A stretch of 64,000 nt of DNA from an uncultured delta proteobacterium (GTDB taxonomy: Bacteria; Desulfobacterota; RBG-13-43-22), in assembly GCA_963782435.1 (NCBI GenBank), contig CAWAKF010000032.1, forward strand, positions 23,400 to 87,399, given 5' to 3'. The notes beneath the pieces were generated by a model. It made no database searches. It was not told where the DNA came from and saw nothing but the letters and a program-made list of their open reading frames with translations. This document shows positions 1 to 64,000 of the stretch, in pieces (positions within the stretch are counted from its first letter, which is position 1; every line of letters begins with the position of its first letter). Both the position numbers and the translations under genes were made by a program.

Positions 1-267
1 TTGGAGGCTATGAGTTGTGGAACGCCGGTCATCTCATCCAATTGCTCCTCAATCCCGGAAATTATAGGTTCGGCCGGTTTATTAGTGGACCCGACCAAAA
101 TCAAAGACCTGGCTGACCGTATCATTGAGTTGTTAAGTAATTCGGATCTGAGAAGACGTTTGAGTCAGTTGGGAATAAAACAGGCCAGCCGGTTTTCCTG
201 GATTGAAGCCGCTCGGCAAAGCCTCGATGTTTATCGATCGGTCGAGAAACATGAAAATTGTATTTGA
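1..267 (+). CDS. Glycosyltransferase family 1 (GT4), C-terminal fragment; 5' end lies outside the window
   Basis: ORF runs to the window edge. The C-terminal GT1 sugar-donor binding region (GTPVISSNCSSIPEIIG...) is typical of the GT-B fold. Confidence 0.7.
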   Translation: MEAMSCGTPVISSNCSSIPEIIGSAGLLVDPTKIKDLADRIIELLSNSDLRRRLSQLGIKQASRFSWIEAARQSLDVYRSVEKHENCI

Positions 268-1336
268 TGCTCGTGTCCTTGGGGGCCGGATGCACGGGAT
301 ATCCCGCTATTGCTTAAACCTGCTCCAACAGCTACTGGCCGAAGACCAGGGCCACGAATACCTCATCCTGACCGGTCATCCTCAAACTCCGGAGTTGTTC
401 AACCCGGCAGTTCCGGTCCGTTGGCTTCGAACCCGGGTCCCCCTTTACAGCGTTCAAGAACAATTCCTGATCCCTTTTCAAATACGAGAAGAAACATTTG
501 ATCTCTTCCATTCTCCGACTTATACCATCCCTCTCCGTTCTTCCTCCAAGGGGATTATGACCATTCATGACCTGATTCCTCTTGCTTTTCCTGAATATTT
601 TGATTTCAGGCATCGCCTTTTTTTTCGTTTTATTGTTCGACGGGCCATTTCCCGGTGTCTAAAGGTTTTTACCGTTTCCGAACAGTCTAAAAAGGATATT
701 CTTGAATTTTTTCAGGGTCCGCAAGAGCGAATAGTAATTACTCCTAACGGCCTGGATCCTCGGTGGGGACCAAAACCTTTGACTCCGGATTTTAAAGAAC
801 GGTATGGGTTGGATCCAAGCTATATTGTTTTTGTCGGAAACCCAAAACCGCACAAAAATTTTTCCCGGGTTTTGTCGGCCTTTGAATTGCTGGTAAAGGA
901 GGATCGTTATCCCGGTAAACTGGTGTCCATTGGATTGGAATACCGGGATCTATGTTCCGAAATAAGGGATCGGGTTGTGATCGTCCCCCACTGCAATGAT
1001 TTGGATCTGGGTCTGTTTTATTCAGGGGCCGATCTTTTGGCCGCCCCCTCCCTTTATGAAGGGTTCGGGCTTCCGGTCCTGGAGGCCATGACCTGCAGTT
1101 GCCCGGTCCTGATCGGCAACAAAGGGGCCTTGCCGGAAATTGCCGGGGATGCCGGTTTCCAAGTGAATCCTTATGATATCCGTGCTATAAAAGAGGGGAT
1201 GAAAGAAATCATTTTTCAACCTGATCTCCGCCAAAGAATGAAGGATCGGGGGATCAGGAGGTCCGGGGAATTTTCCTGGATAAAAACAGCCCAGATTGTG
1301 ATGGACACTTATAAATCTTTGGAAGGAAATGGGTAA
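251..1336 (+). CDS. Glycosyltransferase family 1
   Basis: GT4-type C-terminal EGFGLPVLEAM motif. I moved the start to the internal MKIVFDARVL ATG at 251, which overlaps the stop of the upstream GT by 17 nt. Confidence 0.75.
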   Translation: MKIVFDARVLGGRMHGISRYCLNLLQQLLAEDQGHEYLILTGHPQTPELFNPAVPVRWLRTRVPLYSVQEQFLIPFQIREETFDLFHSPTYTIPLRSSSKGIMTIHDLIPLAFPEYFDFRHRLFFRFIVRRAISRCLKVFTVSEQSKKDILEFFQGPQERIVITPNGLDPRWGPKPLTPDFKERYGLDPSYIVFVGNPKPHKNFSRVLSAFELLVKEDRYPGKLVSIGLEYRDLCSEIRDRVVIVPHCNDLDLGLFYSGADLLAAPSLYEGFGLPVLEAMTCSCPVLIGNKGALPEIAGDAGFQVNPYDIRAIKEGMKEIIFQPDLRQRMKDRGIRRSGEFSWIKTAQIVMDTYKSLEGNG

Positions 1337-1587
1337 ATTTTTAGTGCGAGAGGGACGTTCGGCGTTGAGCGCCTGCGAGGGGCAGAGGCGTTCGGCAAAA
1401 ACCTTTTTTCAAACTCTTTGGTGTCTAAATGGGGAGGAAGGTTCAATATCGGATAATAAATATCAACTGTCGAAAAATTCTCTTTACTAAGGAAAACCAA
1501 CAGGAGGAGAAAACTCGCAGTACTTATTTTACGCCGAACGCCGAACGCAATACACCGGGTTATAACGCCTAACTATAAAAAAAGCCG

Positions 1588-2763
1588 ATGACCGAACCTG
1601 TAAGTGAATATCAAAAAAAATTATCCTCCCTTCGGGTGGCTTTAGTCCATGACTGGCTGACCGGGATGAGGGGCGGCGAAAAATGCCTTGAAATCTTTTG
1701 CGAGATCTTTCCTCAGGCCGATCTTTTTACCCTGCTTCATGTCAAGGGTTCCGTTTCACCGATTATTGAAAACCACCGGATCCGGACTACCTGGGCCCAA
1801 CACCTTCCCGGAGTAGAAAAAAAGTATCGCCATTATCTCCCTTTTTTCCCTTTAGCCGTTCGAAATATTGATTTAAGAGGATATGACCTGGTTCTGTCCA
1901 GCAGTCATTGTGTGGCTAAGGGGGTTCGGGTGTATCCCCCGACTGTACACATCTCCTATGTTTTTACTCCTATTCGGTATGTCTGGGATATGTATGATAT
2001 TTATTTCGGCAAAGATTCCTCGGCCGGATTGTTGGTCCGAATGGTGATGCCCGCTGTGGCTGCCATGCTTCGTCGATGGGATGTCCGTACCAGTCAGAGA
2101 GTGGATTATCTTCTGGCTGATTCAGAAAATGTCCGCCGGAGAATTTTAAAATATTACCAGCGGGAGGCTGAGGTCATCCCGGTTCCGGTGGATACCGATC
2201 AGTTTGACTTGACTTTTGAACCCCAAGACTATTATTTAATGGTTTCAGCCTTGGCCCCATATAAACGTATTGATCTGGCTGTTCAGGCCTTTAATCGAAA
2301 CCAAAAACCCCTGGTGGTTGTCGGTACCGGCCCATTGATGGAAGCCTTACAAAACGAATCCGGTCCTAATATTTCCTGGCTGGGATGGCAGCCGGCGGAA
2401 AACTTAAAAAAACTGTATGGAGAATGCCGGGCTCTGATTTTTCCCGGGGAAGAAGATGCCGGCATTACCCCTTTGGAAGCCCAAGCCTCCGGTAGGCCGG
2501 TAGTTGCCTTTGGTCGCGGAGGGGCCTTGGAAACGATTGCGCCCTTGGAGGATTTTCTGGAGGGGCGAAAGGATTTTTTCAGCGGAGTCTTTTTCCCGGA
2601 ACAGACGGAAGCCTCCCTGGTGGAGGCCATTGAAAGGCTTGAGCAGCATGCCCATCTCTTAAACCCGTCCAAGATCCGGAGCCATGCCCTTCAGTTTGAT
2701 AGGGAGGTTTTTAAAGATAGAATCATTCAAACCGTCAAGGAAAAACTAAGAAAATCTAATTGA
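1588..2763 (+). CDS. Glycosyltransferase (GT1/GT4-like)
   Basis: N-terminal ALVHDWLTGMRGGEKCLE and C-terminal E(x7)E-like region GEEDAGITPLEAQASGRPVVAF. Sits in a polysaccharide cluster next to gmd. Confidence 0.7.
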   Translation: MTEPVSEYQKKLSSLRVALVHDWLTGMRGGEKCLEIFCEIFPQADLFTLLHVKGSVSPIIENHRIRTTWAQHLPGVEKKYRHYLPFFPLAVRNIDLRGYDLVLSSSHCVAKGVRVYPPTVHISYVFTPIRYVWDMYDIYFGKDSSAGLLVRMVMPAVAAMLRRWDVRTSQRVDYLLADSENVRRRILKYYQREAEVIPVPVDTDQFDLTFEPQDYYLMVSALAPYKRIDLAVQAFNRNQKPLVVVGTGPLMEALQNESGPNISWLGWQPAENLKKLYGECRALIFPGEEDAGITPLEAQASGRPVVAFGRGGALETIAPLEDFLEGRKDFFSGVFFPEQTEASLVEAIERLEQHAHLLNPSKIRSHALQFDREVFKDRIIQTVKEKLRKSN

Positions 2764-2913
2764 AAAGTCTCTGGTATGGGTTGCGAGTTACGAGTGGCGG
2801 TTTAAAGAATTGTACTCCCGACTGTCCCAACCCGTAACCCACAACACGCAACAAAAATTGATAAAGAAAGAATCCTCAAAATCAATATGGATCCCTTAAA
2901 TGGAAAGTGATCG

Positions 2914-3888
2914 ATGAAAAAACGTGCCTTGATTACCGGGATAACCGGTCAGGATGGGAGTTATTTGGCCGAGTTACTCATTTCGAAGGGTTATGAGGTC
3001 CATGGTATTGTCCGGCGGATGGCTCTGGAAGATCCCCTGCACCGTCTCTGGCGGCTTCGGCATATACTGGACAAAATTTCTCTTCATGCTGGCTCCATGG
3101 AAAGTTATCCCAGCATCTTCAACGTGATCGAAACGGTTGGACCTGACGAATGTTATCATCTGGCCGCCCAGAGTTTCGTCAGTTATTCCTTTGAAGATGA
3201 ATTTTCGACCATTAATACCAACATCAATGGGACCCATTATCTGCTGTCCTCTATAAAACGAAAGGCCCCCCACTGCCGTTTTTATTTTGCCGCCTCCAGC
3301 GAGACCTTCGGAAAGGTGCGGGAGACCCCACAGGATGAAAATACGCCTTTTCATCCCCGTTCCCCTTACGGCATTTCCAAAGTGGCTGGGTTTGAACTGA
3401 CCCGGAATTACCGGGAAGCCTATGACCTGCATGCCTCCTGCGGTATTCTATTCAATCATGAATCTCCCCGCCGGGGACATGAATTCGTCACCCGTAAGAT
3501 TACCTCTCATGCCGCTTTGATCAAACTTGGCAAAGAGAAACGGATCAAACTAGGAAACATTCAGGCCAAACGGGATTGGGGGCATGCCTGGGATTTTGTC
3601 CAAGCCATGTGGTTGATGCTCCAGCAAGACAAACCGGATGACTATGTCATTGCTACCGGACAATGTCACACCGTTGAAGAATTCCTGCAAAATTCCTTTG
3701 CCTTACTGGAATTGGATTATCGGAATTACCTGGATATTGACCCGAACCTTTACCGGCCTTCGGAAGTTATGGCTTTGATGGGTAATTATTCCAAGGCGCA
3801 AAGGACATTTGGCTGGCAGCCGATAACTCCCTTTGAGGAACTCATCCGGGAAATGGTGGAAAGTGATTTGAAATTATATTCGACATGA
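2914..3888 (+). CDS. gmd: GDP-mannose 4,6-dehydratase
   Basis: Canonical Gmd N-terminus ALITGITGQDGSYLAELLISKGYEVHGI with the SDR Rossmann motif and the catalytic YxxxK region (SPYGISKV). Confidence 0.9.
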   Translation: MKKRALITGITGQDGSYLAELLISKGYEVHGIVRRMALEDPLHRLWRLRHILDKISLHAGSMESYPSIFNVIETVGPDECYHLAAQSFVSYSFEDEFSTINTNINGTHYLLSSIKRKAPHCRFYFAASSETFGKVRETPQDENTPFHPRSPYGISKVAGFELTRNYREAYDLHASCGILFNHESPRRGHEFVTRKITSHAALIKLGKEKRIKLGNIQAKRDWGHAWDFVQAMWLMLQQDKPDDYVIATGQCHTVEEFLQNSFALLELDYRNYLDIDPNLYRPSEVMALMGNYSKAQRTFGWQPITPFEELIREMVESDLKLYST

Positions 3889-3989
3889 AGGTAGATAGGC
3901 TGAACGAATAGGCTAAAGGTAGATAAGCCGAAGGCTGAAGAAAGAAGAGGGGGATACCTCGTTGGGAATTTCCCTTCGGTCTTCAGCTT

Positions 3990-4026
3990 TCGGCCTAAGG
4001 CCCTCCAATCTAACGGCCTTATTTTT
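3990..4026 (+). terminator. Rho-independent terminator candidate downstream of gmd
   Basis: aaggcc-N12-ggcctt stem followed by atttttaaaaa. It is preceded by a longer imperfect hairpin (gccgaaggctgaaga...tcttcagctttcggc). Confidence 0.4.
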
Positions 4027-4043
4027 AAAAAGGAGATACACTC

Positions 4044-4277
4044 ATGGAAACAATATCCGTTTATTCGTTACCCTCCTGACCGGAGTGCCTGGCTACGAAA
4101 GAGTTCTTTCGTCAAAAAGGGATTGCCTTTGAGGAATTCGATCTTTCCAAGGATCAAGCCGCGGTTTCGAAAATGCTAAAATTGACCCGCCAAAAGAGGG
4201 TTCCGGTCATTCAAAAAGGGGAAAAATTCATCGTCGGGTTTAACTCGGAGGACATTGAGAAATTAATTGACTTTTAG
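4044..4277 (+). CDS. Glutaredoxin-like selenoprotein (77 aa). The in-frame TGA at 4077-4079 is read as selenocysteine in a U-P-E-C redox motif.
   Basis: AGGAGA RBS sits 8 nt upstream of the ATG. Translation METISVYSLPS-U-PECLATKEFFRQKGIAFEEFDLSKDQAAVSKMLKLTRQKRVPVIQKGEKFIVGF matches the glutaredoxin fold, with the TGA exactly where the first Cys of CPYC would be. A 7-bp hairpin with AGUU loop lies 16 nt downstream of the UGA as a SECIS candidate. Absent from the ORF track because the TGA splits it. Confidence 0.6.
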
Positions 4278-4344
4278 AACTGGAAGCATATAAAATATAC
4301 AGATTCAATATGATCCCTGGTTGAAATGAAAATGGACAAAGAAT

Positions 4345-4395
4345 AGTCCTCCCTTGGCCGGGACAGGGAGGAATGCTGATTTTTCTTTTGGTGTG
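4345..4395 (+). terminator. Rho-independent terminator candidate after the glutaredoxin gene
   Basis: cctccct-N10-agggagg stem followed by a T-rich tract (gatttttcttttgg). Confidence 0.4.
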
Positions 4396-4443
4396 AGACA
4401 CGAGATAAGAGAATAGATCGACCTTCCTTCCTTTTGATTTCCG

Positions 4444-4453
4444 CCCCCCCCCC
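4444..4453. repeat. Homopolymeric C10 tract about 50 nt upstream of the diguanylate cyclase start
   Basis: Read directly from the sequence: ccg-cccccccccc-tcacac. Confidence 0.6.
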
Positions 4454-4501
4454 TCACACTTAGTATTGCTTAATACCTTTATTTAAGGGGAGGACAGCCC
4501 T

Positions 4502-5875
4502 TTGAATATTTTCCGCCTGTTTCCTTTCTTTACCGGAATCCGAAAAAAAGCAGAATTAAAAACCGACCCTACTATTCCGGATCATTCCGAGGAGTCCCTG
4601 CGGCGATCCGAAGATCGGTATCGTTCTATCCTGACCAGCATGGAAGATGGCTATTTTGAAGTCGATCTGACCGGCAACATGCTTTTCAGCAATGAAGCCA
4701 ATGACCGCATTTTCGGCTATGCGCCGGGAGAGCCGATAAGGGTAAATTACCGTGAATATACGGATCCGGAAACTGCAAAAAAGTTATTTGAAATCTATAA
4801 TCGGGTTTACCGGACCAATGTGCCTCAAAAAGGATTTGCGTGGGAAGTAATTAAAAGAGACGGGACAAAGGTTTATGTGGAAACCTCGGTCGCCTTAATC
4901 CTGGATTCCAACCACCAAAAGATCGGCTTTCGAGGGATTCTCCGGGATATCACCCGCCAGAAGCAGACGGAAGCGGCCCTGCGGCAATCGGAAGAAAGAT
5001 ATCGCACCATCTTAGAAAATATTGAAGACGGGTATTTTGAGGTCGATCTTACCGGTAATATGATTTTCTGTAATGAAGCACACTGCCGAATTTATGGTTA
5101 TTCCCGAGACGAGTTGAATGGTTTAAATTACCGGGAATATACGGATGAGGGAAACAGCAAAAAAGTATATGAAGTTTTCAACAAGGTTTATCAATCCGGG
5201 TTACCGGAAAAAGTTCTTGATTTTGAATTGATCCGAAAGGATGGAACCAAGATCTATGTGGAAACTTCGATCTCCTTGATCCTGGATTCCGACCAACAAA
5301 AGATCGGTTTTCGTGGGATTCTCCGGGATGCAACTCGTCGGAAACAGACCGAAGAGGCCTTGAAGGCCCTTTCCTTAATTGATGACCTGACCGGGCTTTA
5401 TAATCGGAGAGGATTTTTGACCTTGGCTGAGCAGGAGTTAAAGATCGCCCAACGTATGGAAAGGGGAATATTTTTGCTGTTCGCCGACGTGGATGGCCTG
5501 AAAGAGATTAATGACACCTTCGGACATTTGGAAGGGGATCAGGCTCTAATTGAGATCGCCCGTATTATCAATGAGAATTTTCGCGATCCGGATATCATTG
5601 CCCGTATTGGAGGGGATGAGTTTGTGATTCTGGCCATAGAGGGGATCTCCGAAGGCGGTCCGGAGTTACTCATAGAAAGATTGCAAGAGAATCTTCAGAG
5701 TTATAATGATGGGGAGTCAAACAGGAAGTATCGGTTGTCGCTCAGTATTGGGGCTGTTGCCTATGACCCGGAGCACCCGGTGTACATTGAGACGCTTGTG
5801 TCCCAGGCCGATAAAAACATGTACCAGGAAAAACAGGAGAAAAAGAAAAACATCCAAATGAGATTAGAATTTTAA
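4502..5875 (+). CDS. Diguanylate cyclase with two tandem-duplicated PAS domains (PAS-PAS-GGDEF)
   Basis: Motif RIGGDEFVIL. Two PAS units of about 115 aa and about 65% identity (EDGYFEVDLTGNM...GFRGILRD.TR.KQTE). TTG start with a GGAGGA RBS. Confidence 0.85.
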   Translation: MNIFRLFPFFTGIRKKAELKTDPTIPDHSEESLRRSEDRYRSILTSMEDGYFEVDLTGNMLFSNEANDRIFGYAPGEPIRVNYREYTDPETAKKLFEIYNRVYRTNVPQKGFAWEVIKRDGTKVYVETSVALILDSNHQKIGFRGILRDITRQKQTEAALRQSEERYRTILENIEDGYFEVDLTGNMIFCNEAHCRIYGYSRDELNGLNYREYTDEGNSKKVYEVFNKVYQSGLPEKVLDFELIRKDGTKIYVETSISLILDSDQQKIGFRGILRDATRRKQTEEALKALSLIDDLTGLYNRRGFLTLAEQELKIAQRMERGIFLLFADVDGLKEINDTFGHLEGDQALIEIARIINENFRDPDIIARIGGDEFVILAIEGISEGGPELLIERLQENLQSYNDGESNRKYRLSLSIGAVAYDPEHPVYIETLVSQADKNMYQEKQEKKKNIQMRLEF

Positions 5876-5900
5876 TAATAATTCCTCAATTCCTCAATTC

Positions 5901-8156
5901 TTAAATCTTAAATCTCCGCAGACGCAGAGAATTACTCACCACAGAAACCGAACTGAAGGCCATGGCCGCCGAAGCCAGGATCGGATTCAGCAAGATTCCC
6001 CAAATAGGGTAGAGTATTCCGGCAGCAATGGGAATTCCCAGAACATTGTAAAAAAAAGCCCAGAAGAGATTTTGCCGGATGGTCCGGATGGTCTGCCTAG
6101 ACAGTTTTATGGCTGTCAGAATGATCCGAAGATCATCGCGGATCAGAGTAATATCAGAGGCTTCCATCGCCACATCCGTTCCTGTGCCGATGGCGATGCC
6201 CACATCGGCCTGGGCCAGGGCCGGGGCGTCGTTGATCCCGTCTCCCACCATGGCCACTTTTTTCCCCTCCGACTGGAGGATTTTGATCTGGGCCGTCTTG
6301 TCCTGGGGCAGAACCTCGGCAATAACCCGGTCTAATTGGAGTTGGCGACCAATAGCCTGAGCCGTCTGCTGATTGTCTCCAGTGAGCATTACCACTTCCA
6401 GACCCATGCTTTTCAAACCAGACACCGCTTCCGGGGAATGTTCCTTGAGTGTATCGGCCAGGGCCATGACCCCGATAACTTTTTTGTCTCGGGCCACAAA
6501 CATCAAGGTCTTCCCCTGATTGGCCAGGGCCTCGGCAGAGACTTGAACGGAGGTCAAGTCCAGACCTTGGGACTCCATGAGTCGTTTGTTCCCGATATGG
6601 ATTTCCTGCCCTTCCCATTTTGCGGTTACCCCTTGCCCCGCAAGGGCTTCGAAATCCTCTACTCCCGCCAGGGTCAGCCCCTCTTCTTTGGCCTTTCGGA
6701 CAACGGCTTCCCCAAGGGGGTGTTCGGAATTTCTTTCCACCGATGCGGCTATGGTCAGAATTGTACTGGTCTCGATACCCTCTATGGAAACAATGTCGGT
6801 AACCGCCAACTCCCCTCGGGTTAACGTTCCTGTCTTATCAAAAACAATAGTGGTCAATTTATGGATCGACTCGAGACTTTCTCCGCCTTTGATCAGGATG
6901 CCATGTTCCGCCCCTTTGCCGGTTCCTACCATGATGGCTGTCGGGGTGGCCAGACCCAGGGCGCAGGGGCAGGCGATGATCATCACCGCCACAAAATTAA
7001 GTAAAGCAAAGGTCAGCGTGGGGGCAGGTCCCCAAAAATACCAGATGATAAAGGTCAGTACAGCAATCCCCATAACGATGGGTACAAAAACACCGGCCAC
7101 CTGGTCGGCCAGCCGCTGAATCGGGGCCTTGCTTCCCTGGGCCTGTTCTACCAGAAGAATGATTTGAGCCAGGGCGGTCTCTTCGCCGATACGGGTGGCT
7201 TCAAAGGTGAAACTCCCGTTCTTGTTCAGGGTGGCCCCGATCACCTCATCGCCGGGATTTTTATCCACCGGCAGACTTTCACCGGTAAGCATGGATTCAT
7301 CCACGGCTGAACGGCCTTCTTTAATCCGACCGTCCACCGGAATCTTCTCCCCTGGTCGAACAATTATAAGATCCCCTTTATGTACCTCCTCTACTGGAAT
7401 ATCCGTTTCCTGGTTATCCCGGATGACCCGGGCCGTCTTTGGGGCCAGGCCGATCAACTTGCGTATGGCCTCGGAGGTCTGTCCTTTGGCCCGGGCTTCG
7501 AGTAACCGCCCCAATAGGATCAAGGCAATGATCATGGCCGCGCTGTCAAAATAGATTTCAGCTTTCACGCCGCTATTATGAAAAAGGGAGGGGAAAAAGG
7601 TAACCACCGAAGAATAGATATAGGCGGATAATGTCCCTACGGCGATCAGGGTGTTCATATCGGCACTGCCATGGCGGGCCGCACCCCAGGCCCCGGTCAA
7701 AAACTGCTTACCGGCCCAGAACTGAACCGGGGTGGTCAGGACAAAAAGGATATAAAAAAGAATATAATGCGGGACATCCCGAAGATAGGGGATGTAGTGA
7801 GGCATGGAAAGGACCATGATCAGGACACCGAAAATTACACTGAAGATAAACTTTTTTTTCAACAAGGCCAGGTCTCTTTCCCGTTCCTCCCGCTCCCGAT
7901 CACGAAGCTCGGCCCGGGCCAGACCGCGGAACTGATAACCGGCGTCCTCTATGGCCTTTCTGAATTTTTCCAGATCAACCTTCTTGGGATCGTAGGTCAC
8001 CTGGGCCTTTTCAGTGGCAAAATTGACGGCCGCCTGTTCTACTCCTTCCAGTCTGCCCAGGGCCTTTTCCACGCGGACCACACAGGCGGCACAACTCATG
8101 CCGCCCACCGACAGGGCCGTCTGTTCCAAATCTTTATTATTTTCTTGTGGTTCCAT
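5901..8156 (-). CDS. copA: Copper-translocating P-type ATPase
   Basis: N-terminal HMA domain [18 protein letters not shown] motif ([13 protein letters not shown]), DKTGTLT phosphorylation site and GDGINDAP hinge. Confidence 0.9.
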
Positions 8157-8329
8157 CTCGAAACTTATCTTATTAGAGATTTCTGTTTATTAAAGATAAT
8201 CCGAGTTTGGTTTTTGTCAAATCGTAACTGGTTTTTAAATCGACATTCCTATTTAACCCTCTGAGTTGCTTCCCTTTCTCCTTACGATTCAAAAGAGATT
8301 TCAAGGGAACAGATTTTTTTAGCTGAATT

Positions 8330-10006
8330 TTACTGTAGTTCCCAAGTGCGGATAGCGGTCAACACCTCTTGGGAAGTATTGGTAGACCTAAGGGTTTGAA
8401 GCAGTTGTCTGTTTTGAGCTGCACGAGCAGCCAGACCTAAAACTTTAACTTGGAGGTCAGATGAGTGGGATGGGGAAAGGATCAGGAAAATAATCTCGAT
8501 GGGTTTTTCTGTTGTAAGATCTTCGACTCCCTTTCTGGGTAATCCCAAGGCGACTAACGGAGAAGAAATGCCGGTAACTCTGACGTGGGGGAAGGCTGCG
8601 CCTTCATTAAAAAAGGTCGATCCCTGTTCCTCCCGCTTCAAAACCTCTCTCAGGATGATTTCCGGATCGCTGATCTCCTTTTGCTTAGCGGTTACTTCCG
8701 CCAGTTTTTGGAGAATCGCCATTTTAGAGATTGGTTGATCCCAAATGAGAATACGCTCCGGATCAAGAAGCTGATATAACATCAGCGGGTTCAGAAGAGC
8801 AGGTTCGATTTCAGAAGGAGTTGGAGAGGGCGGGACCTTTTCTGGAATTTCCTTGAGATCCAGGATCGGACGTGGTTCCACTTCAAGGGTATCCAGAACA
8901 ATCACCGTGATTCCCCGGGCACTTTTAATAAGATTGCCAACTATGTTTTTATTCTTACCAAATTTTTTGAAAAAGGGCTTAGGTCCCGGACTCCCGATAA
9001 CAATATGCCCAACACGGTATTCTCTGGCAAACCGGAGGATAGTATCCCCGATATCTTCTCCTTTATAAGTAAACACCAGGGCCCCTAATTGCTTGGCCAA
9101 AGTCAAAGTGTCGGAGAGCAGACGCTGAGTTTGGGCGTCGATGACCGTGGCCTCCTCGGAAGGGGTTTGGACATAAACCGCATACCAGTTTCGGTTCAAT
9201 TTTCCGGCGAGCCGGGAGGTATACCGCAGTAACTTGTCGCTATTGGGGCCGCGCGAGCTCAGGCAGACCATCAACTGGTCCGGAGTGGCGTCACTTTCCT
9301 TTTCTTCCGTCTCCCGCCTTCTCAAATCGATCTGAGACGCGAGTTCCCGTAGGGTCAATTCCCGAAGTTTTTCCAGATTTGAAGTCCTAAAAAAATTGCT
9401 CAGCGCGGTCTGAATACGCTCTGGGGGATAGATTTTTCCTTCTTCCAACCGTTTTTGTAAATCTTCGGTCGATAAATCCACATCGACAATCTGGTCGGCT
9501 TCGGTTAAGATTGAATCCGGAAGACGCTCTCGAACCTTGACCCCCACAGCCTGTTCGACTAGATTGTAGAGGCTTTCTAAATGTTGGACATTCAAGGTAG
9601 TAATGACATGAATCCCTGCGGCCAGGATGTCCTGAACATCTTGATAGCGTTTGGGGTTTGCGCTCCCCGGGATATTGGTATGGGCCAGTTCATCGATAAG
9701 GGCTACTTGGGGTTTGCGCTTCAGGATGGCCTCCGTATCCATCTCTTCCACAGGAACACCGCGATATTCCTGCCGGCGCCGAGGGACGACCTCCAGCCTT
9801 TCAGACAGTCTTGTGATATCGGCCCGACCGTGAGTCTCCAAAAGTCCGATAACCAGGTCAATCCCCTCGTTTGTAAGGCGATGGCCCTCTTGGAGCATCT
9901 GGTAGGTTTTACCCACCCCGGGGCCGTAACCTAGATAAACCTTCAGCCGTCCGCGCTGGGCGTGACGAATCATCCTCAAAAAGGCATTCGCTCTGTTGTC
10001 ACTCAT
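8330..10006 (-). CDS. KdpD N-terminal sensor domain + Usp domain + PTS EIIA(Ntr)-type domain fusion protein, with no histidine-kinase core
   Basis: KdpD-N P-loop (GYGPGVGKTYQM), a Usp-like middle region, and a C-terminal 150 aa matching PTS_EIIA_2 with the phosphorylatable His context GAAFPHVRV. Last gene of the kdpFABC operon. Confidence 0.75.
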   Translation of the reverse strand: MSDNRANAFLRMIRHAQRGRLKVYLGYGPGVGKTYQMLQEGHRLTNEGIDLVIGLLETHGRADITRLSERLEVVPRRRQEYRGVPVEEMDTEAILKRKPQVALIDELAHTNIPGSANPKRYQDVQDILAAGIHVITTLNVQHLESLYNLVEQAVGVKVRERLPDSILTEADQIVDVDLSTEDLQKRLEEGKIYPPERIQTALSNFFRTSNLEKLRELTLRELASQIDLRRRETEEKESDATPDQLMVCLSSRGPNSDKLLRYTSRLAGKLNRNWYAVYVQTPSEEATVIDAQTQRLLSDTLTLAKQLGALVFTYKGEDIGDTILRFAREYRVGHIVIGSPGPKPFFKKFGKNKNIVGNLIKSARGITVIVLDTLEVEPRPILDLKEIPEKVPPSPTPSEIEPALLNPLMLYQLLDPERILIWDQPISKMAILQKLAEVTAKQKEISDPEIILREVLKREEQGSTFFNEGAAFPHVRVTGISSPLVALGLPRKGVEDLTTEKPIEIIFLILSPSHSSDLQVKVLGLAARAAQNRQLLQTLRSTNTSQEVLTAIRTWELQ

Positions 10007-10590
10007 TTATTTTGTAATTCTATCAGGGCCAAATTAAGCATCAACACATTAACCCTCGGTTCACCGAAGATTCCCAAGTCCCGGCCTTCGGTGTAGTGTC
10101 TAATCTGTTTCAAAATGGTTTGATCGCCTATCCCCCGGGCTGCGCCCACGCGGGGCGCCTGCAGTAAAGCATTTTTTAAACTGATGTGCGGGTCCAGGCC
10201 GCTGGCCGAGGCGGTTACGGCGTCGGCCGGGATCAAGACCTGAGGAGAAAGTTTATTTTCAGTACGGTATTGGTCCAGGCGTTCTTTAAGATTATCGTTC
10301 AGTTTTCGGGATAGAGGTCCAAGATTGCTGCCTCCGGAATTAAGCCCGTCATAGCCCTGCCCGGCGGCTGATGGACGAGGATGGAAGTATTTTGGATCTC
10401 CAAACCCCTGGGCGATAAGGCGCGATCCCCGGATCATCCGCTTTTCCATAATCAGCGAACCATTGGCCTTATCCGAGAATAATCCCTGGGACAGAGCCCA
10501 GACTGCAAGTGGATAAAAACCACAGAGAATCACAGCCAGGGATAAGGTGGCCAGCAAGGCGATACGAAGTTCAGCAAAAATATTTTTCAT
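10003..10590 (-). CDS. kdpC: Potassium-transporting ATPase subunit C
   Basis: About 195 aa, single N-terminal TM helix, KdpC-like sequence. Its start overlaps the kdpD-like gene start region by 4 nt. Confidence 0.85.
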   Translation of the reverse strand: MKNIFAELRIALLATLSLAVILCGFYPLAVWALSQGLFSDKANGSLIMEKRMIRGSRLIAQGFGDPKYFHPRPSAAGQGYDGLNSGGSNLGPLSRKLNDNLKERLDQYRTENKLSPQVLIPADAVTASASGLDPHISLKNALLQAPRVGAARGIGDQTILKQIRHYTEGRDLGIFGEPRVNVLMLNLALIELQNK

Positions 10591-10758
10591 GGTCTTAAGT
10601 CTTTCAAAAATAATTCAAAAATGGTTCTAAATTCCAGATGTTTTGTATTGAGGCGGAAGGTATATGGTATCCGGTTTTCCTAAACCTTGAACATTAGACC
10701 TCGAACCTTTTCTGTGGCTTATACCATATGCAAAGCATTAACGATCCAATCGATCAGC

Positions 10759-12741
10759 TTAATGCCCGGGAAAGGGGCTATGAGACCACCCAGGCCATAA
10801 ATTAACAGGTTGCGCTCTGAGCAACACAGCGGCCCCTACCGGACGAAAACGCACCCCCCGCAAGGCCAAAGGAATGAGAGTAATTATAATCAGGGCATTG
10901 AAAATAACAGCACTCAGAATAGCGCTTTGAGGGGATTTAAGCCCCATGACGTTGAGGGGAGCGATAACCGGAAAGACACTCATCAGCATGGCCGGGATGA
11001 TGGCAAAGTATTTGGCCACATCGTTGGCGATACTGAAGGTGGTCAAGGCCCCTCGGGTGATGAGCAGTCTGTTTGCCTATTTCAACCACCTCGATCAACT
11101 TGGTCGGGTTGAATCCAGGTCCACCATATTGCCTGCTTCTTTGGCCGCCTGGGTCCCGGTGTTCATAGCCACCCCGACATCGGCCTGGGCCAGGGCCGGG
11201 GCATCGTTGGTGCCGTCCCCGGTCATAGCCACCAAGTGACCGGCCGCCTGTTCTTTGCGAATCAAGGCCAGCTTATCCTCCGGCTTGGCTTCGGCAATGA
11301 ATTCATCCACACCGGCCTCCCGGGCAATGGCGGCGGCTGTCAGGGGGTTGTCCCCGGTGACCATGACGGTCTTGATACCCATGGCCCTGAATCGCTCGAA
11401 ACGATCCTTCAATCCACCTTTGACAATATCCTTCAAATGGATGACCCCCAGCACCTTCTCCTTATCGACTACGAGCAAAGGGGTCCCGCCGGAAAGGGAA
11501 ATGGTGTCCACGGCTTCTTGAACCTCCAAGGGAAGATCCTTTCCAATAAAGGTCTGGACGGCGTCTATAGCCCCTTTACGGATCTGTCTTTCCCCCACAT
11601 CCACGCCACTCATTCTGGTCTGGGCGGAAAAGGTGATAAATCGGGCATCAGACATTTCAGAGATGGAACGCCCCCGTAAACCATATTGTTTAGCCAGTAC
11701 AACGATGCTTCGGCCTTCGGGTGTTTCGTCGGCCAGGGAGGCCAATTGGGCCGCATCGGCCAGGTCTTCGGTTCGTACTCCGGGGGCGGGAAGAAAGACG
11801 CTGGCCTGTCGGTCCCCCAAGGTGATGGTCCCTGTTTTGTCCAGGAGCAGTACGTCAATATCCCCCGCGGCTTCGACGGCCCGGCCGCTCATGGCCAGGA
11901 CATTTTTTTGGACCATCCGATCGATCCCTGCGATACCGATGGCACTAAGCAACCCACCGATAGTAGTGGGAATCAGGCAGACCAACAAGGCCACCAAGAC
12001 GGTCATTGAAAAGGCCACCCCCGAGTAAAGACCAAGAGGCTTCAGGGTGAGACAGACCAATAAGAAAATGATGGTCAAGGCCGAAAGCAGAATCGTCAGG
12101 GCGATTTCGTTCGGGGTTTTCTGACGATTGGCCCCTTCAACCAACTGGATCATTCGATCCAGAAAACTTTCTCCCGGATTGGCGGTTACCAGGACCTTGA
12201 TCTGGTCCGATAAAACCCTGGTACCGCCGGTGACGGCGCTTCGATCCCCGCCGGCCTCCCGGATGACCGGGGCCGACTCTCCGGTAATGGCCGATTCGTC
12301 CACCGTGGCCACCCCGGCTATGATTTCACCGTCCGAGGGAATAATCTCTCCGGCCGACACCAGGACAAGGTTCCCCTTCTTCAGGCGGTCGGCTTCGATC
12401 TGCTCCTCCGAGCCATCGGATTTCAATCGATTGGCAATGGTCTGGGTTCGGGTCTTTCGCAGGGCCTTGGCTTGGGCCTTCCCCCGTCCTTCGGCCATGG
12501 CCTCGGCGAAATTAGCGAAAAGGACGGTAAACCAGAGCCAAAGGGTGACTTGCAGGATAAACCCGAAAGGATCTTGCCCGGGCCTGAAAAATAAGTCGAG
12601 GGTGGTCAAGGCCGCCCCGACTTCGGTTACAAATATAACCGGATTTTTCAACAACGAAATCGGATTGAGTTTTTTAAATGAATCAATAATGGCCTGTTCG
12701 ATAATGGCCCGATCAAAAAGGGAATGGGTTTTAGCCGCCAT
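10759..12741 (-). pseudogene. kdpB: Potassium-transporting ATPase subunit B, interrupted by two compensating +/-1 frameshifts near 11046-11100. True pseudogene or sequencing artefact.
   Basis: The 548-aa ORF ([17 protein letters not shown] motifs) ends ...DLDSTRPS*. The -1 frame reads [14 protein letters not shown], then the original frame resumes [21 protein letters not shown]. Together these match the E. coli KdpB C-terminus. Confidence 0.75.
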
Positions 12742-12754
12742 GTTTCTTTACCCC

Positions 12755-14560
12755 TTAAAAGAGAATTTTTGATCCGGTCATCAAAAAGTGCTCGACGATT
12801 GGACCTAAGGCCAGGGCCGGAAGAAAGGTCAAGGCCCCAACGATTACGATTGTTCCAACTAAGACCAAAGTAAAAGTCAAACCCCAGACAGGAAAGCTCC
12901 CTCCTGATGGGGGAACGATTTTTTTGCCGGCCAGACTCCCGGCCAGGGCCATGACCGGGACCAGCATAATAAACCGTCCGAAAAGCATGGCTAGCCCCAG
13001 GGTGGTGTTGTACCAGATTGTATTCCCGCTCAGTCCGGCGAAGGCGCTGCCGTTATTTCCGGTAGCCGAGGAAAAGGCATAGAGTATCTCACTCAACCCG
13101 TGGGGGCCGCCATTATTCAAGCCGGCCAATCCCCATTTCCTGACCAAGGCCCAGGCCGAGAAGCCGAGAATACTGAAAATTAATATCATCAGGGCCAGGA
13201 CACTCACTTTTACATCGTAGGGTTCAATCTTTTTACCAAGATACTCGGGAGTGCGGCCGACCATTAAACCGGTCAAAAATACGGCCAGAATAACAAATAT
13301 CAGCATCCCATAAAGCCCGGCACCGACTCCCCCGAAAACAACCTCACCCAACTGGATATTGAACAGAGGGATCAATCCCCCCAAGGGGGTAAAGGAATCG
13401 TGCAGGGCATTAACGGCCCCGCAAGAGGCATCGGTGGTGATCGAGGCAAAAAGGGCGGAGTTAAATATTCCGAAACGAACTTCTTTCCCTTCCATATTCC
13501 CCATGATCGGATCTATACCAAGGGCTTGCAGACGTGGATTACCGGCCGATTCCGCCCACCAGCAGACCAAAAAAGTACAAAGGAGGAGGATGGTCATGGC
13601 GCTCCAGATGGCCCAGCCATGTTTCTGATTTTTGACCATACGGCCCAGGTAATAGGTGAGACCGCTGGGGATGAGAAAGATGGCCAGCATTTGTAAAAAG
13701 TTGGATAAGGGGGTCGGGTTCTCATAAGGGTGGGAGGCGTTGGCGTTGAAAAAACCACCCCCGTTGGTTCCCAACATCTTAATGGCCACCTGTGAAGCTA
13801 CCGGACCCTGGGGAAGGATCTGTTGCTCGACCTTCTGCTCTTTCATCAACGGATTGCCCTGTCCATCTTTGAGTTCCTGCCCGGTAGGATCTTTTTGGGG
13901 TACCTGGATGGTCAAGGGTTCGACGAGCTTAGCCGTTTCATAGGATTTAAAGTTCTGGATGATACCCTGTGAAGTAAGCAAGACAGCCAATACCAGGCTG
14001 ATAGGCAGAAGTAGATAAAGGTTGCCCCGAATTAAATCGACCCAGAAATTACCAATCGTTTTGGCTGAATGACGGGCAATACTGCGGACCAATGCCCCGG
14101 CCGCGCCCAGTCCTACAGCGGCGGAGGCAAAGTTATGAAAAACAAGACCGACCATCTGCGAGAAATAAGAGAGTGTTGATTCCCCACCATAATTCTGCCA
14201 ATTGGTGTTGGTGGTAAAACTGACCGCGGTATTAAAAGCCAAGTCGGCAGGAACCGGTCCGAATCCTTGGGGATTGAGCGGCAGCAGATGCTGAAGACGG
14301 AGAACCCCGTAGGTAAACAATAACCCGACAAGACTGAATAGAAGCAAAGAAAAAGTATAGCTTTTCCAGTCCTGCTCTTTTTTCGGGTCCAAACCCAGGA
14401 ACCGATACAAAACCCTTTCTACGGGTCTGAGCACCGGGTCAAAAAAGGTTTTGCCTTCGGGGTTCAGCACTTGAACCAGATAAATCCCTATGGGTTTGGT
14501 TAATGCCAGCAGAACCAGCATATAAAGGGTGAGTTGAATCCATCCATAAAGGTCCGTCAT
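12755..14560 (-). CDS. kdpA: Potassium-transporting ATPase subunit A
   Basis: 601-aa polytopic protein with a KdpA-like N-terminus MTDLYGWIQLTLYMLVLLALTKPIGIYL. Position in the operon between kdpF and kdpB. Confidence 0.9.
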   Translation of the reverse strand: MTDLYGWIQLTLYMLVLLALTKPIGIYLVQVLNPEGKTFFDPVLRPVERVLYRFLGLDPKKEQDWKSYTFSLLLFSLVGLLFTYGVLRLQHLLPLNPQGFGPVPADLAFNTAVSFTTNTNWQNYGGESTLSYFSQMVGLVFHNFASAAVGLGAAGALVRSIARHSAKTIGNFWVDLIRGNLYLLLPISLVLAVLLTSQGIIQNFKSYETAKLVEPLTIQVPQKDPTGQELKDGQGNPLMKEQKVEQQILPQGPVASQVAIKMLGTNGGGFFNANASHPYENPTPLSNFLQMLAIFLIPSGLTYYLGRMVKNQKHGWAIWSAMTILLLCTFLVCWWAESAGNPRLQALGIDPIMGNMEGKEVRFGIFNSALFASITTDASCGAVNALHDSFTPLGGLIPLFNIQLGEVVFGGVGAGLYGMLIFVILAVFLTGLMVGRTPEYLGKKIEPYDVKVSVLALMILIFSILGFSAWALVRKWGLAGLNNGGPHGLSEILYAFSSATGNNGSAFAGLSGNTIWYNTTLGLAMLFGRFIMLVPVMALAGSLAGKKIVPPSGGSFPVWGLTFTLVLVGTIVIVGALTFLPALALGPIVEHFLMTGSKILF

Positions 14561-14572
14561 TTTACCCTCGCA

Positions 14573-14656
14573 TCAAAATTTTTCAGGTCGAAGGACAGTT
14601 ATAAAGAGATAAATGATCAGGATAAGCCCGATAATCAATCCAATGATATCTCCCAT
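14573..14656 (-). CDS. kdpF: KdpF small subunit (27 aa)
   Basis: MGDIIGLIIGLILIIYLFITVLRPEKF, immediately upstream of kdpA. Resembles E. coli KdpF (...GYLVYALINAEAF). Too short for the ORF track. Confidence 0.6.
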   Translation of the reverse strand: MGDIIGLIIGLILIIYLFITVLRPEKF

Positions 14657-14659
14657 GAA

Positions 14660-14743
14660 TCAAAGCCTTTCACAGGCCCGCATATACAGAACACACAAGC
14701 CGAAAAAAAAGATCGTAACTAAAATATAAATAATGTCAGTCAT
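14660..14743 (-). CDS. Second KdpF-like hydrophobic small ORF (27 aa). Its ATG overlaps the sensor-kinase stop as ATGA.
   Basis: MTDIIYILVTIFFFGLCVLYMRACERL. Shares the M-x-D-I-I start and overall layout with KdpF, which begins 3 nt downstream. Confidence 0.35.
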   Translation of the reverse strand: MTDIIYILVTIFFFGLCVLYMRACERL

Positions 14744-16584
14744 GAATTATCCTCTTGCCTCAAAGTCTGATCGACCGTTCGCAGAGTAAAGGTAAAGGTG
14801 CTGCCTTTCCCTTCCTCACTTTCCGCGCTAACTGTTCCCCCGTGAGCCTCGATAATCTCTTTTACAATAGCCAGTCCTAGTCCGGCCCCTGAATTTTTTT
14901 CCTGGTTAGGGACTCGAAAGAATTGCTCGAAAATCCTGGGGAGATATTGCTTCGGGATCCCCTTTCCCGTGTCCGAGATGGAAAAACGGACCTCATTCTC
15001 TTCCGCTTTAGCTGAAAAGGTAATTTTACCGCCGGGCTGGGTGTACTTAAGGGAATTGGAAAGAAGATTGCCAAAAACATAATAAATTCTGGTCGGATCA
15101 GCCCAGACCTCGGGGAGATCTCCCGGTATGTCGACACTCAAAGTGACGCCCTGGTCGTGGGCCGCCCTCCAAAAAGGTTCCAGTGCCTCCATTTGAAGAG
15201 AATTGGGGGAAATTGTCCGGAGTTCCATCTTAGTCTTGCCGGATTCTATGCGGCTGATATCCAGCAGGTTGTTGAGAATATTGTGCAGCCGGTCGCTGTC
15301 TTCCCGGGCCGCCAAAAGAAGATCGACCTGTTGTTCCGTCAAGGGGCCTACTTTTTCTTCCAACAGGAGGTGGATGGCCATACGAACGGAAGTGAGAGGC
15401 GTTTTAAGCTGATGGGACACGGTGGAAATCATTCCTTTTTTTAGTTCATCCTGCTGTCTGAGTTGGGTGACGTCCTGTAAGATCAGTACAAACCCGGTGG
15501 GTTGTCTTTCACTATCCATGATGGGTATCGCCTCCGGGCGAAAGAAGTGCTCTTCTCCTTTGATAAAATGTTGGATAACCCTTTGGTTGCCATTGGGCTC
15601 CGTTGTGCGGTTCAGCTTAAGGACCTCCTGTACAAACCCGTTAACCCACTCCAGGGGCAAATCTTTGATAAAGGTATTAGGCTGGAGTCCAAAAGAATTT
15701 TTAGCCGCTTCTGTGGCTATTTCCACCTTTCCCTCCAGGTCGATAACCGCAACGGCCTCAGGCAGACTATCGAAAGCCTGTTGGGTGGCCCGTTGGATTC
15801 GAAACAATTTTGAACGGTTGGAACGGCGAAATTCCCGGATGCTGGCCGCCATTTCATTGAAGGCGTCGGACAGGTGTCCGATTTCATCGTGGGAACCACT
15901 TGTTACCACCAGGTTAAGATTTCCCTTTTTGATTTCATTCGCCGACTCAATCAGGTGATTGATCGGACGTAAGACCCATTTCCCTATAAAGAAGATAAAC
16001 CCAACGGCAATGATCGTTCCCGTCAATAAAAGAATATACATCCCTTTTTTCGCTGCTGCGGCATTATCGCGGGCTTGATTATTAGCCTGGGTCATATTTT
16101 GTTGATTCAATTGAAGGATTTCATCGGCCGTGTTTTTAATGATATAGAATAAAGGAAGAAGTCGGCTGAAATAAAGTTGGCGGCGAATGATAACTGAACG
16201 GGTTCCATTCTCCATCCCCTTAAGCATCATTTTGTACTGGCCAAATTGTTGCTCCAGGAGGTTTGCCTTATCGCCTTCTCCGGGAAGGGTAATGTTATTC
16301 AGCTCAGTTCGGAGGGTTTTTTCAAAGACCTGTTCATTTTTGCCGATCAGGTTTTTCCCTTTTTCCAAATATCCCTGAAGAATAAAAAGGGTACCGCTGT
16401 CTATGCGTTCTAAGGCTTCTTTCATTTCCTGGCAGGCAATGACGCTCCGGTAGTTTTCTCGGAGAATGACATCGATGGACTCCCCCAGTTTGCTGAGGTG
16501 GGTAATACTTTGAACCCCGATCACCAGGATAATGGCCAGGAGTCCCCCTAACCCAAGAGAAAGCTTTTGACGCAACCCCCACAT
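14740..16584 (-). CDS. Sensor histidine kinase (periplasmic domain, HAMP, PAS, HisKA, HATPase_c); NtrY-like
   Basis: Two N-terminal TM helices, HAMP, PAS, H-box SHQLKTPLTSV, and a C-terminal ATPase with GLGLAIVKEIIEAHGG. Confidence 0.85.
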   Translation of the reverse strand: MWGLRQKLSLGLGGLLAIILVIGVQSITHLSKLGESIDVILRENYRSVIACQEMKEALERIDSGTLFILQGYLEKGKNLIGKNEQVFEKTLRTELNNITLPGEGDKANLLEQQFGQYKMMLKGMENGTRSVIIRRQLYFSRLLPLFYIIKNTADEILQLNQQNMTQANNQARDNAAAAKKGMYILLLTGTIIAVGFIFFIGKWVLRPINHLIESANEIKKGNLNLVVTSGSHDEIGHLSDAFNEMAASIREFRRSNRSKLFRIQRATQQAFDSLPEAVAVIDLEGKVEIATEAAKNSFGLQPNTFIKDLPLEWVNGFVQEVLKLNRTTEPNGNQRVIQHFIKGEEHFFRPEAIPIMDSERQPTGFVLILQDVTQLRQQDELKKGMISTVSHQLKTPLTSVRMAIHLLLEEKVGPLTEQQVDLLLAAREDSDRLHNILNNLLDISRIESGKTKMELRTISPNSLQMEALEPFWRAAHDQGVTLSVDIPGDLPEVWADPTRIYYVFGNLLSNSLKYTQPGGKITFSAKAEENEVRFSISDTGKGIPKQYLPRIFEQFFRVPNQEKNSGAGLGLAIVKEIIEAHGGTVSAESEEGKGSTFTFTLRTVDQTLRQEDNS

Positions 16585-16609
16585 TTGTTTGCCTCCTTAT
16601 GATTTTATT

Positions 16610-16626
16610 TTGCAAACTCCAGGCCA
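16610..16626 (-). promoter_or_regulatory. Sigma-54 (-24/-12) promoter candidate upstream of the histidine kinase gene
   Basis: Minus strand reads TGGCCTGGAGTTTGCAA. GG and GC are spaced as in the TGGCACG-N4-TTGCW consensus. It lies about 26 nt upstream of the kinase start codon. Confidence 0.5.
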
Positions 16627-16779
16627 AAGATTTCTACAACCAACTTGTTGTAAAAATAGAGTTTTTAAATTTAGTGATATTGACCGGATTGCATTTCTCA
16701 AATGAAGACCCTAAAATGTCTTGAAAATTGCAAGGGAGAGAATAACGGGTTTCTATAGGAAGACAGGAGATTAGGAGTC

Positions 16780-18120
16780 TTATATCCCGTATTTTTTACG
16801 ACGCCGCCAAAGGGTGGCCTGGTCGATCCCCAGGATGTCGGCGGCCTCTTGAAGGGATTTGGTGAAGGCTAAGATTCTTCGGATATGTTGTTCTTCGATT
16901 TTTTCCAGGGTGACCGGATCACCGATGGTTGGGAGGGATTCGTTCGGGAGCAGGTTGCCGGGAAGGCATTCGATCCCGACATGCTCGGTTCGGCAAAAGA
17001 TAGCCGCCCGCTCAATAATATTACTTAATTCCCGGACATTGCCCGGCCAAGTATATTGCTTGAGTGCCTGGACCGCTTCCGGGGTAAACCCCAAAAAAGA
17101 GCGATGATTGCTCCGGCCATAGAAAATCAGTAATTGTTCTGCAAGGGCTATCACATCGTCCGGACGTTCACGCAAGGGAGGAATTTCAATCTGAATCACA
17201 TTGAGTCGAAAAAAGAGATCTTCCCGAAAACGACCTTCCTTGACCGCTTTTTCCAAATCCCAATTTGTAGCTGTAATAAGACGAACATCGGCTTTACGAG
17301 TTGAGGAGTCACCAACCCGTTCATATTCCCTTTCCTGGATAAAACGCAGCAGTTTGGGTTGAAGGGCCAGGGGCAAATCACCGATCTCATCCAGAAGGAG
17401 TGTTCCTCCCTGGCAGGCGGCAATACGACCGGGGTTGTCGCGGATGGCCCCGGTGAAAGCCCCTTTGATATGTCCGAATAGCTCGCTTTCGAGCAATTCC
17501 GAAGAAAACGATGGGCAGGAAATGATACCGAGGGGTTTGGCCGCCCTGTTGCTCCAGGAATGAATGGCCTTGGCCAGGACGGTTTTGCCGGTTCCGCTTT
17601 CTCCACGAAGAAGAATCGTGGCCTCGGATGGAGCAGCCTGCCGGGCCAGATTGACCGCTCGCTGCATCGTTGGGCTGGTACTATCCAGTCTAATCTCGGG
17701 ATTGGAGCGTCCCAGGTCATCCTGCAAGGCGGCCACTTTTTGCTCCAGGGTGCGTATCTGAAACGTTTTTTGGACGGCCAGTTTGACCTGGGTGGGAGTG
17801 AAAGGTTTGGGAATATAGTCCGTAGCGCCACGACGCATGGCCTCAACCGCCGTGTCAATGGAGACATAGGCGGTGATAACAATGATTTTGAGCCAGGGCG
17901 ACGCAGCCAGTAAGGCTGGAATCAAATCAAGGCCGTCCTCGGTGCCGAGACGCAAATCGACAAAAGCCAGATCAAAAGACCGGTGTGCGGCTTCAATCAG
18001 GGCATCCTGAAAATTGCTGACAGCGATAACCTTATGGCCTTCGGTCTCCAGGCAAACCGATAAGGTCTTACGGATATTGACTTCGTCATCCACAATTAGA
18101 ATTTGTAAGGCCTGCATCAT
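16780..18120 (-). CDS. Sigma-54-dependent response regulator (REC + AAA+ with GAFTGA + Fis-type HTH); NtrC/NtrX family
   Basis: Motifs [21 protein letters not shown], and a C-terminal HTH. I chose the start at 18120, whose ATG overlaps the der stop as ATGA. Confidence 0.85.
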
Positions 18121-19436
18121 GACTGCTTTTCCCGTTTCCTGAAAATAATCTTGATCGGGCACAGGGTGAATCTGAAATGTTCCCGGAGCTGATTAGTCAG
18201 ATAGCGCTGGTAGGAGAAATGGATGTTTTCCGGATAATTGGCAAAGAAGATAAAGGTGGGGGGTTTGATCTCCACCTGGGCGGCAAAATAAATCTTGACC
18301 CGCTGCCCGCCCCGTAAAGGCAGGGAGTGTCCGGCTAGGATGGTCTTTAAGGCCTGGTTCAAGGGGCCGGTGTCCACTCGGCGGGTGTACTGACGGTAGA
18401 CTTCATGCACGGTATTCAGGAGTTTTTCCCTTCCCAGGCCGGTTTTGGCCGAGAGAGGCAGGATGGGGGCAAAGGAAAGATATTTGAGATGGTAACGGAT
18501 TTCTTCCAGAAATTGTTTTTTGTTTTTCAAATTTTTCTCTATCAGGTCCCATTTGTTCACTCCGACAATAACCCCCTTGCCTTTTTCATAGGCCAGACCG
18601 GCGATGCGGGCATCCTGATCGGTTACACCCTGTGTGGCATCTAAAAGTATGACAGTCAGATCGCTTTGATCAATTCCTTTAATGGCCCCGAGAACAGAAA
18701 ATTTTTCCAACCGCTGGGCGATCCGGGCCTTACGGCGGATTCCGGCCGTATCGATCAGGAGATATCCCCGGTTTTTGTATTCAAAGGGGGTGTCTATGAC
18801 ATCCCGTGTCGTTCCCGGTTCGGAGCTCACCAAGACCCGTTCAAACCCCAAGATGGAATTGACCAGAGAGGATTTGCCCACGTTAGGGCGGCCGATAACG
18901 GTCAGGCGGACCCGTTTTTCTTCCCCCACCGGTCCTGTCATGGGTGGCAAAAGGGAGGAGATGGTTTCCATTAACGCCGATACCCCATTGCCATGAAGAG
19001 CGGAAAGAGGGAAGGGGGTATCCATCCCGAGACGGTGATAGTCTGCCAGGCTTTCCCCTATTTTGGGATTATCAATTTTATTGACTGTAAAAAGGACCGG
19101 TTTGGAGGTTTTCCGTAAACGATGGATGACCTGTTCGTCGGCCGGGGTCAAACCTTTTTGACCGTCTCCCACAAAGACGATCAGGTCGGCTTCCCCCAGG
19201 GCCATTTCAATCTGTTCTCTGAGACCGGTATCCATTTGGCTTTTTTTGTCCCATTCAAAACCGCCGGTATCGACCAGGGTGATGGGTTTGCCTTCCCAGA
19301 CAACCTCCTGGTAATTACGGTCCCGGGTGACCCCGGGCTGATCGTCCACTATGGCCTTTCGTTTTCGAATCAGGCGATTAAAGAGGGTGGACTTGCCCAC
19401 ATTGGGCGCACCGACGATGGCAACGATGAAACTCAT
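18117..19436 (-). CDS. der: Ribosome-associated GTPase Der (EngA), with two GTPase domains and a KH-like C-terminus
   Basis: Two G-domains, each with a P-loop: GAPNVGKSTL in the first and GRPNVGKSSL in the second. Confidence 0.9.
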   Translation of the reverse strand: MSFIVAIVGAPNVGKSTLFNRLIRKRKAIVDDQPGVTRDRNYQEVVWEGKPITLVDTGGFEWDKKSQMDTGLREQIEMALGEADLIVFVGDGQKGLTPADEQVIHRLRKTSKPVLFTVNKIDNPKIGESLADYHRLGMDTPFPLSALHGNGVSALMETISSLLPPMTGPVGEEKRVRLTVIGRPNVGKSSLVNSILGFERVLVSSEPGTTRDVIDTPFEYKNRGYLLIDTAGIRRKARIAQRLEKFSVLGAIKGIDQSDLTVILLDATQGVTDQDARIAGLAYEKGKGVIVGVNKWDLIEKNLKNKKQFLEEIRYHLKYLSFAPILPLSAKTGLGREKLLNTVHEVYRQYTRRVDTGPLNQALKTILAGHSLPLRGGQRVKIYFAAQVEIKPPTFIFFANYPENIHFSYQRYLTNQLREHFRFTLCPIKIIFRKREKQS

Positions 19437-19767
19437 AAATGAATCCTTTTGGACTGTTTTGACCTAATTTTAAATTACTTAAAATTGATTTTAACACAGG
19501 TTGGTTTATACTGCAAATTACATTGGAATGGAGGGTGCCCTAGGAAACCTTTCCGAGAGAGGCCGTTTTTTTTGGTTGACAACCCTTATGAAAGGTTTAA
19601 ATTACCCTCCGTCATCCCCAATCTTGCAGGATGACCGGCGAATTCTCCGAAACCAAGCCGGAGGAGCGGGGGACCCGATCAATCGGGGCGAATCCGTTTA
19701 TACGGTAGGGCACTATTCACCTCCTGCCCGAGCCCGTCAGCTAACCTCGCAGCCATGAGGGGGTAAT

Positions 19768-21626
19768 TTGATAAAGATCGTTGTTCTAACGGTTCTCAAT
19801 GCCGGGCTGATTGTACTGTTTGGTGCCCTTTTGAGACGGCGCAATCTTCTCTCCTATCATCAGGGGGGGAGGGTCTGGCTCACCTATTTGTCCATAGGGG
19901 TCATCACCCTAATGGACGAGTTTACCTCCATCTTTTACGTCCCGGCGGAGGCCTACCGTTTTATCGGTTTAAGCGCCATACCCTTTATCGTCATCACCAG
20001 CCTGTTGATCCGTTTTGTCAGCACCCGCCTTACGGAAATTGCCGAAATCCTCGAGCATCATCAACTCATCGGAGGCGGGGTCTACTCTTTTCTTATCTGG
20101 TCTTGGGGCCGATGATGTCTTTTGTGGCCGTATCCTCGATTATGGTGGATTACATCCTGACCGCCTGTATCTCCGCGGTCAGTGCGGTCTCCAATGCCAC
20201 CTCCTTTTTCCCGATCCCTCAATCAACGGCCTTGATTCTGGTGCTGGCCATCATCTGGGCCGTGGCCGGTTTGAATATTTCCGGGATCAGGGAAAATGCC
20301 CGGTTCACCTTCATGATCTTTATCGGTGCTGCTTTTGTCATTCTTAATTTGATCGTCTCCGGTATCCTTAATCTGGACCAAGGTTCTTTTGGCCAAATGC
20401 ACCTGGCGACATCTCAGGCCTTTAAACACGTCAACACCGGGTCGATGCTGGGGGATTACGGCCATGTTATTTCAAGTATTGCTTTTTGCATCCTGGCCTA
20501 CTCCGGGGTTGAATCTGTGCTCCAAACGGCCGGGTTTGTGCGCAGTTGGAAAGAAATCCGTAAGGCCTACTGGTTTCTGGCCTTGACTGTGGGGGTGGTG
20601 ACCCCTTTAGTGACCATCCTGGTCCTATCGACCCGGATCGATTTCAAGGCCCATGAAGGGGACCTGATTACCCATTATGCCACCTTGCTAAATGGGATCC
20701 CTTTTGGCTTGGTGGTAGGTGCCCTGGCCAGCTTTACCCTGACTCTAGCCGTGAATACCGCCTTTGTGGCCTCCAGCGAGCTCATGGAACGGGTTGCCGA
20801 CCGCTACGGTTTTCATTGGCTGATCGCCACCAATCGGCGACAATCTCTGTATCGTATCCATCTGTCCAGTGCCGTTTTCTTTTCTTTTATTGTCCTTCTC
20901 ACCATGGGGAGTCAGGCGCAACTGGCTAACATGTATGCCCTGGGGCTTTTGGCTTCCTTTTGTATCAACATGGGTTCCCTTATTATTTACCGGTATTTTC
21001 AAGGTAAGGGGGATGGGATCACCTATTCCACCAGCCGCTTCGGAACTCTGATTCTCTGGGTCATTCTGGTCAGTTGTTTTATTTTTCTGGCTTTTGACAA
21101 ACCCCAGGCGACCATGCTTTGGGCCACGGTGACCGGAGCGATGCTCCTTCTTGGATTTTGGGTGGCTAAAAAACGTTCTCCGGAGACCAAAGAGATCGAA
21201 CAGGGGGAAAATGAAATGGGGATGCTTCTTTATCTGGCCGAGTCCGAGGAGCGGGATATTCATCTCTTTTTCAGAAGATCGGAGGAAACCGATGAGACCA
21301 AGGCCAAAGGGAATGAGGCCTATATTTCTTTTTATTCCCCTCGGGTGGGTGGGCTACCCCCTAAGACGGTGCCCAATCAATTTCGCTTTCCTTTGTCCAA
21401 AATCAGTCTTTTTCATCGTATCATGAGCCTGCTCCGGGTGGTCGAATATGAAATGGGCGATCGATCCGTTACGGTTCATTTTGGCTGGCCCATGTCTTCC
21501 TGGTGGGAGCGGTTATCCATCGGGGTCATGGTTTTCAATCTGATGAAGTTACCGAGACTTTTTCCTCAATTCGAATTCGAAATTTATTATAAAAAGCGGC
21601 CCTTCCTTTCAAAAAAGGGAGATTAA
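19768..21626 (+). pseudogene. APC-superfamily transporter with a long cytoplasmic C-terminal domain. It is split by a -1 frameshift in a GGGG run near 20105. Possible sequencing error.
   Basis: ORF 19768..20115 is TM1-3, and ORF 20103..21626 continues the same transporter. Adding one G at tcttggggccg restores ...IWSWGPMMSFVAV. Confidence 0.6.
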
Positions 21627-21682
21627 TGCTATTGTAAAAATCGATGATCAGCAAAGTCGTCTGAAAAAAGGAAAGGAATACC

Positions 21683-22615
21683 ATGGGAAAAAATCAACTA
21701 GCCCCTTCAGGCGGAGCCAGCGGTCCGATCGTTATTTTGAGTATTTTGTTACTGGCAGCAGTATTGCTCGCGGTTATAAGCCAGTTCAAAAGTATCCATT
21801 TAAACCTCGAGGATTACCCCGGGCTCCAGGTCAAAGAGCTGGATCTGATTTCCCGGATGCAATTGAACCTTTTCAAATCCGTTGAAGCCGAAAAAATGTC
21901 GGTGACGACCGATACCGACGAATCTTCCAAGACTTTTGCCGATCAGTCACAGCAGAAATCAGACACTGTGGAGCGGGATCGTCAGGAGCTCGGTTTATTG
22001 ATTAAGAAAGACCCTACCGATCGGGAAACGAATTTGCTTCGAGAGTTTGACCACAGTTGGATGGAGTTTCGAAGAATTGATGGGGAGCTTCTTGGATTTG
22101 CGGTTAAAAACACCAACGTGAAGGCCTCCCAACTTTCATTTGGTCAAGGCAGTGAGGTTCTCGTACGCCTTGAAAAAGCTTTAACTGAATTCAGAAGGGT
22201 TGATTCAATGAACGGGAAGGAACAACGGGCTGCCTGTCTGGCAAATGATGCCCTGGTAGCCGGACTTAAAATTCATTATCTTCACGCCCCGCACATTGCC
22301 GCATCCGATGATAAGCAGATGGATAAAATTGAGGCCGACATCAAAAAAAACAAACAGATCATTACCAACGCATTAAATGAGATGAAATCTCTCGTTCCGG
22401 AAAAAAAGCTGACCTTTTTAAAAGAGGCCAACCTCGCCTTTAAAGACTTGATCAAGTTAACCGCCCAGGTCGTTGACCTGTCCCGTCAGAACACGAATGT
22501 CAAATCCTTTGAGCTGTCTCTCGGCCGGAAGCGAAAAGTAACCGCTCAATGTGATGAGATTTTAAAAAGCCTGGAAGAAGCAATACGGAGCCGATCCTTT
22601 AAGGCTACCCGATGA
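21683..22615 (+). CDS. Hypothetical membrane-anchored coiled-coil protein
   Basis: N-terminal signal or TM anchor, then an extended helical region. No recognisable catalytic motif. Confidence 0.45.
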   Translation: MGKNQLAPSGGASGPIVILSILLLAAVLLAVISQFKSIHLNLEDYPGLQVKELDLISRMQLNLFKSVEAEKMSVTTDTDESSKTFADQSQQKSDTVERDRQELGLLIKKDPTDRETNLLREFDHSWMEFRRIDGELLGFAVKNTNVKASQLSFGQGSEVLVRLEKALTEFRRVDSMNGKEQRAACLANDALVAGLKIHYLHAPHIAASDDKQMDKIEADIKKNKQIITNALNEMKSLVPEKKLTFLKEANLAFKDLIKLTAQVVDLSRQNTNVKSFELSLGRKRKVTAQCDEILKSLEEAIRSRSFKATR

Positions 22616-22912
22616 TAGAACCAGACGGGATAAAACCATTTCGACCGTTAAAGTTTTTGCTGGTGTTTAAATAAAAACAGCCATGTTCAAGGATGGGCAC
22701 ACCCTTTTATTTTATTGGCCTGTTTTAAACAAAGGGTGAAATAGATGACAAAAAGAATGGATATCTGGAAGAAGTTGGTTTTTTATAACGAATTAGGGCT
22801 ATAATAGGTTTTGTTAATTCTTATTGTGTTGTTAGAGGAAATGCTATAATAAAAAACCACTTTGTCAGCCAAAAAGCGGAGGAAACCGGCCGGGCTCTAT
22901 CGATCCGCCTGA

Positions 22913-23885
22913 GTGAAGATTGGGATTTTTTCGATGAATAAAGTGAAAAAGATTCTATTGACTATCGTTGTTGTTATTGCAGTGGTCAATATCGGGGTTT
23001 TGATCTTGATGAATTTTGCACCGAAGGCGCAAATTGCCGGGGCCATCATTTATTTTGAGCGAACCCGAGCCGGCCTCGAGAGAAAAACCATTGAGATTCC
23101 GGGATTCCGAGTGGCCTACCTGGAAGGGGGCTCCGGCGACCCCTTGTTACTCCTTCACGGAAGCGGCGATGATAAGGACATCTGGACGCCGGTGTCGAAT
23201 TATTTAACAAAGCACTTTCGCGTGATCGCCTTGGATCTGCCTGGTTTCGGAGAGAGTGATAAACCGGCCGAACGAACCTATACGGCGCAAGGCCAGGTGG
23301 AAAACGTCAAGGCTTTTACCCGTGCCCTGGGGCTCACCTCCTTTCATCTCGGAGGTCATTCCCTGGGTGGTAAAATATCAGCCATCTATGCCGCAAAAAA
23401 CCCTTCCCAAGTCAAGAGTCTTTGGTTGCTGGCACCGGCCGGGGTGTATTCGGCCCAGCCCAGTGAGATGCACAAATATATCCATAAGCGATATCGAATT
23501 CCCATTTACGGTCGAACTCTGGAAGAGTTCGACCAATTACTTTTTTTCACTATGAACAAACCCCCTTACATCCCTAAACCGGTCAAGAAAGTACTGATCG
23601 AACGTGCTGCGGTCGATCACGAACTGCATAATAAGATCTACCAGGAGATTTATCAGGGAAGCCTTTCATCTGGAGGAAATTGCCGAGGGCCTGGCCGTGC
23701 CGACCCGAATCGTCTGGGGCGATCAAGACCGAATACTTCATTGTTCCGGAGCTAAGATTCTGGATAAATTATTGCCCGACTCTTCCGTGCTGGTCCTGAA
23801 AGGGGTCGGCCATGTCCCTATGATCGAGAAGCCCAGGCTGGTTGCCGAAGATTTTAAGGCCTTTATTGAATCGGCGATAAACTAA
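22913..23885 (+). pseudogene. Alpha/beta-hydrolase fold protein, frameshifted near 23650 next to a GGG run. Possible sequencing error.
   Basis: HGSGDD oxyanion region and nucleophile elbow GHSLGG in ORF 22913..23755. The catalytic-His C-terminus (GVGHVPMIE) is in the overlapping ORF 23604..23885. Confidence 0.6.
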
Positions 23886-24245
23886 TACCATCCTGATTAC
23901 TTCAATTTTGAATCCTTTCAGAATGCCTTCCCGTAGAATAATCCTCGGTCTGTCCTGTCCGGTGGGCGATCCAAATCAATTTGGTTGCAGCCACATCTAA
24001 CAATTTACCTAAAAAAAGCTTTTCCGAATGTGAGGCCAACCAGGGGGGGGAAACCATATTCTCTCCTTTCTGTGATAAAAAATAGGACTATTAATTAATA
24101 CTGACATGGTGTTGTCAGTCTGGTAGGATATTTTATTACTCGAATGCCGTTCGTTGTTAAGCCTTTGTCGTCTGCCGGAACTCACTCTCAGGGTTCGACG
24201 ATGTCTCATAGGGAAATGAAGGATTGATATAAAGGAAGATGAACC

Positions 24246-25172
24246 ATGTCCTATAAATTTGATTCGCTGATGCTGATCCTGAATAAGATGGACAGCCAGG
24301 AGAAGGTGACAGTCGATTCTTTGAAAGAAGAACTGGGCGTGAGTGAAAGGACAATTTTTCGGTATATGAACACCCTGCTGGCGGCGGGGTTTCCCGTCGC
24401 CTTTGATAAAGAAAAAGGAGGATATCGGTTTATGGAAGGCTATGGCTTAAAAAAGCCGGATTTATCCCTGAATGAGACGTTGGCCCTGGGCATTTCCAGG
24501 AAGATGATGGCCGGCATGGGCGGAGGCTGGGAAGAGAGCATGAAACGGATCGAAGAGAAACTTTCTGTCAAAAAGCCGGGACTACCTCGGCACATTGTCC
24601 TGTCCGGCGGACCTTTGCCGGAGGCGGTGGCCGGGCATATCGGGATGATCCATAAGGCCATTATGAATTTCCAGAAAATTAAAATGACCTATTCACCCCT
24701 CTATTCGGATGAAAAAACCAAACGGAAAGTGGATCCCTATTATCTATTTTTTGAAGAGGACTTCTGGTATTTCCGCGGATATTGTCACCTCCGGGAAGAG
24801 GTCCGCACTTTTGCCCTGGACCGGATTATGAGTTTAAAAGTTCTGGAAGAACATTTCATCCCCAGGAACATCGCCCCGGAGGAGGAACTGTCCGGGGCTT
24901 TCGGAACTGTGGTGGACGGGGAGCCGGTGGAGATTGTCTTAAGATTCGATGCTGAGAGCCGCCCTTATCTTCAAAGAAAAAGATGGCACGAAAGTCAACG
25001 GGAAAGAATCCTAAGAGACGGCCGGCTGGAATTACGATTTACCGTCAACGGCCTGGAGGGGATCACCCCCTGGATTTATCGCTGGCTGCCTCATGTGGAG
25101 GTGGTTTCTCCGGCAAGATTGAGGGAGGGGGTTAAGGAAGAATTAAGGCAGGCCTTAAAAAAATACGCCTGA
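24246..25172 (+). CDS. WYL-domain transcriptional regulator (HTH + WYL + WCX); YafY-like
   Basis: N-terminal HTH (LKEELGVSERTIFRYMNTL) and a WYL region (DPYYLFFEEDFWYFRGYCHLREEVRTFALDRI). Confidence 0.75.
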   Translation: MSYKFDSLMLILNKMDSQEKVTVDSLKEELGVSERTIFRYMNTLLAAGFPVAFDKEKGGYRFMEGYGLKKPDLSLNETLALGISRKMMAGMGGGWEESMKRIEEKLSVKKPGLPRHIVLSGGPLPEAVAGHIGMIHKAIMNFQKIKMTYSPLYSDEKTKRKVDPYYLFFEEDFWYFRGYCHLREEVRTFALDRIMSLKVLEEHFIPRNIAPEEELSGAFGTVVDGEPVEIVLRFDAESRPYLQRKRWHESQRERILRDGRLELRFTVNGLEGITPWIYRWLPHVEVVSPARLREGVKEELRQALKKYA

Positions 25173-25499
25173 CCCGCAAATGGCCGGGATCAGGCTTGGC
25201 TTGCCCTAACCGTTGACAATCGGAAGTCCCTGTGGTATTTTCCGACTATCTTATTAATTTATCTTTTCTTTTTGTCTTTTATCCAAATACGGGGAGGATA
25301 AGATGAAGATCAAAGGCCCTTTTCCTTTTTCAGGACGAGGGCCTTTTTTGTCCATTTCCCGGAGGTTCAAAATTATTCAAAGAGTATTAGCGGCTTGGGA
25401 ACTTTTACCGTCGCAATAGGCAACCTTAAAAAGTGGACGCCCCAATAGAAAAAGATCTATTTTCATGAACTTCCCTTAGGTTTTGGCCATGGGTTAGAT

Positions 25500-27332
25500 T
25501 TGATCACGGACAAACCGGACCATTTTTCCCTTCGTACTGAAGTGGTTCAGAAGACTTGCAATGACTGGGTCACCCGGGAAAAAGAAATGAAAATAAAAGA
25601 GAAAATATTTAAAATTATTCCCTATCTTCAAACCTCTGAAGGCGTTTTTTTATTAGTCTTTTCTATTGTCATAGGAATGGGAGCGGGTTTCGGGGCTGTC
25701 CTCTTCCGTTGGCTTATCAAAAATTTTAACTTCCTGTTCTTCGACCAGGGGCATAGTCTGCTCCGATTCATGGGACCCTATTACGTTATCCTCATCCCTG
25801 CCCTGGGAGGGTTGATTATCGGACCGATCATTCATTTCTTTGCCAAAGAGACCAAGGGCCATGGGGTCCCGGAAGTGATGTTGGCCGTATCCACTTCGGG
25901 GGGCCGGATTAGACTAAGGGTAGCGGCTATCAAGGCCTTAGTTTCATCCATCTGCATCGGTTCCGGAGGTTCAGCCGGTCGGGAAGGGCCTATTGTTCAA
26001 ATCGGTTCTGCTTTGGGTTCAGGCTTGGGACAGTTTTTTAAACTTTCAGACGAGAAGGTCCGAATTTTAGTTGCCTGTGGGGCCGGAGGGGGGATTGCCG
26101 CCACTTTCAATACCCCGTTGGCCGGCATCTTTTTCGCCTTAGAGGTTATTTTAGGGGAGTATGGCATCCGATTTTTTTCTGCGGTCGTTCTTTCATCGGT
26201 GACCGCTACAATCGTCTCCAGACATTTTTTGGGAGACCATCCTGCATTTTTGACTCCGACCTATCAGTTCTTAAGTGCCTGGGAGATCCCTCTATATTTT
26301 ATTTTTGGGTTTTTAGCCGCGTTTACAGCGCTGCTCTTTATCAAAATACTTTATCAAAGCGAGGATTGGTTTGACTCCTGGAAGGTCCCAGAATATGCCA
26401 AACCGGCTATCGGAGGATTGATTATCGGGTTAATCGGGCTCTATTTCCCAGAGATATTCGGGGTGGGGTATGAATCAATAGAACTGGCTTTATATGGAGG
26501 AAATACGGCCATGATTGCCCTTGTTCTCGTCCTAGCTAAAATTGCAGCCACCTCGGTAACACTGGGTTCAGGCGGGTCTGGAGGGGTTTTTGCGCCATCC
26601 TTATTTATTGGCGCTATGTTAGGAGAAGTATTCGGGAGACTGACTCAATTTTTGCTGCCTGATTTCGGTATCCCGCCGGGTGCCTGTGCTTTAGTGGGGA
26701 TGGGGGCGGTTTTTTCCGGAGCAGCCCATGCTCCGGTGTCCGCCATTCTCATTCTGTTTGAAATGACCGGGGATTATAAGATCATTCTGCCCTTAATGAT
26801 TACTTGTATCATCTCCGTAGCCGTGGTCAGGGAATTCACAAAAGATTCCATTTATACCCTGAAGCTGAGAAGGAGGGGGATCGATTACCAGAATATTAGA
26901 GGCAGAGACTTGATGGAGAGAATAACGGTTTCTGAAGCCATGTTCAAAAATTTATCCACCATGGATGAAATGACTCCGGTCAGGGATGCCGAAATGATGA
27001 TCCAATTGACGCATCATATAGGATTTCCGGTTGTTGACCTTAACGGCAATTTGGTGGGAATAGTGACCCACCAGGATATCCATAAAGCCTTGGGTGATGG
27101 GAATTCGGAAATTCCGGTAAAAGAGATTATGACCAAAGATATTATTGTTTGCTATCCTGATGAAAGTTTAAGAAGCGCCCTGGAAAAGATAGGGGATAGA
27201 GATATCGGACGAATCCCCGTGGTAGAGCGGGATAACCCCCAACACTTAATAGGGTTGGTCACCCGAAGGAGTATCCTCGTCGTTTATAATCAGGCCTTGA
27301 GGAGACAGAAAGAGGCTAATCAACGTCAATGA
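25500..27332 (+). CDS. ClC-family chloride channel with a C-terminal CBS pair
   Basis: GSGIP-like GSGGSAGREGP selectivity motif and GGIAATFNTPLAG, followed by two CBS domains. The true start may be the internal M at about 25587. Confidence 0.85.
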   Translation: MITDKPDHFSLRTEVVQKTCNDWVTREKEMKIKEKIFKIIPYLQTSEGVFLLVFSIVIGMGAGFGAVLFRWLIKNFNFLFFDQGHSLLRFMGPYYVILIPALGGLIIGPIIHFFAKETKGHGVPEVMLAVSTSGGRIRLRVAAIKALVSSICIGSGGSAGREGPIVQIGSALGSGLGQFFKLSDEKVRILVACGAGGGIAATFNTPLAGIFFALEVILGEYGIRFFSAVVLSSVTATIVSRHFLGDHPAFLTPTYQFLSAWEIPLYFIFGFLAAFTALLFIKILYQSEDWFDSWKVPEYAKPAIGGLIIGLIGLYFPEIFGVGYESIELALYGGNTAMIALVLVLAKIAATSVTLGSGGSGGVFAPSLFIGAMLGEVFGRLTQFLLPDFGIPPGACALVGMGAVFSGAAHAPVSAILILFEMTGDYKIILPLMITCIISVAVVREFTKDSIYTLKLRRRGIDYQNIRGRDLMERITVSEAMFKNLSTMDEMTPVRDAEMMIQLTHHIGFPVVDLNGNLVGIVTHQDIHKALGDGNSEIPVKEIMTKDIIVCYPDESLRSALEKIGDRDIGRIPVVERDNPQHLIGLVTRRSILVVYNQALRRQKEANQRQ

Positions 27333-27401
27333 TCCAAACTCTCTTTTATGGAATAACGTCCATTCAATACCTTCGGAGCGAAGATAACCGGCAGAACCCC
27401 C

Positions 27402-28712
27402 ATGAGTGAAACCGGAAACAGAGACCTCGGATATTGGGAGGTAACCGCCATAGGGATCGGCGGTATGGTCGGGGGTGGAATTTTTGCCGTTCTTGGCTTA
27501 TCCGTGTATTTGGCCCACGGGGGAGCGCCCATAGCCTTTTTCATTGCGGGGATCGTTGCTCTGGTCACCTCTTATTCATACGCACGACTATCAGTCACTT
27601 TTCCGAGTCAGGGAGGAACCGTGGCCTTCCTGGATCGCGCCTTCGGCCCGGGCCTGCTGACCGGGAGTATGAACATTTTGCTCTGGATAAGCTACATCAT
27701 CATGTTGTCGCTGTATGCCTATGCCTTCGGAAGTTACGGATCAACCTTGTTCCCGTCCGACTCACAACTATATTGGAAACATATTCTGATCACCGGCAGT
27801 GTCGTCGCCATTACCGGGCTGAACCTATTGAGCGCCAAGCTGATCGGTGAAGCGGAGGACTGGATTGTGCTCATCAAGCTGGCGATTCTGTTCCTTTTCA
27901 TTGCCGTTGGGTTCTGGGGTATTGACAGTAAAAGGCTGGCCCCATCGGCCTGGGCTTCCCCTTTGGGGTTGGTTGCCGGCGGGATGATCATCTTTCTGGC
28001 TTATGAGGGATTTGAGTTGATTGCCAACACCGCTCAGGATGTTCGGAATCCCCTCAAGACCTTGCCTCGTGCCTTTTATTCCAGCGTTGGTTTCGTAATC
28101 ATTCTTTATGTTCTTGTGTCGGTCGTTGCCGTCGGCACTCTGCCCATCGCCAAGATTATCGATGCCAAAGACTATGCGCTGGCTGAGGCCGCCCGGCCAT
28201 TCCTGGGTCAAGCCGGGTTCCTTTTGATCGCCATCGCGGCCATGCTTTCAACGGCTTCGGCCATCAATGCTACGGTATATGGTGCCGCCCGGTTGAGTTA
28301 TGTCATTACCAAAGACGGCGAGCTTCCAAGCGGATTGGAACGAAAGGCCTGGGGAAGGCCAATCGAGGGACTGTTGATTACGGCCGGGGCCACCCTGCTC
28401 ATCGCCAACCTGACTGACCTCTCCAGCCTGTCGACTATGGGTAGTGCCGGCTTCCTGTTGATCTTTGCCGCCGTCAATGGGGCCAACGGGGTCCTGGCAA
28501 AGAACACACAGAGCCGGCGTTGGCTTTCTCTTTTCGGAACTGGACTTTGTCTTAGTGCCTTAGCCAGCCTTCTCTGGCAGACGGCCAAGAGTTCACCCGG
28601 TCAGATCTGGTTTCTGGCGGTCATGGCCGGGGCCGCCTTTCTGATCGAAATCACTTTCCGGTTGACTACGGGGCGAAGCATAAATCTTTCAACAGACCCA
28701 AAAAAGAATTGA
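27402..28712 (+). CDS. APC-family amino acid permease
   Basis: 12-TM layout with an N-terminal GIGGMVGGGIFAVLG signature. Confidence 0.85.
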   Translation: MSETGNRDLGYWEVTAIGIGGMVGGGIFAVLGLSVYLAHGGAPIAFFIAGIVALVTSYSYARLSVTFPSQGGTVAFLDRAFGPGLLTGSMNILLWISYIIMLSLYAYAFGSYGSTLFPSDSQLYWKHILITGSVVAITGLNLLSAKLIGEAEDWIVLIKLAILFLFIAVGFWGIDSKRLAPSAWASPLGLVAGGMIIFLAYEGFELIANTAQDVRNPLKTLPRAFYSSVGFVIILYVLVSVVAVGTLPIAKIIDAKDYALAEAARPFLGQAGFLLIAIAAMLSTASAINATVYGAARLSYVITKDGELPSGLERKAWGRPIEGLLITAGATLLIANLTDLSSLSTMGSAGFLLIFAAVNGANGVLAKNTQSRRWLSLFGTGLCLSALASLLWQTAKSSPGQIWFLAVMAGAAFLIEITFRLTTGRSINLSTDPKKN

Positions 28713-28805
28713 TCCATATTCTAAGACCGGTCTGAACTATTCGTCGGTTAATGTTTTATTAGCGGTAAAGAATCGGGGAGAGCCCTTCACTATAATCCGA
28801 AACTG

Positions 28806-29636
28806 TTATCCCTGCCAGGCCTGGAAAAGTATTCTTATGCCTACAAATCCCAAGGCCACGGCCAGGCTCCGGATGATCCAGGTCCCCTGAATCCGGTTGG
28901 AAAGCCGGGCTCCCAGTTGGGCGCCCGCCATTACCCCAATGGCCAGAAAAACCGTCCGGTGCACCCCATGAGAAAAAGTGCCCGTTAAAATATGGGTCAA
29001 GGTTCCGGTTAGGGCCATATTGGCCAGGATGAAGTGCGATGTGGCCGTAGCGATATGAACCGGAAAATTCATGAGGTAAACCAGGGCCGGCACATGAATA
29101 ATCCCGCCGCCGATGCCTAAAAGACTGGAAAAAAATCCCACAAAGAAACTAAGGATCATCCCCAGGACCGGATTATAGGAATAGGTGTGCTCCGTGCCGT
29201 CTGCCTCTATCAGATGGCGGGAAAGACCTTGATAGGGCATTTTGGGTACGGCTCCTTTTTTGTTTAAACGGGTTTCAAAAAAGAGGTAGATAGTTGCGCT
29301 GATCATTAAGAAACCGAAGACGGTATCAAAGAGCCATCTGGGAATGAGAGATGTCGTCAGTGCCCCGATAACTGCTCCGGGAACGCTGGCACCTGAAAAC
29401 AACAGGCCGGATTTATAATCCACCCGTTTCATCATGGCATAGGCTTCCGTGCCTGAGAGGGCATTGAAAAAAACAACGGCCAAAGAAATGCTGGTCAGGA
29501 TTTCAGGACTTTCTTTGGGATAGAGGAGGAGCAAAACCGGCAGGAGGACGAAGCCGCCGCCGGCCCCGATAAGGGTGCCATACCCTCCGGTGAAAAATCC
29601 CAAAATCAATAACCCGATATCCGGTCCGATTTGCAT
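28806..29636 (-). CDS. TSUP-family sulfite/anion exporter TauE/SafE
   Basis: Duplicated 4-TM halves with glycine-rich motifs (GGYGTLIGAGGGFVLLPVLL). Confidence 0.8.
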   Translation of the reverse strand: MQIGPDIGLLILGFFTGGYGTLIGAGGGFVLLPVLLLLYPKESPEILTSISLAVVFFNALSGTEAYAMMKRVDYKSGLLFSGASVPGAVIGALTTSLIPRWLFDTVFGFLMISATIYLFFETRLNKKGAVPKMPYQGLSRHLIEADGTEHTYSYNPVLGMILSFFVGFFSSLLGIGGGIIHVPALVYLMNFPVHIATATSHFILANMALTGTLTHILTGTFSHGVHRTVFLAIGVMAGAQLGARLSNRIQGTWIIRSLAVALGFVGIRILFQAWQG

Positions 29637-29894
29637 GCCTTCCTTCCCCTATTGATAAGAAAGAATACCAGGATAAAATCTCCTTGTAAACCTCGTAGTT
29701 ACAAAAAAAAATTCAAGAACTAATCCGAGTTGGACAAAATCTTACGCATTCGGAAATTTGTGTTCCTTAAGGTGAGGAATGAAACTCAAACGAAAAATCG
29801 GCCTTGAATTGAAAGAGAAACAGGCCGGGTTTGAGAAAAAGATTCAGGGAAAAAATGAAGCGTTGAATTTCATCTTTGTTTTGTTTGTAAAGTG

Positions 29895-29915
29895 AAGTTC
29901 TGTTTTTCAGAACTT
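29895..29915. promoter_or_regulatory. Perfect inverted repeat aagttctg-N5-cagaactt next to a TTGACA -35 (29921-29926). Candidate HigBA operator.
   Basis: Read directly from the sequence, about 40 nt upstream of the higB ATG. Confidence 0.3.
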
Positions 29916-29954
29916 TATTCTTGACATAATAAATATTCTTGGATAACCTATGTC

Positions 29955-30257
29955 ATGCATGTGATCGCACGAAAGGTTCTGAACGAATTTTCCAACAGTT
30001 ATCCCCGGTCCAGGAAACCACTTGATTCCTGGTGGACCATTTGTAACAAGAATCATTTTCCAAACTTTGTTGAATTGAAAAAAACTTTTGGAACAGTCAA
30101 CTTGATCAATAATTGTCTTGTTTTCAATATCGGCGGCGGTAAATACAGGTTGGTTGTCAGGGTGAATTTTTCCGCTCAGAGGATGTGGATTAAATACGTT
30201 TTGAGTCATGAAGAATATGATAAGATTGATTTAAAAGGAGATCCAAGATGCCGTTAG
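29955..30257 (+). CDS. higB: Type II toxin HigB (YgjN/RelE-fold mRNA interferase)
   Basis: Strong similarity to E. coli HigB (MHVI.RK.L..F...YP...VFNIGG.KYRLVV.V.F....I.IK.VLTH.EYD). It lies upstream of the antitoxin, the HigBA order. Confidence 0.7.
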   Translation: MHVIARKVLNEFSNSYPRSRKPLDSWWTICNKNHFPNFVELKKTFGTVNLINNCLVFNIGGGKYRLVVRVNFSAQRMWIKYVLSHEEYDKIDLKGDPRCR

Positions 30258-30631
30258 CCCGCAAAAAAGACTTTTCAAAAAATCTATATCCATTGAAGGT
30301 CATAAAAAATGAAGAAGATTACCAGGAGGCCCTGAAATCCATGAAGGCGGTTTTTGACGAAACTGAAGGGGATTTAGCGGATTATACCGAAACCCTGACC
30401 CTTCTGATTGAAAAGTATGAAGAGTCCCTTGTTTCCTTCCCGGAATCGTCAGGAATTGAAGTATTGAAATTCCTGATGGATCAAAACGGACTAAAACAAA
30501 AGGATCTGGCCGGTATTTTGGGCGGCAAATCCACTGTTTCCGAATTGCTTAATGGTAAAAGACCTTTTAACCTGAACCATATAAGATTATTGGCCAAGAA
30601 GTTTAATGTAAGACCAGCCACGTTTGTTTAA
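30248..30631 (+). CDS. higA: HigA antitoxin (XRE-family HTH)
   Basis: C-terminal HTH (LKQKDLAGILGGKSTVSELLNGKRPF). Overlaps higB by 10 nt. Confidence 0.7.
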   Translation: MPLARKKDFSKNLYPLKVIKNEEDYQEALKSMKAVFDETEGDLADYTETLTLLIEKYEESLVSFPESSGIEVLKFLMDQNGLKQKDLAGILGGKSTVSELLNGKRPFNLNHIRLLAKKFNVRPATFV

Positions 30632-30710
30632 CTCGGAAGATGAAAACAATTATGTAGGTCGGGGTATTTTTGGGGACCTTTGATAAGAAACCGGCCCAAA
30701 CTACGGATAA

Positions 30711-31036
30711 CCTCCATTAAAAATATTTCTTTGCAAATTAGCCAGTTATATTCTATAATTCCCTTTTAGTCTCAATCTTTCAAATACCCTTCCTTAAGAT
30801 CTTAAGGAGATTCATGGCCCTGATCCAGATCTTAAAAGATCCATTCGATAAAACACCAATTCCAGTAGGTTATATCCGCCGCTTTATTAATCAGTTTAAA
30901 TACCATTATTTTAGAGAAAGACATCTTAGTATTTTTCCTGAATGACAGGGAAATAGACCCCGGTGGTGCCATCTCGCCGGGCAAGTACTCTATGCCCGAA
31001 GGGCATTGAGAATAAATAAAAAGGAGAAACACGACA
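30711..31036 (+). repeat. Promoter-leader cassette, copy C: sigma-70 promoter TTGCAA-17-TATAAT (30731-30759), the cttaagatcttaag palindrome over the RBS, and a 44-aa leader ORF (from the ATG at about 30814)
   Basis: Shares the conserved promoter, the tttcaaat box, the palindrome, and the leader N-terminus MA(L/Q)I.I.KDP with copies at 49.7, 55.5 and 59.7 kb. It lacks the 150-bp hairpin insert. Confidence 0.7.
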
Positions 31037-32965
31037 ATGATAGGATTAATAGGGTGGATTGTCTTATATCTGGTAGGTTTTATTATTCTGGTCCTTATCC
31101 TTCGCGGTTTTTGTTTAATCGGCGCCAATCAAGTCGGTATCCTGACTAAAAACATGTTCGGCAAAAAAATGCCTGAGGGACAGATCATCGCCCGTCATGG
31201 AGAAATAGGGGTCCAAGCAAAAACGTTGATGCCGGGACTCTATTGGAGGCTTCCTATCATTTGGTCATTTACAAAAATTCCGGTCGTGACGGTAGATATT
31301 GCCAGTATCGGGATCGTCGAATCGATTGACGGCGAACCGCTCCCCAAAGGCAGAGTGTTAGCCGACGAAGTCGAGTGCAATCAATTTCAAGATGCGGAGA
31401 TGTTCTTGGCCAACCATGGAAAGAAGGGACCGCAGGTTGGAATTCTACGTCCAGGCACTTACCGGATCAATATGAAACTGTTCAATATTACCAAAGCGCC
31501 GGCGATAAAAATAGCTGAGAATACCATTGGTATCGCCGTGGCTAAAGATGGTATTCCCTTACCGACCGGCTATGTCATCGCCCCGAAGGCTCTCAATGAT
31601 GACGGGTCCGAAGCGGACCACAAAGCGTATCAAAACGGGCAGCTCTTTATCGATAGCAAAGGATACCGGGGACCGCAGTTGGATACCCTCCAGCCGGGAA
31701 TATATTTCATCAATCCGAACTTATTTGATATTAAAATTGAAGCGGTAGCCGAGGTACTTCCGGGATATGTGGCCGTAATCCGATCTAACGTGGGTTTGGA
31801 GTTGGAGAGGGTACCTGAAGGGCCCGATCGAAGTACCGGTGAAGGAAAATTCGGCGGTCCGATCCATGAAGATGTCGAGAAAATACTGATAACCGATAAA
31901 TACACCCGCGGCATTTGGAGGGAGCCGATAGCACCTGGAAAATACAATCTGAATGCGGTTGCTTTCACCGCCTATCAAGTGCCAACTTCCGCGGTTACCA
32001 TTGATTGGGCCACCGAGGGAAGAATCGGGACAGAGGTCAGGGGAGTTAAATCATCGGAGACCAAGGCTGCTGCGGTCTTATACAGTTTTGATCCCTTGAA
32101 GGTGACTTCCAAAGACGGCTTTCAACTGGAAGTCAATGTACGAATGGTGATTCGAATTCAGCCAGGCAATGCGGCCTATATCATAGCCCGGTTCGGGTCG
32201 GTGGCCAATCTGATTGATCAAATCGTCCATCCGCTGATTGATTCTTCCTTCAGGAATAAAGCCGGCGAGAAGAAAGCGATCGACTTTTTCCAAAGCCGGA
32301 CGGACTTACAGACCGAAGCCCTGATCCATGCCAAAGAAAGATTTGCCGAGTACAATGTGGAGGCCCAAAACCTGCTCATCGCTTATATCGACATCCCTAA
32401 GGATTTGCTGGACACTCAAACCAAAAAAGAGATTGCCAATCAACAGCAAGCTCAGTACGACCAGGAGGCGATGGCTCAAGAAAAGCGTATCGCGGTCATG
32501 GAGAAATCGTCCCGGGCGGATAAACAAAAAGATGTTATTGATGCCAAATTATCCATAGACATCAATAATGACCGGGCCGAGGCCAAGGTTAAGGAAGCGG
32601 ACGGTAACCGGCGGTCTGTGATTCTCCAAGCCCAAGGGACCAGAGAATCCACCATATTGATGGCTCAAGGGACCAAAGAATCGACCATCCTGGTGGCGGA
32701 CGCCAATTCGTACAAAAGCAAGATTGAGGGGGACGGGGTGGCCGCCGCCTACAATGCTCAGAAGGAGGCCATTGGTCAGCAGAACGTAGCGATCATCAAA
32801 CTGATTCAGGAAATAGCAGCCGGAAAGATTCAGATTGTGCCCCAGGTTTTGGTTGGGGGCGGGGAGGGCTCAGCCAGCGGAAACCTGTTCAATGCCTGGC
32901 TATCCCAAATGATTTCTCAAAACGTAGCGAAAAGTGAAGAAAAAGAGATGAAAGCGGATGAATGA
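31037..32965 (+). CDS. Flotillin-like SPFH/Band-7 family membrane protein (YqiK-like)
   Basis: N-terminal TM helix, an SPFH-like region, then a long Ala/Glu/Gln-rich coiled-coil with repeated QAQGT(R/K)ESTIL units. Confidence 0.7.
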   Translation: MIGLIGWIVLYLVGFIILVLILRGFCLIGANQVGILTKNMFGKKMPEGQIIARHGEIGVQAKTLMPGLYWRLPIIWSFTKIPVVTVDIASIGIVESIDGEPLPKGRVLADEVECNQFQDAEMFLANHGKKGPQVGILRPGTYRINMKLFNITKAPAIKIAENTIGIAVAKDGIPLPTGYVIAPKALNDDGSEADHKAYQNGQLFIDSKGYRGPQLDTLQPGIYFINPNLFDIKIEAVAEVLPGYVAVIRSNVGLELERVPEGPDRSTGEGKFGGPIHEDVEKILITDKYTRGIWREPIAPGKYNLNAVAFTAYQVPTSAVTIDWATEGRIGTEVRGVKSSETKAAAVLYSFDPLKVTSKDGFQLEVNVRMVIRIQPGNAAYIIARFGSVANLIDQIVHPLIDSSFRNKAGEKKAIDFFQSRTDLQTEALIHAKERFAEYNVEAQNLLIAYIDIPKDLLDTQTKKEIANQQQAQYDQEAMAQEKRIAVMEKSSRADKQKDVIDAKLSIDINNDRAEAKVKEADGNRRSVILQAQGTRESTILMAQGTKESTILVADANSYKSKIEGDGVAAAYNAQKEAIGQQNVAIIKLIQEIAAGKIQIVPQVLVGGGEGSASGNLFNAWLSQMISQNVAKSEEKEMKADE

Positions 32966-33103
32966 TAAATGGGACAACCGGCCCTTTTAATTCTATGCTC
33001 CTAAAATAATCATTTCTGGAAAGTAAAAACTGATTATTTAAATAGGTATCGTGGCCCGACCCGGTTTAGGCCCGTTTAGGTCATTAAAAAAGGAGGAAAA
33101 GAC

Positions 33104-33640
33104 ATGCAATCGAGTGAACTTTCTCTTAGGGAAAAAAAACACATTTTTCAATCAAGGGTCCGTAAACCTATCTTCATCAGCCTGATCGCCTTGTTGGCCC
33201 TGTCATTTCTGGGCGGTGTCAGCCAATCGAGCTCGGATCATCAAAAAATGATCCATGAGATGGAATCCCGGGTAATGCCATTTGACTTGAACAAAACACA
33301 ACATGTTTTCCATATGACTGAAAGCGGCGGAATACAACAGGTGATTGTAAGGGACCCAAGAGACTCCGATCAAGTTCCTCTCATTCGCCGGCATCTTCGT
33401 CATGAGGCAATGCAATTTTCCAAAGGAAACTTTTCAGATCCTACAAAGCTGCACGGAGAAACCATACCAGGAATCAAGGAACTTGAAGCGGGGGCCTCGA
33501 AAGTAAAAATAACTTATAGCGAATTGCCGAATGGCGCCCGGGTGACATTCGTGACTTCGGATATCCATCTGATTACAGCCATTCACAGGTGGTTTGGAGC
33601 ACAATTGTCTGATCACGGATCTGATGCAACTTATCGTTAA
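33104..33640 (+). CDS. Hypothetical exported protein
   Basis: Signal-peptide-like N-terminus. Several His-rich motifs. No confident family assignment. Confidence 0.4.
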   Translation: MQSSELSLREKKHIFQSRVRKPIFISLIALLALSFLGGVSQSSSDHQKMIHEMESRVMPFDLNKTQHVFHMTESGGIQQVIVRDPRDSDQVPLIRRHLRHEAMQFSKGNFSDPTKLHGETIPGIKELEAGASKVKITYSELPNGARVTFVTSDIHLITAIHRWFGAQLSDHGSDATYR

Positions 33641-33846
33641 GTTTTGAGTGTCTGAAAAAGGATATCAGTAATTGGGTCTATGGAATACAAACCCCGAACG
33701 GAGTCAGGTCCTGCGAACTAATTGATCCGACAATTTGGTGAAAGTTTTAGGAGAGTTGCTGCTGTAATTATCGTTTTTAAAAAATAAATAGATAGGTATA
33801 ATAACCCAGAGCATCTTTCACAATTTAATTCAAAGAGGAGAAAAAT

Positions 33847-35244
33847 ATGTCTTATTCCGGTACCCACATCCCATCTGCCAAAAATTGCAGCTACCCACTT
33901 GGGTTCGGAAATAGAATTGTACCACTTATTGATGGTGCGCCGGCTTTCCGAAGGATCTGCGAGGCCGTGGTGCAGGCCAAACATTCCGTATGGGTAACCG
34001 TGGCATTTTTGGAGATGGAATTCCAGATGCCGGACGGTCACGGCTCTGTTTTCGATGTTTTGGATCGGGCCAAAGAAAGGGGCCTTGATGTCCGGGTCAT
34101 TTTTTGGCGGTCTGAATGGGCCACCGACATTCATTTTCATGGATCTGCTGAACATCGTAAATTTCTGTCATCCAGAGGTAGTACTTTTCTGGCCCGGTGG
34201 GACCGCTTGGAAAAGACCTGGTGCCATCACCAAAAAAGCTGGTTAATCGATGCCGGCCAAGATTCGGAAGTTGCTTTCGTCGGTGGGATCAATCTGGAAC
34301 CCCATTCCGTGGTTGATCCCGGTCATGAGGGACATGAGAACGGCAGTATACATGACATTTATGTTGAGGTTCAAGGTCCTGCTGCGACAGATGTCCATCA
34401 TAATTTTGTCCAACGCTGGAATGAAGCCAGCGAGAGAAATCTTCCTGACGGACGATGGCCAGCAGATGCAATGCTTTCCGATCTGCCTTTTCCCGAATAT
34501 TTATCACATTCTAAAGGAGAAATACCCGTTCAGTTGTCCCGGACCGTCCGGCGGGGAAGCTATAGCGACGTCACACCAGCCATCGGGGCGGAACCCTTTC
34601 CAATCATGAAGGGAGAACAGAGCTGCCTGGAGCAGTATATTTTGGCCATAGAGGCAGCAAACGAAGTCATTTATATAGAAGATCAGGCCATAGGATCGAT
34701 TGTGGTCGTTGAACTGATGGAAAAGGCACTGGAAAGAGGCGTTACGATCGTTTATGTTCTTCCAGGCCGGATAAGTGATCTCGTGATACAGACCTTGGAT
34801 GATCCCCGCTCCCAGCCCTTATACGACAAGCTGCACGCTTTGGGGCGTTTCCCGAATTTTACCATGGCCGCTTTGGCAGCCAATCGAGGTCCCGGAAAAT
34901 ATCTGGACATCTATGTCCATGCCAAAATTGCCATAGTCGATGGCGTTTGGGCAACTATCGGATCATGCAATATAGCGGGACGGTCCTTTTTCTCTGATAC
35001 GGAGTTGAATGCCTCCTTTTGGCACCAAGAGACCGCGCACCGGTTTCGAAATGATTTATTTAAAGAACATCTCGGAATGGATGTTTCCCATTTGAGTGAC
35101 CTGGAAGCGCTGAACTTATTCAAGGAAATAGCCCGGGAAAATACTTTGAGACGGGTGCGTGGAGAGGTCCTAAAGGGTTTGGCCTTTCAACTTGATCCGG
35201 CCCACTATCCATCTGTGGTGCCTTGGCTGCCAAATTTGAATTAA
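33847..35244 (+). CDS. Phospholipase D-family protein (two HKD motifs), cytoplasmic
   Basis: First HKD is HHQKSWLIDAG and second is HAKIAIVDGVWATIGSCNIAGRS. No TM segments. Confidence 0.7.
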   Translation: MSYSGTHIPSAKNCSYPLGFGNRIVPLIDGAPAFRRICEAVVQAKHSVWVTVAFLEMEFQMPDGHGSVFDVLDRAKERGLDVRVIFWRSEWATDIHFHGSAEHRKFLSSRGSTFLARWDRLEKTWCHHQKSWLIDAGQDSEVAFVGGINLEPHSVVDPGHEGHENGSIHDIYVEVQGPAATDVHHNFVQRWNEASERNLPDGRWPADAMLSDLPFPEYLSHSKGEIPVQLSRTVRRGSYSDVTPAIGAEPFPIMKGEQSCLEQYILAIEAANEVIYIEDQAIGSIVVVELMEKALERGVTIVYVLPGRISDLVIQTLDDPRSQPLYDKLHALGRFPNFTMAALAANRGPGKYLDIYVHAKIAIVDGVWATIGSCNIAGRSFFSDTELNASFWHQETAHRFRNDLFKEHLGMDVSHLSDLEALNLFKEIARENTLRRVRGEVLKGLAFQLDPAHYPSVVPWLPNLN

Positions 35245-35416
35245 TCCAAACATTCCAGTAGACAGGTAGAGGTTCGGAGGATGTTATTTTGACCAAAAGT
35301 GAATTATTATTTCATTGTTCGTGGCCTATCCGATGAAAAGCTTCCTGAAATCCTCAAAATCAGATCTTGTATTGCTATGCCAGATTTCAATTTATAATTT
35401 TTGGATCATCTCCCGA

Positions 35417-36106
35417 TTAGTTGGCGAAAGCCTGATAAATTTTTAAAGAAAAGTAACGCAGGTCATGAAAGCCATAGGCTTTTCGTTTAATGACTTTAAT
35501 TTTGTTATTCACCCCTTCCAGGACGCTGGTATGGAGTGGGTAATCACAGTGATTGATAAGGCCATAGCTGTACCGTTCTAAAGTGTTTACGAACTTGGTC
35601 ACGGTCCTATTTTGAAGAGACCGCGCCAATGCGCACCAATGATCCAGGGCTTTGGTAGCCCAGGTTCGGGACTTATAGGACCAGATATGTTTTAGCTGAT
35701 CTTTAAGGATGTACACCGTGTTAATGACCTCGTTAAGTTTTAACAATTCGGCTAACTGGATCCGCTCCTTAGAACGCCGAACGGTATTTTTAAGCAAAAG
35801 GTATTTGGCTCCTTTAAAGATCTCTTTTTGATCTTTGGAAGCTTTTCGGTATTCACTATTGCGGACTTTATCGATAACTCGGCTGAATTGGTTTATAACA
35901 TGAAACAGGTCAAAGACGATCTGGACATGAGGTACTTTATCTTTGACGGCTTTGATATAGGGGTCCCACATATCCATGGCAATGGCTTCCAAGTGTTTTT
36001 TTTGACTCTTAGACAGTAGATTAAAGAATGTTTTTAAGGTCCGGGCTTTACGCTTTTGGCCGATCCAGACTACGCGACCGGATTCATAATCCAGGATAAC
36101 AGTCAA
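35417..36106 (-). pseudogene. ISL3-family transposase, C-terminal part
   Basis: C-terminal ISL3 signature ...NNKIKVIKRKAYGFHDLRYFSLKI. Confidence 0.65.
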
Positions 36107-36124
36107 GTAACGATGTCCTTTTGG

Positions 36125-37950
36125 GTGTACGACAAATTTATGGGTAAAATATTACGCCGCAATCCGACTTTCCCAAAAATCTTCCCAGCGGTTGCTCATG
36201 ATGCAGCAGCGCAGGGCAATAATACTGTTTGCTCCCCTGACTGTCCAGTGCATCCCTGACTGTTTCAACCTTTGTCCAATGACCGCTCGGCAACCTGCCT
36301 CTAGAACGCCTGAACCTACAAAAAATCCTCTTTTTCTGAAATCCGCATACCTCATCCGCTCCATATTTTTCCTAAAATAGCCGATTTCTTTTTCACATAC
36401 TGCCTTATCGTTCCCCGGAAGGCACATGCATTTATAGATGGATTCAATGACTTCTTCCACTCTGCCTTCATCCAGTTCCTTTCGACGTTCTTCTGCCCAC
36501 AGATGGAGTCTCTCACTATTCTGCCCGAAACATACTTTGGCAACATTCCAGTAATGTCCCCGCGCATGATACAGGTCGACAATCTGGGTGGCACCATAAA
36601 AATGCTCATCCGCTATATTCCATATCCAAGACGCCCCGTCCCCAAGCACGCAAACCTCGCCTGCCCGATCCATACCACGTCTCATGGCCTCTTGATAAAT
36701 CCGCTGTCCAAACGTCTCAGCCACTTCGATCGCCCCCGTATAACTGGTTGACTCTTCATCTCGCACCGGACGACCTTTTTTATCAAAACCTGTTTGGGTA
36801 AAGACACAGCCCAACTTCACTTCCCTGGTCTTGGCTTGGCCGTCTTTCCCCTTTCCCTGTCCACCAACCGTTTCTTTCTTCACCACGGGAACTCCGGTCC
36901 CGTCCATGCATACATACAACCAAGGAACTGGCTTGATCGAAACGCCCTTCCTTGATAACGATGCCTTGCCCTCGGCCAATTGAAAAGCTTCCGTCTGATG
37001 GCCTACCCTCTGGGATATCCGCTCTACTTCCTTGGCGCTGACACGGATACCTGCCAGTTCATACAAGTCTTCATGGCCAAGACCAAATGACCGATAGGCC
37101 CCTACCTTGCTCATCATCCGGCGCACGCCGGAACTGTACGAAGTCCCTTCAATATCTAGGCTATGATCTTTCGGACACCAACCAACCTGACATCCCTGAT
37201 CGTAATAGTAGGCCCTCTTCACGGCCACTGGGCCTAACACCGTCAGCAGTTCCTTATCTCGATACTCAACAAATTCATAGTAATGTTCTTTCTCGCAGGG
37301 TATAGTCCTGCCCCGATATCCTCCACCATCGGCGTTTATAAGCTTTTCAAGCAGGCTACATCCTATACGGTGCATCGAGGAACGAATATTCAGTTCAAAC
37401 GATTCCAGATCAAAGCCGCCGCTCTGCCCCTTCTCAGCACCATAACACTCAATAATCCGACCTATCTCGTTTTGTATTTCTTCGTAAACCGCTCCTGCAA
37501 TTTTTTTTTTAGATCGTTCAGTTCTTTATCATCTGTTACTTGCGGCACCGGACGTACCTCGCAAATACGCTCGTTTATCTCCACAATTTCCTCGCAGAGT
37601 TTTAAAAACTTTTGATGGTTGGCAATTTCGTCCAGATATTTTTGCATCTCCGGACCAAGCTTCAGGCTCTTGGCATAACTTTTCCCTTTGATCGTTGTAT
37701 TCCATAAATGTTGCGGTCCATGCCCCGGATGCCCTTCTTTGTTACAGGCACAATTCCTTTTTCCACATTTACGGTATATTACCGAAATTATGCCCCGCCT
37801 GAAATCTCCGGTTTCCTGCAACTGCTTATACAAATTCCCCCTCTTTTTTTCTAAACTTTCAATCGTTTCTCCCATCGGCTCCCCCATTAATATCTGATTG
37901 CTTATATTGCATTCAGATAATATTGGATCAAACCGATTTTGTCAACTGTT
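36125..37950 (-). mobile_element. ISKra4-like insertion sequence nested inside the ISL3 element
   Basis: Carries an ISKra4-type transposase. It separates the two halves of the ISL3 transposase gene. Confidence 0.5.
36152..37887 (-). pseudogene. ISKra4-family transposase. The N-terminal 141-aa ORF and C-terminal 407-aa ORF are separated by a frameshift in a T10 run (37501-37510).
   Basis: Zn-finger-like CGKRNCACNKEGHPGHG in the N-terminal ORF. The DDE region is in the C-terminal ORF. The frame switch falls exactly on the homopolymer. Confidence 0.55.
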
Positions 37951-37959
37951 TATTCTTTC

Positions 37960-38598
37960 CTACCCATATCTATGTCGCAGACCCTGTCCTTTTCGAATAG
38001 CGATTTCATCAACAGCCAAAAGACGAAGTCCGTCAAAATGGGGGGTTCCATATTGGGCCTCCAGAAAATATTTGTCGATGTTTTTAACCGTTTTCCAATT
38101 TAGGTCAAGATGATCGGCTACCTCCTTGACGGTCATGACTCGGCACAGACAATGAATATATAAGGCCAATCGTTTGGTAACTCGGAAATAGGGATGGAGA
38201 AGCTCCAGATCTTCTTCGATAACAATCTGTCCACAAGTGAGGCAGAAGATCTTTCGAAAATGGCAATGAAGATATACTTGGGTCGATGCCAGATTCAGAT
38301 CCCGGATGCTGCGTTGGCTCCAACTGTGAACCCGGAGGGCCTTCTGACCACACAGGTGACAGATGGGTTCAAATCGCTTGTCTGGAGAACAACCTTCAGC
38401 CAAGATTCGTGAGCTTGGGGATAGACAAATTGATCTATAACTCGAATTCGACAAAAGGGGAAATAGGGCGTTATACTGAGTTGGGACATCGCAGGCCTCC
38501 AAGGGTTTTGTTTTGTTTGGCAACAAACTTATATCCCCAAGAGATACCGGATGTCCATTTTCTTTTGTTATCATCTGCTTAACCCTATTTCCTATCAA
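37960..38598 (-). pseudogene. ISL3-family transposase, N-terminal part (zf-ISL3 + HTH)
   Basis: CHLCGQK...CLTCGQ zinc-finger pairs, and LLAVDEIAIRKGQ typical of the ISL3 N-terminus. Confidence 0.6.
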
Positions 38599-38644
38599 CT
38601 AATTGGGATATGAACCTAATTTTTAAACTGCCATCCACAATAGC

Positions 38645-39196
38645 ATGTCATTTGACCGCGAGGATTGTTTTATGGAACTCTTCAGTTACTTTTTTCGTTA
38701 TCTGATCTCTGCATTGTTGTTAATTATTATGTATTCTATCGCCATACCGGTAGGGATAATAAGCCGGCCTCTTGCCTGGAGAATTATTAAACAAGGGGAC
38801 AGGATCTTTTTAAAAATGTTCGGAGTTGAAGTAATCTGGGAATATGACACTCAATATATTGACCCCGTTTCAGGATTTGCTGTCCCCCCGTCTTCAGGAG
38901 GTGTCGTTATCGGATTAACCCCAAAAAGCCTTATTGACCCAATAATCGCCCAGTCCAAGGCACCAAGGATATTTATGTCAATCTGGAATATTGAATATGC
39001 CCTGATACCATTTATTGGTTGGATATCATGGATTTTTGGATGGGTAATTATTCGACAGCTTCCTAATCAGGCTAAGGGGAAAACTATTAAAGCGGAATCT
39101 TATCTTCGAAAAGGCGGTTTAGTTGATTTAGAAACCCCCGCCCTAAGGGCGGGGTCATGTGGACTGGCTATGCCGGTCCCGAATGGGCTTGGCTGA
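38645..39196 (+). CDS. Hypothetical membrane protein. Its last 20 codons are supplied by the 275-bp repeat, so it is probably truncated or fused.
   Basis: Hydrophobic segments. The reading frame runs into repeat copy 1 at about 39128. Confidence 0.3.
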   Translation: MSFDREDCFMELFSYFFRYLISALLLIIMYSIAIPVGIISRPLAWRIIKQGDRIFLKMFGVEVIWEYDTQYIDPVSGFAVPPSSGGVVIGLTPKSLIDPIIAQSKAPRIFMSIWNIEYALIPFIGWISWIFGWVIIRQLPNQAKGKTIKAESYLRKGGLVDLETPALRAGSCGLAMPVPNGLG

Positions 39197-39430
39197 AAGG
39201 CCATTTCTTGGCCCGTTTCGGCATTCCGGGCTTGACCCGCTTCCTGCCCGTAGGCATCCAGGCCTGAGGCGGAATCCAGGGATTTCAGCTTTTCCTGGAC
39301 CCCGGCTTTCGCCGGGGTGAAGGCATCTATTAGATTTTAAAGTTTAGGGTTCAGGTTTGAATCTGTTATTTTAAGCCCCCCTCTGGGGGGCCCAATTAAA
39401 GCCACGTCCTATGGGCGTGGATTATTTACT
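39128..39430 (+). repeat. GC-rich interspersed repeat, copy 1 (303 bp, with a 28-bp insert carrying a cccccc-tct-gggggg hairpin)
   Basis: About 95% identical to 45498..45772 in the same orientation. Contains several hairpins (cccgccc-taa-gggcggg; ccccggc-tttc-gccgggg). Confidence 0.75.
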
Positions 39431-39889
39431 TGACAAACAGTAGTAGGTGGAGGAGAGCCCTTGGGGATAAGGAGGTATTTTTCGAGGAAGATCGATTTGC
39501 TGCTTCCTGAAATGTTGTTTTTAAAATTTTTTCAAAAATGCCAAATGGTAATCATCAACGAAATAGAGATATACCATTCAGGATTTCCTTGGATCGACAG
39601 ACAGTTTAATATGAGACCAAACCCGAAGTGGGATGGAGAGGTTGGTTTGCAATTTGGGACTTTGGCCCCAGCTTCCTTTCTATTGGATTCCATTTACTCA
39701 ATCCGGCACCCATATCCCTCAACTGGTCAGCCAAAAAAAACCCTTAAGTCTCTTTTCCTACTTTATTTTTTATCCTTGATCTCTCATTTGGCTCAATTTA
39801 TACTCAGTCCATCCCAACGGAAATTATTATCAAAGATGTCCTGGACGAGGAGAGGTTAAAAAAACCTTACAATTATTACAGGCAACTAT

Positions 39890-40435
39890 ATGAAAGTTAT
39901 CGATTTTAAAAAAATTATTGATGAGTATAGAGAAAAGTTGTCCTTATACAATGATTTTTGCATGACAATGAACAACCTCCTGGTCTATTTGTTAGTGGAT
40001 AGAAAGTATAAATACCAAATTTCCTATCGGATAAAATCCCTTGACAGCTTAACAAAGAAAATAATTAAAAAAACCGCTGAAGGGACAAAATTTAAAAAAT
40101 TAAGCGACATCGAAGACATGGCGGGAATTCGGATTGTTTTTTATTTGGATAGCGACAAAAAACGATTCGTCTCCGACTTATTCAAAGAATTTACACCGCA
40201 TAACCTGAAGTTGGAAGAACGCCATAAGGAAAAAGGGTACCGTGCGACTCATGTGATTGCAAAAATCGGCACAAAAAGAATAATTTTGAATGAATATAAA
40301 AGATTTAAAGGCCTGAAATGTGAAATTCAATTAACTTCCGCTTTGTATCATGCCTGGTCTGAAATAGAGCATGATATTTTTTATAAGCCAAATTTAAAAA
40401 TTGAAAAAAACAACGAGAAACCCTTATGGAGTTGA
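39890..40435 (+). CDS. Stand-alone RelA/SpoT-synthetase-domain protein (small alarmone synthetase; possible toxSAS toxin)
   Basis: Synthetase motifs DMAGIRIVFY, YRATHVIAKIG and EIQLTSALYHAWSEIEHDIFYK. Only 181 aa. Very AT-rich compared with its surroundings. Confidence 0.7.
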   Translation: MKVIDFKKIIDEYREKLSLYNDFCMTMNNLLVYLLVDRKYKYQISYRIKSLDSLTKKIIKKTAEGTKFKKLSDIEDMAGIRIVFYLDSDKKRFVSDLFKEFTPHNLKLEERHKEKGYRATHVIAKIGTKRIILNEYKRFKGLKCEIQLTSALYHAWSEIEHDIFYKPNLKIEKNNEKPLWS

Positions 40436-40546
40436 AAATGGAGTTGGAAAAGACCATGACCAACCACATTGAAAAGGCCTCCGATTTATTCGAATCGGTC
40501 GCCAAAAGAGTGCATGATATCAGCATCAAAAAAAGATATCATAAAT
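40424..40546 (+). CDS. Hypothetical 40-aa ORF overlapping the synthetase stop. Possible cognate antitoxin or small partner.
   Basis: atggagttgaaa-atggagttggaa duplicated start. MELKMELEKTMTNHIEKASDLFESVAKRVHDISIKKRYHK. Its start overlaps the synthetase stop as ATGGAGTTGA. Confidence 0.2.
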
Positions 40547-40807
40547 AACGACACCTGCCTTCAGGTGACCCACGTCGTTCTGCCTTTCAACCTGTAATCA
40601 TTCGCTTTCAGCCAAGTTCCCGAACAAGACTTGGAAGAGATAAATTTGGGGTAAGCAGGTATTTTTCGAGGCATATCGTTTTGCTTCTGAACTCTTCATT
40701 TCTAAAAATTTGAAAGTAGTATATATTATAAATCAAGATCCATAAAAGGTAAGCTCGCCCATAAGGCAGGAGACAAGATCCTCCATGACCAGGAATGAAT
40801 ACGCGCT

Positions 40808-42067
40808 ATGCGACTATATCTGATCAATCCTTCAAACCCGCTGGTCGCCATCACCAAAGTCAAAGAGAGCCGCTGGAACCGTTACCGGGTATGGAAACCC
40901 CTCGGCCTTATGGTTCTCGCGGGATTGACTCCACCGGAGTGGGAAATCTCGATTATGGATGAGAACCTCGGGGTGCCGGACTATTCAGTTATGCCGAGGC
41001 CGGACCTGGTGGGCATTACCGCTTTTACTTCCCAGGCGAACCGTGCCTATGAAGTGGCCGCTTATTTCCGGAATCTGGGTGTTCCCGTCGTCATGGGCGG
41101 TATTCACGCAACCATGTGTTTAGAGGAGGTCATGGAGCGTGTGGACTCGGTTGTCACAGGGGAAGCCGAGAGCGTCTGGCGGCAGGTCCTGGAAGATGCC
41201 CGGCAAGGGAGTCTGAAGCGCCGGTATGACGGAGGGTTCGCCGAGATTGATGATGTCCCCTTAGCCCGTCATGATTTGCTCGATACGGGATATGCCTTCG
41301 GAGCCATCCAGACCACACGGGGCTGCCCACTGAACTGCACCTTTTGCAGCGTGACAGCCTTTAACGGTGCCCAGTACCGGCAGCGACCCATCCCGGATGT
41401 CGTCCGGGAGTTCCAGTTGATCCGTGAGAAACATGTTCTGGTGGTGGACGACAATCTCATCGGCACACGTCCTGAACATATCGCCCGTGCTAAAGACCTG
41501 TTCCGTGCCATGGCACAGGCGAACCTGCGAAAGGAATGGGTTGCCCAGGCCACCATTAACTTTGCCGATGACGAAGAACTCCTGTCTTTGGCCGCAAAGG
41601 CCGGATGCAGAGGCGTCTTTATTGGTTTTGAGTCCCTCTCACCCGAAGGGCTTCGGGAAATCGGCAAGAAATTCAACCTCCTGAAGGGCCGGGACTTCCG
41701 TGCCTCCGTGCAACGTATACAGCGACACAAGATACTGGTCGTAGGTTCCTTTATCATCGGTCTGGACATAGACGAGCCGGGCATCGGCAAGCGTATCGCC
41801 TCGGTGGCCAGCCGATATGGCGTAGACAATCTCAACACGCTATTCCTGACGCCTTTACCGGGCACGCGTCTGTGGGACCAGATGAAATTAGAGGGCCGCA
41901 TTGCCCTTAATAGGTTCCCGGAAGACTGGAAATATTACACGCTGACATTCCCGGTTGCCAGATACAAGCATTTGTCTCTTGCCGGAGCGATTCACGAAAT
42001 GATTGCCTGCGACCGGGGTTTCTACTCCATGCCGCGCATTCTGTGCAGGGTGTTTAGCAGCTTGTGA
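40808..42067 (+). CDS. B12-binding-domain radical SAM protein
   Basis: N-terminal cobalamin-binding-like domain and a CPLNCTFC (CxxxCxxC) cluster motif. Confidence 0.8.
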   Translation: MRLYLINPSNPLVAITKVKESRWNRYRVWKPLGLMVLAGLTPPEWEISIMDENLGVPDYSVMPRPDLVGITAFTSQANRAYEVAAYFRNLGVPVVMGGIHATMCLEEVMERVDSVVTGEAESVWRQVLEDARQGSLKRRYDGGFAEIDDVPLARHDLLDTGYAFGAIQTTRGCPLNCTFCSVTAFNGAQYRQRPIPDVVREFQLIREKHVLVVDDNLIGTRPEHIARAKDLFRAMAQANLRKEWVAQATINFADDEELLSLAAKAGCRGVFIGFESLSPEGLREIGKKFNLLKGRDFRASVQRIQRHKILVVGSFIIGLDIDEPGIGKRIASVASRYGVDNLNTLFLTPLPGTRLWDQMKLEGRIALNRFPEDWKYYTLTFPVARYKHLSLAGAIHEMIACDRGFYSMPRILCRVFSSL

Positions 42068-42744
42068 CAACATCGCAAGCCGCTGATTAATCTCGTTGGC
42101 AACCTATCATACAGAAGGAATATCCAACTGAATCGCAAGTCATATGCTGACTTTCATCGTTACTCAGGCAATATCCACAATTCTGTAAAGGATTCATGAA
42201 AGAGATGGTGATCCTCTTTTTTAAAAGAATTGATTTGAGGAAAATATCCTAACATTGGCATCAATACCGACCGGGCATTAGCGCCTGGCTTTACCGAACT
42301 TCAATCCCCGACGAGTTATGCCTACGTTCAGCTAACTTTCAGTCTAAAATCATTCGCTTTCAGTCTGGTTCCCAAACAAGACTTGTAGGCGACATCTTTT
42401 ATGTTGGGTTGATGAGGCAATTTACGGAGAGATCTTTACCGCTTCTTTCTAAAGTTCTCAAAATCAAGATTTGGTTCACTATGCGGGAATTCAATCGTTA
42501 ATAAGACTGCGGTGGAAGGTAGAATATTATACATTCAGGCCGTATAGTTCATTGAATTAATACCTAAATTGAGCGATTATTTTGATCCAGAAAGTGACAG
42601 CTCAGTTTAACGAAATATTTATGACTCATAGACCTTAATTTTCCAAAGTGGAGTGAGTGTGTTTGATACAAAATGCGAAAGATGCAATTAAAGACAGATC
42701 AGAAAGAAACAGGGAACATTTTAGGGCATACCTCACCATCGATA

Positions 42745-44270
42745 TTTTTTGACAAGAAAATGAACCGAGCGGCTTTTTAGGTCTGCCCAATGGGTATGGG
42801 ATTTTCACTTTTGATCCACAAATGATAAAAATTAAGAGCCTGCCAGGCAGCTTGGGTAATTTTGAGGGTGGTTCTATCCGCATGGCGAATAATCTTTCCA
42901 GCCACATCAAGTATTTTTCGTCTCAAGGTAGTAGCGTAGCTGCTCACCCCGACTACCGGCGCACAAACATCTTCTTTAAAGGCCTCATAAATAAAAAAAC
43001 CTATCACCATAGTGAAATAAAAGGCCGCATTTTGATGAAATCGTTTAAACGGAAGCTGTTGACTGCCAAAATCTTTCAAGGCCCGGTTAACCAACTCATC
43101 TCCCCCGCGATCATGATAAGATTCTACAATGCCCCCAGGGGTCAACATCTTGCCCATTCCAGCCTCTTCCAGCCCCTTATCCAGTTCGGTCTCTCCTCCC
43201 AAATTGGTGTAGATTATCGTATCCGGACGGGCAAAGTTCAGAAGCATCTGTCTGTCTTTATAAAGAGGCCGGCAAAAAATCACTCGGCGGGCTTGATCCC
43301 AACTGTTCCGCTGGTCCATAAATTCCGTATACTCCCAGACCTGGTTCCCATTCTTATGGGAGCCCCAACACGAATGATCCATCTGGCCTACCCGCACTTT
43401 GATATCCTCGTAGAGCTTCCCGCCGCAGATATACCCCACCTTCAGCGATTCAAAAACCTTGAAAATCTTCTGGTCAAAAAAGCCACTATCCAATCGAATA
43501 ATAATCGGCACATCTTGGCGATAGTCCTTCCGGATAAAAGTCACCATACGACGGACCATCTTCTCGACATCCGTTCCATGATTAGAGTGTTTGTCCCCAC
43601 TACGGAAAAGGGCATCCACGATAAATCGACTCCAGGTCATCTGCAGGGGTTGAAACCCTTTTTCCTTCTTATAGGTCGGTTTAACTCCTTCCCGTTTCTC
43701 CGCCTCATCATTGTCCATTACCATCGTATCTATACCCAGAATGATCACCAATGGCTTCACTATTTGAAGCCGCCATCCAAAAAGCCTAAGCAACACTTGG
43801 CGAAACAAATGGGTCCAGTGAACCAAGAGGGATTGATAAAATCTCTTGACCGAATGCGAAGAAAGCATATGGTCGCTATCGGTCTCAATGGTCCTAGCAT
43901 ATCCCTCATCATTCTTAAGACTATCAAAGTAAACCAAATGTCGACTGGTCCCATCCATCAAAAAACAGAACATTTGCTTAAAAATCTCTGTCAGGGCTTG
44001 CCCTTTGCAACTCTTTCGGAGAGGGCCAAAAAGCTGCTCAATATAGGGCAACAGGGCAATGTTTCTCAAATAGCGAACATACAAAGTCAAGCCCGCTCGA
44101 CTCGTCATAACATTTCCTGTTATTCCAACAGCATCAATTTTTCGGTTGCTTTTACATCCGTCCGTGCTATTATTTTTCACGTTTCCTCCCACCCAATGGG
44201 TTCCTCGGTTATCAAGAGGTTGTTTTCCGTTCTCTTGTTATACCAAATAGTTGCCCATTTGGGTGGGTTT
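42745..44270 (-). mobile_element. IS1380-family (IS4-like DDE) insertion sequence
   Basis: 471-aa transposase at 42777..44192. Imperfect terminal repeats share acaagaRaa: ttgacaagaaaatgaacc on the left, and ggtataacaagagaacgg in reverse complement on the right. Confidence 0.55.
42777..44192 (-). CDS. IS1380-family transposase (DDE)
   Basis: Length and motifs (RLDSGFF..., C-terminal AAFYFTMV) fit IS1380/IS4-like transposases. Confidence 0.6.
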   Translation of the reverse strand: MGGNVKNNSTDGCKSNRKIDAVGITGNVMTSRAGLTLYVRYLRNIALLPYIEQLFGPLRKSCKGQALTEIFKQMFCFLMDGTSRHLVYFDSLKNDEGYARTIETDSDHMLSSHSVKRFYQSLLVHWTHLFRQVLLRLFGWRLQIVKPLVIILGIDTMVMDNDEAEKREGVKPTYKKEKGFQPLQMTWSRFIVDALFRSGDKHSNHGTDVEKMVRRMVTFIRKDYRQDVPIIIRLDSGFFDQKIFKVFESLKVGYICGGKLYEDIKVRVGQMDHSCWGSHKNGNQVWEYTEFMDQRNSWDQARRVIFCRPLYKDRQMLLNFARPDTIIYTNLGGETELDKGLEEAGMGKMLTPGGIVESYHDRGGDELVNRALKDFGSQQLPFKRFHQNAAFYFTMVIGFFIYEAFKEDVCAPVVGVSSYATTLRRKILDVAGKIIRHADRTTLKITQAAWQALNFYHLWIKSENPIPIGQT

Positions 44271-44426
44271 TTTTATGCCCAAAACGATTTTTTTAGGTAA
44301 TAGTTTCCTGCTCCAGAGGCTATTAAGCCAGAGTGTCATAGAAATGCTGTTGCCCTCTCTTAAGATCTGGTACAACCTATAGGGGCAGGTTACCCTCTCC
44401 AGTTAACTCTTTCTATCCCCGGTTAG

Positions 44427-44666
44427 TTATATAAGCCATGGTTTTCTTCTTAATCGGAGACTAAAAATAATCCATCCAATCAAGCTAAAAAGAAGGATAC
44501 CCATAAAAACTGTTTCTTGTATATTGAAATACCAATCCGGGGCCATGTCCCCCCAACCAATTACTGTGGCCAGAAAAAAATGCCAGGAAAGATTTAAAAA
44601 AACCCCCATTACAATTCCTTGGACAGTCAATACAAGTATTTTAATAATATTTTTTAAAATTGTCAT
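44427..44666 (-). CDS. Hypothetical small membrane protein (79 aa)
   Basis: Two predicted TM helices. No homology recognised. Confidence 0.25.
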   Translation of the reverse strand: MTILKNIIKILVLTVQGIVMGVFLNLSWHFFLATVIGWGDMAPDWYFNIQETVFMGILLFSLIGWIIFSLRLRRKPWLI

Positions 44667-44958
44667 TAATGCTCTTCAGGGAAACTGCCGTATAATATTA
44701 TTTTTCCGTATCCTCAAGAAAATATACCTAATATAAATGCAAGTACCTTGCCAAAACTCAGGGGAAAAGAAGAAGCTTGGAATCAGGTTTGATATCATAG
44801 GGTTGTATTAATAAGAGAGAATAGTAAAGAGAGAGGAAACTATTTTTTACCTCAATATATGGTGGAACCTCCAAATATTGAGGGGATCTTTGAGGGCTGC
44901 AGGACTGCCATCAAATAAAAAAATCTTAACAAGCAAATTTGTCAAGAGAGAATTAGGA

Positions 44959-45528
44959 TTAGGTTGTTGAAACGACCTTCAGTTTCGTAAAAACCGGTCC
45001 CCTGGCCCAGGTGCGGATAGTTTCCCAGTCTCGGAAATCGCCTTCCGGCGACTCCTTCGACTGAATGATTATCTTATTCAACCCTGAGAGGTTGTTGTAA
45101 TGCATCACTCCGGCAAAAGGTTCAATATCGACCGGCTTTACCTGGGGAATGGTTTGAAGAACAGGATCTAAAAAGGACAAGGCTTTCCGTCGATTCTCTT
45201 CCGTTGGCTGGCGCATGGTCATACAGACCATGAAATAGGCCACCGGAATCCGACTCATCACTTCTGCGTTGGCCTGCACAAAATTTACAGCCTCGGACAT
45301 CCATTTGCCCCGATAAATGGCACTGCCCACAACTACCCCTTGATAGGAGCTTAAGTTTTTTACGTTTCTTATTAGGGAAACATCTGCCTTCGCCCCCTTA
45401 CTGCATAATTCTTTCCCGATGGCCTCAGCCACACCGCCGGTGGATCCGTACTGGCTGGTGTAGGCAACTAATATTTTTTGGCCTATTTTAGTTTGAATTA
45501 GAAACCCCCACCCTAAGGGCAGGGTCAT
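44959..45528 (-). CDS. Flavodoxin-like fold protein. Its first 10 codons, including the ATG, lie inside the 275-bp repeat.
   Basis: KILVAYTSQYGSTGGVAEAIGKEL flavodoxin-type N-terminus. No in-frame start exists outside the repeat. Confidence 0.55.
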   Translation of the reverse strand: MTLPLGWGFLIQTKIGQKILVAYTSQYGSTGGVAEAIGKELCSKGAKADVSLIRNVKNLSSYQGVVVGSAIYRGKWMSEAVNFVQANAEVMSRIPVAYFMVCMTMRQPTEENRRKALSFLDPVLQTIPQVKPVDIEPFAGVMHYNNLSGLNKIIIQSKESPEGDFRDWETIRTWARGPVFTKLKVVSTT

Positions 45529-45772
45529 GTGGACTGGCTATGCCGGTCCCGAATGGGCTTGGCTGAAAGGCCATTTCTTGGCCCGTTTCGACATTCCGGG
45601 CTTGACCCGCTTCCTGCCCGTAGGCATCCAGGCCGGAGGCGGAATCCAGGGATTTCAGCTTTTCCTGGACCCCGGCCTTCGCCGGAGTGACGGCATCTAT
45701 TAGATTTTAAAGTTTAGGGTTCAGGTTTGAATCTGTTATTTTAAGCCCCCCTATGGGCGTGGATTATTTACT
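45498..45772 (+). repeat. GC-rich interspersed repeat, copy 2 (275 bp)
   Basis: Direct repeat of 39128..39430. Confidence 0.75.
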
Positions 45773-45834
45773 GGGCTCCCTTTTATTAAGTAAATGTTGA
45801 CATTCCGAATAAATCTGGCTATATTCTTCCTATA

Positions 45835-46134
45835 ATGAAATATCAGATCGTTATTGCGGAAAGTGCCAAGGAGGAGTTTAAGAAATTGGATGCCCTGTCG
45901 CGGGCCTCCTTAAAAACCGCTATGCGACCCCATCTTCAAACGGCACCAAAAGAAGTAAGCAAGAGTCGAATCAAAAGGCTAAGGGGTTTACGCCAACCTC
46001 AATATCGCTTGCGAGTGGACCGGATGCGGGTATTCTATGATGTGAACGATGGAAAAGGCCGGGTTGAAGTGTTGGGTTTTGCGATTAAACCTGAAGCGGC
46101 AAATTGGCTTCAGAAACATGGAGTGCAGAAATGA
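45835..46134 (+). CDS. RelE/ParE-family type II toxin
   Basis: YRLRVDRMRVFYDVNDGKGRVEVLGFAIK C-terminal RelE/ParE signature. Confidence 0.65.
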   Translation: MKYQIVIAESAKEEFKKLDALSRASLKTAMRPHLQTAPKEVSKSRIKRLRGLRQPQYRLRVDRMRVFYDVNDGKGRVEVLGFAIKPEAANWLQKHGVQK

Positions 46135-46376
46135 AAAGACATACGATGAGCGAAGCAAAGAACGATATTTGCAGCATTATTCGTGAAGCAGAGGCAGAAG
46201 AGGTCCTCATTACACGTCACGGGAAACCGGCGGCCATAGTGATTGGATTTCAAAACGAGGATGATTGGTTCGATTATAAAATGGAACATGATGAAAAATT
46301 TCTCAAAAGAATTGCAAGGGCCAGGGAAGAAATCAGGCAGGGGAGATATGTAGAACTGGACGAATTGCCTGATTGA
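46131..46376 (+). CDS. Phd/YefM-family antitoxin, encoded downstream of the toxin
   Basis: N-terminus MSEAKNDICSIIREAEAEEVLITRHGKPAAIVIGF matches Phd/YefM. The exact start (46104, 46131 or 46146) is uncertain. Confidence 0.6.
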   Translation: MKRHTMSEAKNDICSIIREAEAEEVLITRHGKPAAIVIGFQNEDDWFDYKMEHDEKFLKRIARAREEIRQGRYVELDELPD

Positions 46377-46591
46377 ATGTCCCCAACTTTATTGTCCCGT
46401 TTTCCCTGTCCGAAATAAATTTCCCACCGAATAATAAAATCAGCTTGAAAGGTTTAAGCCAAATGCAAATAGTTTTGCCATAGTAGCACTATACCGCAAA
46501 GTAGTAGTGTATGGAAATCATCTCGACTTGGCTTCTTTGGAGTCTGTTTGCAACTTCGTAAAAGACTTCACCTCCCCTGGTTTACCACTCA

Positions 46592-46831
46592 ATGAACAGG
46601 GTTAGCGAGTCGGGCAAAGCCCTGGCGAGGCTCGTACTTGATCCGGATGTCGAAAGGGTTTCAGGAAAGTACTTCTCCGGGATGAATGAGATACCATCTT
46701 CCAAAGAGGCGTATGATTTGGAAAAGGCGCTGGATTTGTGGAAAACGAGCATAGCGTTAGCCAAGCTCACAGGTGAGGAAACTCCGCTGTCGATACAAGA
46801 ATGCAAGATTAACGGGGACGATTCTCTTTAA
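46592..46831 (+). pseudogene. C-terminal remnant of a short-chain dehydrogenase/reductase gene
   Basis: The 79-aa ORF resembles SDR C-termini (...RVSGKYFSGMNEIPSSKEAYDLEKALDLWKTS). No N-terminal Rossmann part is present. Confidence 0.45.
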
Positions 46832-46875
46832 GGTGAAATAATAAATATCCAGAGCCGTCCCCTTTATTTATAAAC
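46814..46875 (+). repeat. 65-bp repeat (gggacgWttctctttaa...cagaRccgtcccc + T-rich), copy 1. It includes the last codons of the SDR remnant.
   Basis: Second copy at 58645..58705. The 7-bp arms gggacg/cgtccc flank a loop of about 40 nt. Confidence 0.6.
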
Positions 46876-46902
46876 TTTAGAGGAGCTTGTCGGCCGGCAC
46901 TA

Positions 46903-47820
46903 TTGGAGAGAAACTTGAGTAAAGGAACCTGGTATGCTGTGGGGGCTTATGTAATCTGGGGGTTGTTTCCGTTGTATTGGAAGGAACTCCAGCAAGTCCC
47001 GGCGCTCCAACTGCTTAGCCATCGCATTTTATGGTCGTGTCTGATACTGGTGGGTTTCCTTCTGTTTACTCGCCAGTTGAGGACCTTCCGAGCCGCCGTG
47101 TTGCCTCTGCCCGTAGTTCGTATTTACAGCGCCGCTGCATTGCTGATCGGCTTTAACTGGCTCGTTTACGTTTGGGCGGTCAATGCCGGTTTCATCATTG
47201 AGGCAAGTCTGGGCTATTTCATCAACCCGCTTCTCAGTGTTCTTCTGGGGGTTATATTCTTGCGCGAACGCCTGCGCCCTTTGCAGTGGGTCCCCATTGG
47301 ACTGGCAGCGATTGGCGTATTCTATTTGACTGTCACCTACGGCAAATTGCCCTGGATTGCCCTGACACTGGCCCTCTCTTTCGGTTTCTATGGCTTGGTT
47401 AAAAAGGCCGCTCCCCTGGGTTCACTTTACGGCTTGACTTTGGAAACCGGCCTCCTTTTTTCCCCGGCTTTGATTTTCCTCTTATATTCCAACCAGGTCG
47501 GGAAGGGGGCTTTCCTGCATACGGGTGCCGTGTCAGATCTACTAATGGTTGGAGCGGGATTAATGACGACTGTTCCGCTCCTTATGTTTACATCCGCTGT
47601 GCGGCGTATCCCGCTCTCACTGGCAGGAATTCTCCAATACATCACCCCAACGTTACAATTTCTTTGCGGTGTGATGATATATAGAGAACCGTTCACTTCT
47701 ACCCAACTCATCGGCTTTGGTATTGTGTGGAGCGCTCTGATTATCTTTGTAATGGAAGGATTTCTTACTCTACGCCGGACAGCGGAACTCCCCCAAACCC
47801 AAAAGGCCGGACCGGAATAA
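46903..47820 (+). CDS. rarD: EamA-family transporter RarD
   Basis: 10-TM DMT-superfamily layout with a RarD-like N-terminus (WYAVGAYVIWGLFPLYWK). Confidence 0.8.
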   Translation: MERNLSKGTWYAVGAYVIWGLFPLYWKELQQVPALQLLSHRILWSCLILVGFLLFTRQLRTFRAAVLPLPVVRIYSAAALLIGFNWLVYVWAVNAGFIIEASLGYFINPLLSVLLGVIFLRERLRPLQWVPIGLAAIGVFYLTVTYGKLPWIALTLALSFGFYGLVKKAAPLGSLYGLTLETGLLFSPALIFLLYSNQVGKGAFLHTGAVSDLLMVGAGLMTTVPLLMFTSAVRRIPLSLAGILQYITPTLQFLCGVMIYREPFTSTQLIGFGIVWSALIIFVMEGFLTLRRTAELPQTQKAGPE

Positions 47821-47840
47821 CGGATTGAATGGTACCCATA

Positions 47841-49400
47841 TCAGCTCCAACCCCATTTGATTCGGCCTCCCTCTTCCTCTCTCTTTATATACCCACGACT
47901 GATCAGATGCTCCAATGCCGGTTTGACGATTTCTGGGGTTTTATGGATACGCCGGGAAATCGTTTCCACTAACATCCCCAGTTCACTTCCGTTTGACTTT
48001 GGAAAGGCATCGAGGCTTTCAATCACTTCGTTGGAAAGCAGCGCGTTGACCACATCCATTTTCTGATTGCCCTGCCTCATCAATAGTTCGGTAGGAGTGC
48101 ATTGCCCTGCGGCGAATCGTTTGGCCAGATCTTCATCATCCAAACGATTTTTTTTGTTGTAATAGTCTTCAACGAATTGAACAATCTCTTGGGGGGACAA
48201 ACTCGAAGTCCTGACAATGGCCTGGTTGGCGTCAAATTTTTTCCAGTCCTGGGTGAGAAGTTGAATATCATAGTCGGCTATTTTTTCTTTCAGGGTTGTT
48301 CCGGGAAAAGGTGATAGAAAATGATATCCATAGAAGACCTCCAGTTCCTGGGCTAAATTATGGGAGTCCATCAACGTTTCATGGGTCTCTCCGGGCAGCC
48401 CCACAATAAAAGACCCAAGCACCCGCATACCCACCTCCTTGCATAAAGCAACGGCTTGTTTGATCTGATCCACCTTAATGTGTTTATTGATGCGGTCGAG
48501 CATTTCCTGGTTGCCTGATTCTATGCCGAACAATACGGTATGGCAGCCCGCGTCCTTCATGGTTTGCAAAAGTTCAAGATCGACCGAGTCGGCCCGGGCA
48601 AAAATGCTCCATCCAAAATTTAAATTTCTGGTTTTAATTTCCTCGCAAATGGCCTTGACCCGCTTTTTATTGACCGTAAAAAAATCATCGGCAAAATTGA
48701 TCTGTTCGAAACCAAATTCAATAAGGGATTGTATTTCATCCAAAATCAAAGAAATGCTGCGGGTGCGGAATTTTTGTCCCACCATTCTACTGCCTACACA
48801 AAAGATACAGCGGTTGGGACATCCCCGGCTTGTGATAATACTGGCCGGTAATCCCAGGGCCAGATATTTGGACAGGGGCAGGAGATGTCGCGGGGGCTGG
48901 GGCAGGGAGTCCAGATCGGAGATGAACTCTCTCTTCGGGGTCTTTACCAGATGTTCGTTCTCCCTAAAGGCAATACCGTTAATAGCCCCCCACTTCCCCC
49001 TGTCATGGATGACCGGGACCAGCTCGGAAATGGTTTGTTCTCCTTCACCGATAACGGCCAGATCAATTTCCGGGTGATCTTTTAAGGTGTCTTCGTAGTC
49101 GAAGGAAATATGGGGACCGCCCATGAGGGTGATGATCAGGGGATTATGATCTTTGACCGCTTTTAACAGCGAAACGGCCTCATCATGATTCATGGTAACG
49201 GAATTCGTTCCCACGATGTCCGGCCCGAAGGAATCCAGCTCTTTTTTTAATTTTTCTACCGAATAGGGCTGAACAATAAAATCCAGAATTCGGACGTTAC
49301 ATCCGGCTGTCTGAAAGGCGGCGGCGGCATAACATAGCCCAAGGGGAGGCGATGGGAACTCTTCAACAGGGTAGGGTGAGGCCAATAACAGGACATTCAT
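47841..49400 (-). CDS. B12-binding-domain radical SAM protein with a long C-terminal extension
   Basis: N-terminal B12-binding-like domain, CPNRCIFC cluster motif, and about 150 extra C-terminal residues. Confidence 0.8.
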   Translation of the reverse strand: MNVLLLASPYPVEEFPSPPLGLCYAAAAFQTAGCNVRILDFIVQPYSVEKLKKELDSFGPDIVGTNSVTMNHDEAVSLLKAVKDHNPLIITLMGGPHISFDYEDTLKDHPEIDLAVIGEGEQTISELVPVIHDRGKWGAINGIAFRENEHLVKTPKREFISDLDSLPQPPRHLLPLSKYLALGLPASIITSRGCPNRCIFCVGSRMVGQKFRTRSISLILDEIQSLIEFGFEQINFADDFFTVNKKRVKAICEEIKTRNLNFGWSIFARADSVDLELLQTMKDAGCHTVLFGIESGNQEMLDRINKHIKVDQIKQAVALCKEVGMRVLGSFIVGLPGETHETLMDSHNLAQELEVFYGYHFLSPFPGTTLKEKIADYDIQLLTQDWKKFDANQAIVRTSSLSPQEIVQFVEDYYNKKNRLDDEDLAKRFAAGQCTPTELLMRQGNQKMDVVNALLSNEVIESLDAFPKSNGSELGMLVETISRRIHKTPEIVKPALEHLISRGYIKREEEGGRIKWGWS

Positions 49401-49689
49401 TTAATCACCTATGCGAAACAGATTTTCGGTCAGTATTGGAAGTCATCCTGCTTAAAATACAGGTTCGTTAAGGAAAACGAAAGTAAAATTTTATAGGCGA
49501 TTTTAATCATATTAAATGTTACCAAAGGGGTTAAGAAGAGGCAGCGAGGCAGGGTCAGGCCTATCTTCTTATCATTTTTTTTATGACAAGAAAATAGACC
49601 ATGGGCGGCGTGAACTTCCCGCTTCGGGGGATCCGGTCTAAACGTCCTGAAGGGGTAACGGCTTCTTATTACTGGTCTGGATACCTGAC

Positions 49690-52143
<2,454 letters not shown>

Positions 52144-52355
52144 TCGCCGCATAAACGTCTTCGAGGGATTCTAACAGGGCGTCAAAAAAACGGTCAGTTA
52201 ACAACCGGTTCCAGCGGACGGCGTACCGCCTCCGCTGAACCGGAACGTGGTTTCGGTCTCGGAATCGGTAAGGAGGCTGAAGGATGGACGGAATACGCAG
52301 TGAAGTTTTTGGAAAAACACATATCTATGTGAGAGCCATGTTCATAATGGGAATT

Positions 52356-52454
52356 GGGAACGCCCTTTGTATATTTGCATTTGATTAAGAAAATTTGATT
52401 AAGGGGTGATTTTCGAAAAGTAATATTGAATGTAAATATACAAAGGGCGTTCCC
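52356..52454. repeat. MITE-like inverted-repeat element, copy 1 (about 100 bp; about 30-bp arms gggaacgccctttgtatatttgcatttgatt)
   Basis: Near-perfect terminal inverted repeats around a 40-nt AT-rich spacer. Second copy at 59624..59722 with the same spacer. Confidence 0.65.
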
Positions 52455-52719
52455 TTGATACGCTTTGGTAATTTACTTTTTTTCCAGTGTCCCCATCTCC
52501 AAACGGCGATTGAACATAACAACTCCCGGAGTTGTATATACTGTGAGGAGTGGAGAAAGTATCGCTAAAGAGTTTAATTATAGCCTATTAGATTGAGTTA
52601 TTTACTTATTTAAGGACGTCCCTAAGTACACATTTTACTCATTTGGAGATGATGGAATATTCGTGGGCAGATTTTAAAATCTTTTGACAGTTTGACTGAC
52701 GAATCACTCTCTGCTGAAT

Positions 52720-55386
52720 ATGAAACGCATTGTATTTGTCTACGACATTGAAAAATCAAAATTCCATCGCCAATTTACGGTCCGGCTGGAAGAACGGATG
52801 CTGTCCGGCCAACGGTGGGAAAAAACAGGTAAAACCAGAATCTACTTTGCTTCCGATTTGGCTGAATTAAGGGCCGCTTTTGCCAATCCCGGCCTGGCGA
52901 GAGATGCCCTGCAAAGCGAGATGGAACTACGGAAAACCGAAGGTAAATCCATCTCCGACAATATGGAATTGACCAGGCTCAGAATTTCACCCGGCAATAT
53001 TAAAAGCTTTTTGAACCAATGCTCCTCCTGGGGTGTCCTGTGCAATGAAAATGGAGAGGTACTGAACTTTAACATTCTAAACAATGTCAAACCGGACATT
53101 CATATTCATGCCGACGCCATCGATCTCTTCATGCAAGACAAGAATTACCTGGATTGCGACTACACGGTGTTTTCAGGAACGGTCCTGGTTTTTTTTCAAT
53201 CCACCCTTTTTCTGTTTAATCGGAATTATCTGGATGTTCTGAGAAAGATGACCTATGGCCGCCCGCTTCAGCCCGATGAATTGGAACAAGCCAAAGGGCT
53301 GCTATCTCAGCAGGCAAATGATTTGAATTTTGTTTTTTCAACAGATCAAAACAGGTTAACCATCACCTCATTTGTTCCCGTATTCGATTTGGCTCCAAAC
53401 TTAAAATTCGCCAATCTTTACTTCGATTATGACGGCACCTTTATTGACTTTAAGGCGCCGGAAACGACATGGACCAATATTGACCAGCGCAAGACTATCA
53501 AACGTGATGAGGAAAAAGAGAAAGGTTTTGTCGATCAATTGATTCAACGCGGGCTGAGGCGACCGACGTCCAATGGGGATTTTTTTCTCAGTTCGTTAAA
53601 ACGCATGGAAACCCTCAAGTGGTTGGAGCGCAAAGGTTTTCAACTTTCAGTCGATAGGAGAAAGCTGAACCTCGACCATCAATTGCATTTGGAAATAGGG
53701 GTTGAAAAAAAGACAATCCTTGTCAGCGGCACGGTGGCTGACGGACAATCGTCCATTGCGGTTCAAGACGTGGTTTCCGCCATAAATGAAAATCGTTCAT
53801 GGTTTCGTTTTGACGACGGCAGCGTCGGCTTGACATCGCCGTTGAAAGACGAGCTTAATGCCCTGCGGCCTTTTTGCAAGGGTAACCGAATCACCATTCC
53901 CAAGCACCAATTTGCCCTGCTGTCGGAAAAACTTGTTGAAAACGAGCCCACCCGCATTGACCCTCAATTCCAGGACTTAAAAGATTTCCAGCGTGCCGAC
54001 ACGCGACTTAAACCTTTCGACCCGCCAACACCCCTGGAACCGGTCCTTAGGCCTTATCAGGCCTACGGCTATACGTGGCTGTGCAATTTGAAACAACTGG
54101 GTTTCGGCGGCATTTTGGCCGACGATATGGGATTGGGAAAAACACTGCAGGTGCTGGCGCTTCTGCTCAGGCTCAAACAAAACGGAGCCAAGACGCTGTT
54201 GGTGGTCCCGAAAACTCTGATAGACAATTGGGAATTGGAAATACTGAAATTCACCCCAAAACTGTCCTATATCATCCATCGCCGTCAGAGGCAGCCGGTG
54301 GCGCTGGATAGTGTCGATCTGGTTATCACAACCTACGGGCTCGTTCGTTCCGATGTCGAAGTGTTCAAAAAAAATCACTGGGACACAATGATTCTTGACG
54401 AGGCTCAAAACATTAAAAACTACAATACCGATACCAGCCGTAAAATTAGGAAGATTCCGGCCGACTTCAAACTCGCACTCACCGGCACCCCCATGGAAAA
54501 CAGTTTAACCGATTTGTACAGTATTTTCGAATTTATCATGCCGGCCTTTTTTGGTTCATTGAAAGCGTTTAAGCAAAACTATCCCCCGCACAACCAGGAG
54601 GCCTACAAAACCCTGCGGCAGCTTACAAAACCCTTTATATTAAGACGATTGAAACGCCAGGTGTGCCATGAACTGCCGTCAAAGACGGAAATATTCATTT
54701 TTTGTGAATTATACCAAAACCAGGCCGAGGAGTATCAAAAGGCACTTCATTCTGTACGGGTCAAACTCACCGAAGAAGAACAGTCCCGTTCATCCATGAA
54801 TATCCTCACTGCCCTGCTGCGCTTGCGGCAGATCGCGTGTAACTTAAAACTGCTCTCGGATAAATACAGCACCAAAAGCGGTAAACTGGACAGGGTTTTG
54901 GAAATGGCCGATGAAATCCTTCAAGGGGGAAATAGTATTCTTGTCTTTTCCCAATTTACAAAACACCTCGATATCGTGAAGCAGGTCCTCAGAAAACAAT
55001 CCATTAACTATTATTATCTGGATGGTACGACGCGGAATCGGATGGCCATCGTCAAAAATTTTCAACAAGAAAAAAAGGCCTGTATTTTTTTAATTTCACT
55101 AAAGACCGGCGGAGTCGGCCTTAATCTTACAAATGCCAACTACGTCTTCTTGCTGGATCCGTGGTGGAATCCGGCAGTTGAAAACCAGGCCATCGACCGG
55201 TGCTATCGCATCGGCCAATCCGATCCGGTCACCGTCTATCGCTTCATCAGTAAAGGGTCCATTGAGGAAAAAATTATGACCCTTAAGGAGAGAAAGCGGC
55301 AGATGGAAGATCATGTAATCAACGTGACGGATATGGAAAGCATCCCGCTTTCGGAGGGGGAGCTTAAACAGCTGATGATGGACTGA
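52720..55386 (+). CDS. SNF2-family DNA-dependent ATPase/helicase with an uncharacterised 440-aa N-terminal domain
   Basis: Motif I GLGKT, DEAQ box (ILDEAQNIKN), HELICc motifs (ISLKTGGVGLNLTNANYVFLLDPWWNPAVENQAIDRCYRIGQ). Confidence 0.85.
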   Translation: MKRIVFVYDIEKSKFHRQFTVRLEERMLSGQRWEKTGKTRIYFASDLAELRAAFANPGLARDALQSEMELRKTEGKSISDNMELTRLRISPGNIKSFLNQCSSWGVLCNENGEVLNFNILNNVKPDIHIHADAIDLFMQDKNYLDCDYTVFSGTVLVFFQSTLFLFNRNYLDVLRKMTYGRPLQPDELEQAKGLLSQQANDLNFVFSTDQNRLTITSFVPVFDLAPNLKFANLYFDYDGTFIDFKAPETTWTNIDQRKTIKRDEEKEKGFVDQLIQRGLRRPTSNGDFFLSSLKRMETLKWLERKGFQLSVDRRKLNLDHQLHLEIGVEKKTILVSGTVADGQSSIAVQDVVSAINENRSWFRFDDGSVGLTSPLKDELNALRPFCKGNRITIPKHQFALLSEKLVENEPTRIDPQFQDLKDFQRADTRLKPFDPPTPLEPVLRPYQAYGYTWLCNLKQLGFGGILADDMGLGKTLQVLALLLRLKQNGAKTLLVVPKTLIDNWELEILKFTPKLSYIIHRRQRQPVALDSVDLVITTYGLVRSDVEVFKKNHWDTMILDEAQNIKNYNTDTSRKIRKIPADFKLALTGTPMENSLTDLYSIFEFIMPAFFGSLKAFKQNYPPHNQEAYKTLRQLTKPFILRRLKRQVCHELPSKTEIFIFCELYQNQAEEYQKALHSVRVKLTEEEQSRSSMNILTALLRLRQIACNLKLLSDKYSTKSGKLDRVLEMADEILQGGNSILVFSQFTKHLDIVKQVLRKQSINYYYLDGTTRNRMAIVKNFQQEKKACIFLISLKTGGVGLNLTNANYVFLLDPWWNPAVENQAIDRCYRIGQSDPVTVYRFISKGSIEEKIMTLKERKRQMEDHVINVTDMESIPLSEGELKQLMMD

Positions 55387-55419
55387 GAGGCCCTGGGTCA
55401 GCCGCCAATGCCGTTCAAT

Positions 55420-55981
55420 TCCTTAAAGAAGAAGGAGAGTCAGGTCTAATTTCTTAGCATTCTACTTTATAACAAGAAAATAAACCCTGGGTGGCGCAAA
55501 CTTCCCGCATCAAGGAATCAGGTTTAAAACTCTATTTAAAATATTTCTTTGCAAATTAGCCGGTTATACTCTATAATTCCCTTCAGCCTTAATATTTCAA
55601 ATCCCTTGAGACCTTTGAAAAATGTTCAATTTTTGTCAAGGTCAAGGAAGGCGAAAATTTCAACCACAGGAATATGTTTAATATTTCGAGGATTGAAATT
55701 TGAGCCTGACGCAGAGATTGAGCAAAAGGGGGCATTTTTCAAAGGTCTCACCCTTCTTTAAGATCTTAAGGAGACTTATGGCCCAGATCCATATCTCAAA
55801 AGATCCACTTAATATAACACCCATTTCAGGTAAGATTCAGATGGTGCCCCAGGTTCCGACCTTCAGATGTAAACAGGATCAGGGTGTGTTTAAATTGAAC
55901 AAAAAACCTGCTAAGCATAGAAAACAGGTGTTGAACAACTGAATTAAAATAATTAAATCAATTAAATAAGGAGACTTTGAA
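55420..55981 (+). repeat. Promoter-leader cassette, copy A (most complete): sigma-70 promoter TTGCAA-17-TATAAT (55549-55577), a 150-bp insert bounded by 17-bp inverted repeats (55608-55758), the cttaagatcttaag palindrome, and a 54-aa leader ORF
   Basis: About 90% identical to copy B over 350 bp, then diverges in the 3' half of the leader ORF. Confidence 0.75.
55778..55942 (+). CDS. Conserved leader small ORF of the cassette (54 aa; MAQIHISKDPLNITPISGKIQ...)
   Basis: AAGGAG RBS 7 nt upstream. The N-terminal 20 codons are conserved in copies B and C. The C-terminal half diverges but keeps amino-acid similarity with copy B. Confidence 0.4.
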   Translation: MAQIHISKDPLNITPISGKIQMVPQVPTFRCKQDQGVFKLNKKPAKHRKQVLNN

Positions 55982-56344
55982 ATGATCGAGAAAATATCTG
56001 ATCTACCGGACAATGTCCTCGGCTTCACCGCTAAGGGGACGGTAACCGCGAATGACTACGAGTCCGTTATCATTCCAGCCGTGGAGGGACTGTTCTCTCG
56101 CCAGGGGAAGGTTCGGTTCCTCTATCATCTCGGTGAAGACCTAACGGGATTCGACGCCGCCGCTATGTGGGACGACACGAAATTGGGTCTGAAGCACCTC
56201 TCCGGCTGGGAGAGAATGGCAATCGTATCGGACATCGAATGGGTTAGAGCGGCGATCAAGATCTTTGGGTTTATAATCCCCGGGCATTTTCGCGTGTTTC
56301 ATAACAACGAACTCGCCGAGGCAAAACAATGGATCAGCGAGTAA
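55982..56344 (+). CDS. STAS/SpoIIAA-like domain protein
   Basis: 120 aa, resembling the STAS/SEC14-like family (DUF3478-type). Confidence 0.55.
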   Translation: MIEKISDLPDNVLGFTAKGTVTANDYESVIIPAVEGLFSRQGKVRFLYHLGEDLTGFDAAAMWDDTKLGLKHLSGWERMAIVSDIEWVRAAIKIFGFIIPGHFRVFHNNELAEAKQWISE

Positions 56345-56602
56345 CTTACCCGCTGCTTAGGGATGAAGGCCGCCAATCAGGCCGTAGGACAATCATGGGA
56401 AGCACAAAATAAAAAAGGCCAAACCAAATTAGATTTGAGTCGATCCTAAAACCCTTTTTTCCCGTTCCGACCGGGATTCAAGAAACCTTGGCTGATTTAC
56501 GAGTTATTGGGTAAAGGGTTTAATCATTATAGGTGGCATGATTTTTCTCCTTGACCCCACGTTTCCCTTATTTTATACTTTTTTATCAAAAGGTTATAAA
56601 TA

Positions 56603-56944
56603 ATGGGGCAGAGCAGTCCAACTTTGTTAACTGAAGATCGGGTTCTTGAAGTAATGGTGGACCGATTGATAGCGGCCTTTCAGCCGGACCGAATTTATCT
56701 TTTTGGATCGAAAGCCCGAGAAGATTCAAAGGCAGACAGTGACTATGACTTGATGGTTATCGTCTCGGACGATGCTCCATTTGAAAAACGGCGAAGCCGC
56801 TTAGCTTACCAGGTGCTTCGAGGAACTCGGACAGCCGCTGATGTCTTGGTCTGGACCAAAACAGCTTTTGATAAACGCCTTCATATTCCATCCTCATTGC
56901 CTTCCCTAATAGAACGAGAAGGGAAGCTGCTTTATGCCGCATGA
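56603..56944 (+). CDS. Minimal nucleotidyltransferase (MNT), HEPN/MNT toxin-antitoxin module component
   Basis: GS(x)n...DxD motif LFGSKAREDSKADSDYDLMVIV. Confidence 0.7.
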   Translation: MGQSSPTLLTEDRVLEVMVDRLIAAFQPDRIYLFGSKAREDSKADSDYDLMVIVSDDAPFEKRRSRLAYQVLRGTRTAADVLVWTKTAFDKRLHIPSSLPSLIEREGKLLYAA

Positions 56945-57110
56945 TCCGATATTGGTCTTAGAGGTCAAGGGTTGGCTCAAAAAAGCAGTTATCGATATCC
57001 GGGCGATATAGAGGAACCTGCTCAAGAAGAGTCGGAAGAAGCCCTCCAAGTGGCCCAAACAATTTATCAGGAGATTCTTAAGCGTTTGCCTGTGGATGTC
57101 TGTCCTGATT
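56941..57110 (+). pseudogene. HEPN-domain partner remnant: a 25-codon N-terminus plus an out-of-frame C-terminal tail, with the middle deleted
   Basis: Start overlaps the MNT stop (ATGccgcaTGA). MPHDPILVLEVKGWLKKAVIDIRAI stops, then a second frame gives a HEPN-like C-terminal helix ...AQTIYQEILKRLP. The Rx4-6H core is missing. Confidence 0.4.
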
Positions 57111-57343
57111 AGACGCAAAGAGGGAAGGCTTAAGACGGGAAGAAGATGGTTTTCATGTTGGCAGAGATCTACATAGATCTCGAATACGGAGGTTGTGAAC
57201 CATGCTCCCTTCTTTCTCTGATTAATCTTGAACAAAAAACAACACTCAAAACAAAACGTTCCACCGGATCGCCCGAAAACCGGGCTTCCCGGTGAACTCT
57301 GCGTTGGCCTACAAAGGACGTAATCTGTATACGAGGAGGGACA

Positions 57344-57736
57344 ATGACAAGCACGCCGCAAACCGTATTTGTCGCCACAAGCAAGCGCTTCTATCCCGAG
57401 GCGAAGCTGATATGCGAGCGCCTGAAGGCCGCGGGTCTTCAAGTCTTTCATCCATACTTCGATCGTGATCAGGGGGCGATCGAGATGAATCTCGAAACGA
57501 AGGCTGCCGTCACGCGGGAGCACTTTCCGGAGATTGATGCCATCGACGTCCTTTACGCCTTCATGCCGATAGGGTACGCAGGGATCAGCGTGGCAGTCGA
57601 GATGTCATACGCGTTCGCCAAGGGCAAGCGCGTCATTGTCTCGGAGCCTCCAACAGATGGGGCCCTTCGCGCCCTGATGTCACAATCGATTCGCCCGGAA
57701 GACTTCATCGTGTCTATCTCGGCAGCTACGCAATGA
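57344..57736 (+). CDS. Hypothetical Rossmann-like protein, nucleoside 2-deoxyribosyltransferase-like; GC-rich
   Basis: C-terminal GISVAVEMSYAFAKGKRVIV resembles the G..E.GyA.a.GKpv motif of the nucleoside 2-deoxyribosyltransferase-like family. About 58% GC. Confidence 0.35.
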   Translation: MTSTPQTVFVATSKRFYPEAKLICERLKAAGLQVFHPYFDRDQGAIEMNLETKAAVTREHFPEIDAIDVLYAFMPIGYAGISVAVEMSYAFAKGKRVIVSEPPTDGALRALMSQSIRPEDFIVSISAATQ

Positions 57737-57905
57737 GGCATCTTCCAAACAGGGGTCGGACCGGCCCGACCCTAAAATAAAAATAACAGTGTAACTTTGG
57801 GGACCTTGGTTCTCGGAATGCCTTGCTCAAGGTGCAATTTAGTCCTTGACCTTCGGAATATATGGTATATACTATTAGTATTACCTACTTGAAGGGAGGA
57901 TTATC

Positions 57906-58145
57906 ATGTCCAGGACGCTATCACTTAAAATGCGAGATGACATTTTTTCAGAAACCGAAGAGGTTATCGACACGATCCATACATCTAGAAATGCTTACAT
58001 TAACGATGCCTTGAGCTTTTACAATAAGTTTATGAAGCGACGCATCCTGAAAAAGCTGCTAAAAAAAGAGTCTATTTTGGTATCGGAAACATCACTTGAG
58101 GCGCTACAGGAATTAGAACTTATTGAAGACAAGCTGCCCAAATGA
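57906..58145 (+). CDS. Ribbon-helix-helix antitoxin partner of MazF
   Basis: N-terminal RHH-like segment. Its stop overlaps the mazF-like start as ATGA. Confidence 0.5.
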   Translation: MSRTLSLKMRDDIFSETEEVIDTIHTSRNAYINDALSFYNKFMKRRILKKLLKKESILVSETSLEALQELELIEDKLPK

Positions 58146-58483
58146 AGCCGATCAAATTCCATGTGTATACAGCCGACCTCAATCCCCGCTTCGGCACTGA
58201 ACCCGGCAAGATCCGGCCGGTGATTGTCGTCCAAACGAATCTCTTGAATGAGAACCATCCCAGCACCATCATTTGCCCCATCACCACAAAAATTCAACTG
58301 GGGGCAGACATTCTGCGCATTCATCTAAAAAAAGGCGAGGCGGGACTTGAGCATGATTCAGATATTATCGTCGATCAGATACGTTCGATCGACAACCGGA
58401 GGTTTCTTGATCATCTTGGAGCGATTTCGGATAAAAACAAACGACTTTTTCTGTCCAGCCTTCGAATTGTGATCCTTGAATAG
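58142..58483 (+). CDS. MazF/PemK-family endoribonuclease toxin
   Basis: PemK signature ...TEPGKIRPVIVVQTN....ICPITT. Confidence 0.75.
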   Translation: MKPIKFHVYTADLNPRFGTEPGKIRPVIVVQTNLLNENHPSTIICPITTKIQLGADILRIHLKKGEAGLEHDSDIIVDQIRSIDNRRFLDHLGAISDKNKRLFLSSLRIVILE

Positions 58484-58644
58484 GAGAAGTACATAAGGTG
58501 ATTGACCATCTGATTTGGGGATCTGAGGAATATATGGGTTCGTTCAACCAGTCGTTCAAGCGGCCATGCCGCTTAACTCATCGTTGGCGCCGCCTGCGGC
58601 GTCGTCAATGTGGCGTTGCCCCTATTGGGTCCATAGGAATAAAA

Positions 58645-58705
58645 GGGACGTTTCTCTTTAAAGCGAAATAAAAAACAATCAGAACCGTCCCCTAAATTTT
58701 AATTT
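58645..58705 (+). repeat. 65-bp repeat, copy 2 (see 46814..46875)
   Basis: gggacgtttctctttaaagcgaaataaaaaacaatcagaaccgtcccc, then an A/T-rich tail. Confidence 0.6.
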
Positions 58706-58761
58706 CAGGCGGTTTTGGGAATATTCAAGGACATCAGACAGATCCCCCACCGGCCGTAGTG

Positions 58762-58882
58762 GTCATGGGGGTCAAATCTTTTATCTTTACATTTCAAAAT
58801 GTTTCCTTAGAAAAAAAGGGGGGCTTTGAGGAGTGTGCGCCAGCAAAAAGTCGAGGATAAAGAATTGACCCCAATTTTGCAA
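58762..58882 (+). repeat. 120-bp repeat (gtcatggggg-tcaaatcttttatctttacatttcaaaatgtttccttag...gtgtgcgccagcaaaaagtcgaggataaagaattgacc...gcaa), copy 1, upstream of the nitroreductase
   Basis: About 88% identical to 63780..63900. Confidence 0.6.
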
Positions 58883-58998
58883 TCATATCTGGCACATAAC
58901 CCATCGGTGCCCGAAACAGGGATGTTTGATTGGTTGGATGGAGTTCTTAATTATCAAATTCCGGCTTGTCCGGATTAGGAGTGTGAAACCGATTATAT

Positions 58999-59604
58999 TT
59001 GGCAGGAGGAAAAGATATGAGCCTAAATAACGAAGTCTTAAATTGCATTCATGAACGAAGGAGTACGCGTCGATTTACTGACCAACAAATATCATCGGAA
59101 CAACTGGATGCTTTGCTTGATGCCGCAATATGGGCGCCCAGTGGCGGCAACAATCAAAGTTGGTTATTTACGGCTATCCAGAAAAAAGATGTGCTTCTCC
59201 ATTTGAATGAGCTTGTTCGTGAAGGATTTCAACATTGGATACCTGATGACGATTACCCCGGAAAGCTCGCTATGAAGAAGGTTTCACAAAAGGAAGGCTA
59301 TAACTTTTATCACAAAGCACCAACGCTCATTATTGCCTCCAATAAATCGAATTACGAAAATGCAATGGCAGATTGTGCCCTGGCGCTCCAGAATATTTTC
59401 CTTGCGGCTCAGTCTCTGGGGTTGGGAAGTTGTTATATCAACCAACTTCATTGGCTTCGGGATGATCCGAGTGTCCGCGCATATCTGTTTGAATTGGGCA
59501 TCCCAAAGGAGCATACGATCTGCTCTTCCGCGGCTATCGGTTTTATAGGTAAGGAATCGACCGCGCCTATTCGTAAAGAAGGTACGATACACATTATTCG
59601 ATAA
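58999..59604 (+). CDS. Nitroreductase-family protein (FMN-dependent)
   Basis: RRSTRRF...WAPSGGNNQ nitroreductase N-terminal signature. Confidence 0.8.
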   Translation: MAGGKDMSLNNEVLNCIHERRSTRRFTDQQISSEQLDALLDAAIWAPSGGNNQSWLFTAIQKKDVLLHLNELVREGFQHWIPDDDYPGKLAMKKVSQKEGYNFYHKAPTLIIASNKSNYENAMADCALALQNIFLAAQSLGLGSCYINQLHWLRDDPSVRAYLFELGIPKEHTICSSAAIGFIGKESTAPIRKEGTIHIIR

Positions 59605-59623
59605 AGTATTAAATGTGTGAATG

Positions 59624-59722
59624 GGGGATGCCCTTTGTATATTTACATTTGATTGTGAAGATTTGATTAAGGGGGAGTTTTCGAAAAGTAATATTGAATG
59701 TAAATATACAAAGGACATTCCA
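59624..59722. repeat. MITE-like inverted-repeat element, copy 2, 20 bp downstream of the nitroreductase stop
   Basis: Arms ggggatgccctttgtatatttacatttgatt / aatattgaatgtaaatatacaaaggacattcca. Spacer about 85% identical to copy 1. Confidence 0.65.
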
Positions 59723-59739
59723 TCGATAGTCCCCTGCGG

Positions 59740-60155
59740 TTAAAATATTTCTTTGCAAATTAGCCGGTTATATTCTATAATTCCCTTCAGCAATAATATT
59801 TCAAATCCCTTGAGACCTTTGAAAAATGTTCAATTTTGGTCAAGGTCAAGGAAGGCGAAAATTTTGACCACAGGAATATGTTTAATATTTCGAGGATTGA
59901 AATTTGAGCCTGACGCAGAGATTGACCAAAAGGGGGCATTTTTCAAAGGTCTCACCCTTCTTTAAGATCTTAAGGAGACTCATGGCCCAGATCCATATCT
60001 CAAAAGATCCACTTAATATAATACCCGTTTCCGGCAAGATTGAGATTTTTTCCCAGATTCTGACCCTCAGATGGAAACAGAAGCAAGTTTTGTTCAAATT
60101 GAACGGGAACCCCCTAAGTATAGAAATCAGGTGTTGAACAACTTAATTAAAATAA
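59740..60155 (+). repeat. Promoter-leader cassette, copy B: promoter 59756-59784, the 150-bp insert, the palindrome, and a 51-aa leader ORF (59982..60137). No downstream cargo gene. It abuts the IS91-like element.
   Basis: Near-identical to copy A through the leader N-terminus. The sequence beyond 60160 is AT-rich, then the IS91 end begins. Confidence 0.7.
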
Positions 60156-60570
60156 TAATATCAATTGAATATGGCATATTTATTTTTATTTAAAATGATC
60201 AATATTAATTCCTCTTGGTAGTTGAAAAGAAACTATTCAATAACTTGTTCTCGGCGACTGCGTCGCCGAGAATCGCGGCGCTGATTTCGTCCAGCGCCTT
60301 GTCCTGGCGCCTTGCGCCAGAACGAATAAGGATAGATTGTGAGAGCGAAGCGAACCACAATCTTATCCGTTTGGTTGAACGAGCCCGATTACTTTATATA
60401 AGGAAATATCTTTTTTGAGAAGGAGTTTTAAGAGAAGCTTTAAAGAGATGCACCCTGTTCAGGGCGTAGGGGTACCTTAGCATTTAACATGCTTAAAAAA
60501 AACTGGATTATTTCATAAAGTGTTAGGCCTCCAGATGGAAGTTACAGTCAGCCCTTGCCATAGAGGTAAA

Positions 60571-61625
60571 TTACCCTGATTTCAGTGCAGGATAACGAAA
60601 ACCGAGAATAAGCATTGGGGTTTGACAGCAGGGACACTTAAAAACAGGTCTTGGCCGCTCTTTGATAACTTTAAGAAAAACCCGCAAAATCAATTGGACA
60701 ACAAAAAGGAGTTTCTTGGCGTTGCTATGGAGAAACCCATAGTCCCTGACCCGCCGAAATCCCCTGGGCAGGACATGCTGCAGGATGAGAAACAAAAAAT
60801 CTTCTCCCTTAAGGGTGCGATATCGAGTTTTACCGGTTTTGCTTTCAATATATCGAAAGGTGATTTGGTCATTCTGATTTAAAATGATATTTTTTTCACT
60901 GATAACTTCGCGGTATAGATATCGGGATAAATATTTCAGGGCGCTTATCCCCTTTCCTACCTGAGAGCAGTCAACGACCCATTCTCCGGAAACGCTTCTG
61001 GGGATGGAAAGCCTGGCCTCATTTAAAGCTGCCAGGAATCTGGCCCGAAAAACTTTCGCCATGGCCTTTAAGTTAAACAGATACTTGCTTTTTTTCTTTT
61101 TCCACTGGCGCCTTTTTTATCGACACCTCCGCCAGGTACCACCGCATGAACATGAGGATGGTAGTCCAGTTTTCTGCTGTTAGTATGCAAGACCATGGTC
61201 AGGCCGATATCCGCTCCAAGGTTTTTTGGATTCAAGCCAAAATCCTTAAGGGTGTTGGCGGCGCAGGAAAACAAAATAGAATAGACGGTTTTCTGATGAT
61301 TCCAGGCCAATGACCTTAATTCACGGGGCAGTGTAAAGGTCACCATAAAATAGGGAACCGGCAACAGTTTGGCCTGCTGCCGGTCAATCCACTGGTTGAC
61401 TTCATGGTTTTGACATTGGGGACAACTGCGGTGCCCGCAGGACAGTGGTCGCCATTGTCCATGACCACAACCGGGACAATGCACATAAAGTTCACCGGAA
61501 TCAGGGGTACGGCAACGACGAATGGCCTGGATCGCCTTGAGATGACCGGGTAATACGGTATCGCCATACCGGGTTATAAAGGCATCAGAATATTGATTAA
61601 TGATCGAGGCCAGTTCCATAATCAC
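60571..61625 (-). pseudogene. IS91-family transposase. The N-terminal zinc-binding ORF and the C-terminal ORF are separated by a frameshift in A-runs near 61065-61100.
   Basis: CPGCGH...CGHRSCPQC zinc motif and HPHVHAVV HUH motif. Frame 2 reads KKKKSKYLFNLKAMAKVF across the break. Confidence 0.6.
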
Positions 61626-62526
61626 ACCTTCCTCAGATCGACATGAAGGCTGTTGATCAAAGCATTAATGGCCGTGAAGCTGTCTTTTTCTGTGACATCG
61701 GTCAGATGAGCATAACGGGCGGTTGTGGTAGGACTGGCATGGCCAAGCAGAACCTGGATATGACGAAGGCTTAAGCCGCGTTCAAGAAGATGAGTGGCAA
61801 AACTGTGGCGAAGGGAGTGTATGGAGACTTTTTTTTAATACCGCATTCCGTGACCACTGTTTTCATGGCATTTTGTGCGCCGCCTCTATCCATATGCGTT
61901 GTGGCCTTCTGGATGGTTTTAAGATGGCCATTGGCATTGGGGAATATAAAATAGGGATGACGATGCCTTTTCCAGAGTTCACGCAAGGCCTGCAAGGTCA
62001 GATCCGGTAATGGCACAAGACGATCTTTGTGGCCTTTGCCCCGGCGGATATGAACCTTTTTACGCCCGGCATCGATATCGCCGACCTGAAGAGACAAAGC
62101 CTCTTCCAGGCGAAGTCCCAGGGAATAGGTGGTCAATAAGAAAACACGATGGCGTAATTTTCGTGTGGCCCCGATGAGCTGCTCCACTTCGGCCGGGGTA
62201 AGAATATCAGGTATCGTATAAATCTTTGGAGGCTTTACGATGGTCAGCCATTGCCAATCCTTTTTAAGGACATACTTCCAAAAGAATTGCAGTCCGTTTC
62301 GATCGATTTTGACCGTACTCCAGGAATGGCTGGCAACCAGTTCGGCAAAATACATTTCAAATTGTTCTTGGGTCAATTGATCAGGACAGCAGTCAAAATA
62401 TTCACGGACTCGACGGATTGCCCGGGAATAGGCGTCAATTGTTTTTTGACTTTTTCCTTGAAGTTTTAGCAGCCTCAGGTGACATTGATAAAGCTTGTTA
62501 AATCGATTTACTTCTTTTGGATTCAT
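61622..62526 (-). pseudogene. Tyrosine recombinase (phage-integrase family) associated with the IS91 element. Frameshift in an A8 run at about 61830.
   Basis: N-terminal SAM-like domain. After a +1 correction in aaaaaaaag, the C-terminus reads [43 protein letters not shown] (R..HxxR..Y catalytic region). Confidence 0.6.
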
Positions 62527-62746
62527 GGTGTATTCTCCTTTTTTATTTAGTACCCGGAAGTTGGCGGGTATGGGAGTTATACACCCATTATCTGTTTTCT
62601 ATTTTTATTTTTCTGCCGCGCATGCGGCTTCGTTCAACAAGGCACTGGACCGGACAGCAGAATCCGCACAATCAAGCTGCGCTTGCTTGCACGGCTCCCG
62701 CCGCCGGTCAGCGCCGCGATTAGACGACAGTGGGGAGTGTCGGATG

Positions 62747-63433
62747 GACGAAACCTTCCAGAGAAGAAAATTCACCGAACTGAGATTCGAGTATTATGTG
62801 TCGGGTCGAATACTATGGTTTAACGACACCATGAGTATTGCGGGAATGTTGCTGGGCTATGCTGTCGAACTGAGTCTAAAGTACGCTCTAATCATTGCAG
62901 GAATCAAACATAGAGGGCTACTTAATGGACATAAACCCCTAAATCTCTTCCTGAAATGTGAGGAGATTAAGGCAATACCCAACGTTCAAGCGTCCACTGA
63001 TCTCCTACAGTACGTTTCCGACATGTTTAATCGACGTTACCCATCACAGGTAGTCAAAACTTCTGCCGAAGCCAACGCACGAGGGCATGCCATAGGGCAG
63101 AGTCTTGATCTGATTCTTGCTTATGATGATCTTATTATCCAGATTGACGATGCCTTGCGAGAGCGTTGTTCTGATGATTCCGTCTCGATAGGACTATTGG
63201 GCGCTCACTTTGTGAATCGACCGCAAGGGAAAGGGTTCTTTCACTGCAATGTGGCAGCGCTAAAGAACACAGATATTTATCGCGTCCTTCTCGAAAGAGA
63301 GTACGCGGGCGCAGAAGAGGAAATGAAAAAGCAGGGTCTAACGGAGCAGACCATTTCCTACAATCTCGATGAACCATCGGCAAAGACTCCAGACCTGGCA
63401 AGGCGCGCCTTCATCTATATGGAACTATCCTAA
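62747..63433 (+). CDS. Hypothetical protein (229 aa from MDETFQRR...). Possible cargo of the mobile region.
   Basis: ORF with reasonable codon usage. No confident family. The longer 62495 start would overlap the IS end. Confidence 0.35.
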   Translation, partial: DETFQRRKFTELRFEYYVSGRILWFNDTMSIAGMLLGYAVELSLKYALIIAGIKHRGLLNGHKPLNLFLKCEEIKAIPNVQASTDLLQYVSDMFNRRYPSQVVKTSAEANARGHAIGQSLDLILAYDDLIIQIDDALRERCSDDSVSIGLLGAHFVNRPQGKGFFHCNVAALKNTDIYRVLLEREYAGAEEEMKKQGLTEQTISYNLDEPSAKTPDLARRAFIYMELS

Positions 63434-63557
63434 GGTCTCAACCGCTATTGGCCCTAACTTTGATTCACTGAAAGCTACGGAGTATGCAAAAGGCTTCATC
63501 TACCCAGGCCGCGTTATCAAGTCAGATGCCGTCTAAACTTTTGTTCAACACGGACGC

Positions 63558-63827
63558 ATGCCAGCTTGCTGGCATGCGTCCGTGTTAAGCAAAGTTATAC
63601 GAGGATACGAGAACGTGATTCGCGACTATTCTAAAGAGTATTATCATCTGCGAAACTTCGAGGACCTCGCGTACGACGCGGTTTACTTGTTGTATCAGGC
63701 ACAAGATGTAGACCGCGAGCATGACAACCATGGACATGAGTTCACTTATGCACGGTCCTCTCTGCTGAATACATTACTTGTCATGGGGTCAGATCTTTTA
63801 TCTTTACATTTCAAAATGTTTCCTTAG
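63558..63827 (+). CDS. Hypothetical 89-aa protein whose 3' end lies inside the 120-bp repeat
   Basis: ORF only. Its C-terminal codons ...VMGSDLLSLHFKMFP are encoded by the repeat. Confidence 0.25.
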   Translation: MPACWHASVLSKVIRGYENVIRDYSKEYYHLRNFEDLAYDAVYLLYQAQDVDREHDNHGHEFTYARSSLLNTLLVMGSDLLSLHFKMFP

Positions 63828-63900
63828 AAAAAAGGAAGATCCTTGAAGAGTGTGCGCTAGCAAAAAGTCGAGGATAAAGAATTGACCCAATTTTCTGCAA
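63780..63900 (+). repeat. 120-bp repeat, copy 2
   Basis: See 58762..58882. Confidence 0.6.
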
Positions 63901-64000
63901 CGTGGTAAGTTTATCGCACAAAGATTGAATTTAGAAATCCAGAATAAGCCGGAATGGGGAAGAAATTCAGTCAGATTCGGAATAAACTGGGTCAAATGTA

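Follow-up and report, generated by a model that had tools for sequence, protein, structure and literature searches.

A predicted selenocysteine-containing, YruB-like glutaredoxin from uncultured Thermodesulfobacteriota

Results

A glutaredoxin-like gene with an in-frame UGA

Positions 4044-4277 of the window (by which we mean the whole 64-kb stretch of DNA that was analyzed) contain a frame that resembles a small glutaredoxin and is interrupted by a single TGA. Glycosyltransferase genes and the gene for GDP-mannose 4,6-dehydratase (gmd) lie upstream, while the gene for a PAS-PAS-GGDEF protein and, on the opposite strand, copA lie downstream. The gene and its features are:

4030-4035, + strand: Shine-Dalgarno-like AAGGAG, read off the sequence, with an 8-nt spacer to the ATG
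4044-4277, + strand: predicted gene for a glutaredoxin-like selenoprotein of 77 residues, from the translation, PF00462, and the orthologue alignment
4077-4079, + strand: in-frame TGA, codon 12, predicted to encode selenocysteine (Sec) as the attacking residue of U-P-E-C; found in 31/31 sequences
4086-4088, + strand: TGC, encoding Cys15, the predicted resolving cysteine of UxxC; Cys in 31/31 sequences
4095-4112, + strand: SECIS-type hairpin ACGAAAG/AGUU/CUUUCGU (5' arm 4095-4101, loop AGUU 4102-4105, 3' arm 4106-4112), from pairing, covariation, frozen synonymous sites, and the fit to the bacterial SECIS (bSECIS) consensus
4200-4205, + strand: Val53-Pro54, the VP of the thioredoxin fold and presumably the usual cis-proline site; invariant in the alignment

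The frame starts with ATG at 4044-4046 and ends, after 77 codons, with TAG at 4275-4277. It reads METISVYSLPS, then the TGA, then PECLATKEFFRQKGIAFEEFDLSKDQAAVSKMLKLTRQKRVPVIQKGEKFIVGFNSEDIEKLIDF and the final stop. The TGA is the only internal stop, and the codons that follow it are CCG GAG TGC, so reading it as Sec gives U-P-E-C. The frame, its 77 codons, and its ribosome-binding site are as originally predicted from the DNA alone. GGAG-type motifs are found at the same distance from the ATG in most of the orthologues that we describe below.

Standard ORF callers were also predicted to miss this gene. The mechanical list of ORFs for the window has just a 34-amino-acid ORF (4173-4277) within this frame, so ORF callers do overlook it, and the public records of its relatives are either truncated or have tryptophan at the UGA site. 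In the window, the first in-frame ATG, GTG, or TTG on the 3' side of the UGA is the codon for Met44.

The product resembles YruB-type glutaredoxins

With the UGA read as cysteine, the protein matches Pfam's Glutaredoxin family (PF00462) with E = 1.4e-14 and 54.5 bits, as compared to a cut-off of 22.9 bits, and the match covers the entire profile (1-60 of 60). The best match among the NCBIfam models is to TIGR02196 (GlrX_YruB), which is the nearest family, although the score of 79.3 bits is below NCBI's cut-off of 88.55. The score for NF041212 (Uxx_star) is 60.8 bits (cut-off 66), and the other Uxx-star models, NF041114, NF041211, and NF047338, give 38.8, 49.8, and 44.4 bits (cut-offs 72, 100, and 97). 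The NrdH-redoxin model TIGR02194 gives 49.7 bits (cut-off 85.75). Because the GlrX_YruB and Uxx_star scores are under threshold, the protein falls in no curated equivalog.

Among solved structures, the best matches by sequence are 3zij and 3zit, which are a 78-amino-acid "thioredoxin" with CPPC (for 3zij, E = 1.8e-12 over residues 1-76). We also found matches to 7c10 (CPHC), 3ic4, and several NrdH-redoxins, and weaker matches to 4tr0 (E = 3.4e-5) and 1fov. In every one of these homologs, the residue opposite the UGA is the first Cys of CxxC. Both the YruB-type proteins and the PDB homologs have a VP that aligns with Val53-Pro54. From the family alignment, which is shallow, AlphaFold2 gave a model with low confidence (pLDDT 59.6), and we used it for the order of secondary structure elements alone; this order, β-α-β-α-β-β-α, matches the fold. 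These results bear out the original prediction of a glutaredoxin fold with the UGA at the first active-site cysteine, in the context S-U-P-E-C.

The UGA is conserved in all full-length orthologues

To find orthologous loci, we scanned one genome per species (185,579 species representatives) as well as JGI metagenomes. We found 30 full-length orthologues, which are 57-86% identical at the amino acid level and align over their full length. All 30 are from MAGs of uncultured Thermodesulfobacteriota or "delta proteobacterium" or from metagenomes. TGA is present at codon 12 of the window's gene and of every full-length orthologue (31/31). The surrounding motif is MEE-I-x-V-Y-S-L-P-[SAT] on the 5' side of the TGA and P-E/G-C on the 3' side. 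The codon for Cys15 varies among the 31 sequences, with TGC in 16 and TGT in 15. Three remoter homologs (41-42% identity, e.g. from Turneriella; L015, L033, and L034) have TGC, within CPYC, instead of TGA.

A protein search gave 23 close relatives with 70-86% identity (P0001-P0023). These either begin right after the UGA site (M/L/V-A-T-K-E-F-F...) or have W there, and none of the 23 has Cys. We also searched 1.84 billion representative sequences exhaustively with HMMER. This returned just three representatives of the clade at the level of 50% identity (one with W and two truncated). Outside of the clade, scores drop from 176 bits to no more than 88 bits. The matches that are full-length start at about 73 bits and are Cys-bearing proteins of the YruB type ("YSTPTCxxC"). 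No Cys form within the clade was found among the 23 proteins, in the genome scan, or in the HMMER search. The clade appears to stand in a Sec/Cys relation to its neighbors, without a Cys form of its own. Under the original prediction's own test, it would be refuted if orthologues had a sense codon here and were unlike it in fold; we found the opposite, as the close orthologues all have TGA and the distant ones have Cys.

Two other copies look degenerate. In L035 (142-365), the TGA and the hairpin are kept and there is a frameshift after codon 25. In L032 (605-835; protein P0024), only the C-terminal two-thirds is present, joined to unrelated upstream sequence, with no Sec codon or active site. 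These copies may be pseudogenes or assembly artefacts.

A conserved hairpin downstream of the UGA

A 7-bp hairpin with an AGUU loop, 16 nt past the UGA, was part of the original prediction. We confirmed it at 4095-4112. Its first base is the 16th nucleotide past the UGA, with 22 nt from the UGA to the loop, as expected for a SECIS. The hairpin is conserved, and its stem shows compensatory changes. In the ungapped alignment of the 31 sequences, 99% of the cells for the seven stem pairs are paired. Shifting the 3' partners by 1-3 columns reduces pairing to 42-63%, and none of 500 column shuffles reached the observed pairing or the observed covariation score. Three of the seven pairs show compensatory double changes: one varies among A-U, G-C, and G-U (with no A-C), another between C-G and U-A, and another between A-U and G-C.

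Two of these paired changes are coupled to changes in the protein. Lys19 is encoded by AAG where Phe22 is replaced by Leu (CUU), and Thr or Ala at position 18 is replaced by Val (GUG) together with the replacement of Arg23 by His (CAC). Also, codons 18, 20, 21, and 22 have no synonymous variation at all, while the codons for the same amino acids vary freely elsewhere in the gene. Part of the complementarity of the hairpin, namely AAA with UUU (Lys-Phe), comes for free with the conserved KEFF peptide. However, Cys homologs with the same AKEFFR peptide use other codons and do not form a stable hairpin (-0.2 to -2.1 kcal/mol). The hairpin's predicted folding energy is -6.3 kcal/mol in the window and ranges from -3.7 to -10.4 kcal/mol in the orthologues, with a mean of -7.0 kcal/mol. 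The fold of the window's sequence considered alone (4070-4135) is unexceptional (z = -1.35), so the support for the hairpin is comparative and does not come from this fold alone.

In the consensus for the bacterial SECIS, the loop can be 3-9 nt and the stem 4-16 bp, the loop is 16-37 nt from the UGA, and a G in its first two positions is followed by G or U (PMC13188914). The hairpin fits this on every count: the loop is 4 nt, the stem is 7 bp, the distance is 22 nt, and the second position of the loop is a G, followed by a U. As for the bSECIS energy threshold of -7.5 kcal/mol, the hairpin alone is at -6.3 kcal/mol, and the segment from the UGA to +45 is at -10.5 kcal/mol, with an additional 4-bp helix that lacks covariation. 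We also set aside the lower helices that RNAalifold proposed (columns 5-8/61-64 and 10-12/20-22), as these have no covariation. An Rfam E-value search of 3900-4500 gave no match at the SECIS site; its only matches were chance, miRNA-like ones to the hairpin upstream of the gene. By these comparative measures, the hairpin looks like a functional RNA element.

How the UGA is read

We considered whether the UGA might be read as a standard amino acid (Trp, Cys, Gly, or Arg), either by near-cognate or suppressor decoding or in a deviant genetic code, with the hairpin merely stimulating the readthrough. Some public orthologue calls do have W at the site, but the four database entries with W are from very short contigs (617-1103 bp). 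A deviant code is excluded: TGA is the ordinary stop codon for 25 of the 59 non-overlapping ORFs in the window, including gmd and der, whose ends match the ends of their family profiles, which rules out codes 4 and 25. Also, the site corresponds to the catalytic Cys of CxxC redoxins, and a Trp or Gly at this position would abolish activity. The hairpin matches the geometry and the loop of a SelB-type SECIS.

Another observation in favor of a standard amino acid is that we found no Sec machinery, whether in the window itself or in related loci that total 337 kb. ARAGORN identified no tRNA of any kind, and so no tRNA-Sec, either in the 64 kb of the window or in the 24 loci that were searched. 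Searching 20 of the larger ORFs in the window with NCBIfam and Pfam did not yield selA, selB, or selD, and neither did tblastn with E. coli's SelA, SelB, and SelD against the window and the 337 kb of related loci. Because the search spans just 64 kb of the host's genome, we view this absence as uninformative rather than negative. The lineage is rich in Sec: according to reviews, the Thermodesulfobacteriota are among the most selenoprotein-rich bacteria. Overall, decoding of the UGA as a standard amino acid seems improbable to us.

We give even less credence to the idea that the true product is a shorter protein of about 60-62 amino acids that begins past the UGA, with the 11 upstream codons being a leader peptide or untranslated. 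This is how public records describe much of the clade: entries in NCBI, JGI, and ENA are truncated at the N terminus, at varying pseudo-starts of the form M/V/L-A-T-K-E-F-F..., and are annotated as "glutaredoxin family protein" or "hypothetical". But neither the position nor the codon of this start is conserved, and we found no conserved restart codon on the 3' side of the UGA among the orthologues; the window has CTG-GCT-ACG there and no ATG, GTG, or TTG before Met44. The ribosome-binding site is in front of the ATG at 4044, not codon 16, and the shorter protein would lack strand β1 and the entire active site.

The 11 upstream codons are homologous to the β1 and active-site region of the Cys homologs, and they show selection at the amino acid level. 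Across the 31 sequences, the amino acids encoded by codons 7-10 (YSLP) are invariant and codon 6 encodes Val in 26. Each of codons 6-10 nevertheless uses 2-5 synonymous codons, with an entropy of 0.8-1.8 bits, which is comparable to the remainder of the gene. Since these codons are conserved in amino acid yet vary synonymously, the segment on the 5' side of the UGA is translated in frame, and it is under purifying selection at the protein level.

Finally, a small gene with one in-frame stop is what one would typically expect of a pseudogene, or of an assembly or sequencing error for TGC or TGT. But this explanation is effectively refuted, as is chance: the identical TGA occurs in all 30 full-length orthologues and in the window. 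These 31 sequences were assembled independently and differ from one another at most of their synonymous sites, and none of them has TGC, TGT, or TGG instead. The frame is intact to either side of the TGA, with purifying selection on the upstream codons, and an independent Logan assembly is 99.98% identical to the window over positions 1-6231.

Other candidates in the window

We found no convincing second selenoprotein gene in the window, either as a TGA read-through frame or from UxxC or CxxU motifs. A conservation-based scan for read-through across all of the loci was dominated by off-frame conservation. We rejected two candidates. At 12755-14656 (- strand), a 27-codon hydrophobic ORF that ends in TGA is followed, 12 nt on and in the same frame, by the start of kdpA; this is the usual kdpF-kdpA arrangement. 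At 19756-19758, the TGA aligns with Gly in a mechanical ORF of the related locus L001, and the sequence is probably a conserved leader.

This second TGA is in an amino-acid permease region (19501-21626, + strand) that is split into three ORFs, at 19501-19758 (ending in TGA), 19768-20115, and 20103-21626. The counterpart in L001 is a single open frame (16328-18205). The second and third of these ORFs overlap at 20103-20115, which points to a frameshift or a pseudogene. Elsewhere in the window, a DDE transposase at 42777-44192 (- strand; PF13701, E = 5e-36) indicates an insertion sequence; a long antisense ORF at 42822-44300 is probably spurious.

Comparison to known selenoproteins and redoxins

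Sec-containing glutaredoxin (Grx, PF00462, with UxxC) is an experimentally verified family of bacterial selenoproteins, with WP_010943784.1 from Geobacter sulfurreducens as a representative. UxxC glutaredoxins have also been reported in Moorella thermoacetica and in Alkaliphilus/Clostridium sp. OhILAs, and the protein from Clostridium sp. OhILAs has been characterized (Kim et al. 2011, cited in PMC13188914). The gene in the window shares with this family the Pfam domain, a predicted U-x-x-C with Sec in place of the N-terminal Cys, a SECIS-type element within the ORF, and a host from an anaerobic lineage. It differs in that the motif of its clade is UPEC and in that the clade has no known members with Cys. 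At the level of sequence, the gene qualifies as a putative member of the UxxC Sec-glutaredoxin family.

No cultured organism with a member of the clade turned up in the scan of 185,579 species representatives or in the protein search. Because all returns were from MAGs or metagenomes, we consider the clade to be distinct from the Geobacter/Clostridium group of orthologues, a distinction that is based on these search returns. As compared to the classical, glutathione-dependent Grx3, the clade is closer in sequence to redoxins of the size of YruB or NrdH (E = 3.4e-5 for 4tr0).

The YruB family (TIGR02196), whose members have Cys, is similar in length (about 75-85 amino acids) and in topology, has CxxC at the position of UPEC, and supplied the nearest full-length neighbors in the exhaustive search. 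In contrast to YruB, the clade has predicted Sec in place of Cys and RQKRVPVIQKG in place of YruB's GQMGVPV, and it forms a separate, tight cluster that is below the family's cut-off. The active sites also align with those of 3zij/3zit and of the NrdH-redoxins (4hs1, 4f2i, and 1r7h), but those proteins have Cys, not Sec. There is no nrdEF near the gene, whose neighbors are the glycosyltransferases, gmd, the PAS-GGDEF protein, and copA.

The UXX-star proteins and "Distant Grx-like protein 1" (NF041212 and NF041114) are, like the predicted product of this gene, small Grx/YruB-like proteins with an N-terminal Sec motif. UXX-star selenoproteins contain UxxT as well as a C-terminal U-x-x-stop and are found in metagenomic anaerobes. 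The gene in the window instead has a predicted UxxC motif, and it ends with ...LIDF-TAG, without a second TGA.

Gene neighborhood

Across the orthologous loci, the gene usually lies at the end of a cluster of genes on the same strand: a polysaccharide synthase/flippase, two GT4 glycosyltransferases, another glycosyltransferase, and, optionally, GDP-mannose dehydratase (203-4277 in the window). In 18 of about 24 loci that could be evaluated, the gene follows the same glycosyltransferase (the family of 1588-2763 in the window), with or without gmd in between. The spacer on the 5' side of the gene is often under 60 nt (155 nt in the window), and the genes downstream vary from locus to locus. That the predicted Sec-glutaredoxin is last in the cluster suggests an operon or a functional link. 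The loci with this cluster-terminal arrangement are:

L001-L005, L008-L014, L016, L020, L022, L025, and L028; L001 is the closest species representative to the window, with about 81-83% DNA identity

The spacer between gmd and the glutaredoxin-like gene (3889-4043) has its own structure. It contains a long, near-perfect hairpin at about 3927-3994, made of repeats of the GGCTGAAG / CTTCAGCC type (centroid -41 kcal/mol; z = -3.05 for the whole spacer). This is followed at 3995-4026 by a terminator-like stem, UAAGGCC...GGCCUUA, with UUUUU, which looks like the terminator of gmd. Similar (A)GGCTGAAGG / CCTTCAGCC(T) repeats are present in the same spacer of L001, L002, L003, L016, and L035, and other orthologues have spacers under 60 nt. 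We did not find the GGCTGAAG motif as a dispersed repeat elsewhere in the window.

Discussion

With a probability of about 0.88, we believe that 4044-4277 (+ strand) is a genuine gene for a Sec-decoded, glutaredoxin-like redoxin, with Sec predicted at the N-terminal residue of the active site. We are similarly confident that the product would be a thiol-selenol oxidoreductase with a thioredoxin fold and the size of YruB or NrdH.

If so, the UGA at 4077-4079 would be recoded during translation by the complex of SelB, GTP, and Sec-tRNA(Sec). The mRNA hairpin at 4095-4112, 22 nt downstream, would recruit SelB, with the AGUU loop presenting G-U. The redox center of the product would be U12-P-E-C15: the selenolate would attack a disulfide in the substrate (or a sulfenate or a mixed disulfide), Cys15 would resolve the intermediate to give an intramolecular selenenylsulfide, and an upstream reductase would then reduce the selenenylsulfide again. 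Small redoxins such as 3zij/3zit and the NrdH-redoxins are reduced by thioredoxin reductase, not by glutathione, and so, given the resemblance to NrdH- and YruB-like proteins, we think that a reductant of the thioredoxin-reductase type is more likely than glutathione.

The conserved gene order raises the question of what the protein might be for. The Sec-only, YruB-like clade could be a dedicated component of the polysaccharide-synthase/GT4/GT4/GT/(gmd) cluster and might provide a selenium-dependent redox step or switch for the synthesis of cell envelope or exopolysaccharide in uncultured Thermodesulfobacteriota. We consider this specific role to be unlikely and offer it as speculation. To our knowledge, no link between a selenoprotein and polysaccharide-synthesis clusters has been described so far.

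In the public records that we retrieved, the clade is mis-annotated: the proteins are truncated and lack the active site, or they have Trp at the site of the predicted Sec. Also, every NCBIfam model for selenoproteins scores below its cut-off. Dozens of annotations in MAGs would be corrected by a model built specifically for this clade.

The gene is very likely a Sec-only, YruB-like addition to an established family of UxxC selenoproteins. This is well supported and unsurprising, and it leaves our general knowledge of selenoproteins unchanged. The gene is also a clean natural case of co-evolution between a coding sequence and a predicted SECIS, as the changes from Phe to Leu and from Arg to His preserve the base pairs. 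For the host, a Sec-glutaredoxin gene would imply the ability to decode Sec, and the gene's conserved place behind a glycosyltransferase cluster is a testable lead.

Follow-up and report, generated by a model that had tools for sequence, protein, structure and literature searches.

A KdpD-N/Usp protein carrying an EIIA(Ntr)-like domain at the end of a split-KdpD kdp cassette

The kdp cassette and its terminal fusion gene

The window (the whole 64-kb stretch of DNA analysed) carries a kdp cassette, read from the minus strand in the order response regulator (RR), two enhancer sites, -24/-12 promoter, histidine kinase (HK), 27-aa peptide, kdpF, kdpA, kdpB, kdpC, and a gene encoding a protein in which the N-terminal domain of KdpD (KdpD-N), a Usp domain, and an EIIA domain are fused. 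The features are:

16780..18120, minus strand: sigma-54-dependent RR, NtrC-type (REC-AAA+-HTH_8), GAFTGA present
16689..16733, minus strand: palindromic enhancer-like site pair, TTGCAATTTTCAA (16721-16733) and TTGAGAAATGCAA (16689-16701), 32 bp apart
16611..16626, minus strand: sigma-54 -24/-12 promoter (motif match), TGGCCTGGAGTTTGCA, 27 nt ahead of the HK start codon (ATG)
14740..16584, minus strand: membrane HK, 2 TM-HAMP-PAS-HisKA-HATPase, with a PhoR/PnpS/WalK-like transmitter
14660..14743, minus strand: conserved hydrophobic peptide of 27 aa, MTDIIYILVTIFFFGLCVLYMRACERL, encoded before kdpF; the start codon (ATG) overlaps the HK stop
14573..14656, minus strand: kdpF, 27 aa (TIGR02115, 29.9 bits; cut-off 26.85)
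12755..14560, minus strand: kdpA, 90% identical to the orthologue in the related locus L001
10759..12741, minus strand: kdpB, with three 1-nt indels near 11112, 11064, and 10817
10003..10590, minus strand: kdpC (TIGR00681, 190.8 bits; cut-off 152.55)
8330..10006, minus strand: fusion gene (KdpD-N + Usp + linker + EIIA), 558 aa, ATG start
9329..9958, minus strand: KdpD N-terminal P-loop domain, fusion aa 17-226 (PF02702, PDB 2R8R)
8894..9277, minus strand: Usp domain, fusion aa 244-371, weak by sequence and clear by fold
8792..8884, minus strand: Pro-rich flexible linker, EVEPRPILDLKEIPEKVPPSPTPSEIEPALL, aa 375-405, pLDDT < 50
8348..8770, minus strand: EIIA(Ntr)-like domain, fusion aa 413-553 (PF00359, 65.3 bits)
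8585..8587, minus strand: codon of H474, which aligns to PtsN H73 and is predicted to be the phospho-acceptor His

Transcription of the cassette is predicted to be sigma-54-dependent. In 35 of 59 loci a strict pattern finds the same sigma-54 element 40-50 nt ahead of the HK gene, and most of the loci failing this pattern have, as judged by eye, a near-match at that spot. Paired TTG-N7-CAA sites within -250 to -55 of the HK start, clustered at -150/-118, occur in 50/57 loci, against 3.1 expected from shuffles; written out further, the enhancer-like site reads TTGCA-N3-TNCAA. At the distal end, kdpF, kdpA, kdpB, and kdpC were all identified, and kdpC and the fusion share the sequence ATGA, in which the stop of the former overlaps the ATG of the latter. 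The fusion lies at the end of kdpFABC, as the initial annotation of this DNA had it. Given the three kdpB frameshifts, the system in this particular genome could be decaying.

The same annotation had described the protein as a kinase-less KdpD sensor, composed of KdpD-N and Usp, joined to an EIIA(Ntr) domain. All three domain calls were right according to a Pfam scan, supplemented by a fold match for Usp. PF02702 (KdpD) covers aa 17-226 (E 6.3e-91; 303.9 bits vs a gathering score of 26.1), the C-terminal region, for which an HMM scan had been proposed as a check, matches PF00359 (PTS_EIIA_2) over aa 413-553 (E 7.8e-18; 65.3 bits vs a cut-off of 27), and PF00582 (Usp) matches aa 252-341 with 19.6 bits, under its cut-off of 24. 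The 558-aa protein has no TM, GAF, HisKA, or HATPase part, in agreement with the claim that HK and RR portions are missing from it. "Kinase-less" does not describe the system, since a dedicated HK (14740-16584) and RR (16780-18120) are encoded immediately upstream in the cassette; rather than having been lost, the histidine kinase has become a separate protein, in the manner reported for Desulfovibrio vulgaris DVU3334-3336 (PMC3333781). The fusion scored 356.3 against NF038185 (KdpD-like non-kinase potassium sensor; cut-off 550), with only aa 7-339 covered, and 336 against NF007793 (sensor histidine kinase KdpD; cut-off 1123), with the match restricted to the first 372 profile positions. We read it as a soluble protein of three domains that regulates the potassium pump KdpFABC.

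The linker ahead of the EIIA domain (~30 residues) is disordered, and both its length and its sequence differ between orthologues. Because of this disorder and a pTM of 0.45 for the AF2 model of the fusion, the EIIA domain is modelled as tethered, not packed. For the Usp domain, the c-di-AMP-bound Usp of S. aureus KdpD (7JI4) matches the AF2 model with a target TM of 0.86 (E 4e-8). We considered c-di-AMP as a candidate ligand; the organism carries a c-di-AMP riboswitch, but the binding motif (A/G/C)-x-S-x-S-x2-N-(Y/F) is matched at only 3/5 positions in the region C248-L-S250-S-R252-G-P-N255-S256.

Distribution and gene order of the fusion family

The phylogenetic distribution of the fusion, which the initial annotation had suggested checking, proved to be broad. 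Fusions of PF02702 with PF00359 comprise at least 120 clusters (90% identity) at an identity of at least 69%, and full-length relatives reach down to 35% identity. A scan with a 7-sequence EIIA alignment found the EIIA part encoded in 198 species-representative genomes, joined to KdpD-N/Usp in every locus with visible upstream DNA. Among the carriers are Syntrophorhabdus aromaticivorans UI (NZ_KI867150) and the closed Aminicenantes MAG chromosomes OY969762, OY969696, and OY970261. The cassette was found again in genomes bearing the labels Thermodesulfobacteriota, Aminicenantes, and Krumholzibacteria, the closest relatives being the Thermodesulfobacteriota MAGs L001, L002, and L005. The fusion is widespread and conserved, and the cassette is self-contained and apparently laterally mobile.

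Gene order was counted in 80 loci, 74 of which could be classified, and residue conservation in an alignment of 72 full-length orthologues. Directly upstream of the fusion lies kdpC in 64 loci, where the fusion is linked translationally to kdpC and not to the HK, and the HK in 7, where the two genes at times overlap. Five HK-adjacent loci (L014, L018, L019, L021, and L028) have another KdpD-N/Usp gene, one that lacks EIIA, behind kdpABC; this arrangement links the copy with EIIA to the kinase. An HK is present in every locus with enough flank, as is an RR where the flank reaches, and the kdp context of the fusion is invariant among the loci examined.

Two apparent departures from the domain layout were encountered. 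An alternative C-terminal domain in P0124 (551 aa; KdpD-N/Usp followed by 180 aa with no Pfam match) was rejected, its contig being full of fragmented genes, and this C-terminus is probably a frameshifted EIIA; P0128 (394 aa, no EIIA) lies on a 2.2-kb contig. Family names are inconsistent between sources: NCBI records use "PTS sugar transporter subunit IIA", JGI records have "sensor histidine kinase KdpD", and neither automatic name suits the domain content of the family.

KdpD-N and EIIA in the proposed control of KdpFABC

KdpD-N had initially been taken for a sensing module. In E. coli this domain acts as an atypical Ser kinase that phosphorylates KdpB at S162 and switches it off, with the catalytic residues G36/K37/T38, D109/E110, R190, and W39 (including an adenine-binding Arg and an aromatic residue), and phosphorylation of KdpB has been reported for the isolated KdpD-N domain and, in vitro, for short KdpD-N/Usp proteins, including a short Deinococcus KdpD (PMC11018627). 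The corresponding residues in the fusion are G32/K33/T34, D105/E106, R186, and Y35, within a Walker A of the form G26-x5-G32K33T34 (G26YGPGVGKT34) and a Walker B at D105/E106. Walker A, D105/E106, and R186 are kept in 72/72 full-length orthologues and Y35 in 69/72, and PDB 2R8R matches the domain both by sequence (E 3e-65) and by the AF2 model (target TM 0.94). With a Ser kinase as its E. coli counterpart and its catalytic residues invariant, KdpD-N is poorly described as a mere sensor; these residues lead us to predict that it phosphorylates the serine of the KdpB TGES motif (aa 153-156, predicted target Ser156).

In the EIIA domain, the AAFPH motif spans aa 470-474, and its last residue, H474, lines up with H73, the phospho-His of PtsN in E. 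coli (1A6J). H474 and R458 (PtsN H73 and R57), together with P473, E459, and T464, are kept in all 72 full-length orthologues and S463 in 71, and these residues are still present at 35-50% identity. The phospho-His, claimed to be intact, is thus also conserved, the sole degenerate exception among more distant representatives being P0168, in which the His is lost. The second active-site His (PtsN H120) is replaced by Q519; 62/72 orthologues have Gln here, and the 8/72 with His are the divergent members. The best PDB matches by sequence and fold (1A6J, 2A0J, 3URR, and 4GQX) are all PtsN, whereas scores remain under the PtsN family cut-offs (TIGR01419, 49.1 vs 138.7; NF008145, 38.8 vs 221). The designation "EIIA(Ntr)-type" is apt in that PtsN is the closest solved structure, but NCBIfam cut-offs place the domain outside the PtsN orthologues.

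The best explanation, which we judge as a whole to be somewhat probable, is a split-KdpD regulator in which a KdpD-N Ser kinase acts on KdpB and a PTS-fed EIIA gates Kdp control. The sigma-54 RR would bind the two enhancer sites and drive the -24/-12 promoter before HK-(27-aa peptide)-kdpF-A-B-C-fusion. In this "split KdpD" the fusion would form the soluble half, with its Ser kinase phosphorylating Ser156 of KdpB and thereby turning the pump off, while the EIIA domain, on its flexible Pro-rich tether, would presumably be phosphorylated at H474 by the HPr or NPr of a regulatory PTS. The phosphorylation state of EIIA would then modulate the co-encoded HK (and with it kdp transcription from the sigma-54 promoter), or the Ser-kinase domain in cis, or the two together. 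What the sequences show directly is which domains are present, how well their residues are kept, the layout of the operon, its promoter and enhancer motifs, and the distribution of the family; that H474 is phosphorylated, what EIIA acts on and with which sign, and that KdpD-N is active as a Ser kinase are inferred. PEP and carbon-nitrogen status would thereby be fed directly into K+ uptake, following the logic of PtsN acting on KdpD in E. coli, here within one polypeptide. The earlier suggestion of a PTS(Ntr) input built into the sensor is partly supported: the fusion is real, and a covalent input of this type fits PtsN-KdpD contacts in E. coli, P. putida, and rhizobia (PMC13104625), but KdpD-N is not a mere sensor. 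Several points count against the best explanation itself: E. coli PtsN contacts the KdpD transmitter, whereas the kinase here is PhoR-like; EIIA scores under the PtsN cut-offs and mostly has Gln at the H120 position; a search of the window and of the flanks of related loci yielded no EI, HPr, or NPr gene; and kdpB is frameshifted in this window. A bolder form of it, possible but on the unlikely side, is that the state of the tethered EIIA gates the Ser kinase in cis, such that the PTS both switches KdpB and sets sigma-54 kdp transcription via the HK; if true, a single protein chain would bring carbon/nitrogen status to bear on K+ pump control at both of its layers.

Alternatively, the fusion may act on transcription only. 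It would then supply just the cytoplasmic input of a split KdpD, its KdpD-N/Usp portion scaffolding HK and RR and its EIIA tuning the kinase, with no phosphorylation of KdpB. The split-HK interpretation proposed for DVU3336 in D. vulgaris, the placement of the fusion directly after the HK in 7 loci with another KdpD-N/Usp behind kdpABC, and the action of E. coli PtsN on the transmitter domain (PMC13104625) are consistent with this reading. We nevertheless regard it as unlikely: pure scaffolding does not need the Ser-kinase catalytic residues, all of which are invariant, the isolated KdpD-N and the short Deinococcus KdpD do phosphorylate KdpB (PMC11018627), and the translational link in 64 loci is to kdpC rather than to the HK.

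It is more doubtful still that EIIA stands outside any phosphorelay, as a degenerate, ligand- or protein-binding fold in hosts that may lack PTS donors. The Gln at the H120 position in most orthologues, the loss of the His in P0168, and scores under the PtsN and FruA equivalog cut-offs would fit such a role, as would the finding that no EI, HPr, or NPr gene was detected in the 64-kb window or in the DNA flanking the fusion at 80 related loci (for HPr/NPr, a tblastn search of the window and loci with E. coli and B. subtilis probes). However, the retention of H474, P473, R458, E459, T464, and (in all but one orthologue) S463, down to 35-50% identity, is the pattern expected of a live phospho-acceptor site, and the regulatory PTS proteins PtsI, PtsP, PtsH, and IIA have been reported in Geobacteraceae and Pelobacter (PMC3543383).

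Taken at face value, the automatic annotations would make the protein either a sugar-PTS EIIA or a KdpD histidine kinase of the ordinary sort. Beyond the names in the source records, the top NCBIfam EIIA score belongs to the fruA IIA domain (53 bits), but this is far under the cut-off of 103.5, no EIIB or EIIC was found in the 10 neighbouring ORFs scanned against Pfam, and a protein with no HisKA, HATPase, TM, or GAF in an invariant kdp context is not a standard KdpD; domain content and context rule out both versions, which we consider highly improbable. Least credible of all is an artefactual joining of two genes by frameshift or mis-assembly, for although the window contains three kdpB indels and some related contigs are riddled with frameshifts, the fusion recurs as a single ORF in hundreds of independent assemblies, including that of the isolate Syntrophorhabdus aromaticivorans UI, which rules it out.

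We found no description of a KdpD-EIIA fusion in the literature searched, which misses most subscription journals; it goes unmentioned in the KdpD Ser-kinase paper and its supplements, a 2026 PTS-Ntr review, and a sigma-54 comparative paper. The fusion hard-wires a regulatory link that from E. coli is known only as a contact of two separate proteins, and domain fusions of this kind constitute "Rosetta stone" evidence. The PtsN-KdpD partnership has so far been studied in few Proteobacteria only, with conflicting signs, and the fusion indicates that it is a broadly used design principle extending to Aminicenantes and Krumholzibacteria. As a soluble single chain, the fusion also offers a simple experimental handle on EIIA phosphorylation versus Kdp control, and lets one ask whether EIIA acts on the KdpB Ser-kinase activity, the histidine kinase, or both.

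Comparison with known Kdp and PTS systems

The window cassette is a "split KdpD" system of the DVU3334-3339 type with an added EIIA domain. In D. vulgaris Hildenborough, the sigma-54 RR DVU3334 regulates kdp and the HK is split into DVU3335 and DVU3336 (PMC3333781, PMC4641369). DVU3334-DVU3339 shares with the window cassette an NtrC-type sigma-54 RR with GAFTGA, an HK (DVU3335) apart from the KdpD-N/Usp protein (DVU3336), and a single kdp cluster with kdpFABC in which the RR targets its own operon. It differs in that DVU3336 has been described with K+-sensor and UspA domains only, and in gene order, which in the window is RR-HK-kdpFABC-fusion.

Short KdpD-N/Usp proteins (NF038185; Deinococcus geothermalis and the cyanobacterial short KdpD) likewise possess no TM, GAF, or HK part, keep the Ser-kinase residues, and are encoded with kdpABC. 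They stop after Usp, and the Deinococcus protein is stimulated by c-di-AMP, whereas the window protein has an extra EIIA, a partial c-di-AMP motif, and a score of 356 bits vs the cut-off of 550.

Regulation of KdpD through binding of PtsN is known from E. coli, P. putida, and rhizobia, and the rhizobial kdp cluster holds ptsN2 (PMC13104625). The PtsN-KdpD systems of E. coli, P. putida, R. leguminosarum, and S. fredii have in common with the fusion the conserved phospho-His and Arg and the Kdp link. PtsN, however, is a free protein of ~160 aa that binds the transmitter of KdpD and is usually encoded in the rpoN operon, while the EIIA of the window is a covalent part of a 558-aa kdp-operon protein, has a PhoR-like partner kinase, carries Gln in place of H120, and scores under the family cut-offs. 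E. coli KdpD/KdpE, finally, has homologous KdpD-N and Usp domains and also controls kdpFABC, but KdpD is there one 894-aa membrane protein (TM, GAF, DHp, and CA) working with an OmpR-type KdpE on a sigma-70 promoter, whereas in the window several proteins divide these functions among them and the predicted transcription depends on sigma-54.

Domain architecture and fold

The open reading frame at 8330-10006 (minus strand), initially annotated as a kinase-less KdpD sensor fused to an EIIA(Ntr) domain, is real and encodes a 558-aa protein. Pfam domains are as follows.

aa 17-226: KdpD (PF02702), E 6.3e-91
aa 252-341: Usp, 19.6 bits, sub-threshold (cut-off 24)
aa 413-553: PTS_EIIA_2 (PF00359), 65.3 bits (cut-off 27)

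The KdpD N-terminal (KdpD-N) and EIIA assignments are thereby confirmed, while the Usp assignment misses its Pfam cut-off but is supported by fold, the S. aureus KdpD Usp domain with bound c-di-AMP (7JI4) being matched in a Foldseek search of the PDB with a target TM of 0.86. The same search returned the KdpD N-terminal domain 2R8R (target TM 0.94) and the PtsN/EIIA-Ntr structures 3URR, 1A6J, 2A0J, and 4GQX (target TM 0.77-0.85), with sugar EIIAs ranking below these four; by sequence, PtsN proteins are the only solved structures related to the C-terminal part. NCBIfam models for the "KdpD-like non-kinase potassium sensor" (aa 7-339), full-length KdpD (first 372 positions, aa 8-371), and FruA-IIA and PtsN (both C-terminal) align to the fusion below their curated cut-offs.

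An AlphaFold2 model, built with 72 orthologues as alignment input, contains three confident domains (aa 17-230, 244-371, and 410-557) and disorder at aa 230-241 and in the Pro-rich linker (aa 375-405). Given a pTM of only 0.45, fixed packing between the domains is not predicted. The phospho-His context proposed for "AAFPH" holds, as H474 within this motif aligns to the E. coli PtsN phospho-His H73, and R458 to R57.

Gene organization and promoter region

The fusion gene closes kdpFABC, as first proposed, with all four genes directly upstream on the same strand and its ATG overlapping the kdpC stop as ATGA. The cassette further encodes a histidine kinase (HK), with best family similarities to PnpS, WalK, and PhoR, and a response regulator (RR).

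16780-18120, minus: sigma-54-dependent RR (REC, AAA+ with GAFTGA, HTH_8)
14740-16584, minus: membrane HK, 614 aa (HAMP, PAS, HisKA, HATPase)
14660-14743, minus: 27-aa hydrophobic ORF ahead of kdpF, its ATG overlapping the HK stop
14573-14656, minus: kdpF, upstream of kdpA
12755-14560, minus: kdpA, upstream of kdpB
10759-12741, minus: kdpB, upstream of kdpC
10003-10590, minus: kdpC, upstream of the fusion

The 27-aa ORF encodes MTDIIYILVTIFFFGLCVLYMRACERL, whose FFGLCxLYxRACERL motif is kept in nearly all examined related loci (L001 and so on, fetched by a genome scan with the EIIA part). It has no NCBIfam match, stays with kdpF-kdpA even where the HK lies elsewhere (L021), and may represent an undescribed small Kdp subunit or a leader peptide.

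In the window, kdpB is split into two ORFs by 1-nt indels near 11112, 11064, and 10817 (one deletion and two insertions when compared with the L001 orthologue, which is 86% identical), the frame being otherwise conserved. Because many related long-read MAG loci are comparably fragmented, these are probably assembly or long-read errors; pseudogene formation or operon decay in this genome is a lesser possibility.

The RR-HK intergenic region (195 bp) carries the following elements upstream of the HK-kdp operon.

16611-16626, minus: near-consensus -24/-12 element TGGCCTGGAGTTTGCA, a sigma-54 promoter motif
within 16611-16733, minus: two palindromes, TTGCAATTTTCAA and TTGAGAAATGCAA (TTGCA-N3-TNCAA), 32 bp apart

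Under a strict pattern, a -24/-12 element lies 40-50 nt 5' of the HK gene in 35 of 59 loci, and visual inspection places a near-match there in most of the others. TTG-N7-CAA sites clustering at -150 and -118 were detected in 50 of 57 loci (3.1 expected). Both the promoter and the candidate enhancer motifs thus keep their positions in genomes bearing the labels of several phyla.

Directly downstream of the cassette, after a 170-bp spacer, lies a copA-type heavy-metal P-type ATPase gene (5901-8156, minus strand; N-terminal CxxC HMA domain, CPC motif). The same neighbour occurs in L002 and L005 (86-89% identity), which makes these Thermodesulfobacteriota MAGs the closest relatives by synteny. A c-di-AMP (ydaO/yuaA) riboswitch (19626-19770, plus strand, 83 bits), oriented divergently from the genes der(engA)-RR-HK-kdp, lies upstream of an AA_permease_2-family transporter gene (20103-21626) and indicates that the organism uses c-di-AMP signalling. 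Elsewhere, a 2-kb stretch (49906-52152) has 62.5% G+C, compared with ~46% in its neighbours, and each of its strands carries ORFs longer than 730 aa.

Distribution and conservation

The fusion is widespread. When the EIIA part was searched against GTDB, with each species represented by a single genome, 198 genomes matched, and the best 80 loci were fetched. By record title, 38 of these 80 are Thermodesulfobacteriota or "delta proteobacteria" (including the isolate Syntrophorhabdus aromaticivorans UI and MAGs labelled Desulfomonile tiedjei, Syntrophales, and Deferrimicrobiaceae), followed by 32 Aminicenantes, 5 "uncultured Eubacteriales", 4 Krumholzibacteria, and 1 Terriglobales. Among these best 80 of 198, the EIIA part is joined to KdpD-N/Usp in every locus showing upstream DNA. 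KdpB, RR, and the KdpD-N part are 70-85% identical between records with different phylum labels, which suggests that the whole cassette may have spread laterally.

Upstream genes could be classed in 74 of the 80 loci, the other six lying too near a contig edge. The gene directly upstream is kdpC in 64 and the HK, overlapping in some, in seven; kdpB is the nearest recognised upstream gene in two, and one has none within 1.6 kb. An HK is present in every locus with enough flank, and a sigma-54 RR wherever the flank reaches. Five loci (L014, L018, L019, L021, and L028) are ordered (RR)-HK-fusion, then kdpFABC, then a second, EIIA-less KdpD-N/Usp gene, which suggests a division of labour between the paralogues; L075 likewise has the order HK-fusion-kdpABC, its contig stopping before any second copy would show. 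In the nearest relatives (L001 and L006-L009), kdpC and the fusion are separated by an additional gene that the window lacks. Its 416-aa product in L001 (7433-8683) comprises a Usp-like part, a hydrophobic membrane segment, and a C-terminal region that by eye resembles the TM-GAF middle part of KdpD; if so, KdpD would be split into at least three separate proteins in these loci.

In a 5.8-billion-protein collection, at least 120 clusters (69-100% identity) contain both PF02702 and PF00359. Their source names, "sensor histidine kinase KdpD" or "PTS sugar transporter subunit IIA", do not suit the fusion. An exhaustive search of 50%-identity representatives added ~12 more distant full-length fusion clusters (35-64% identity). 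It also recovered relatives without EIIA and proteins with a tandem (KdpD-N/Usp)x2 arrangement; P0129, P0138, and P0153 (~750 aa) consist of two such modules without a kinase or EIIA domain.

Across an alignment of 72 full-length fusions, EIIA residues H474, P473, R458, E459, and T464 are invariant, and S463 is present in 71. Walker A (G26-x5-G32K33T34), Walker B (D105/E106), and R186 of the N-terminal domain are likewise invariant. The expected conservation of the His among orthologues thus holds, with loss in one distant representative, P0168. The position of the second PtsN active-site His (H120) is Gln in 62 of 72 and His in eight.

Proposed mechanism and known Kdp systems

The evidence best fits a soluble Kdp regulator with two possible effector routes. 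The isolated KdpD N-terminal domain is an active, atypical Ser kinase that phosphorylates KdpB S162, inhibiting the pump at high K+ (PMC11018627). The fusion's N-terminal domain, with all residues needed by the E. coli enzyme, is a predicted KdpB Ser kinase, and KdpB of the window keeps TGES (Ser156). The EIIA domain, with an intact, invariant acceptor site on a flexible tether, has the arrangement expected of a domain that moves between HPr/NPr as phospho-donor and its target. PtsN is known to bind PhoR as well as KdpD. The co-encoded PhoR-like HK is one possible target, based on the PtsN-KdpD transmitter analogy (PMC13104625), the PtsN-PhoR analogy, strict co-occurrence, and HK-adjacent loci; the Ser-kinase domain in cis would be another. 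Any effect could have either sign, since in E. coli and rhizobia unphosphorylated PtsN binds KdpD and raises kdp expression, whereas in P. putida the phosphorylated form is active (PMC13104625). Speculatively, Gln at the H120 position would fit a terminal acceptor that never passes phosphate on. Given the riboswitch, c-di-AMP input via Usp is possible, but only three of five c-di-AMP binding motif positions are matched. Short KdpD-N/Usp proteins are common, and the Deinococcus one is stimulated by c-di-AMP (PMC11018627).

The initial proposal of a PTS input built into a rewired K+ sensor is therefore partly supported: an EIIA with an intact acceptor site is fused, but the HK and RR are encoded upstream in the cassette. 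No PTS donor gene was found in the window or in the flanks of the 80 related loci. Regulatory, transporter-less PTS sets (PtsI, PtsP, PtsH, and IIA proteins) are reported for Geobacteraceae (PMC3543383), and a second ptsN sits inside the rhizobial kdp cluster (PMC13104625).

EIIA fusions go unmentioned in the KdpD Ser-kinase survey, supplements included (PMC11018627), and no published description was found in the literature searched. The D. vulgaris sigma-54 regulator DVU3334 acts on its own kdp operon, where the kinase "appears to be split" between DVU3336 (K+-sensor and UspA) and DVU3335 (PMC3333781, PMC4641369). The window cassette belongs to this DVU3334 type and additionally carries an EIIA domain. 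The fusion is thus a new, widespread, and apparently undescribed variant of split, sigma-54-dependent Kdp regulation, with a PtsN-like domain carried on KdpD-N/Usp.

Follow-up and report, generated by a model that had tools for sequence, protein, structure and literature searches.

Four copies (A to D) of one promoter block of some 60 bases lie in the window, the 64,000-nt stretch of DNA from an uncultured delta proteobacterium that was analysed here. An nhmmer profile search with this block (P) gives exactly four matches in the window (E 2e-14 to 3e-19), at 30.7, 49.7, 55.5 and 59.7 kb, all on the + strand and as an earlier sequence-only reading had placed them. The profile of the leader block (L) gives exactly three, in copies A, C and D. 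The remaining parts are labelled U (upstream block), E3 (3′ block) and H1 (palindromic insert), and loci outside the window are numbered L001-L033.

Promoter block and neighbouring genes

The promoter blocks and the genes beside them are as follows.

30703-30778, + strand: copy A P block (nhmmer)
30731..30759, + strand: copy A promoter-like site TTGCAA-17-TATAAT (consensus scan, 10/12)
31037..32965, + strand: flotillin-like gene (Band_7/SPFH; PF01145, E 4.5e-21; 92% aa to L018 and L022)
49687..49752, + strand: copy B vapC-tail remnant and P, with TTGCAA at 49714-49719 and TATAGT at 49737-49742 (nhmmer, E 1.9e-14)
49948..52143, + strand: katG (Pfam peroxidase; homology with L031-L033 starts at 49898-49955)
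55528..55595, + strand: copy C P, in which the last vapC codons and the stop TAG (55557-55559) overlap the promoter (nhmmer, translated search)
55549-55554 and 55572-55577, + strand: copy C promoter hexamers TTGCAA and TATAAT
55982..56344, + strand: STAS/SpoIIAA-like gene 3′ of copy C (PF11964, E 1e-26)
59733..59800, + strand: copy D P, with TTGCAA at 59753-59758 and TATAAT at 59776-59781 (nhmmer)
60571..62526, - strand: degenerate IS91-family element adjoining copy D, with a split transposase and a truncated tyrosine recombinase (NCBIfam NF033538)

Every copy has the TTGCAA-17-TATAAT arrangement that had been described, the TATAGT variant being that of copy B; a consensus scan scores 10/12 matches with a spacer of 17 nt. 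The chance expectation from shuffles is 0.00 for the 33-mer and 0.18 for a 14-bp palindrome discussed below. From the -10 hexamer to the start codon the distance is approximately 280 nt in copy A, 205 nt in B and 405 nt in C, and no other + strand promoter-like site was found between P and either katG or STAS.

Copies C and D are 96% identical over 300 nt and 91% (90.8%) over 436 nt; by part, P, H1 and L are 95-97% identical and the tail (T54) only 77%. Upstream identity amounts to 86.7% over 83 nt for A-C, 85.2% over 54 nt for A-B and 79% over 87 nt for B-C. Some 120 bp upstream of the promoter had been assigned to A and D in common, which is not the case: it is B and C that share a 93-nt block, U (49551-49642 versus 55436-55528, 78.5% identity), and the sequence 5′ of copy D is a hairpin repeat that matches 52348-52460. 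Since the flanks of C and D differ and homologues occur in independent assemblies, the copies are not an assembly artefact, and the suspicion that they might be duplications restricted to this window is contradicted.

The downstream genes are unrelated, as had been claimed (Band_7, peroxidase and SpoIIAA-like by Pfam), and those upstream are non-homologous as well, comprising HTH_3 (HigA), radical SAM (on the opposite strand), SNF2 helicase and nitroreductase genes. In the three closest relatives of katG (L031-L033, 94-95% aa) a FUR-family gene lies directly upstream, and homology to them begins only 50 nt before the ATG; for the STAS homologues (L025-L030, 85% nt) it begins only 16 nt before the ATG, at 55966. 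These boundaries show that copy B took the place of the native upstream DNA of katG, removing the adjacent FUR-family (FUR/PerR-type) gene, and that copy C took that of the STAS gene. At the HigA-flanked site, L002 (an 85-90% relative) carries a different gene behind the same module. Copy D has no cargo and faces the antisense strand of the dead IS91 element, whose presence there we judge to be incidental.

Homologous copies are found outside the window, where the sequence-only reading had proposed to look for them, in at least five Thermodesulfobacteriota/“delta proteobacterium” MAGs and 14 metagenome contigs. The exact promoter 19-mer has 1-2 matches per MAG versus four in the window; three of the eight genome matches (L001, L005, L008) are chance 19-mers with no extended similarity, approximately nine being expected in 596 Gb. 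This 19-mer is absent from 2.9 million viral contigs, in which two matches to the leader pattern fall inside an unrelated coding region, and the module has no match in 72,556 plasmids. A phage or plasmid origin is rejected because neither collection contains it.

Leader block and palindromic insert

The leader blocks and the inserts have these coordinates.

30777..30869, + strand: copy A L, with a perfect palindrome at 30793-30806, an SD and an ATG at 30814 (nhmmer, E 1.4e-25)
49759..49783, + strand: copy B TTTCAAAT box and truncated H1 left end, with no L after it (alignment)
55607..55750, + strand: copy C H1, inserted MITE-like palindrome of 144 nt, 3′ of the -10 region and 5′ of L (33-nt arms, 82% complementary)
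55742-55834, + strand: copy C L by nhmmer, annotated as 55750..55834, with a nested inverted repeat around the SD (55768-55773) and ATG (55778)
55778..55942, + strand: copy C 54-codon ORF, free of protein-level selection, whose codons 18-26 are a flotillin scar
59811..59954, + strand: copy D H1 palindrome (33-nt arms, 88% complementary; 97% identical to copy C H1)
59946..60038, + strand: copy D L, ATG at 59982, with an ORF tail unlike that of copy C (nhmmer)

The nested inverted repeat of copy C reads GATCTT..GAGAC..ATGG / CCAT..ATCTC..AAGATC. The sequence-only reading saw a perfect 14-bp palindrome over the RBS in three copies, which suggested to it a dedicated repressor or an RNA hairpin masking the RBS. 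CTTAAGATCTTAAG is perfect in copy A only, C and D reading TTTAAGATCTTAAG; its left half is variable in the alignment of 20 family members, and as an operator it is not conserved across the family. The leader ORF, likewise thought to be conserved, is so at the nucleotide level only and over about 17 codons, the ORFs ranging from 23 to 80 aa with unrelated tails. Variability at codon positions 1/2/3 is 0.178/0.138/0.112, the third position being the least variable, and codon differences are 67 synonymous versus 443 non-synonymous. A real small protein is rejected, this being the reverse of a coding pattern. The ORF has no Pfam match, and only four related ORFs occur among 5.8 billion proteins. 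A conserved leader peptide is not supported.

The SD and AUG do not vary and are hairpin-paired in 97% of alignment cells; loop and flanks are variable. The hairpin is of unremarkable stability compared with shuffles (-13.4 kcal/mol, z -1.6), and copy A folds into a different local hairpin. No pair with compensatory changes, and hence no covariation, is seen in L or L-T2, the stems of the leader hairpin being invariant; the conservation of L could equally reflect a DNA-binding site. No terminator/antiterminator alternative was found in the leader. Against Rfam 15 the copies have no match at the gathering threshold. Chance-level matches over C, D or the block upstream of C reach 22-23 bits versus gathering values of 70-100 (E 0.8-3.8); no match at E up to 5 overlaps copy A, and nothing appears over four related loci at E up to 1. 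The only notable sub-threshold match is to H2, a different palindromic insert that is absent from the window. A known cis-regulatory RNA or riboswitch is rejected for want of a curated-model match and of covariation, and a leader-peptide attenuator because the peptide is not conserved and the leader holds no terminator-like site. The unit at L015 ends in an intrinsic terminator, and can therefore be a stand-alone transcript there. Copy B, L009 and L013b retain the promoter and lack L; a degenerate L in copy B finds no support in the alignment.

Two MITE-like palindromes with no relation to each other, H1 and H2, have entered the module 3′ of the -10 region and 5′ of L; only H1 occurs in the window. 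H1 is a near-perfect palindrome with inverted termini of about 17-33 nt, and in copy C it folds at -64.5 kcal/mol (z -8.9). The empty site, TTTCAAATACC|CTTCC, is present in A, L003 and L022, and the filled site, ...ACC[ TTGAGACC...GGTCTC ]ACC..., in C, D, L002, L011 and L018; comparison of the two gives a flanking duplication of 2-3 bp (ACC/CC). H1 alone can be classed on sequence as a MITE, having terminal inverted repeats, a short target duplication and both filled and empty sites. It was not found outside the module in the sequences examined. The cttgagaccttt box, which had been listed for every copy, belongs to this insert in C and D, where it is the left end of H1, and in B, where H1 is truncated; it is absent from A.

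Origin of the parts

Further segments of the copies resemble parts of a toxin-antitoxin operon and of the flotillin gene.

30661..30741, + strand: copy A pseudogenised vapC (PIN) tail, with an internal TAA and the original stop TAG within CAAATTAG (blastn, tblastn)
30925..30985, + strand: copy A U-type flotillin-leader segment, between the short ORF and the flotillin RBS (alignment with the L018 leader and the U of B, C and L010)
49551..49642, + strand: copy B U block, a flotillin-leader fragment (78.5% to copy C U)
55436..55528, + strand: copy C U block, a flotillin-leader fragment (alignment)
55922..55971, + strand: copy C truncated E3, joined to the native STAS RBS at ~55966
60125..60256, + strand: copy D complete E3, the 3′ half collinear with a vapB promoter, RBS and start (GAAACTATG -> GAAACTATT)

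In relatives with an intact vapC, the upstream half of P consists of the last seven codons and stop of this PIN-domain gene, the ORF ending ...LHLKYFFAN* inside P and the -35 hexamer TTGCAA overlapping this end at the stop codon. VapC was checked against Pfam (L006 ORF, PIN domain, E 2.7e-8), and VapB in the relatives is named from its sequence alone. Identities of 0.95/0.96/0.81 at codon positions 1/2/3 place the intact vapC under coding selection. The window has no intact vapBC, only tails that keep the orientation and register of vapC. That of copy A matches positions 351-431 of the L006 vapC over 81 nt at 80% (blastn) and over 26 aa at 69% identity (tblastn, E 4e-6), and those of B, C and D match over 26-32 nt at 94-100%. 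The flotillin codons GKIQIVPQV (32822-32848) recur as a 27-nt scar in C and D (93-96%), directly abutting the end of L (55829-55855 in copy C). The vapB promoter, RBS and ATG of L018 align collinearly with 53 nt in the 3′ half of E3 (score 27 versus a shuffle maximum of 26, 0/300), a modest similarity that is weak versus L013. From the vapC tails, U, the flotillin codons and the vapB-like block it follows that the window copies are rearranged remnants of a flotillin-vapBC neighbourhood, which is still intact in other genomes.

Block maps of L018, L022, L007 and L013 give the surviving order as promoter-leader-U-flotillin-vapB-vapC-promoter-leader-tex-promoter-leader. The tex gene with a duplicated tail-promoter-leader is present in L007 and absent from L006 between the same flanks, and both module copies of L007 share a private insertion. 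In at least four independent contexts the left edge of P falls 1-4 nt from AAAATATTTC, and the junctions of the tex and AAA ATPase cargos lie no more than 1 nt from where the L hairpin begins at its base. This clustering could mean a site-specific process and not random breakage filtered by selection. The direct repeat TTGAWAAGAAACT, considered as an att-like core, has two matches in the window versus 0.38 expected and was rejected; that the module carries it at both ends follows more readily from the vapC and probable vapB origin of those ends.

Six loci have an intact vapC, and in four of them (L003, L006, L013, L018) the 21 nt that follow its stop are the same; the vapC third-position identities among these four are 0.67-0.92, and 0.67-0.78 for pairs with L003 or L006; in distant pairs the L block is 0.82-0.91 identical. 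The spacer and -10 region are thus nearly invariant where vapC synonymous sites diverge by 20-33%. High identity between genomes could stem from recent horizontal spread rather than purifying selection.

We consider the copies to be, with a probability of about 0.6, lineage-restricted non-coding intergenic modules derived from the flanks of a vapBC operon and spread by recombination. The family would have begun as the flanks of this toxin-antitoxin operon. In the window the copies carry the scars of deletion, in the form of vapC tails of about 10-80 nt, U fused 5′ of B and C, the 27-nt piece of the flotillin C-terminus in C and D, and the vapB-promoter-like 3′ block. Consensus and conservation suggest that P is a working sigma-70 promoter which may now drive flotillin, katG and STAS. 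The leader hairpin, in which the SD and AUG of the short, unconserved ORF are buried, may damp or condition translation or stabilise the 5′ end. The copies would probably have spread and been homogenised in toxin-antitoxin/defence islands by recombining with one another as paralogues, homologously or illegitimately, with no dedicated transposase or integrase. The recombining unit before non-paralogous genes that the sequence-only reading proposed is retained; a self-contained undescribed system is not, its parts being traceable to vapC, flotillin and, probably, a vapB promoter region. This is clear, traceable recycling of a promoter and not a new kind of system.

Alternative explanations and known systems

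It is unlikely that the copies are functionless debris, that is, decaying duplicated toxin-antitoxin pieces which owe their similarity to recent duplication and gene conversion and not to use. Copy D, cargo-less and facing the antisense of a dead element, would fit this, as would the fast decay of the tails (77% for T54 of C and D), the tolerance of nested MITE-like insertions and the evidence of concerted evolution. Against it stand the near-invariance of the spacer and -10 region despite the synonymous divergence of vapC, the retention by independent copies of sequence down to about 10 nt 5′ of the -35 hexamer and no less, and the loss of the native upstream regions of katG and STAS, before which the module is the sole promoter-like sequence. 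That L, with or without its T2/E3 tail, is a cis-regulatory RNA or leader-peptide switch sensing, for example, translation stress caused by VapC, the promoter being only its driver, we regard as distinctly unlikely. L is more conserved than vapC synonymous sites, its SD and AUG are invariant and paired while loop and flanks vary, the module is physically tied to a toxin gene and the L015 unit has its own terminator; yet it has no Rfam match above chance level, no covariation in L or T2, an ordinary hairpin energy (with a different local hairpin in copy A), an unconserved peptide and no terminator/antiterminator alternative, and three members (B, L009, L013b) have the promoter and no L.

Solo units in unrelated contexts (copy D, L004/L021, L010/L020) with fairly discrete edges, AAAATATTTC... 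on the left and ...AATAACTTGTT on the right, might suggest that the whole 330-530-bp unit from promoter to E3 is a non-autonomous transposable element with an outward promoter, mobilised in trans, for instance by an IS91-type rolling-circle transposase. CTTG and GTTC are IS91 target tetranucleotides; the right edge holds CTTG/GTTC, and an IS91 remnant abuts copy D. We find this very unlikely, given that a repeat search reveals no terminal inverted repeats spanning the module ends, that the flanks of C, D, L004, L009, L010 and L013 show no target duplication, that copy number is low (1-2 exact 19-mers per MAG, four in the window), and that the viral contigs and plasmids searched lack it. One-ended mobilisation by IS91 is rejected, the Y2 transposase being linked to copy D alone and none of the other loci containing IS91. 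The unit ends in vapC sequence on one side and in vapB-like sequence on the other, and some copies reach further into those genes, which fits remnants and not element termini. Highly improbable, finally, is an integron-like platform on which a dedicated recombinase inserts and excises single-gene cargos at the module, to be expressed from its promoter. It would account for co-oriented arrays with the module between successive genes (L018, L007, L013, L010), for a cargo present or absent between identical flanks and bracketed by module direct repeats (L006 versus L007), for two cargos joined at the L hairpin base, and for the defence- or stress-type nature of the cargos; a tyrosine recombinase with a SAM_4 domain also lies 1.5 kb from copy D. 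However, this recombinase (61771-62526) scores 92 bits versus the TIGR02249 cutoff of 265, is truncated and IS91-associated, and neither it nor the IS91 element has a homologue near the module in the other loci (tblastn). The fold of E3 is no better than that of shuffles (ssDNA z +0.36 and -0.69) and there is no IntI, on which grounds an integron attC is rejected; L and E3 contain no RYYYAAC/GTTRRRY core sites. Left boundaries are spread over vapC positions 345, 351, 361, 380, 385, about 400 and about 408, the STAS and katG junctions fall at other points of the module, and homologous recombination also yields direct repeats flanking an insertion or deletion.

The boldest form of this idea, equally improbable in our view, supposes that defence islands of Syntrophales-like Thermodesulfobacteriota house an undescribed platform for shuffling genes, with the module as the place where these recombine and are expressed. 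A structure-specific recombinase encoded elsewhere would exchange single-gene cargos (flotillin, tex, AAA ATPase, methylase, STAS, katG) at the conserved GATC-rich nested hairpin of L or next to it, each unit supplying a promoter embedded in a toxin gene to the next gene, and the platform would be functionally integron-like and mechanistically unrelated. A milder version would have the leader L respond to VapC or to methylation of the DNA and so link a small stress regulon to the activity of the toxin.

Among known systems, the derived modules that we favour come close to the putative mobile promoters (PMPs) described by Matus-Garcia, Nijveen & van Passel (2012, Nucleic Acids Res, PMC3488235). 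These are blocks, 50 nt or longer and 80% or more identical, before non-homologous genes with non-homologous upstream neighbours, found within one genome and common to related genomes; the paper reports particularly many such families in deltaproteobacteria, Geobacter uraniireducens and Desulfurivibrio among them (PMC3488235). The module shares with them non-homologous genes on both sides and upstream alignments of more than 50 nt at 80% or more (A-C, A-B, C-D), B-C falling just short. It differs in its distance to the start codons, 200-400 nt, where that paper used a window of -150 to -50 (a search rule, not biology), in having an origin traceable to the vapC 3′ end and the flotillin and probable vapB flanks, and in being accompanied by a hairpin leader that is conserved and by a nested MITE-like element. 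No name for the family was found in the literature text searched. What is new is this family; its kind, putative mobile promoters or toxin-antitoxin locus debris, is already known.

It is known that type II toxin-antitoxin loci such as vapBC increase in number within genomic islands and decay there. In relatives the module is directly attached to an intact PIN-domain vapC and its upstream vapB, and the window retains, as decayed vapBC would, only vapC tails and the vapB-promoter-like block; unlike in such decay, what persists and spreads is not the toxin-antitoxin pair but its non-coding flank, whose promoter points away from the toxin gene. H1 resembles MITE-like intergenic elements (Neisseria Correia, ERIC) in being a near-perfect palindrome with a flanking duplication in a 5′ UTR, but it is a nested passenger, and the module as a whole lacks inverted termini and target duplication. 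With integron cassettes the module shares co-oriented single-gene units split by a repeated element, the inclusion of toxin-antitoxin genes and cargo that varies among relatives; unlike them it has its own promoter and variable junctions, and lacks an integron integrase, attC fold and core sites.

For annotation, the short leader ORF and the palindrome serve as a warning, since both look like features and are not conserved as such. The locus offers an unusually legible case of bacterial regulatory rewiring, in which the birthplace of the promoter in the last codons of a toxin gene, the scars of rearrangement and two displaced native control regions can be read directly. If the promoter is active, katG (oxidative-stress defence), flotillin (membrane microdomains) and STAS would share one toxin-antitoxin-derived promoter and leader, a mini-regulon created via recombination and not by point mutation.

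Copies of the module in the window

Searched for with 3 mismatches or fewer, the 33-nt promoter block occurs three times in the window, against none expected by chance; repeat finding revealed another, upstream of katG, that has diverged further. Profiles made from the whole family locate exactly four promoter blocks (P) and exactly three leader blocks (L), which bears out the four copies of the sequence-only reading.

Promoter and leader blocks located by profile search (E values of the four promoter blocks within 2e-14 to 3e-19)
30703-30778, promoter block, copy A (flotillin)
49687-49752, promoter block, copy B (katG)
55528-55595, promoter block, copy C (STAS protein)
59733-59800, promoter block, copy D (no cargo)
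30777-30869, leader block, copy A
55742-55834, leader block, copy C
59946-60038, leader block, copy D

The near-consensus sigma-70 sequence was also recovered as described, TTGCAA-17-TATAAT in A, C and D with TATAGT in B, agreeing with the consensus at 9-10 of its 12 positions. Between copies C and D, identity is 96% over 300 nt and 91% over 436 nt, with unlike flanks. Three further claims fell away: the 14-bp palindrome reported for three copies is perfect in copy A only, the 'cttgagaccttt' box ascribed to every copy is missing from A, and A and D have nothing in common in the ~120 bp upstream of the promoter that they were said to share. A 93-nt block in that position (U) is common to B and C (78%), and D is preceded by a different hairpin repeat, which recurs at 52348-52460.

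Other dispersed repeats are present. Two families of ~100-nt hairpin repeats (52348-52460/59616-59728 and 58765-58877/63785-63894; pairs 87% and 90% identical), one of which adjoins D upstream, are probably MITE- or REP-like. A 265-nt direct repeat (39123-39387/45493-45757, 97% identity), rich in GC hairpins and lying between unrelated genes, could be another recycled intergenic module. The GC-rich hairpin 3′ of the 3′ block (E3) in the related locus L004 (7654-7711) recurs downstream of the MazF-like gene at 58580-58634 (81% over 58 nt), and is another small dispersed repeat.

Origin of the module and its nested palindromes

Alignment with related loci from MAGs and metagenome contigs argues for a real, lineage-restricted, low-copy promoter-leader family born from the flanks of vapBC and flotillin. 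Upstream of the promoter block in L003, L006, L007/L012, L013, L014, L015, L018 and L022 is vapC, intact or truncated by the contig. The complete gene is a 122-codon ORF with a PIN domain, ending in ...LHLKYFFAN* (KYSFTN or KYSFAN in three loci); its TAG stop lies inside 'CAAATTAG' and its last two codons are spanned by the -35 hexamer. Pairwise identities of 0.95/0.96/0.81 at codon positions 1/2/3 place it under ordinary coding selection. No intact vapBC is found in the window, only vapC tails: that of copy A has 26 codons and an internal stop, those of C and D 9-14 codons.

The U block aligns with the segment from leader to flotillin RBS of copy A and L018. The 27 nt directly 3′ of the leader in C, D, L004 and L020 correspond to flotillin codons GKIQIVPQV (93-96% identity), a match that starts at the very point where similarity to the copy A leader stops. 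The 3′ half of E3 is collinear with the promoter, RBS and start codon of vapB (GAAACTATG -> GAAACTATT); the alignment score against L018 exceeds those of all 300 shuffles, the signal being modest. The order promoter-(H1)-leader-U-flotillin-vapB-vapC-promoter-leader-tex-vapC tail-promoter-leader is kept in L018 and L022, whose flotillin has 92% protein identity with that of the window. From this ancestral order, copies B, C and D could arise by deletions and re-joining.

H1, a 144-nt near-perfect hairpin with 33-nt arms (-64.5 kcal/mol, z -8.9), separates the -10 region from the leader in C and D; the empty site is found in A, L003 and L022 (TTTCAAATACC/CTTCC). Comparison of empty with filled sites reveals inverted termini and a 2-3-bp duplication, and H1 is therefore a MITE-like insertion foreign to the original module. 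Copy B retains its left end only. Other genomes have H2, a palindrome unrelated to H1, near this point between promoter and leader. The H2 of L018 (6368-6539, - strand) resembles the Rfam aceE-II motif RF04317 at a level below the gathering score (37 bits, threshold 100; E 6e-8 when 501 nt were searched), and this 'motif' and H2 may be one repeat family.

Spread, movement and comparison with known systems

When 185,579 species genomes were scanned with a 19-mer, eight loci matched. Homology extends beyond the 19-mer in five, all of them from Thermodesulfobacteriota or 'delta proteobacterium' MAGs; the remaining three were rejected as chance matches, about nine of which are expected at this length. 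All 14 metagenome contigs matched by a 27-nt pattern proved homologous, and the module was not found in viral contigs or plasmids. Each MAG in the genome scan has one or two exact 19-mer matches, compared with four copies in the window, which indicates a low-copy family. The relative L002 (85-90% nt identity) has in common with the window the WYL-regulator and HigA genes flanking copy A; the WYL-domain-type regulator lies at 24246-25172.

L006 and L007 have the same vapC upstream and the same 736-aa gene downstream; between these, L007 alone has tex and, behind it, another vapC tail-promoter-leader, so that direct repeats of the module flank the insertion/deletion. A palindromic insertion private to L007 is present in both of its copies and absent from the corresponding copies of L018, L011 and L022, the signature of within-genome gene conversion. 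Through P-H1-L the identity of C and D is 95-97%, and in the tail only 77%. Homology with vapC starts, on the left, at positions 345, 351, 361, 380, 385, ~400 and ~408, and the right junctions lie at several points: 3′ of the hairpin (tex, ATPase), within E3 (STAS) and within H1 (katG). Cargos include HigBA, RelE-like, MazF-like, methylase, AAA ATPase and radical-SAM genes. The most economical mechanism is recombination of the ordinary kind, homologous and illegitimate, between paralogous copies in toxin-antitoxin and defence islands. That a site-specific process moves the module is very improbable. The E3 fold is unlike an attC site. No transposase or integrase accompanies the module, and the other loci lack counterparts of the IS91 remnant and truncated tyrosine recombinase adjoining D.

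This degenerate IS91-family element (60571-62526, - strand) has its transposase split into ORFs 61068-61625 and 60571-61062; its tyrosine recombinase (61771-62526) is truncated and carries a SAM_4 domain, and the element may end in the GC-rich hairpins at 60257-60400. The toxin-antitoxin-rich region of the window (29955-30631, 56603-56944, 57906-58483) contains HigB/HigA, an MNT-type nucleotidyltransferase and a MazF-like gene, preceded and overlapped by a short ORF that is probably its antitoxin. In L015 (oriented, 1186-2314), directly 3′ of a module ending in an intrinsic terminator, lies a gene whose product has an RRXRR domain and, at its N-terminus, the RuvC-like 'LAIDFGSKYIG', and may be an IscB- or Cas9-like nuclease.

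Putative mobile promoters are 50-100-nt upstream blocks, at least 80% identical, before non-homologous genes, and are reported to be common in deltaproteobacteria (PMC3488235). The family agrees with them in identity and in non-homology of the genes, and falls outside that paper's operational distance window. A recombining promoter module before unrelated genes, as the sequence-only reading had it, is upheld; being of this described kind, it is not the undescribed system proposed, and nothing points to a new mechanism. The family differs in its traceable toxin-gene origin, conserved hairpin leader and nested MITE-like element. An integron, a MITE comprising the whole module, a known Rfam RNA and a leader-peptide attenuator were rejected by the features tested. 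The only Rfam match at gathering threshold in the window is a c-di-AMP riboswitch (RF00379, 19626-19770, + strand; 83 bits against 38). The evolutionary story is clear, and the flotillin, katG and STAS genes, each now behind a copy of the module, would form a testable mini-regulon if the promoter is active.

Promoter and leader

The 21 nt following the vapC stop (spacer and -10) are identical in four of the six loci with intact vapC (L003, L006, L013, L018), among which vapC third-position identity is 0.67-0.92 (0.67-0.78 for pairs with L003 or L006); leaders of distant pairs are 82-91% identical. Sequence to ~10 nt upstream of the -35 hexamer is kept in every one of the independent short-tailed copies (L004, L009, L010/L020, L013a and, approximately, C and D), as expected if only intact-promoter derivatives persist. 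STAS homologues on six contigs (85% nt) have upstream regions unrelated to that of the window, homology starting at 55966, 16 nt before the ATG. A FUR-family gene lies 130-220 nt upstream of each of the three nearest katG genes (L031-L033, 94-95% aa) and is absent upstream of the window katG (49948-52143), where homology begins only at 49898-49955, at most 50 nt before the ATG. This katG has lost its adjacent FUR/PerR-type regulator gene, and the module has displaced the native control regions of both STAS and katG. No other + strand promoter-like site occurs between the block and either gene, and we infer that the block is an active promoter.

On the reverse strand, a promoter-like site TTGAAA-16/17-AATTAT (30755-30783, 55573-55600, 59777-59804) overlaps the forward promoter, with the A/T-rich -10 region common to both. 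Its -35 hexamer is the 'tttcaaat' box noted previously, which roughly one half of the family has conserved. The two sites may be a bidirectional promoter that gives RNA antisense to the vapC 3′ end.

Twenty distinct leaders align without gaps, the invariant columns forming a nested inverted repeat, GATCTT..GAGAT..ATGG / CCAT..ATCTC..AAGATC, around the SD and AUG. In this alignment 97% of cells are paired and no pair has a compensatory change, so that covariation speaks neither for nor against the structure. The leader fold, a check suggested with the original description, is of ordinary stability (-13.4 kcal/mol, z -1.6), and copy A prefers another local hairpin. The supposed conserved leader ORF is not supported as a protein: it runs for 23-80 aa with unrelated tails, varies most at the first and least at the third codon position (0.178/0.138/0.112), has 67 synonymous versus 443 non-synonymous differences and no Pfam match, and finds only four relatives among 5.8 billion proteins. 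The left half of the 14-bp palindrome is variable across the family, and the palindrome is not a conserved feature. GATC is invariant in both arms of the inverted repeat (GATCTT/AAGATC; 55762-55805 and the family alignment), many copies have a third in the loop, and DNA methylases are among neighbouring cargos; a methylation-sensitive switch at these sites is conceivable.
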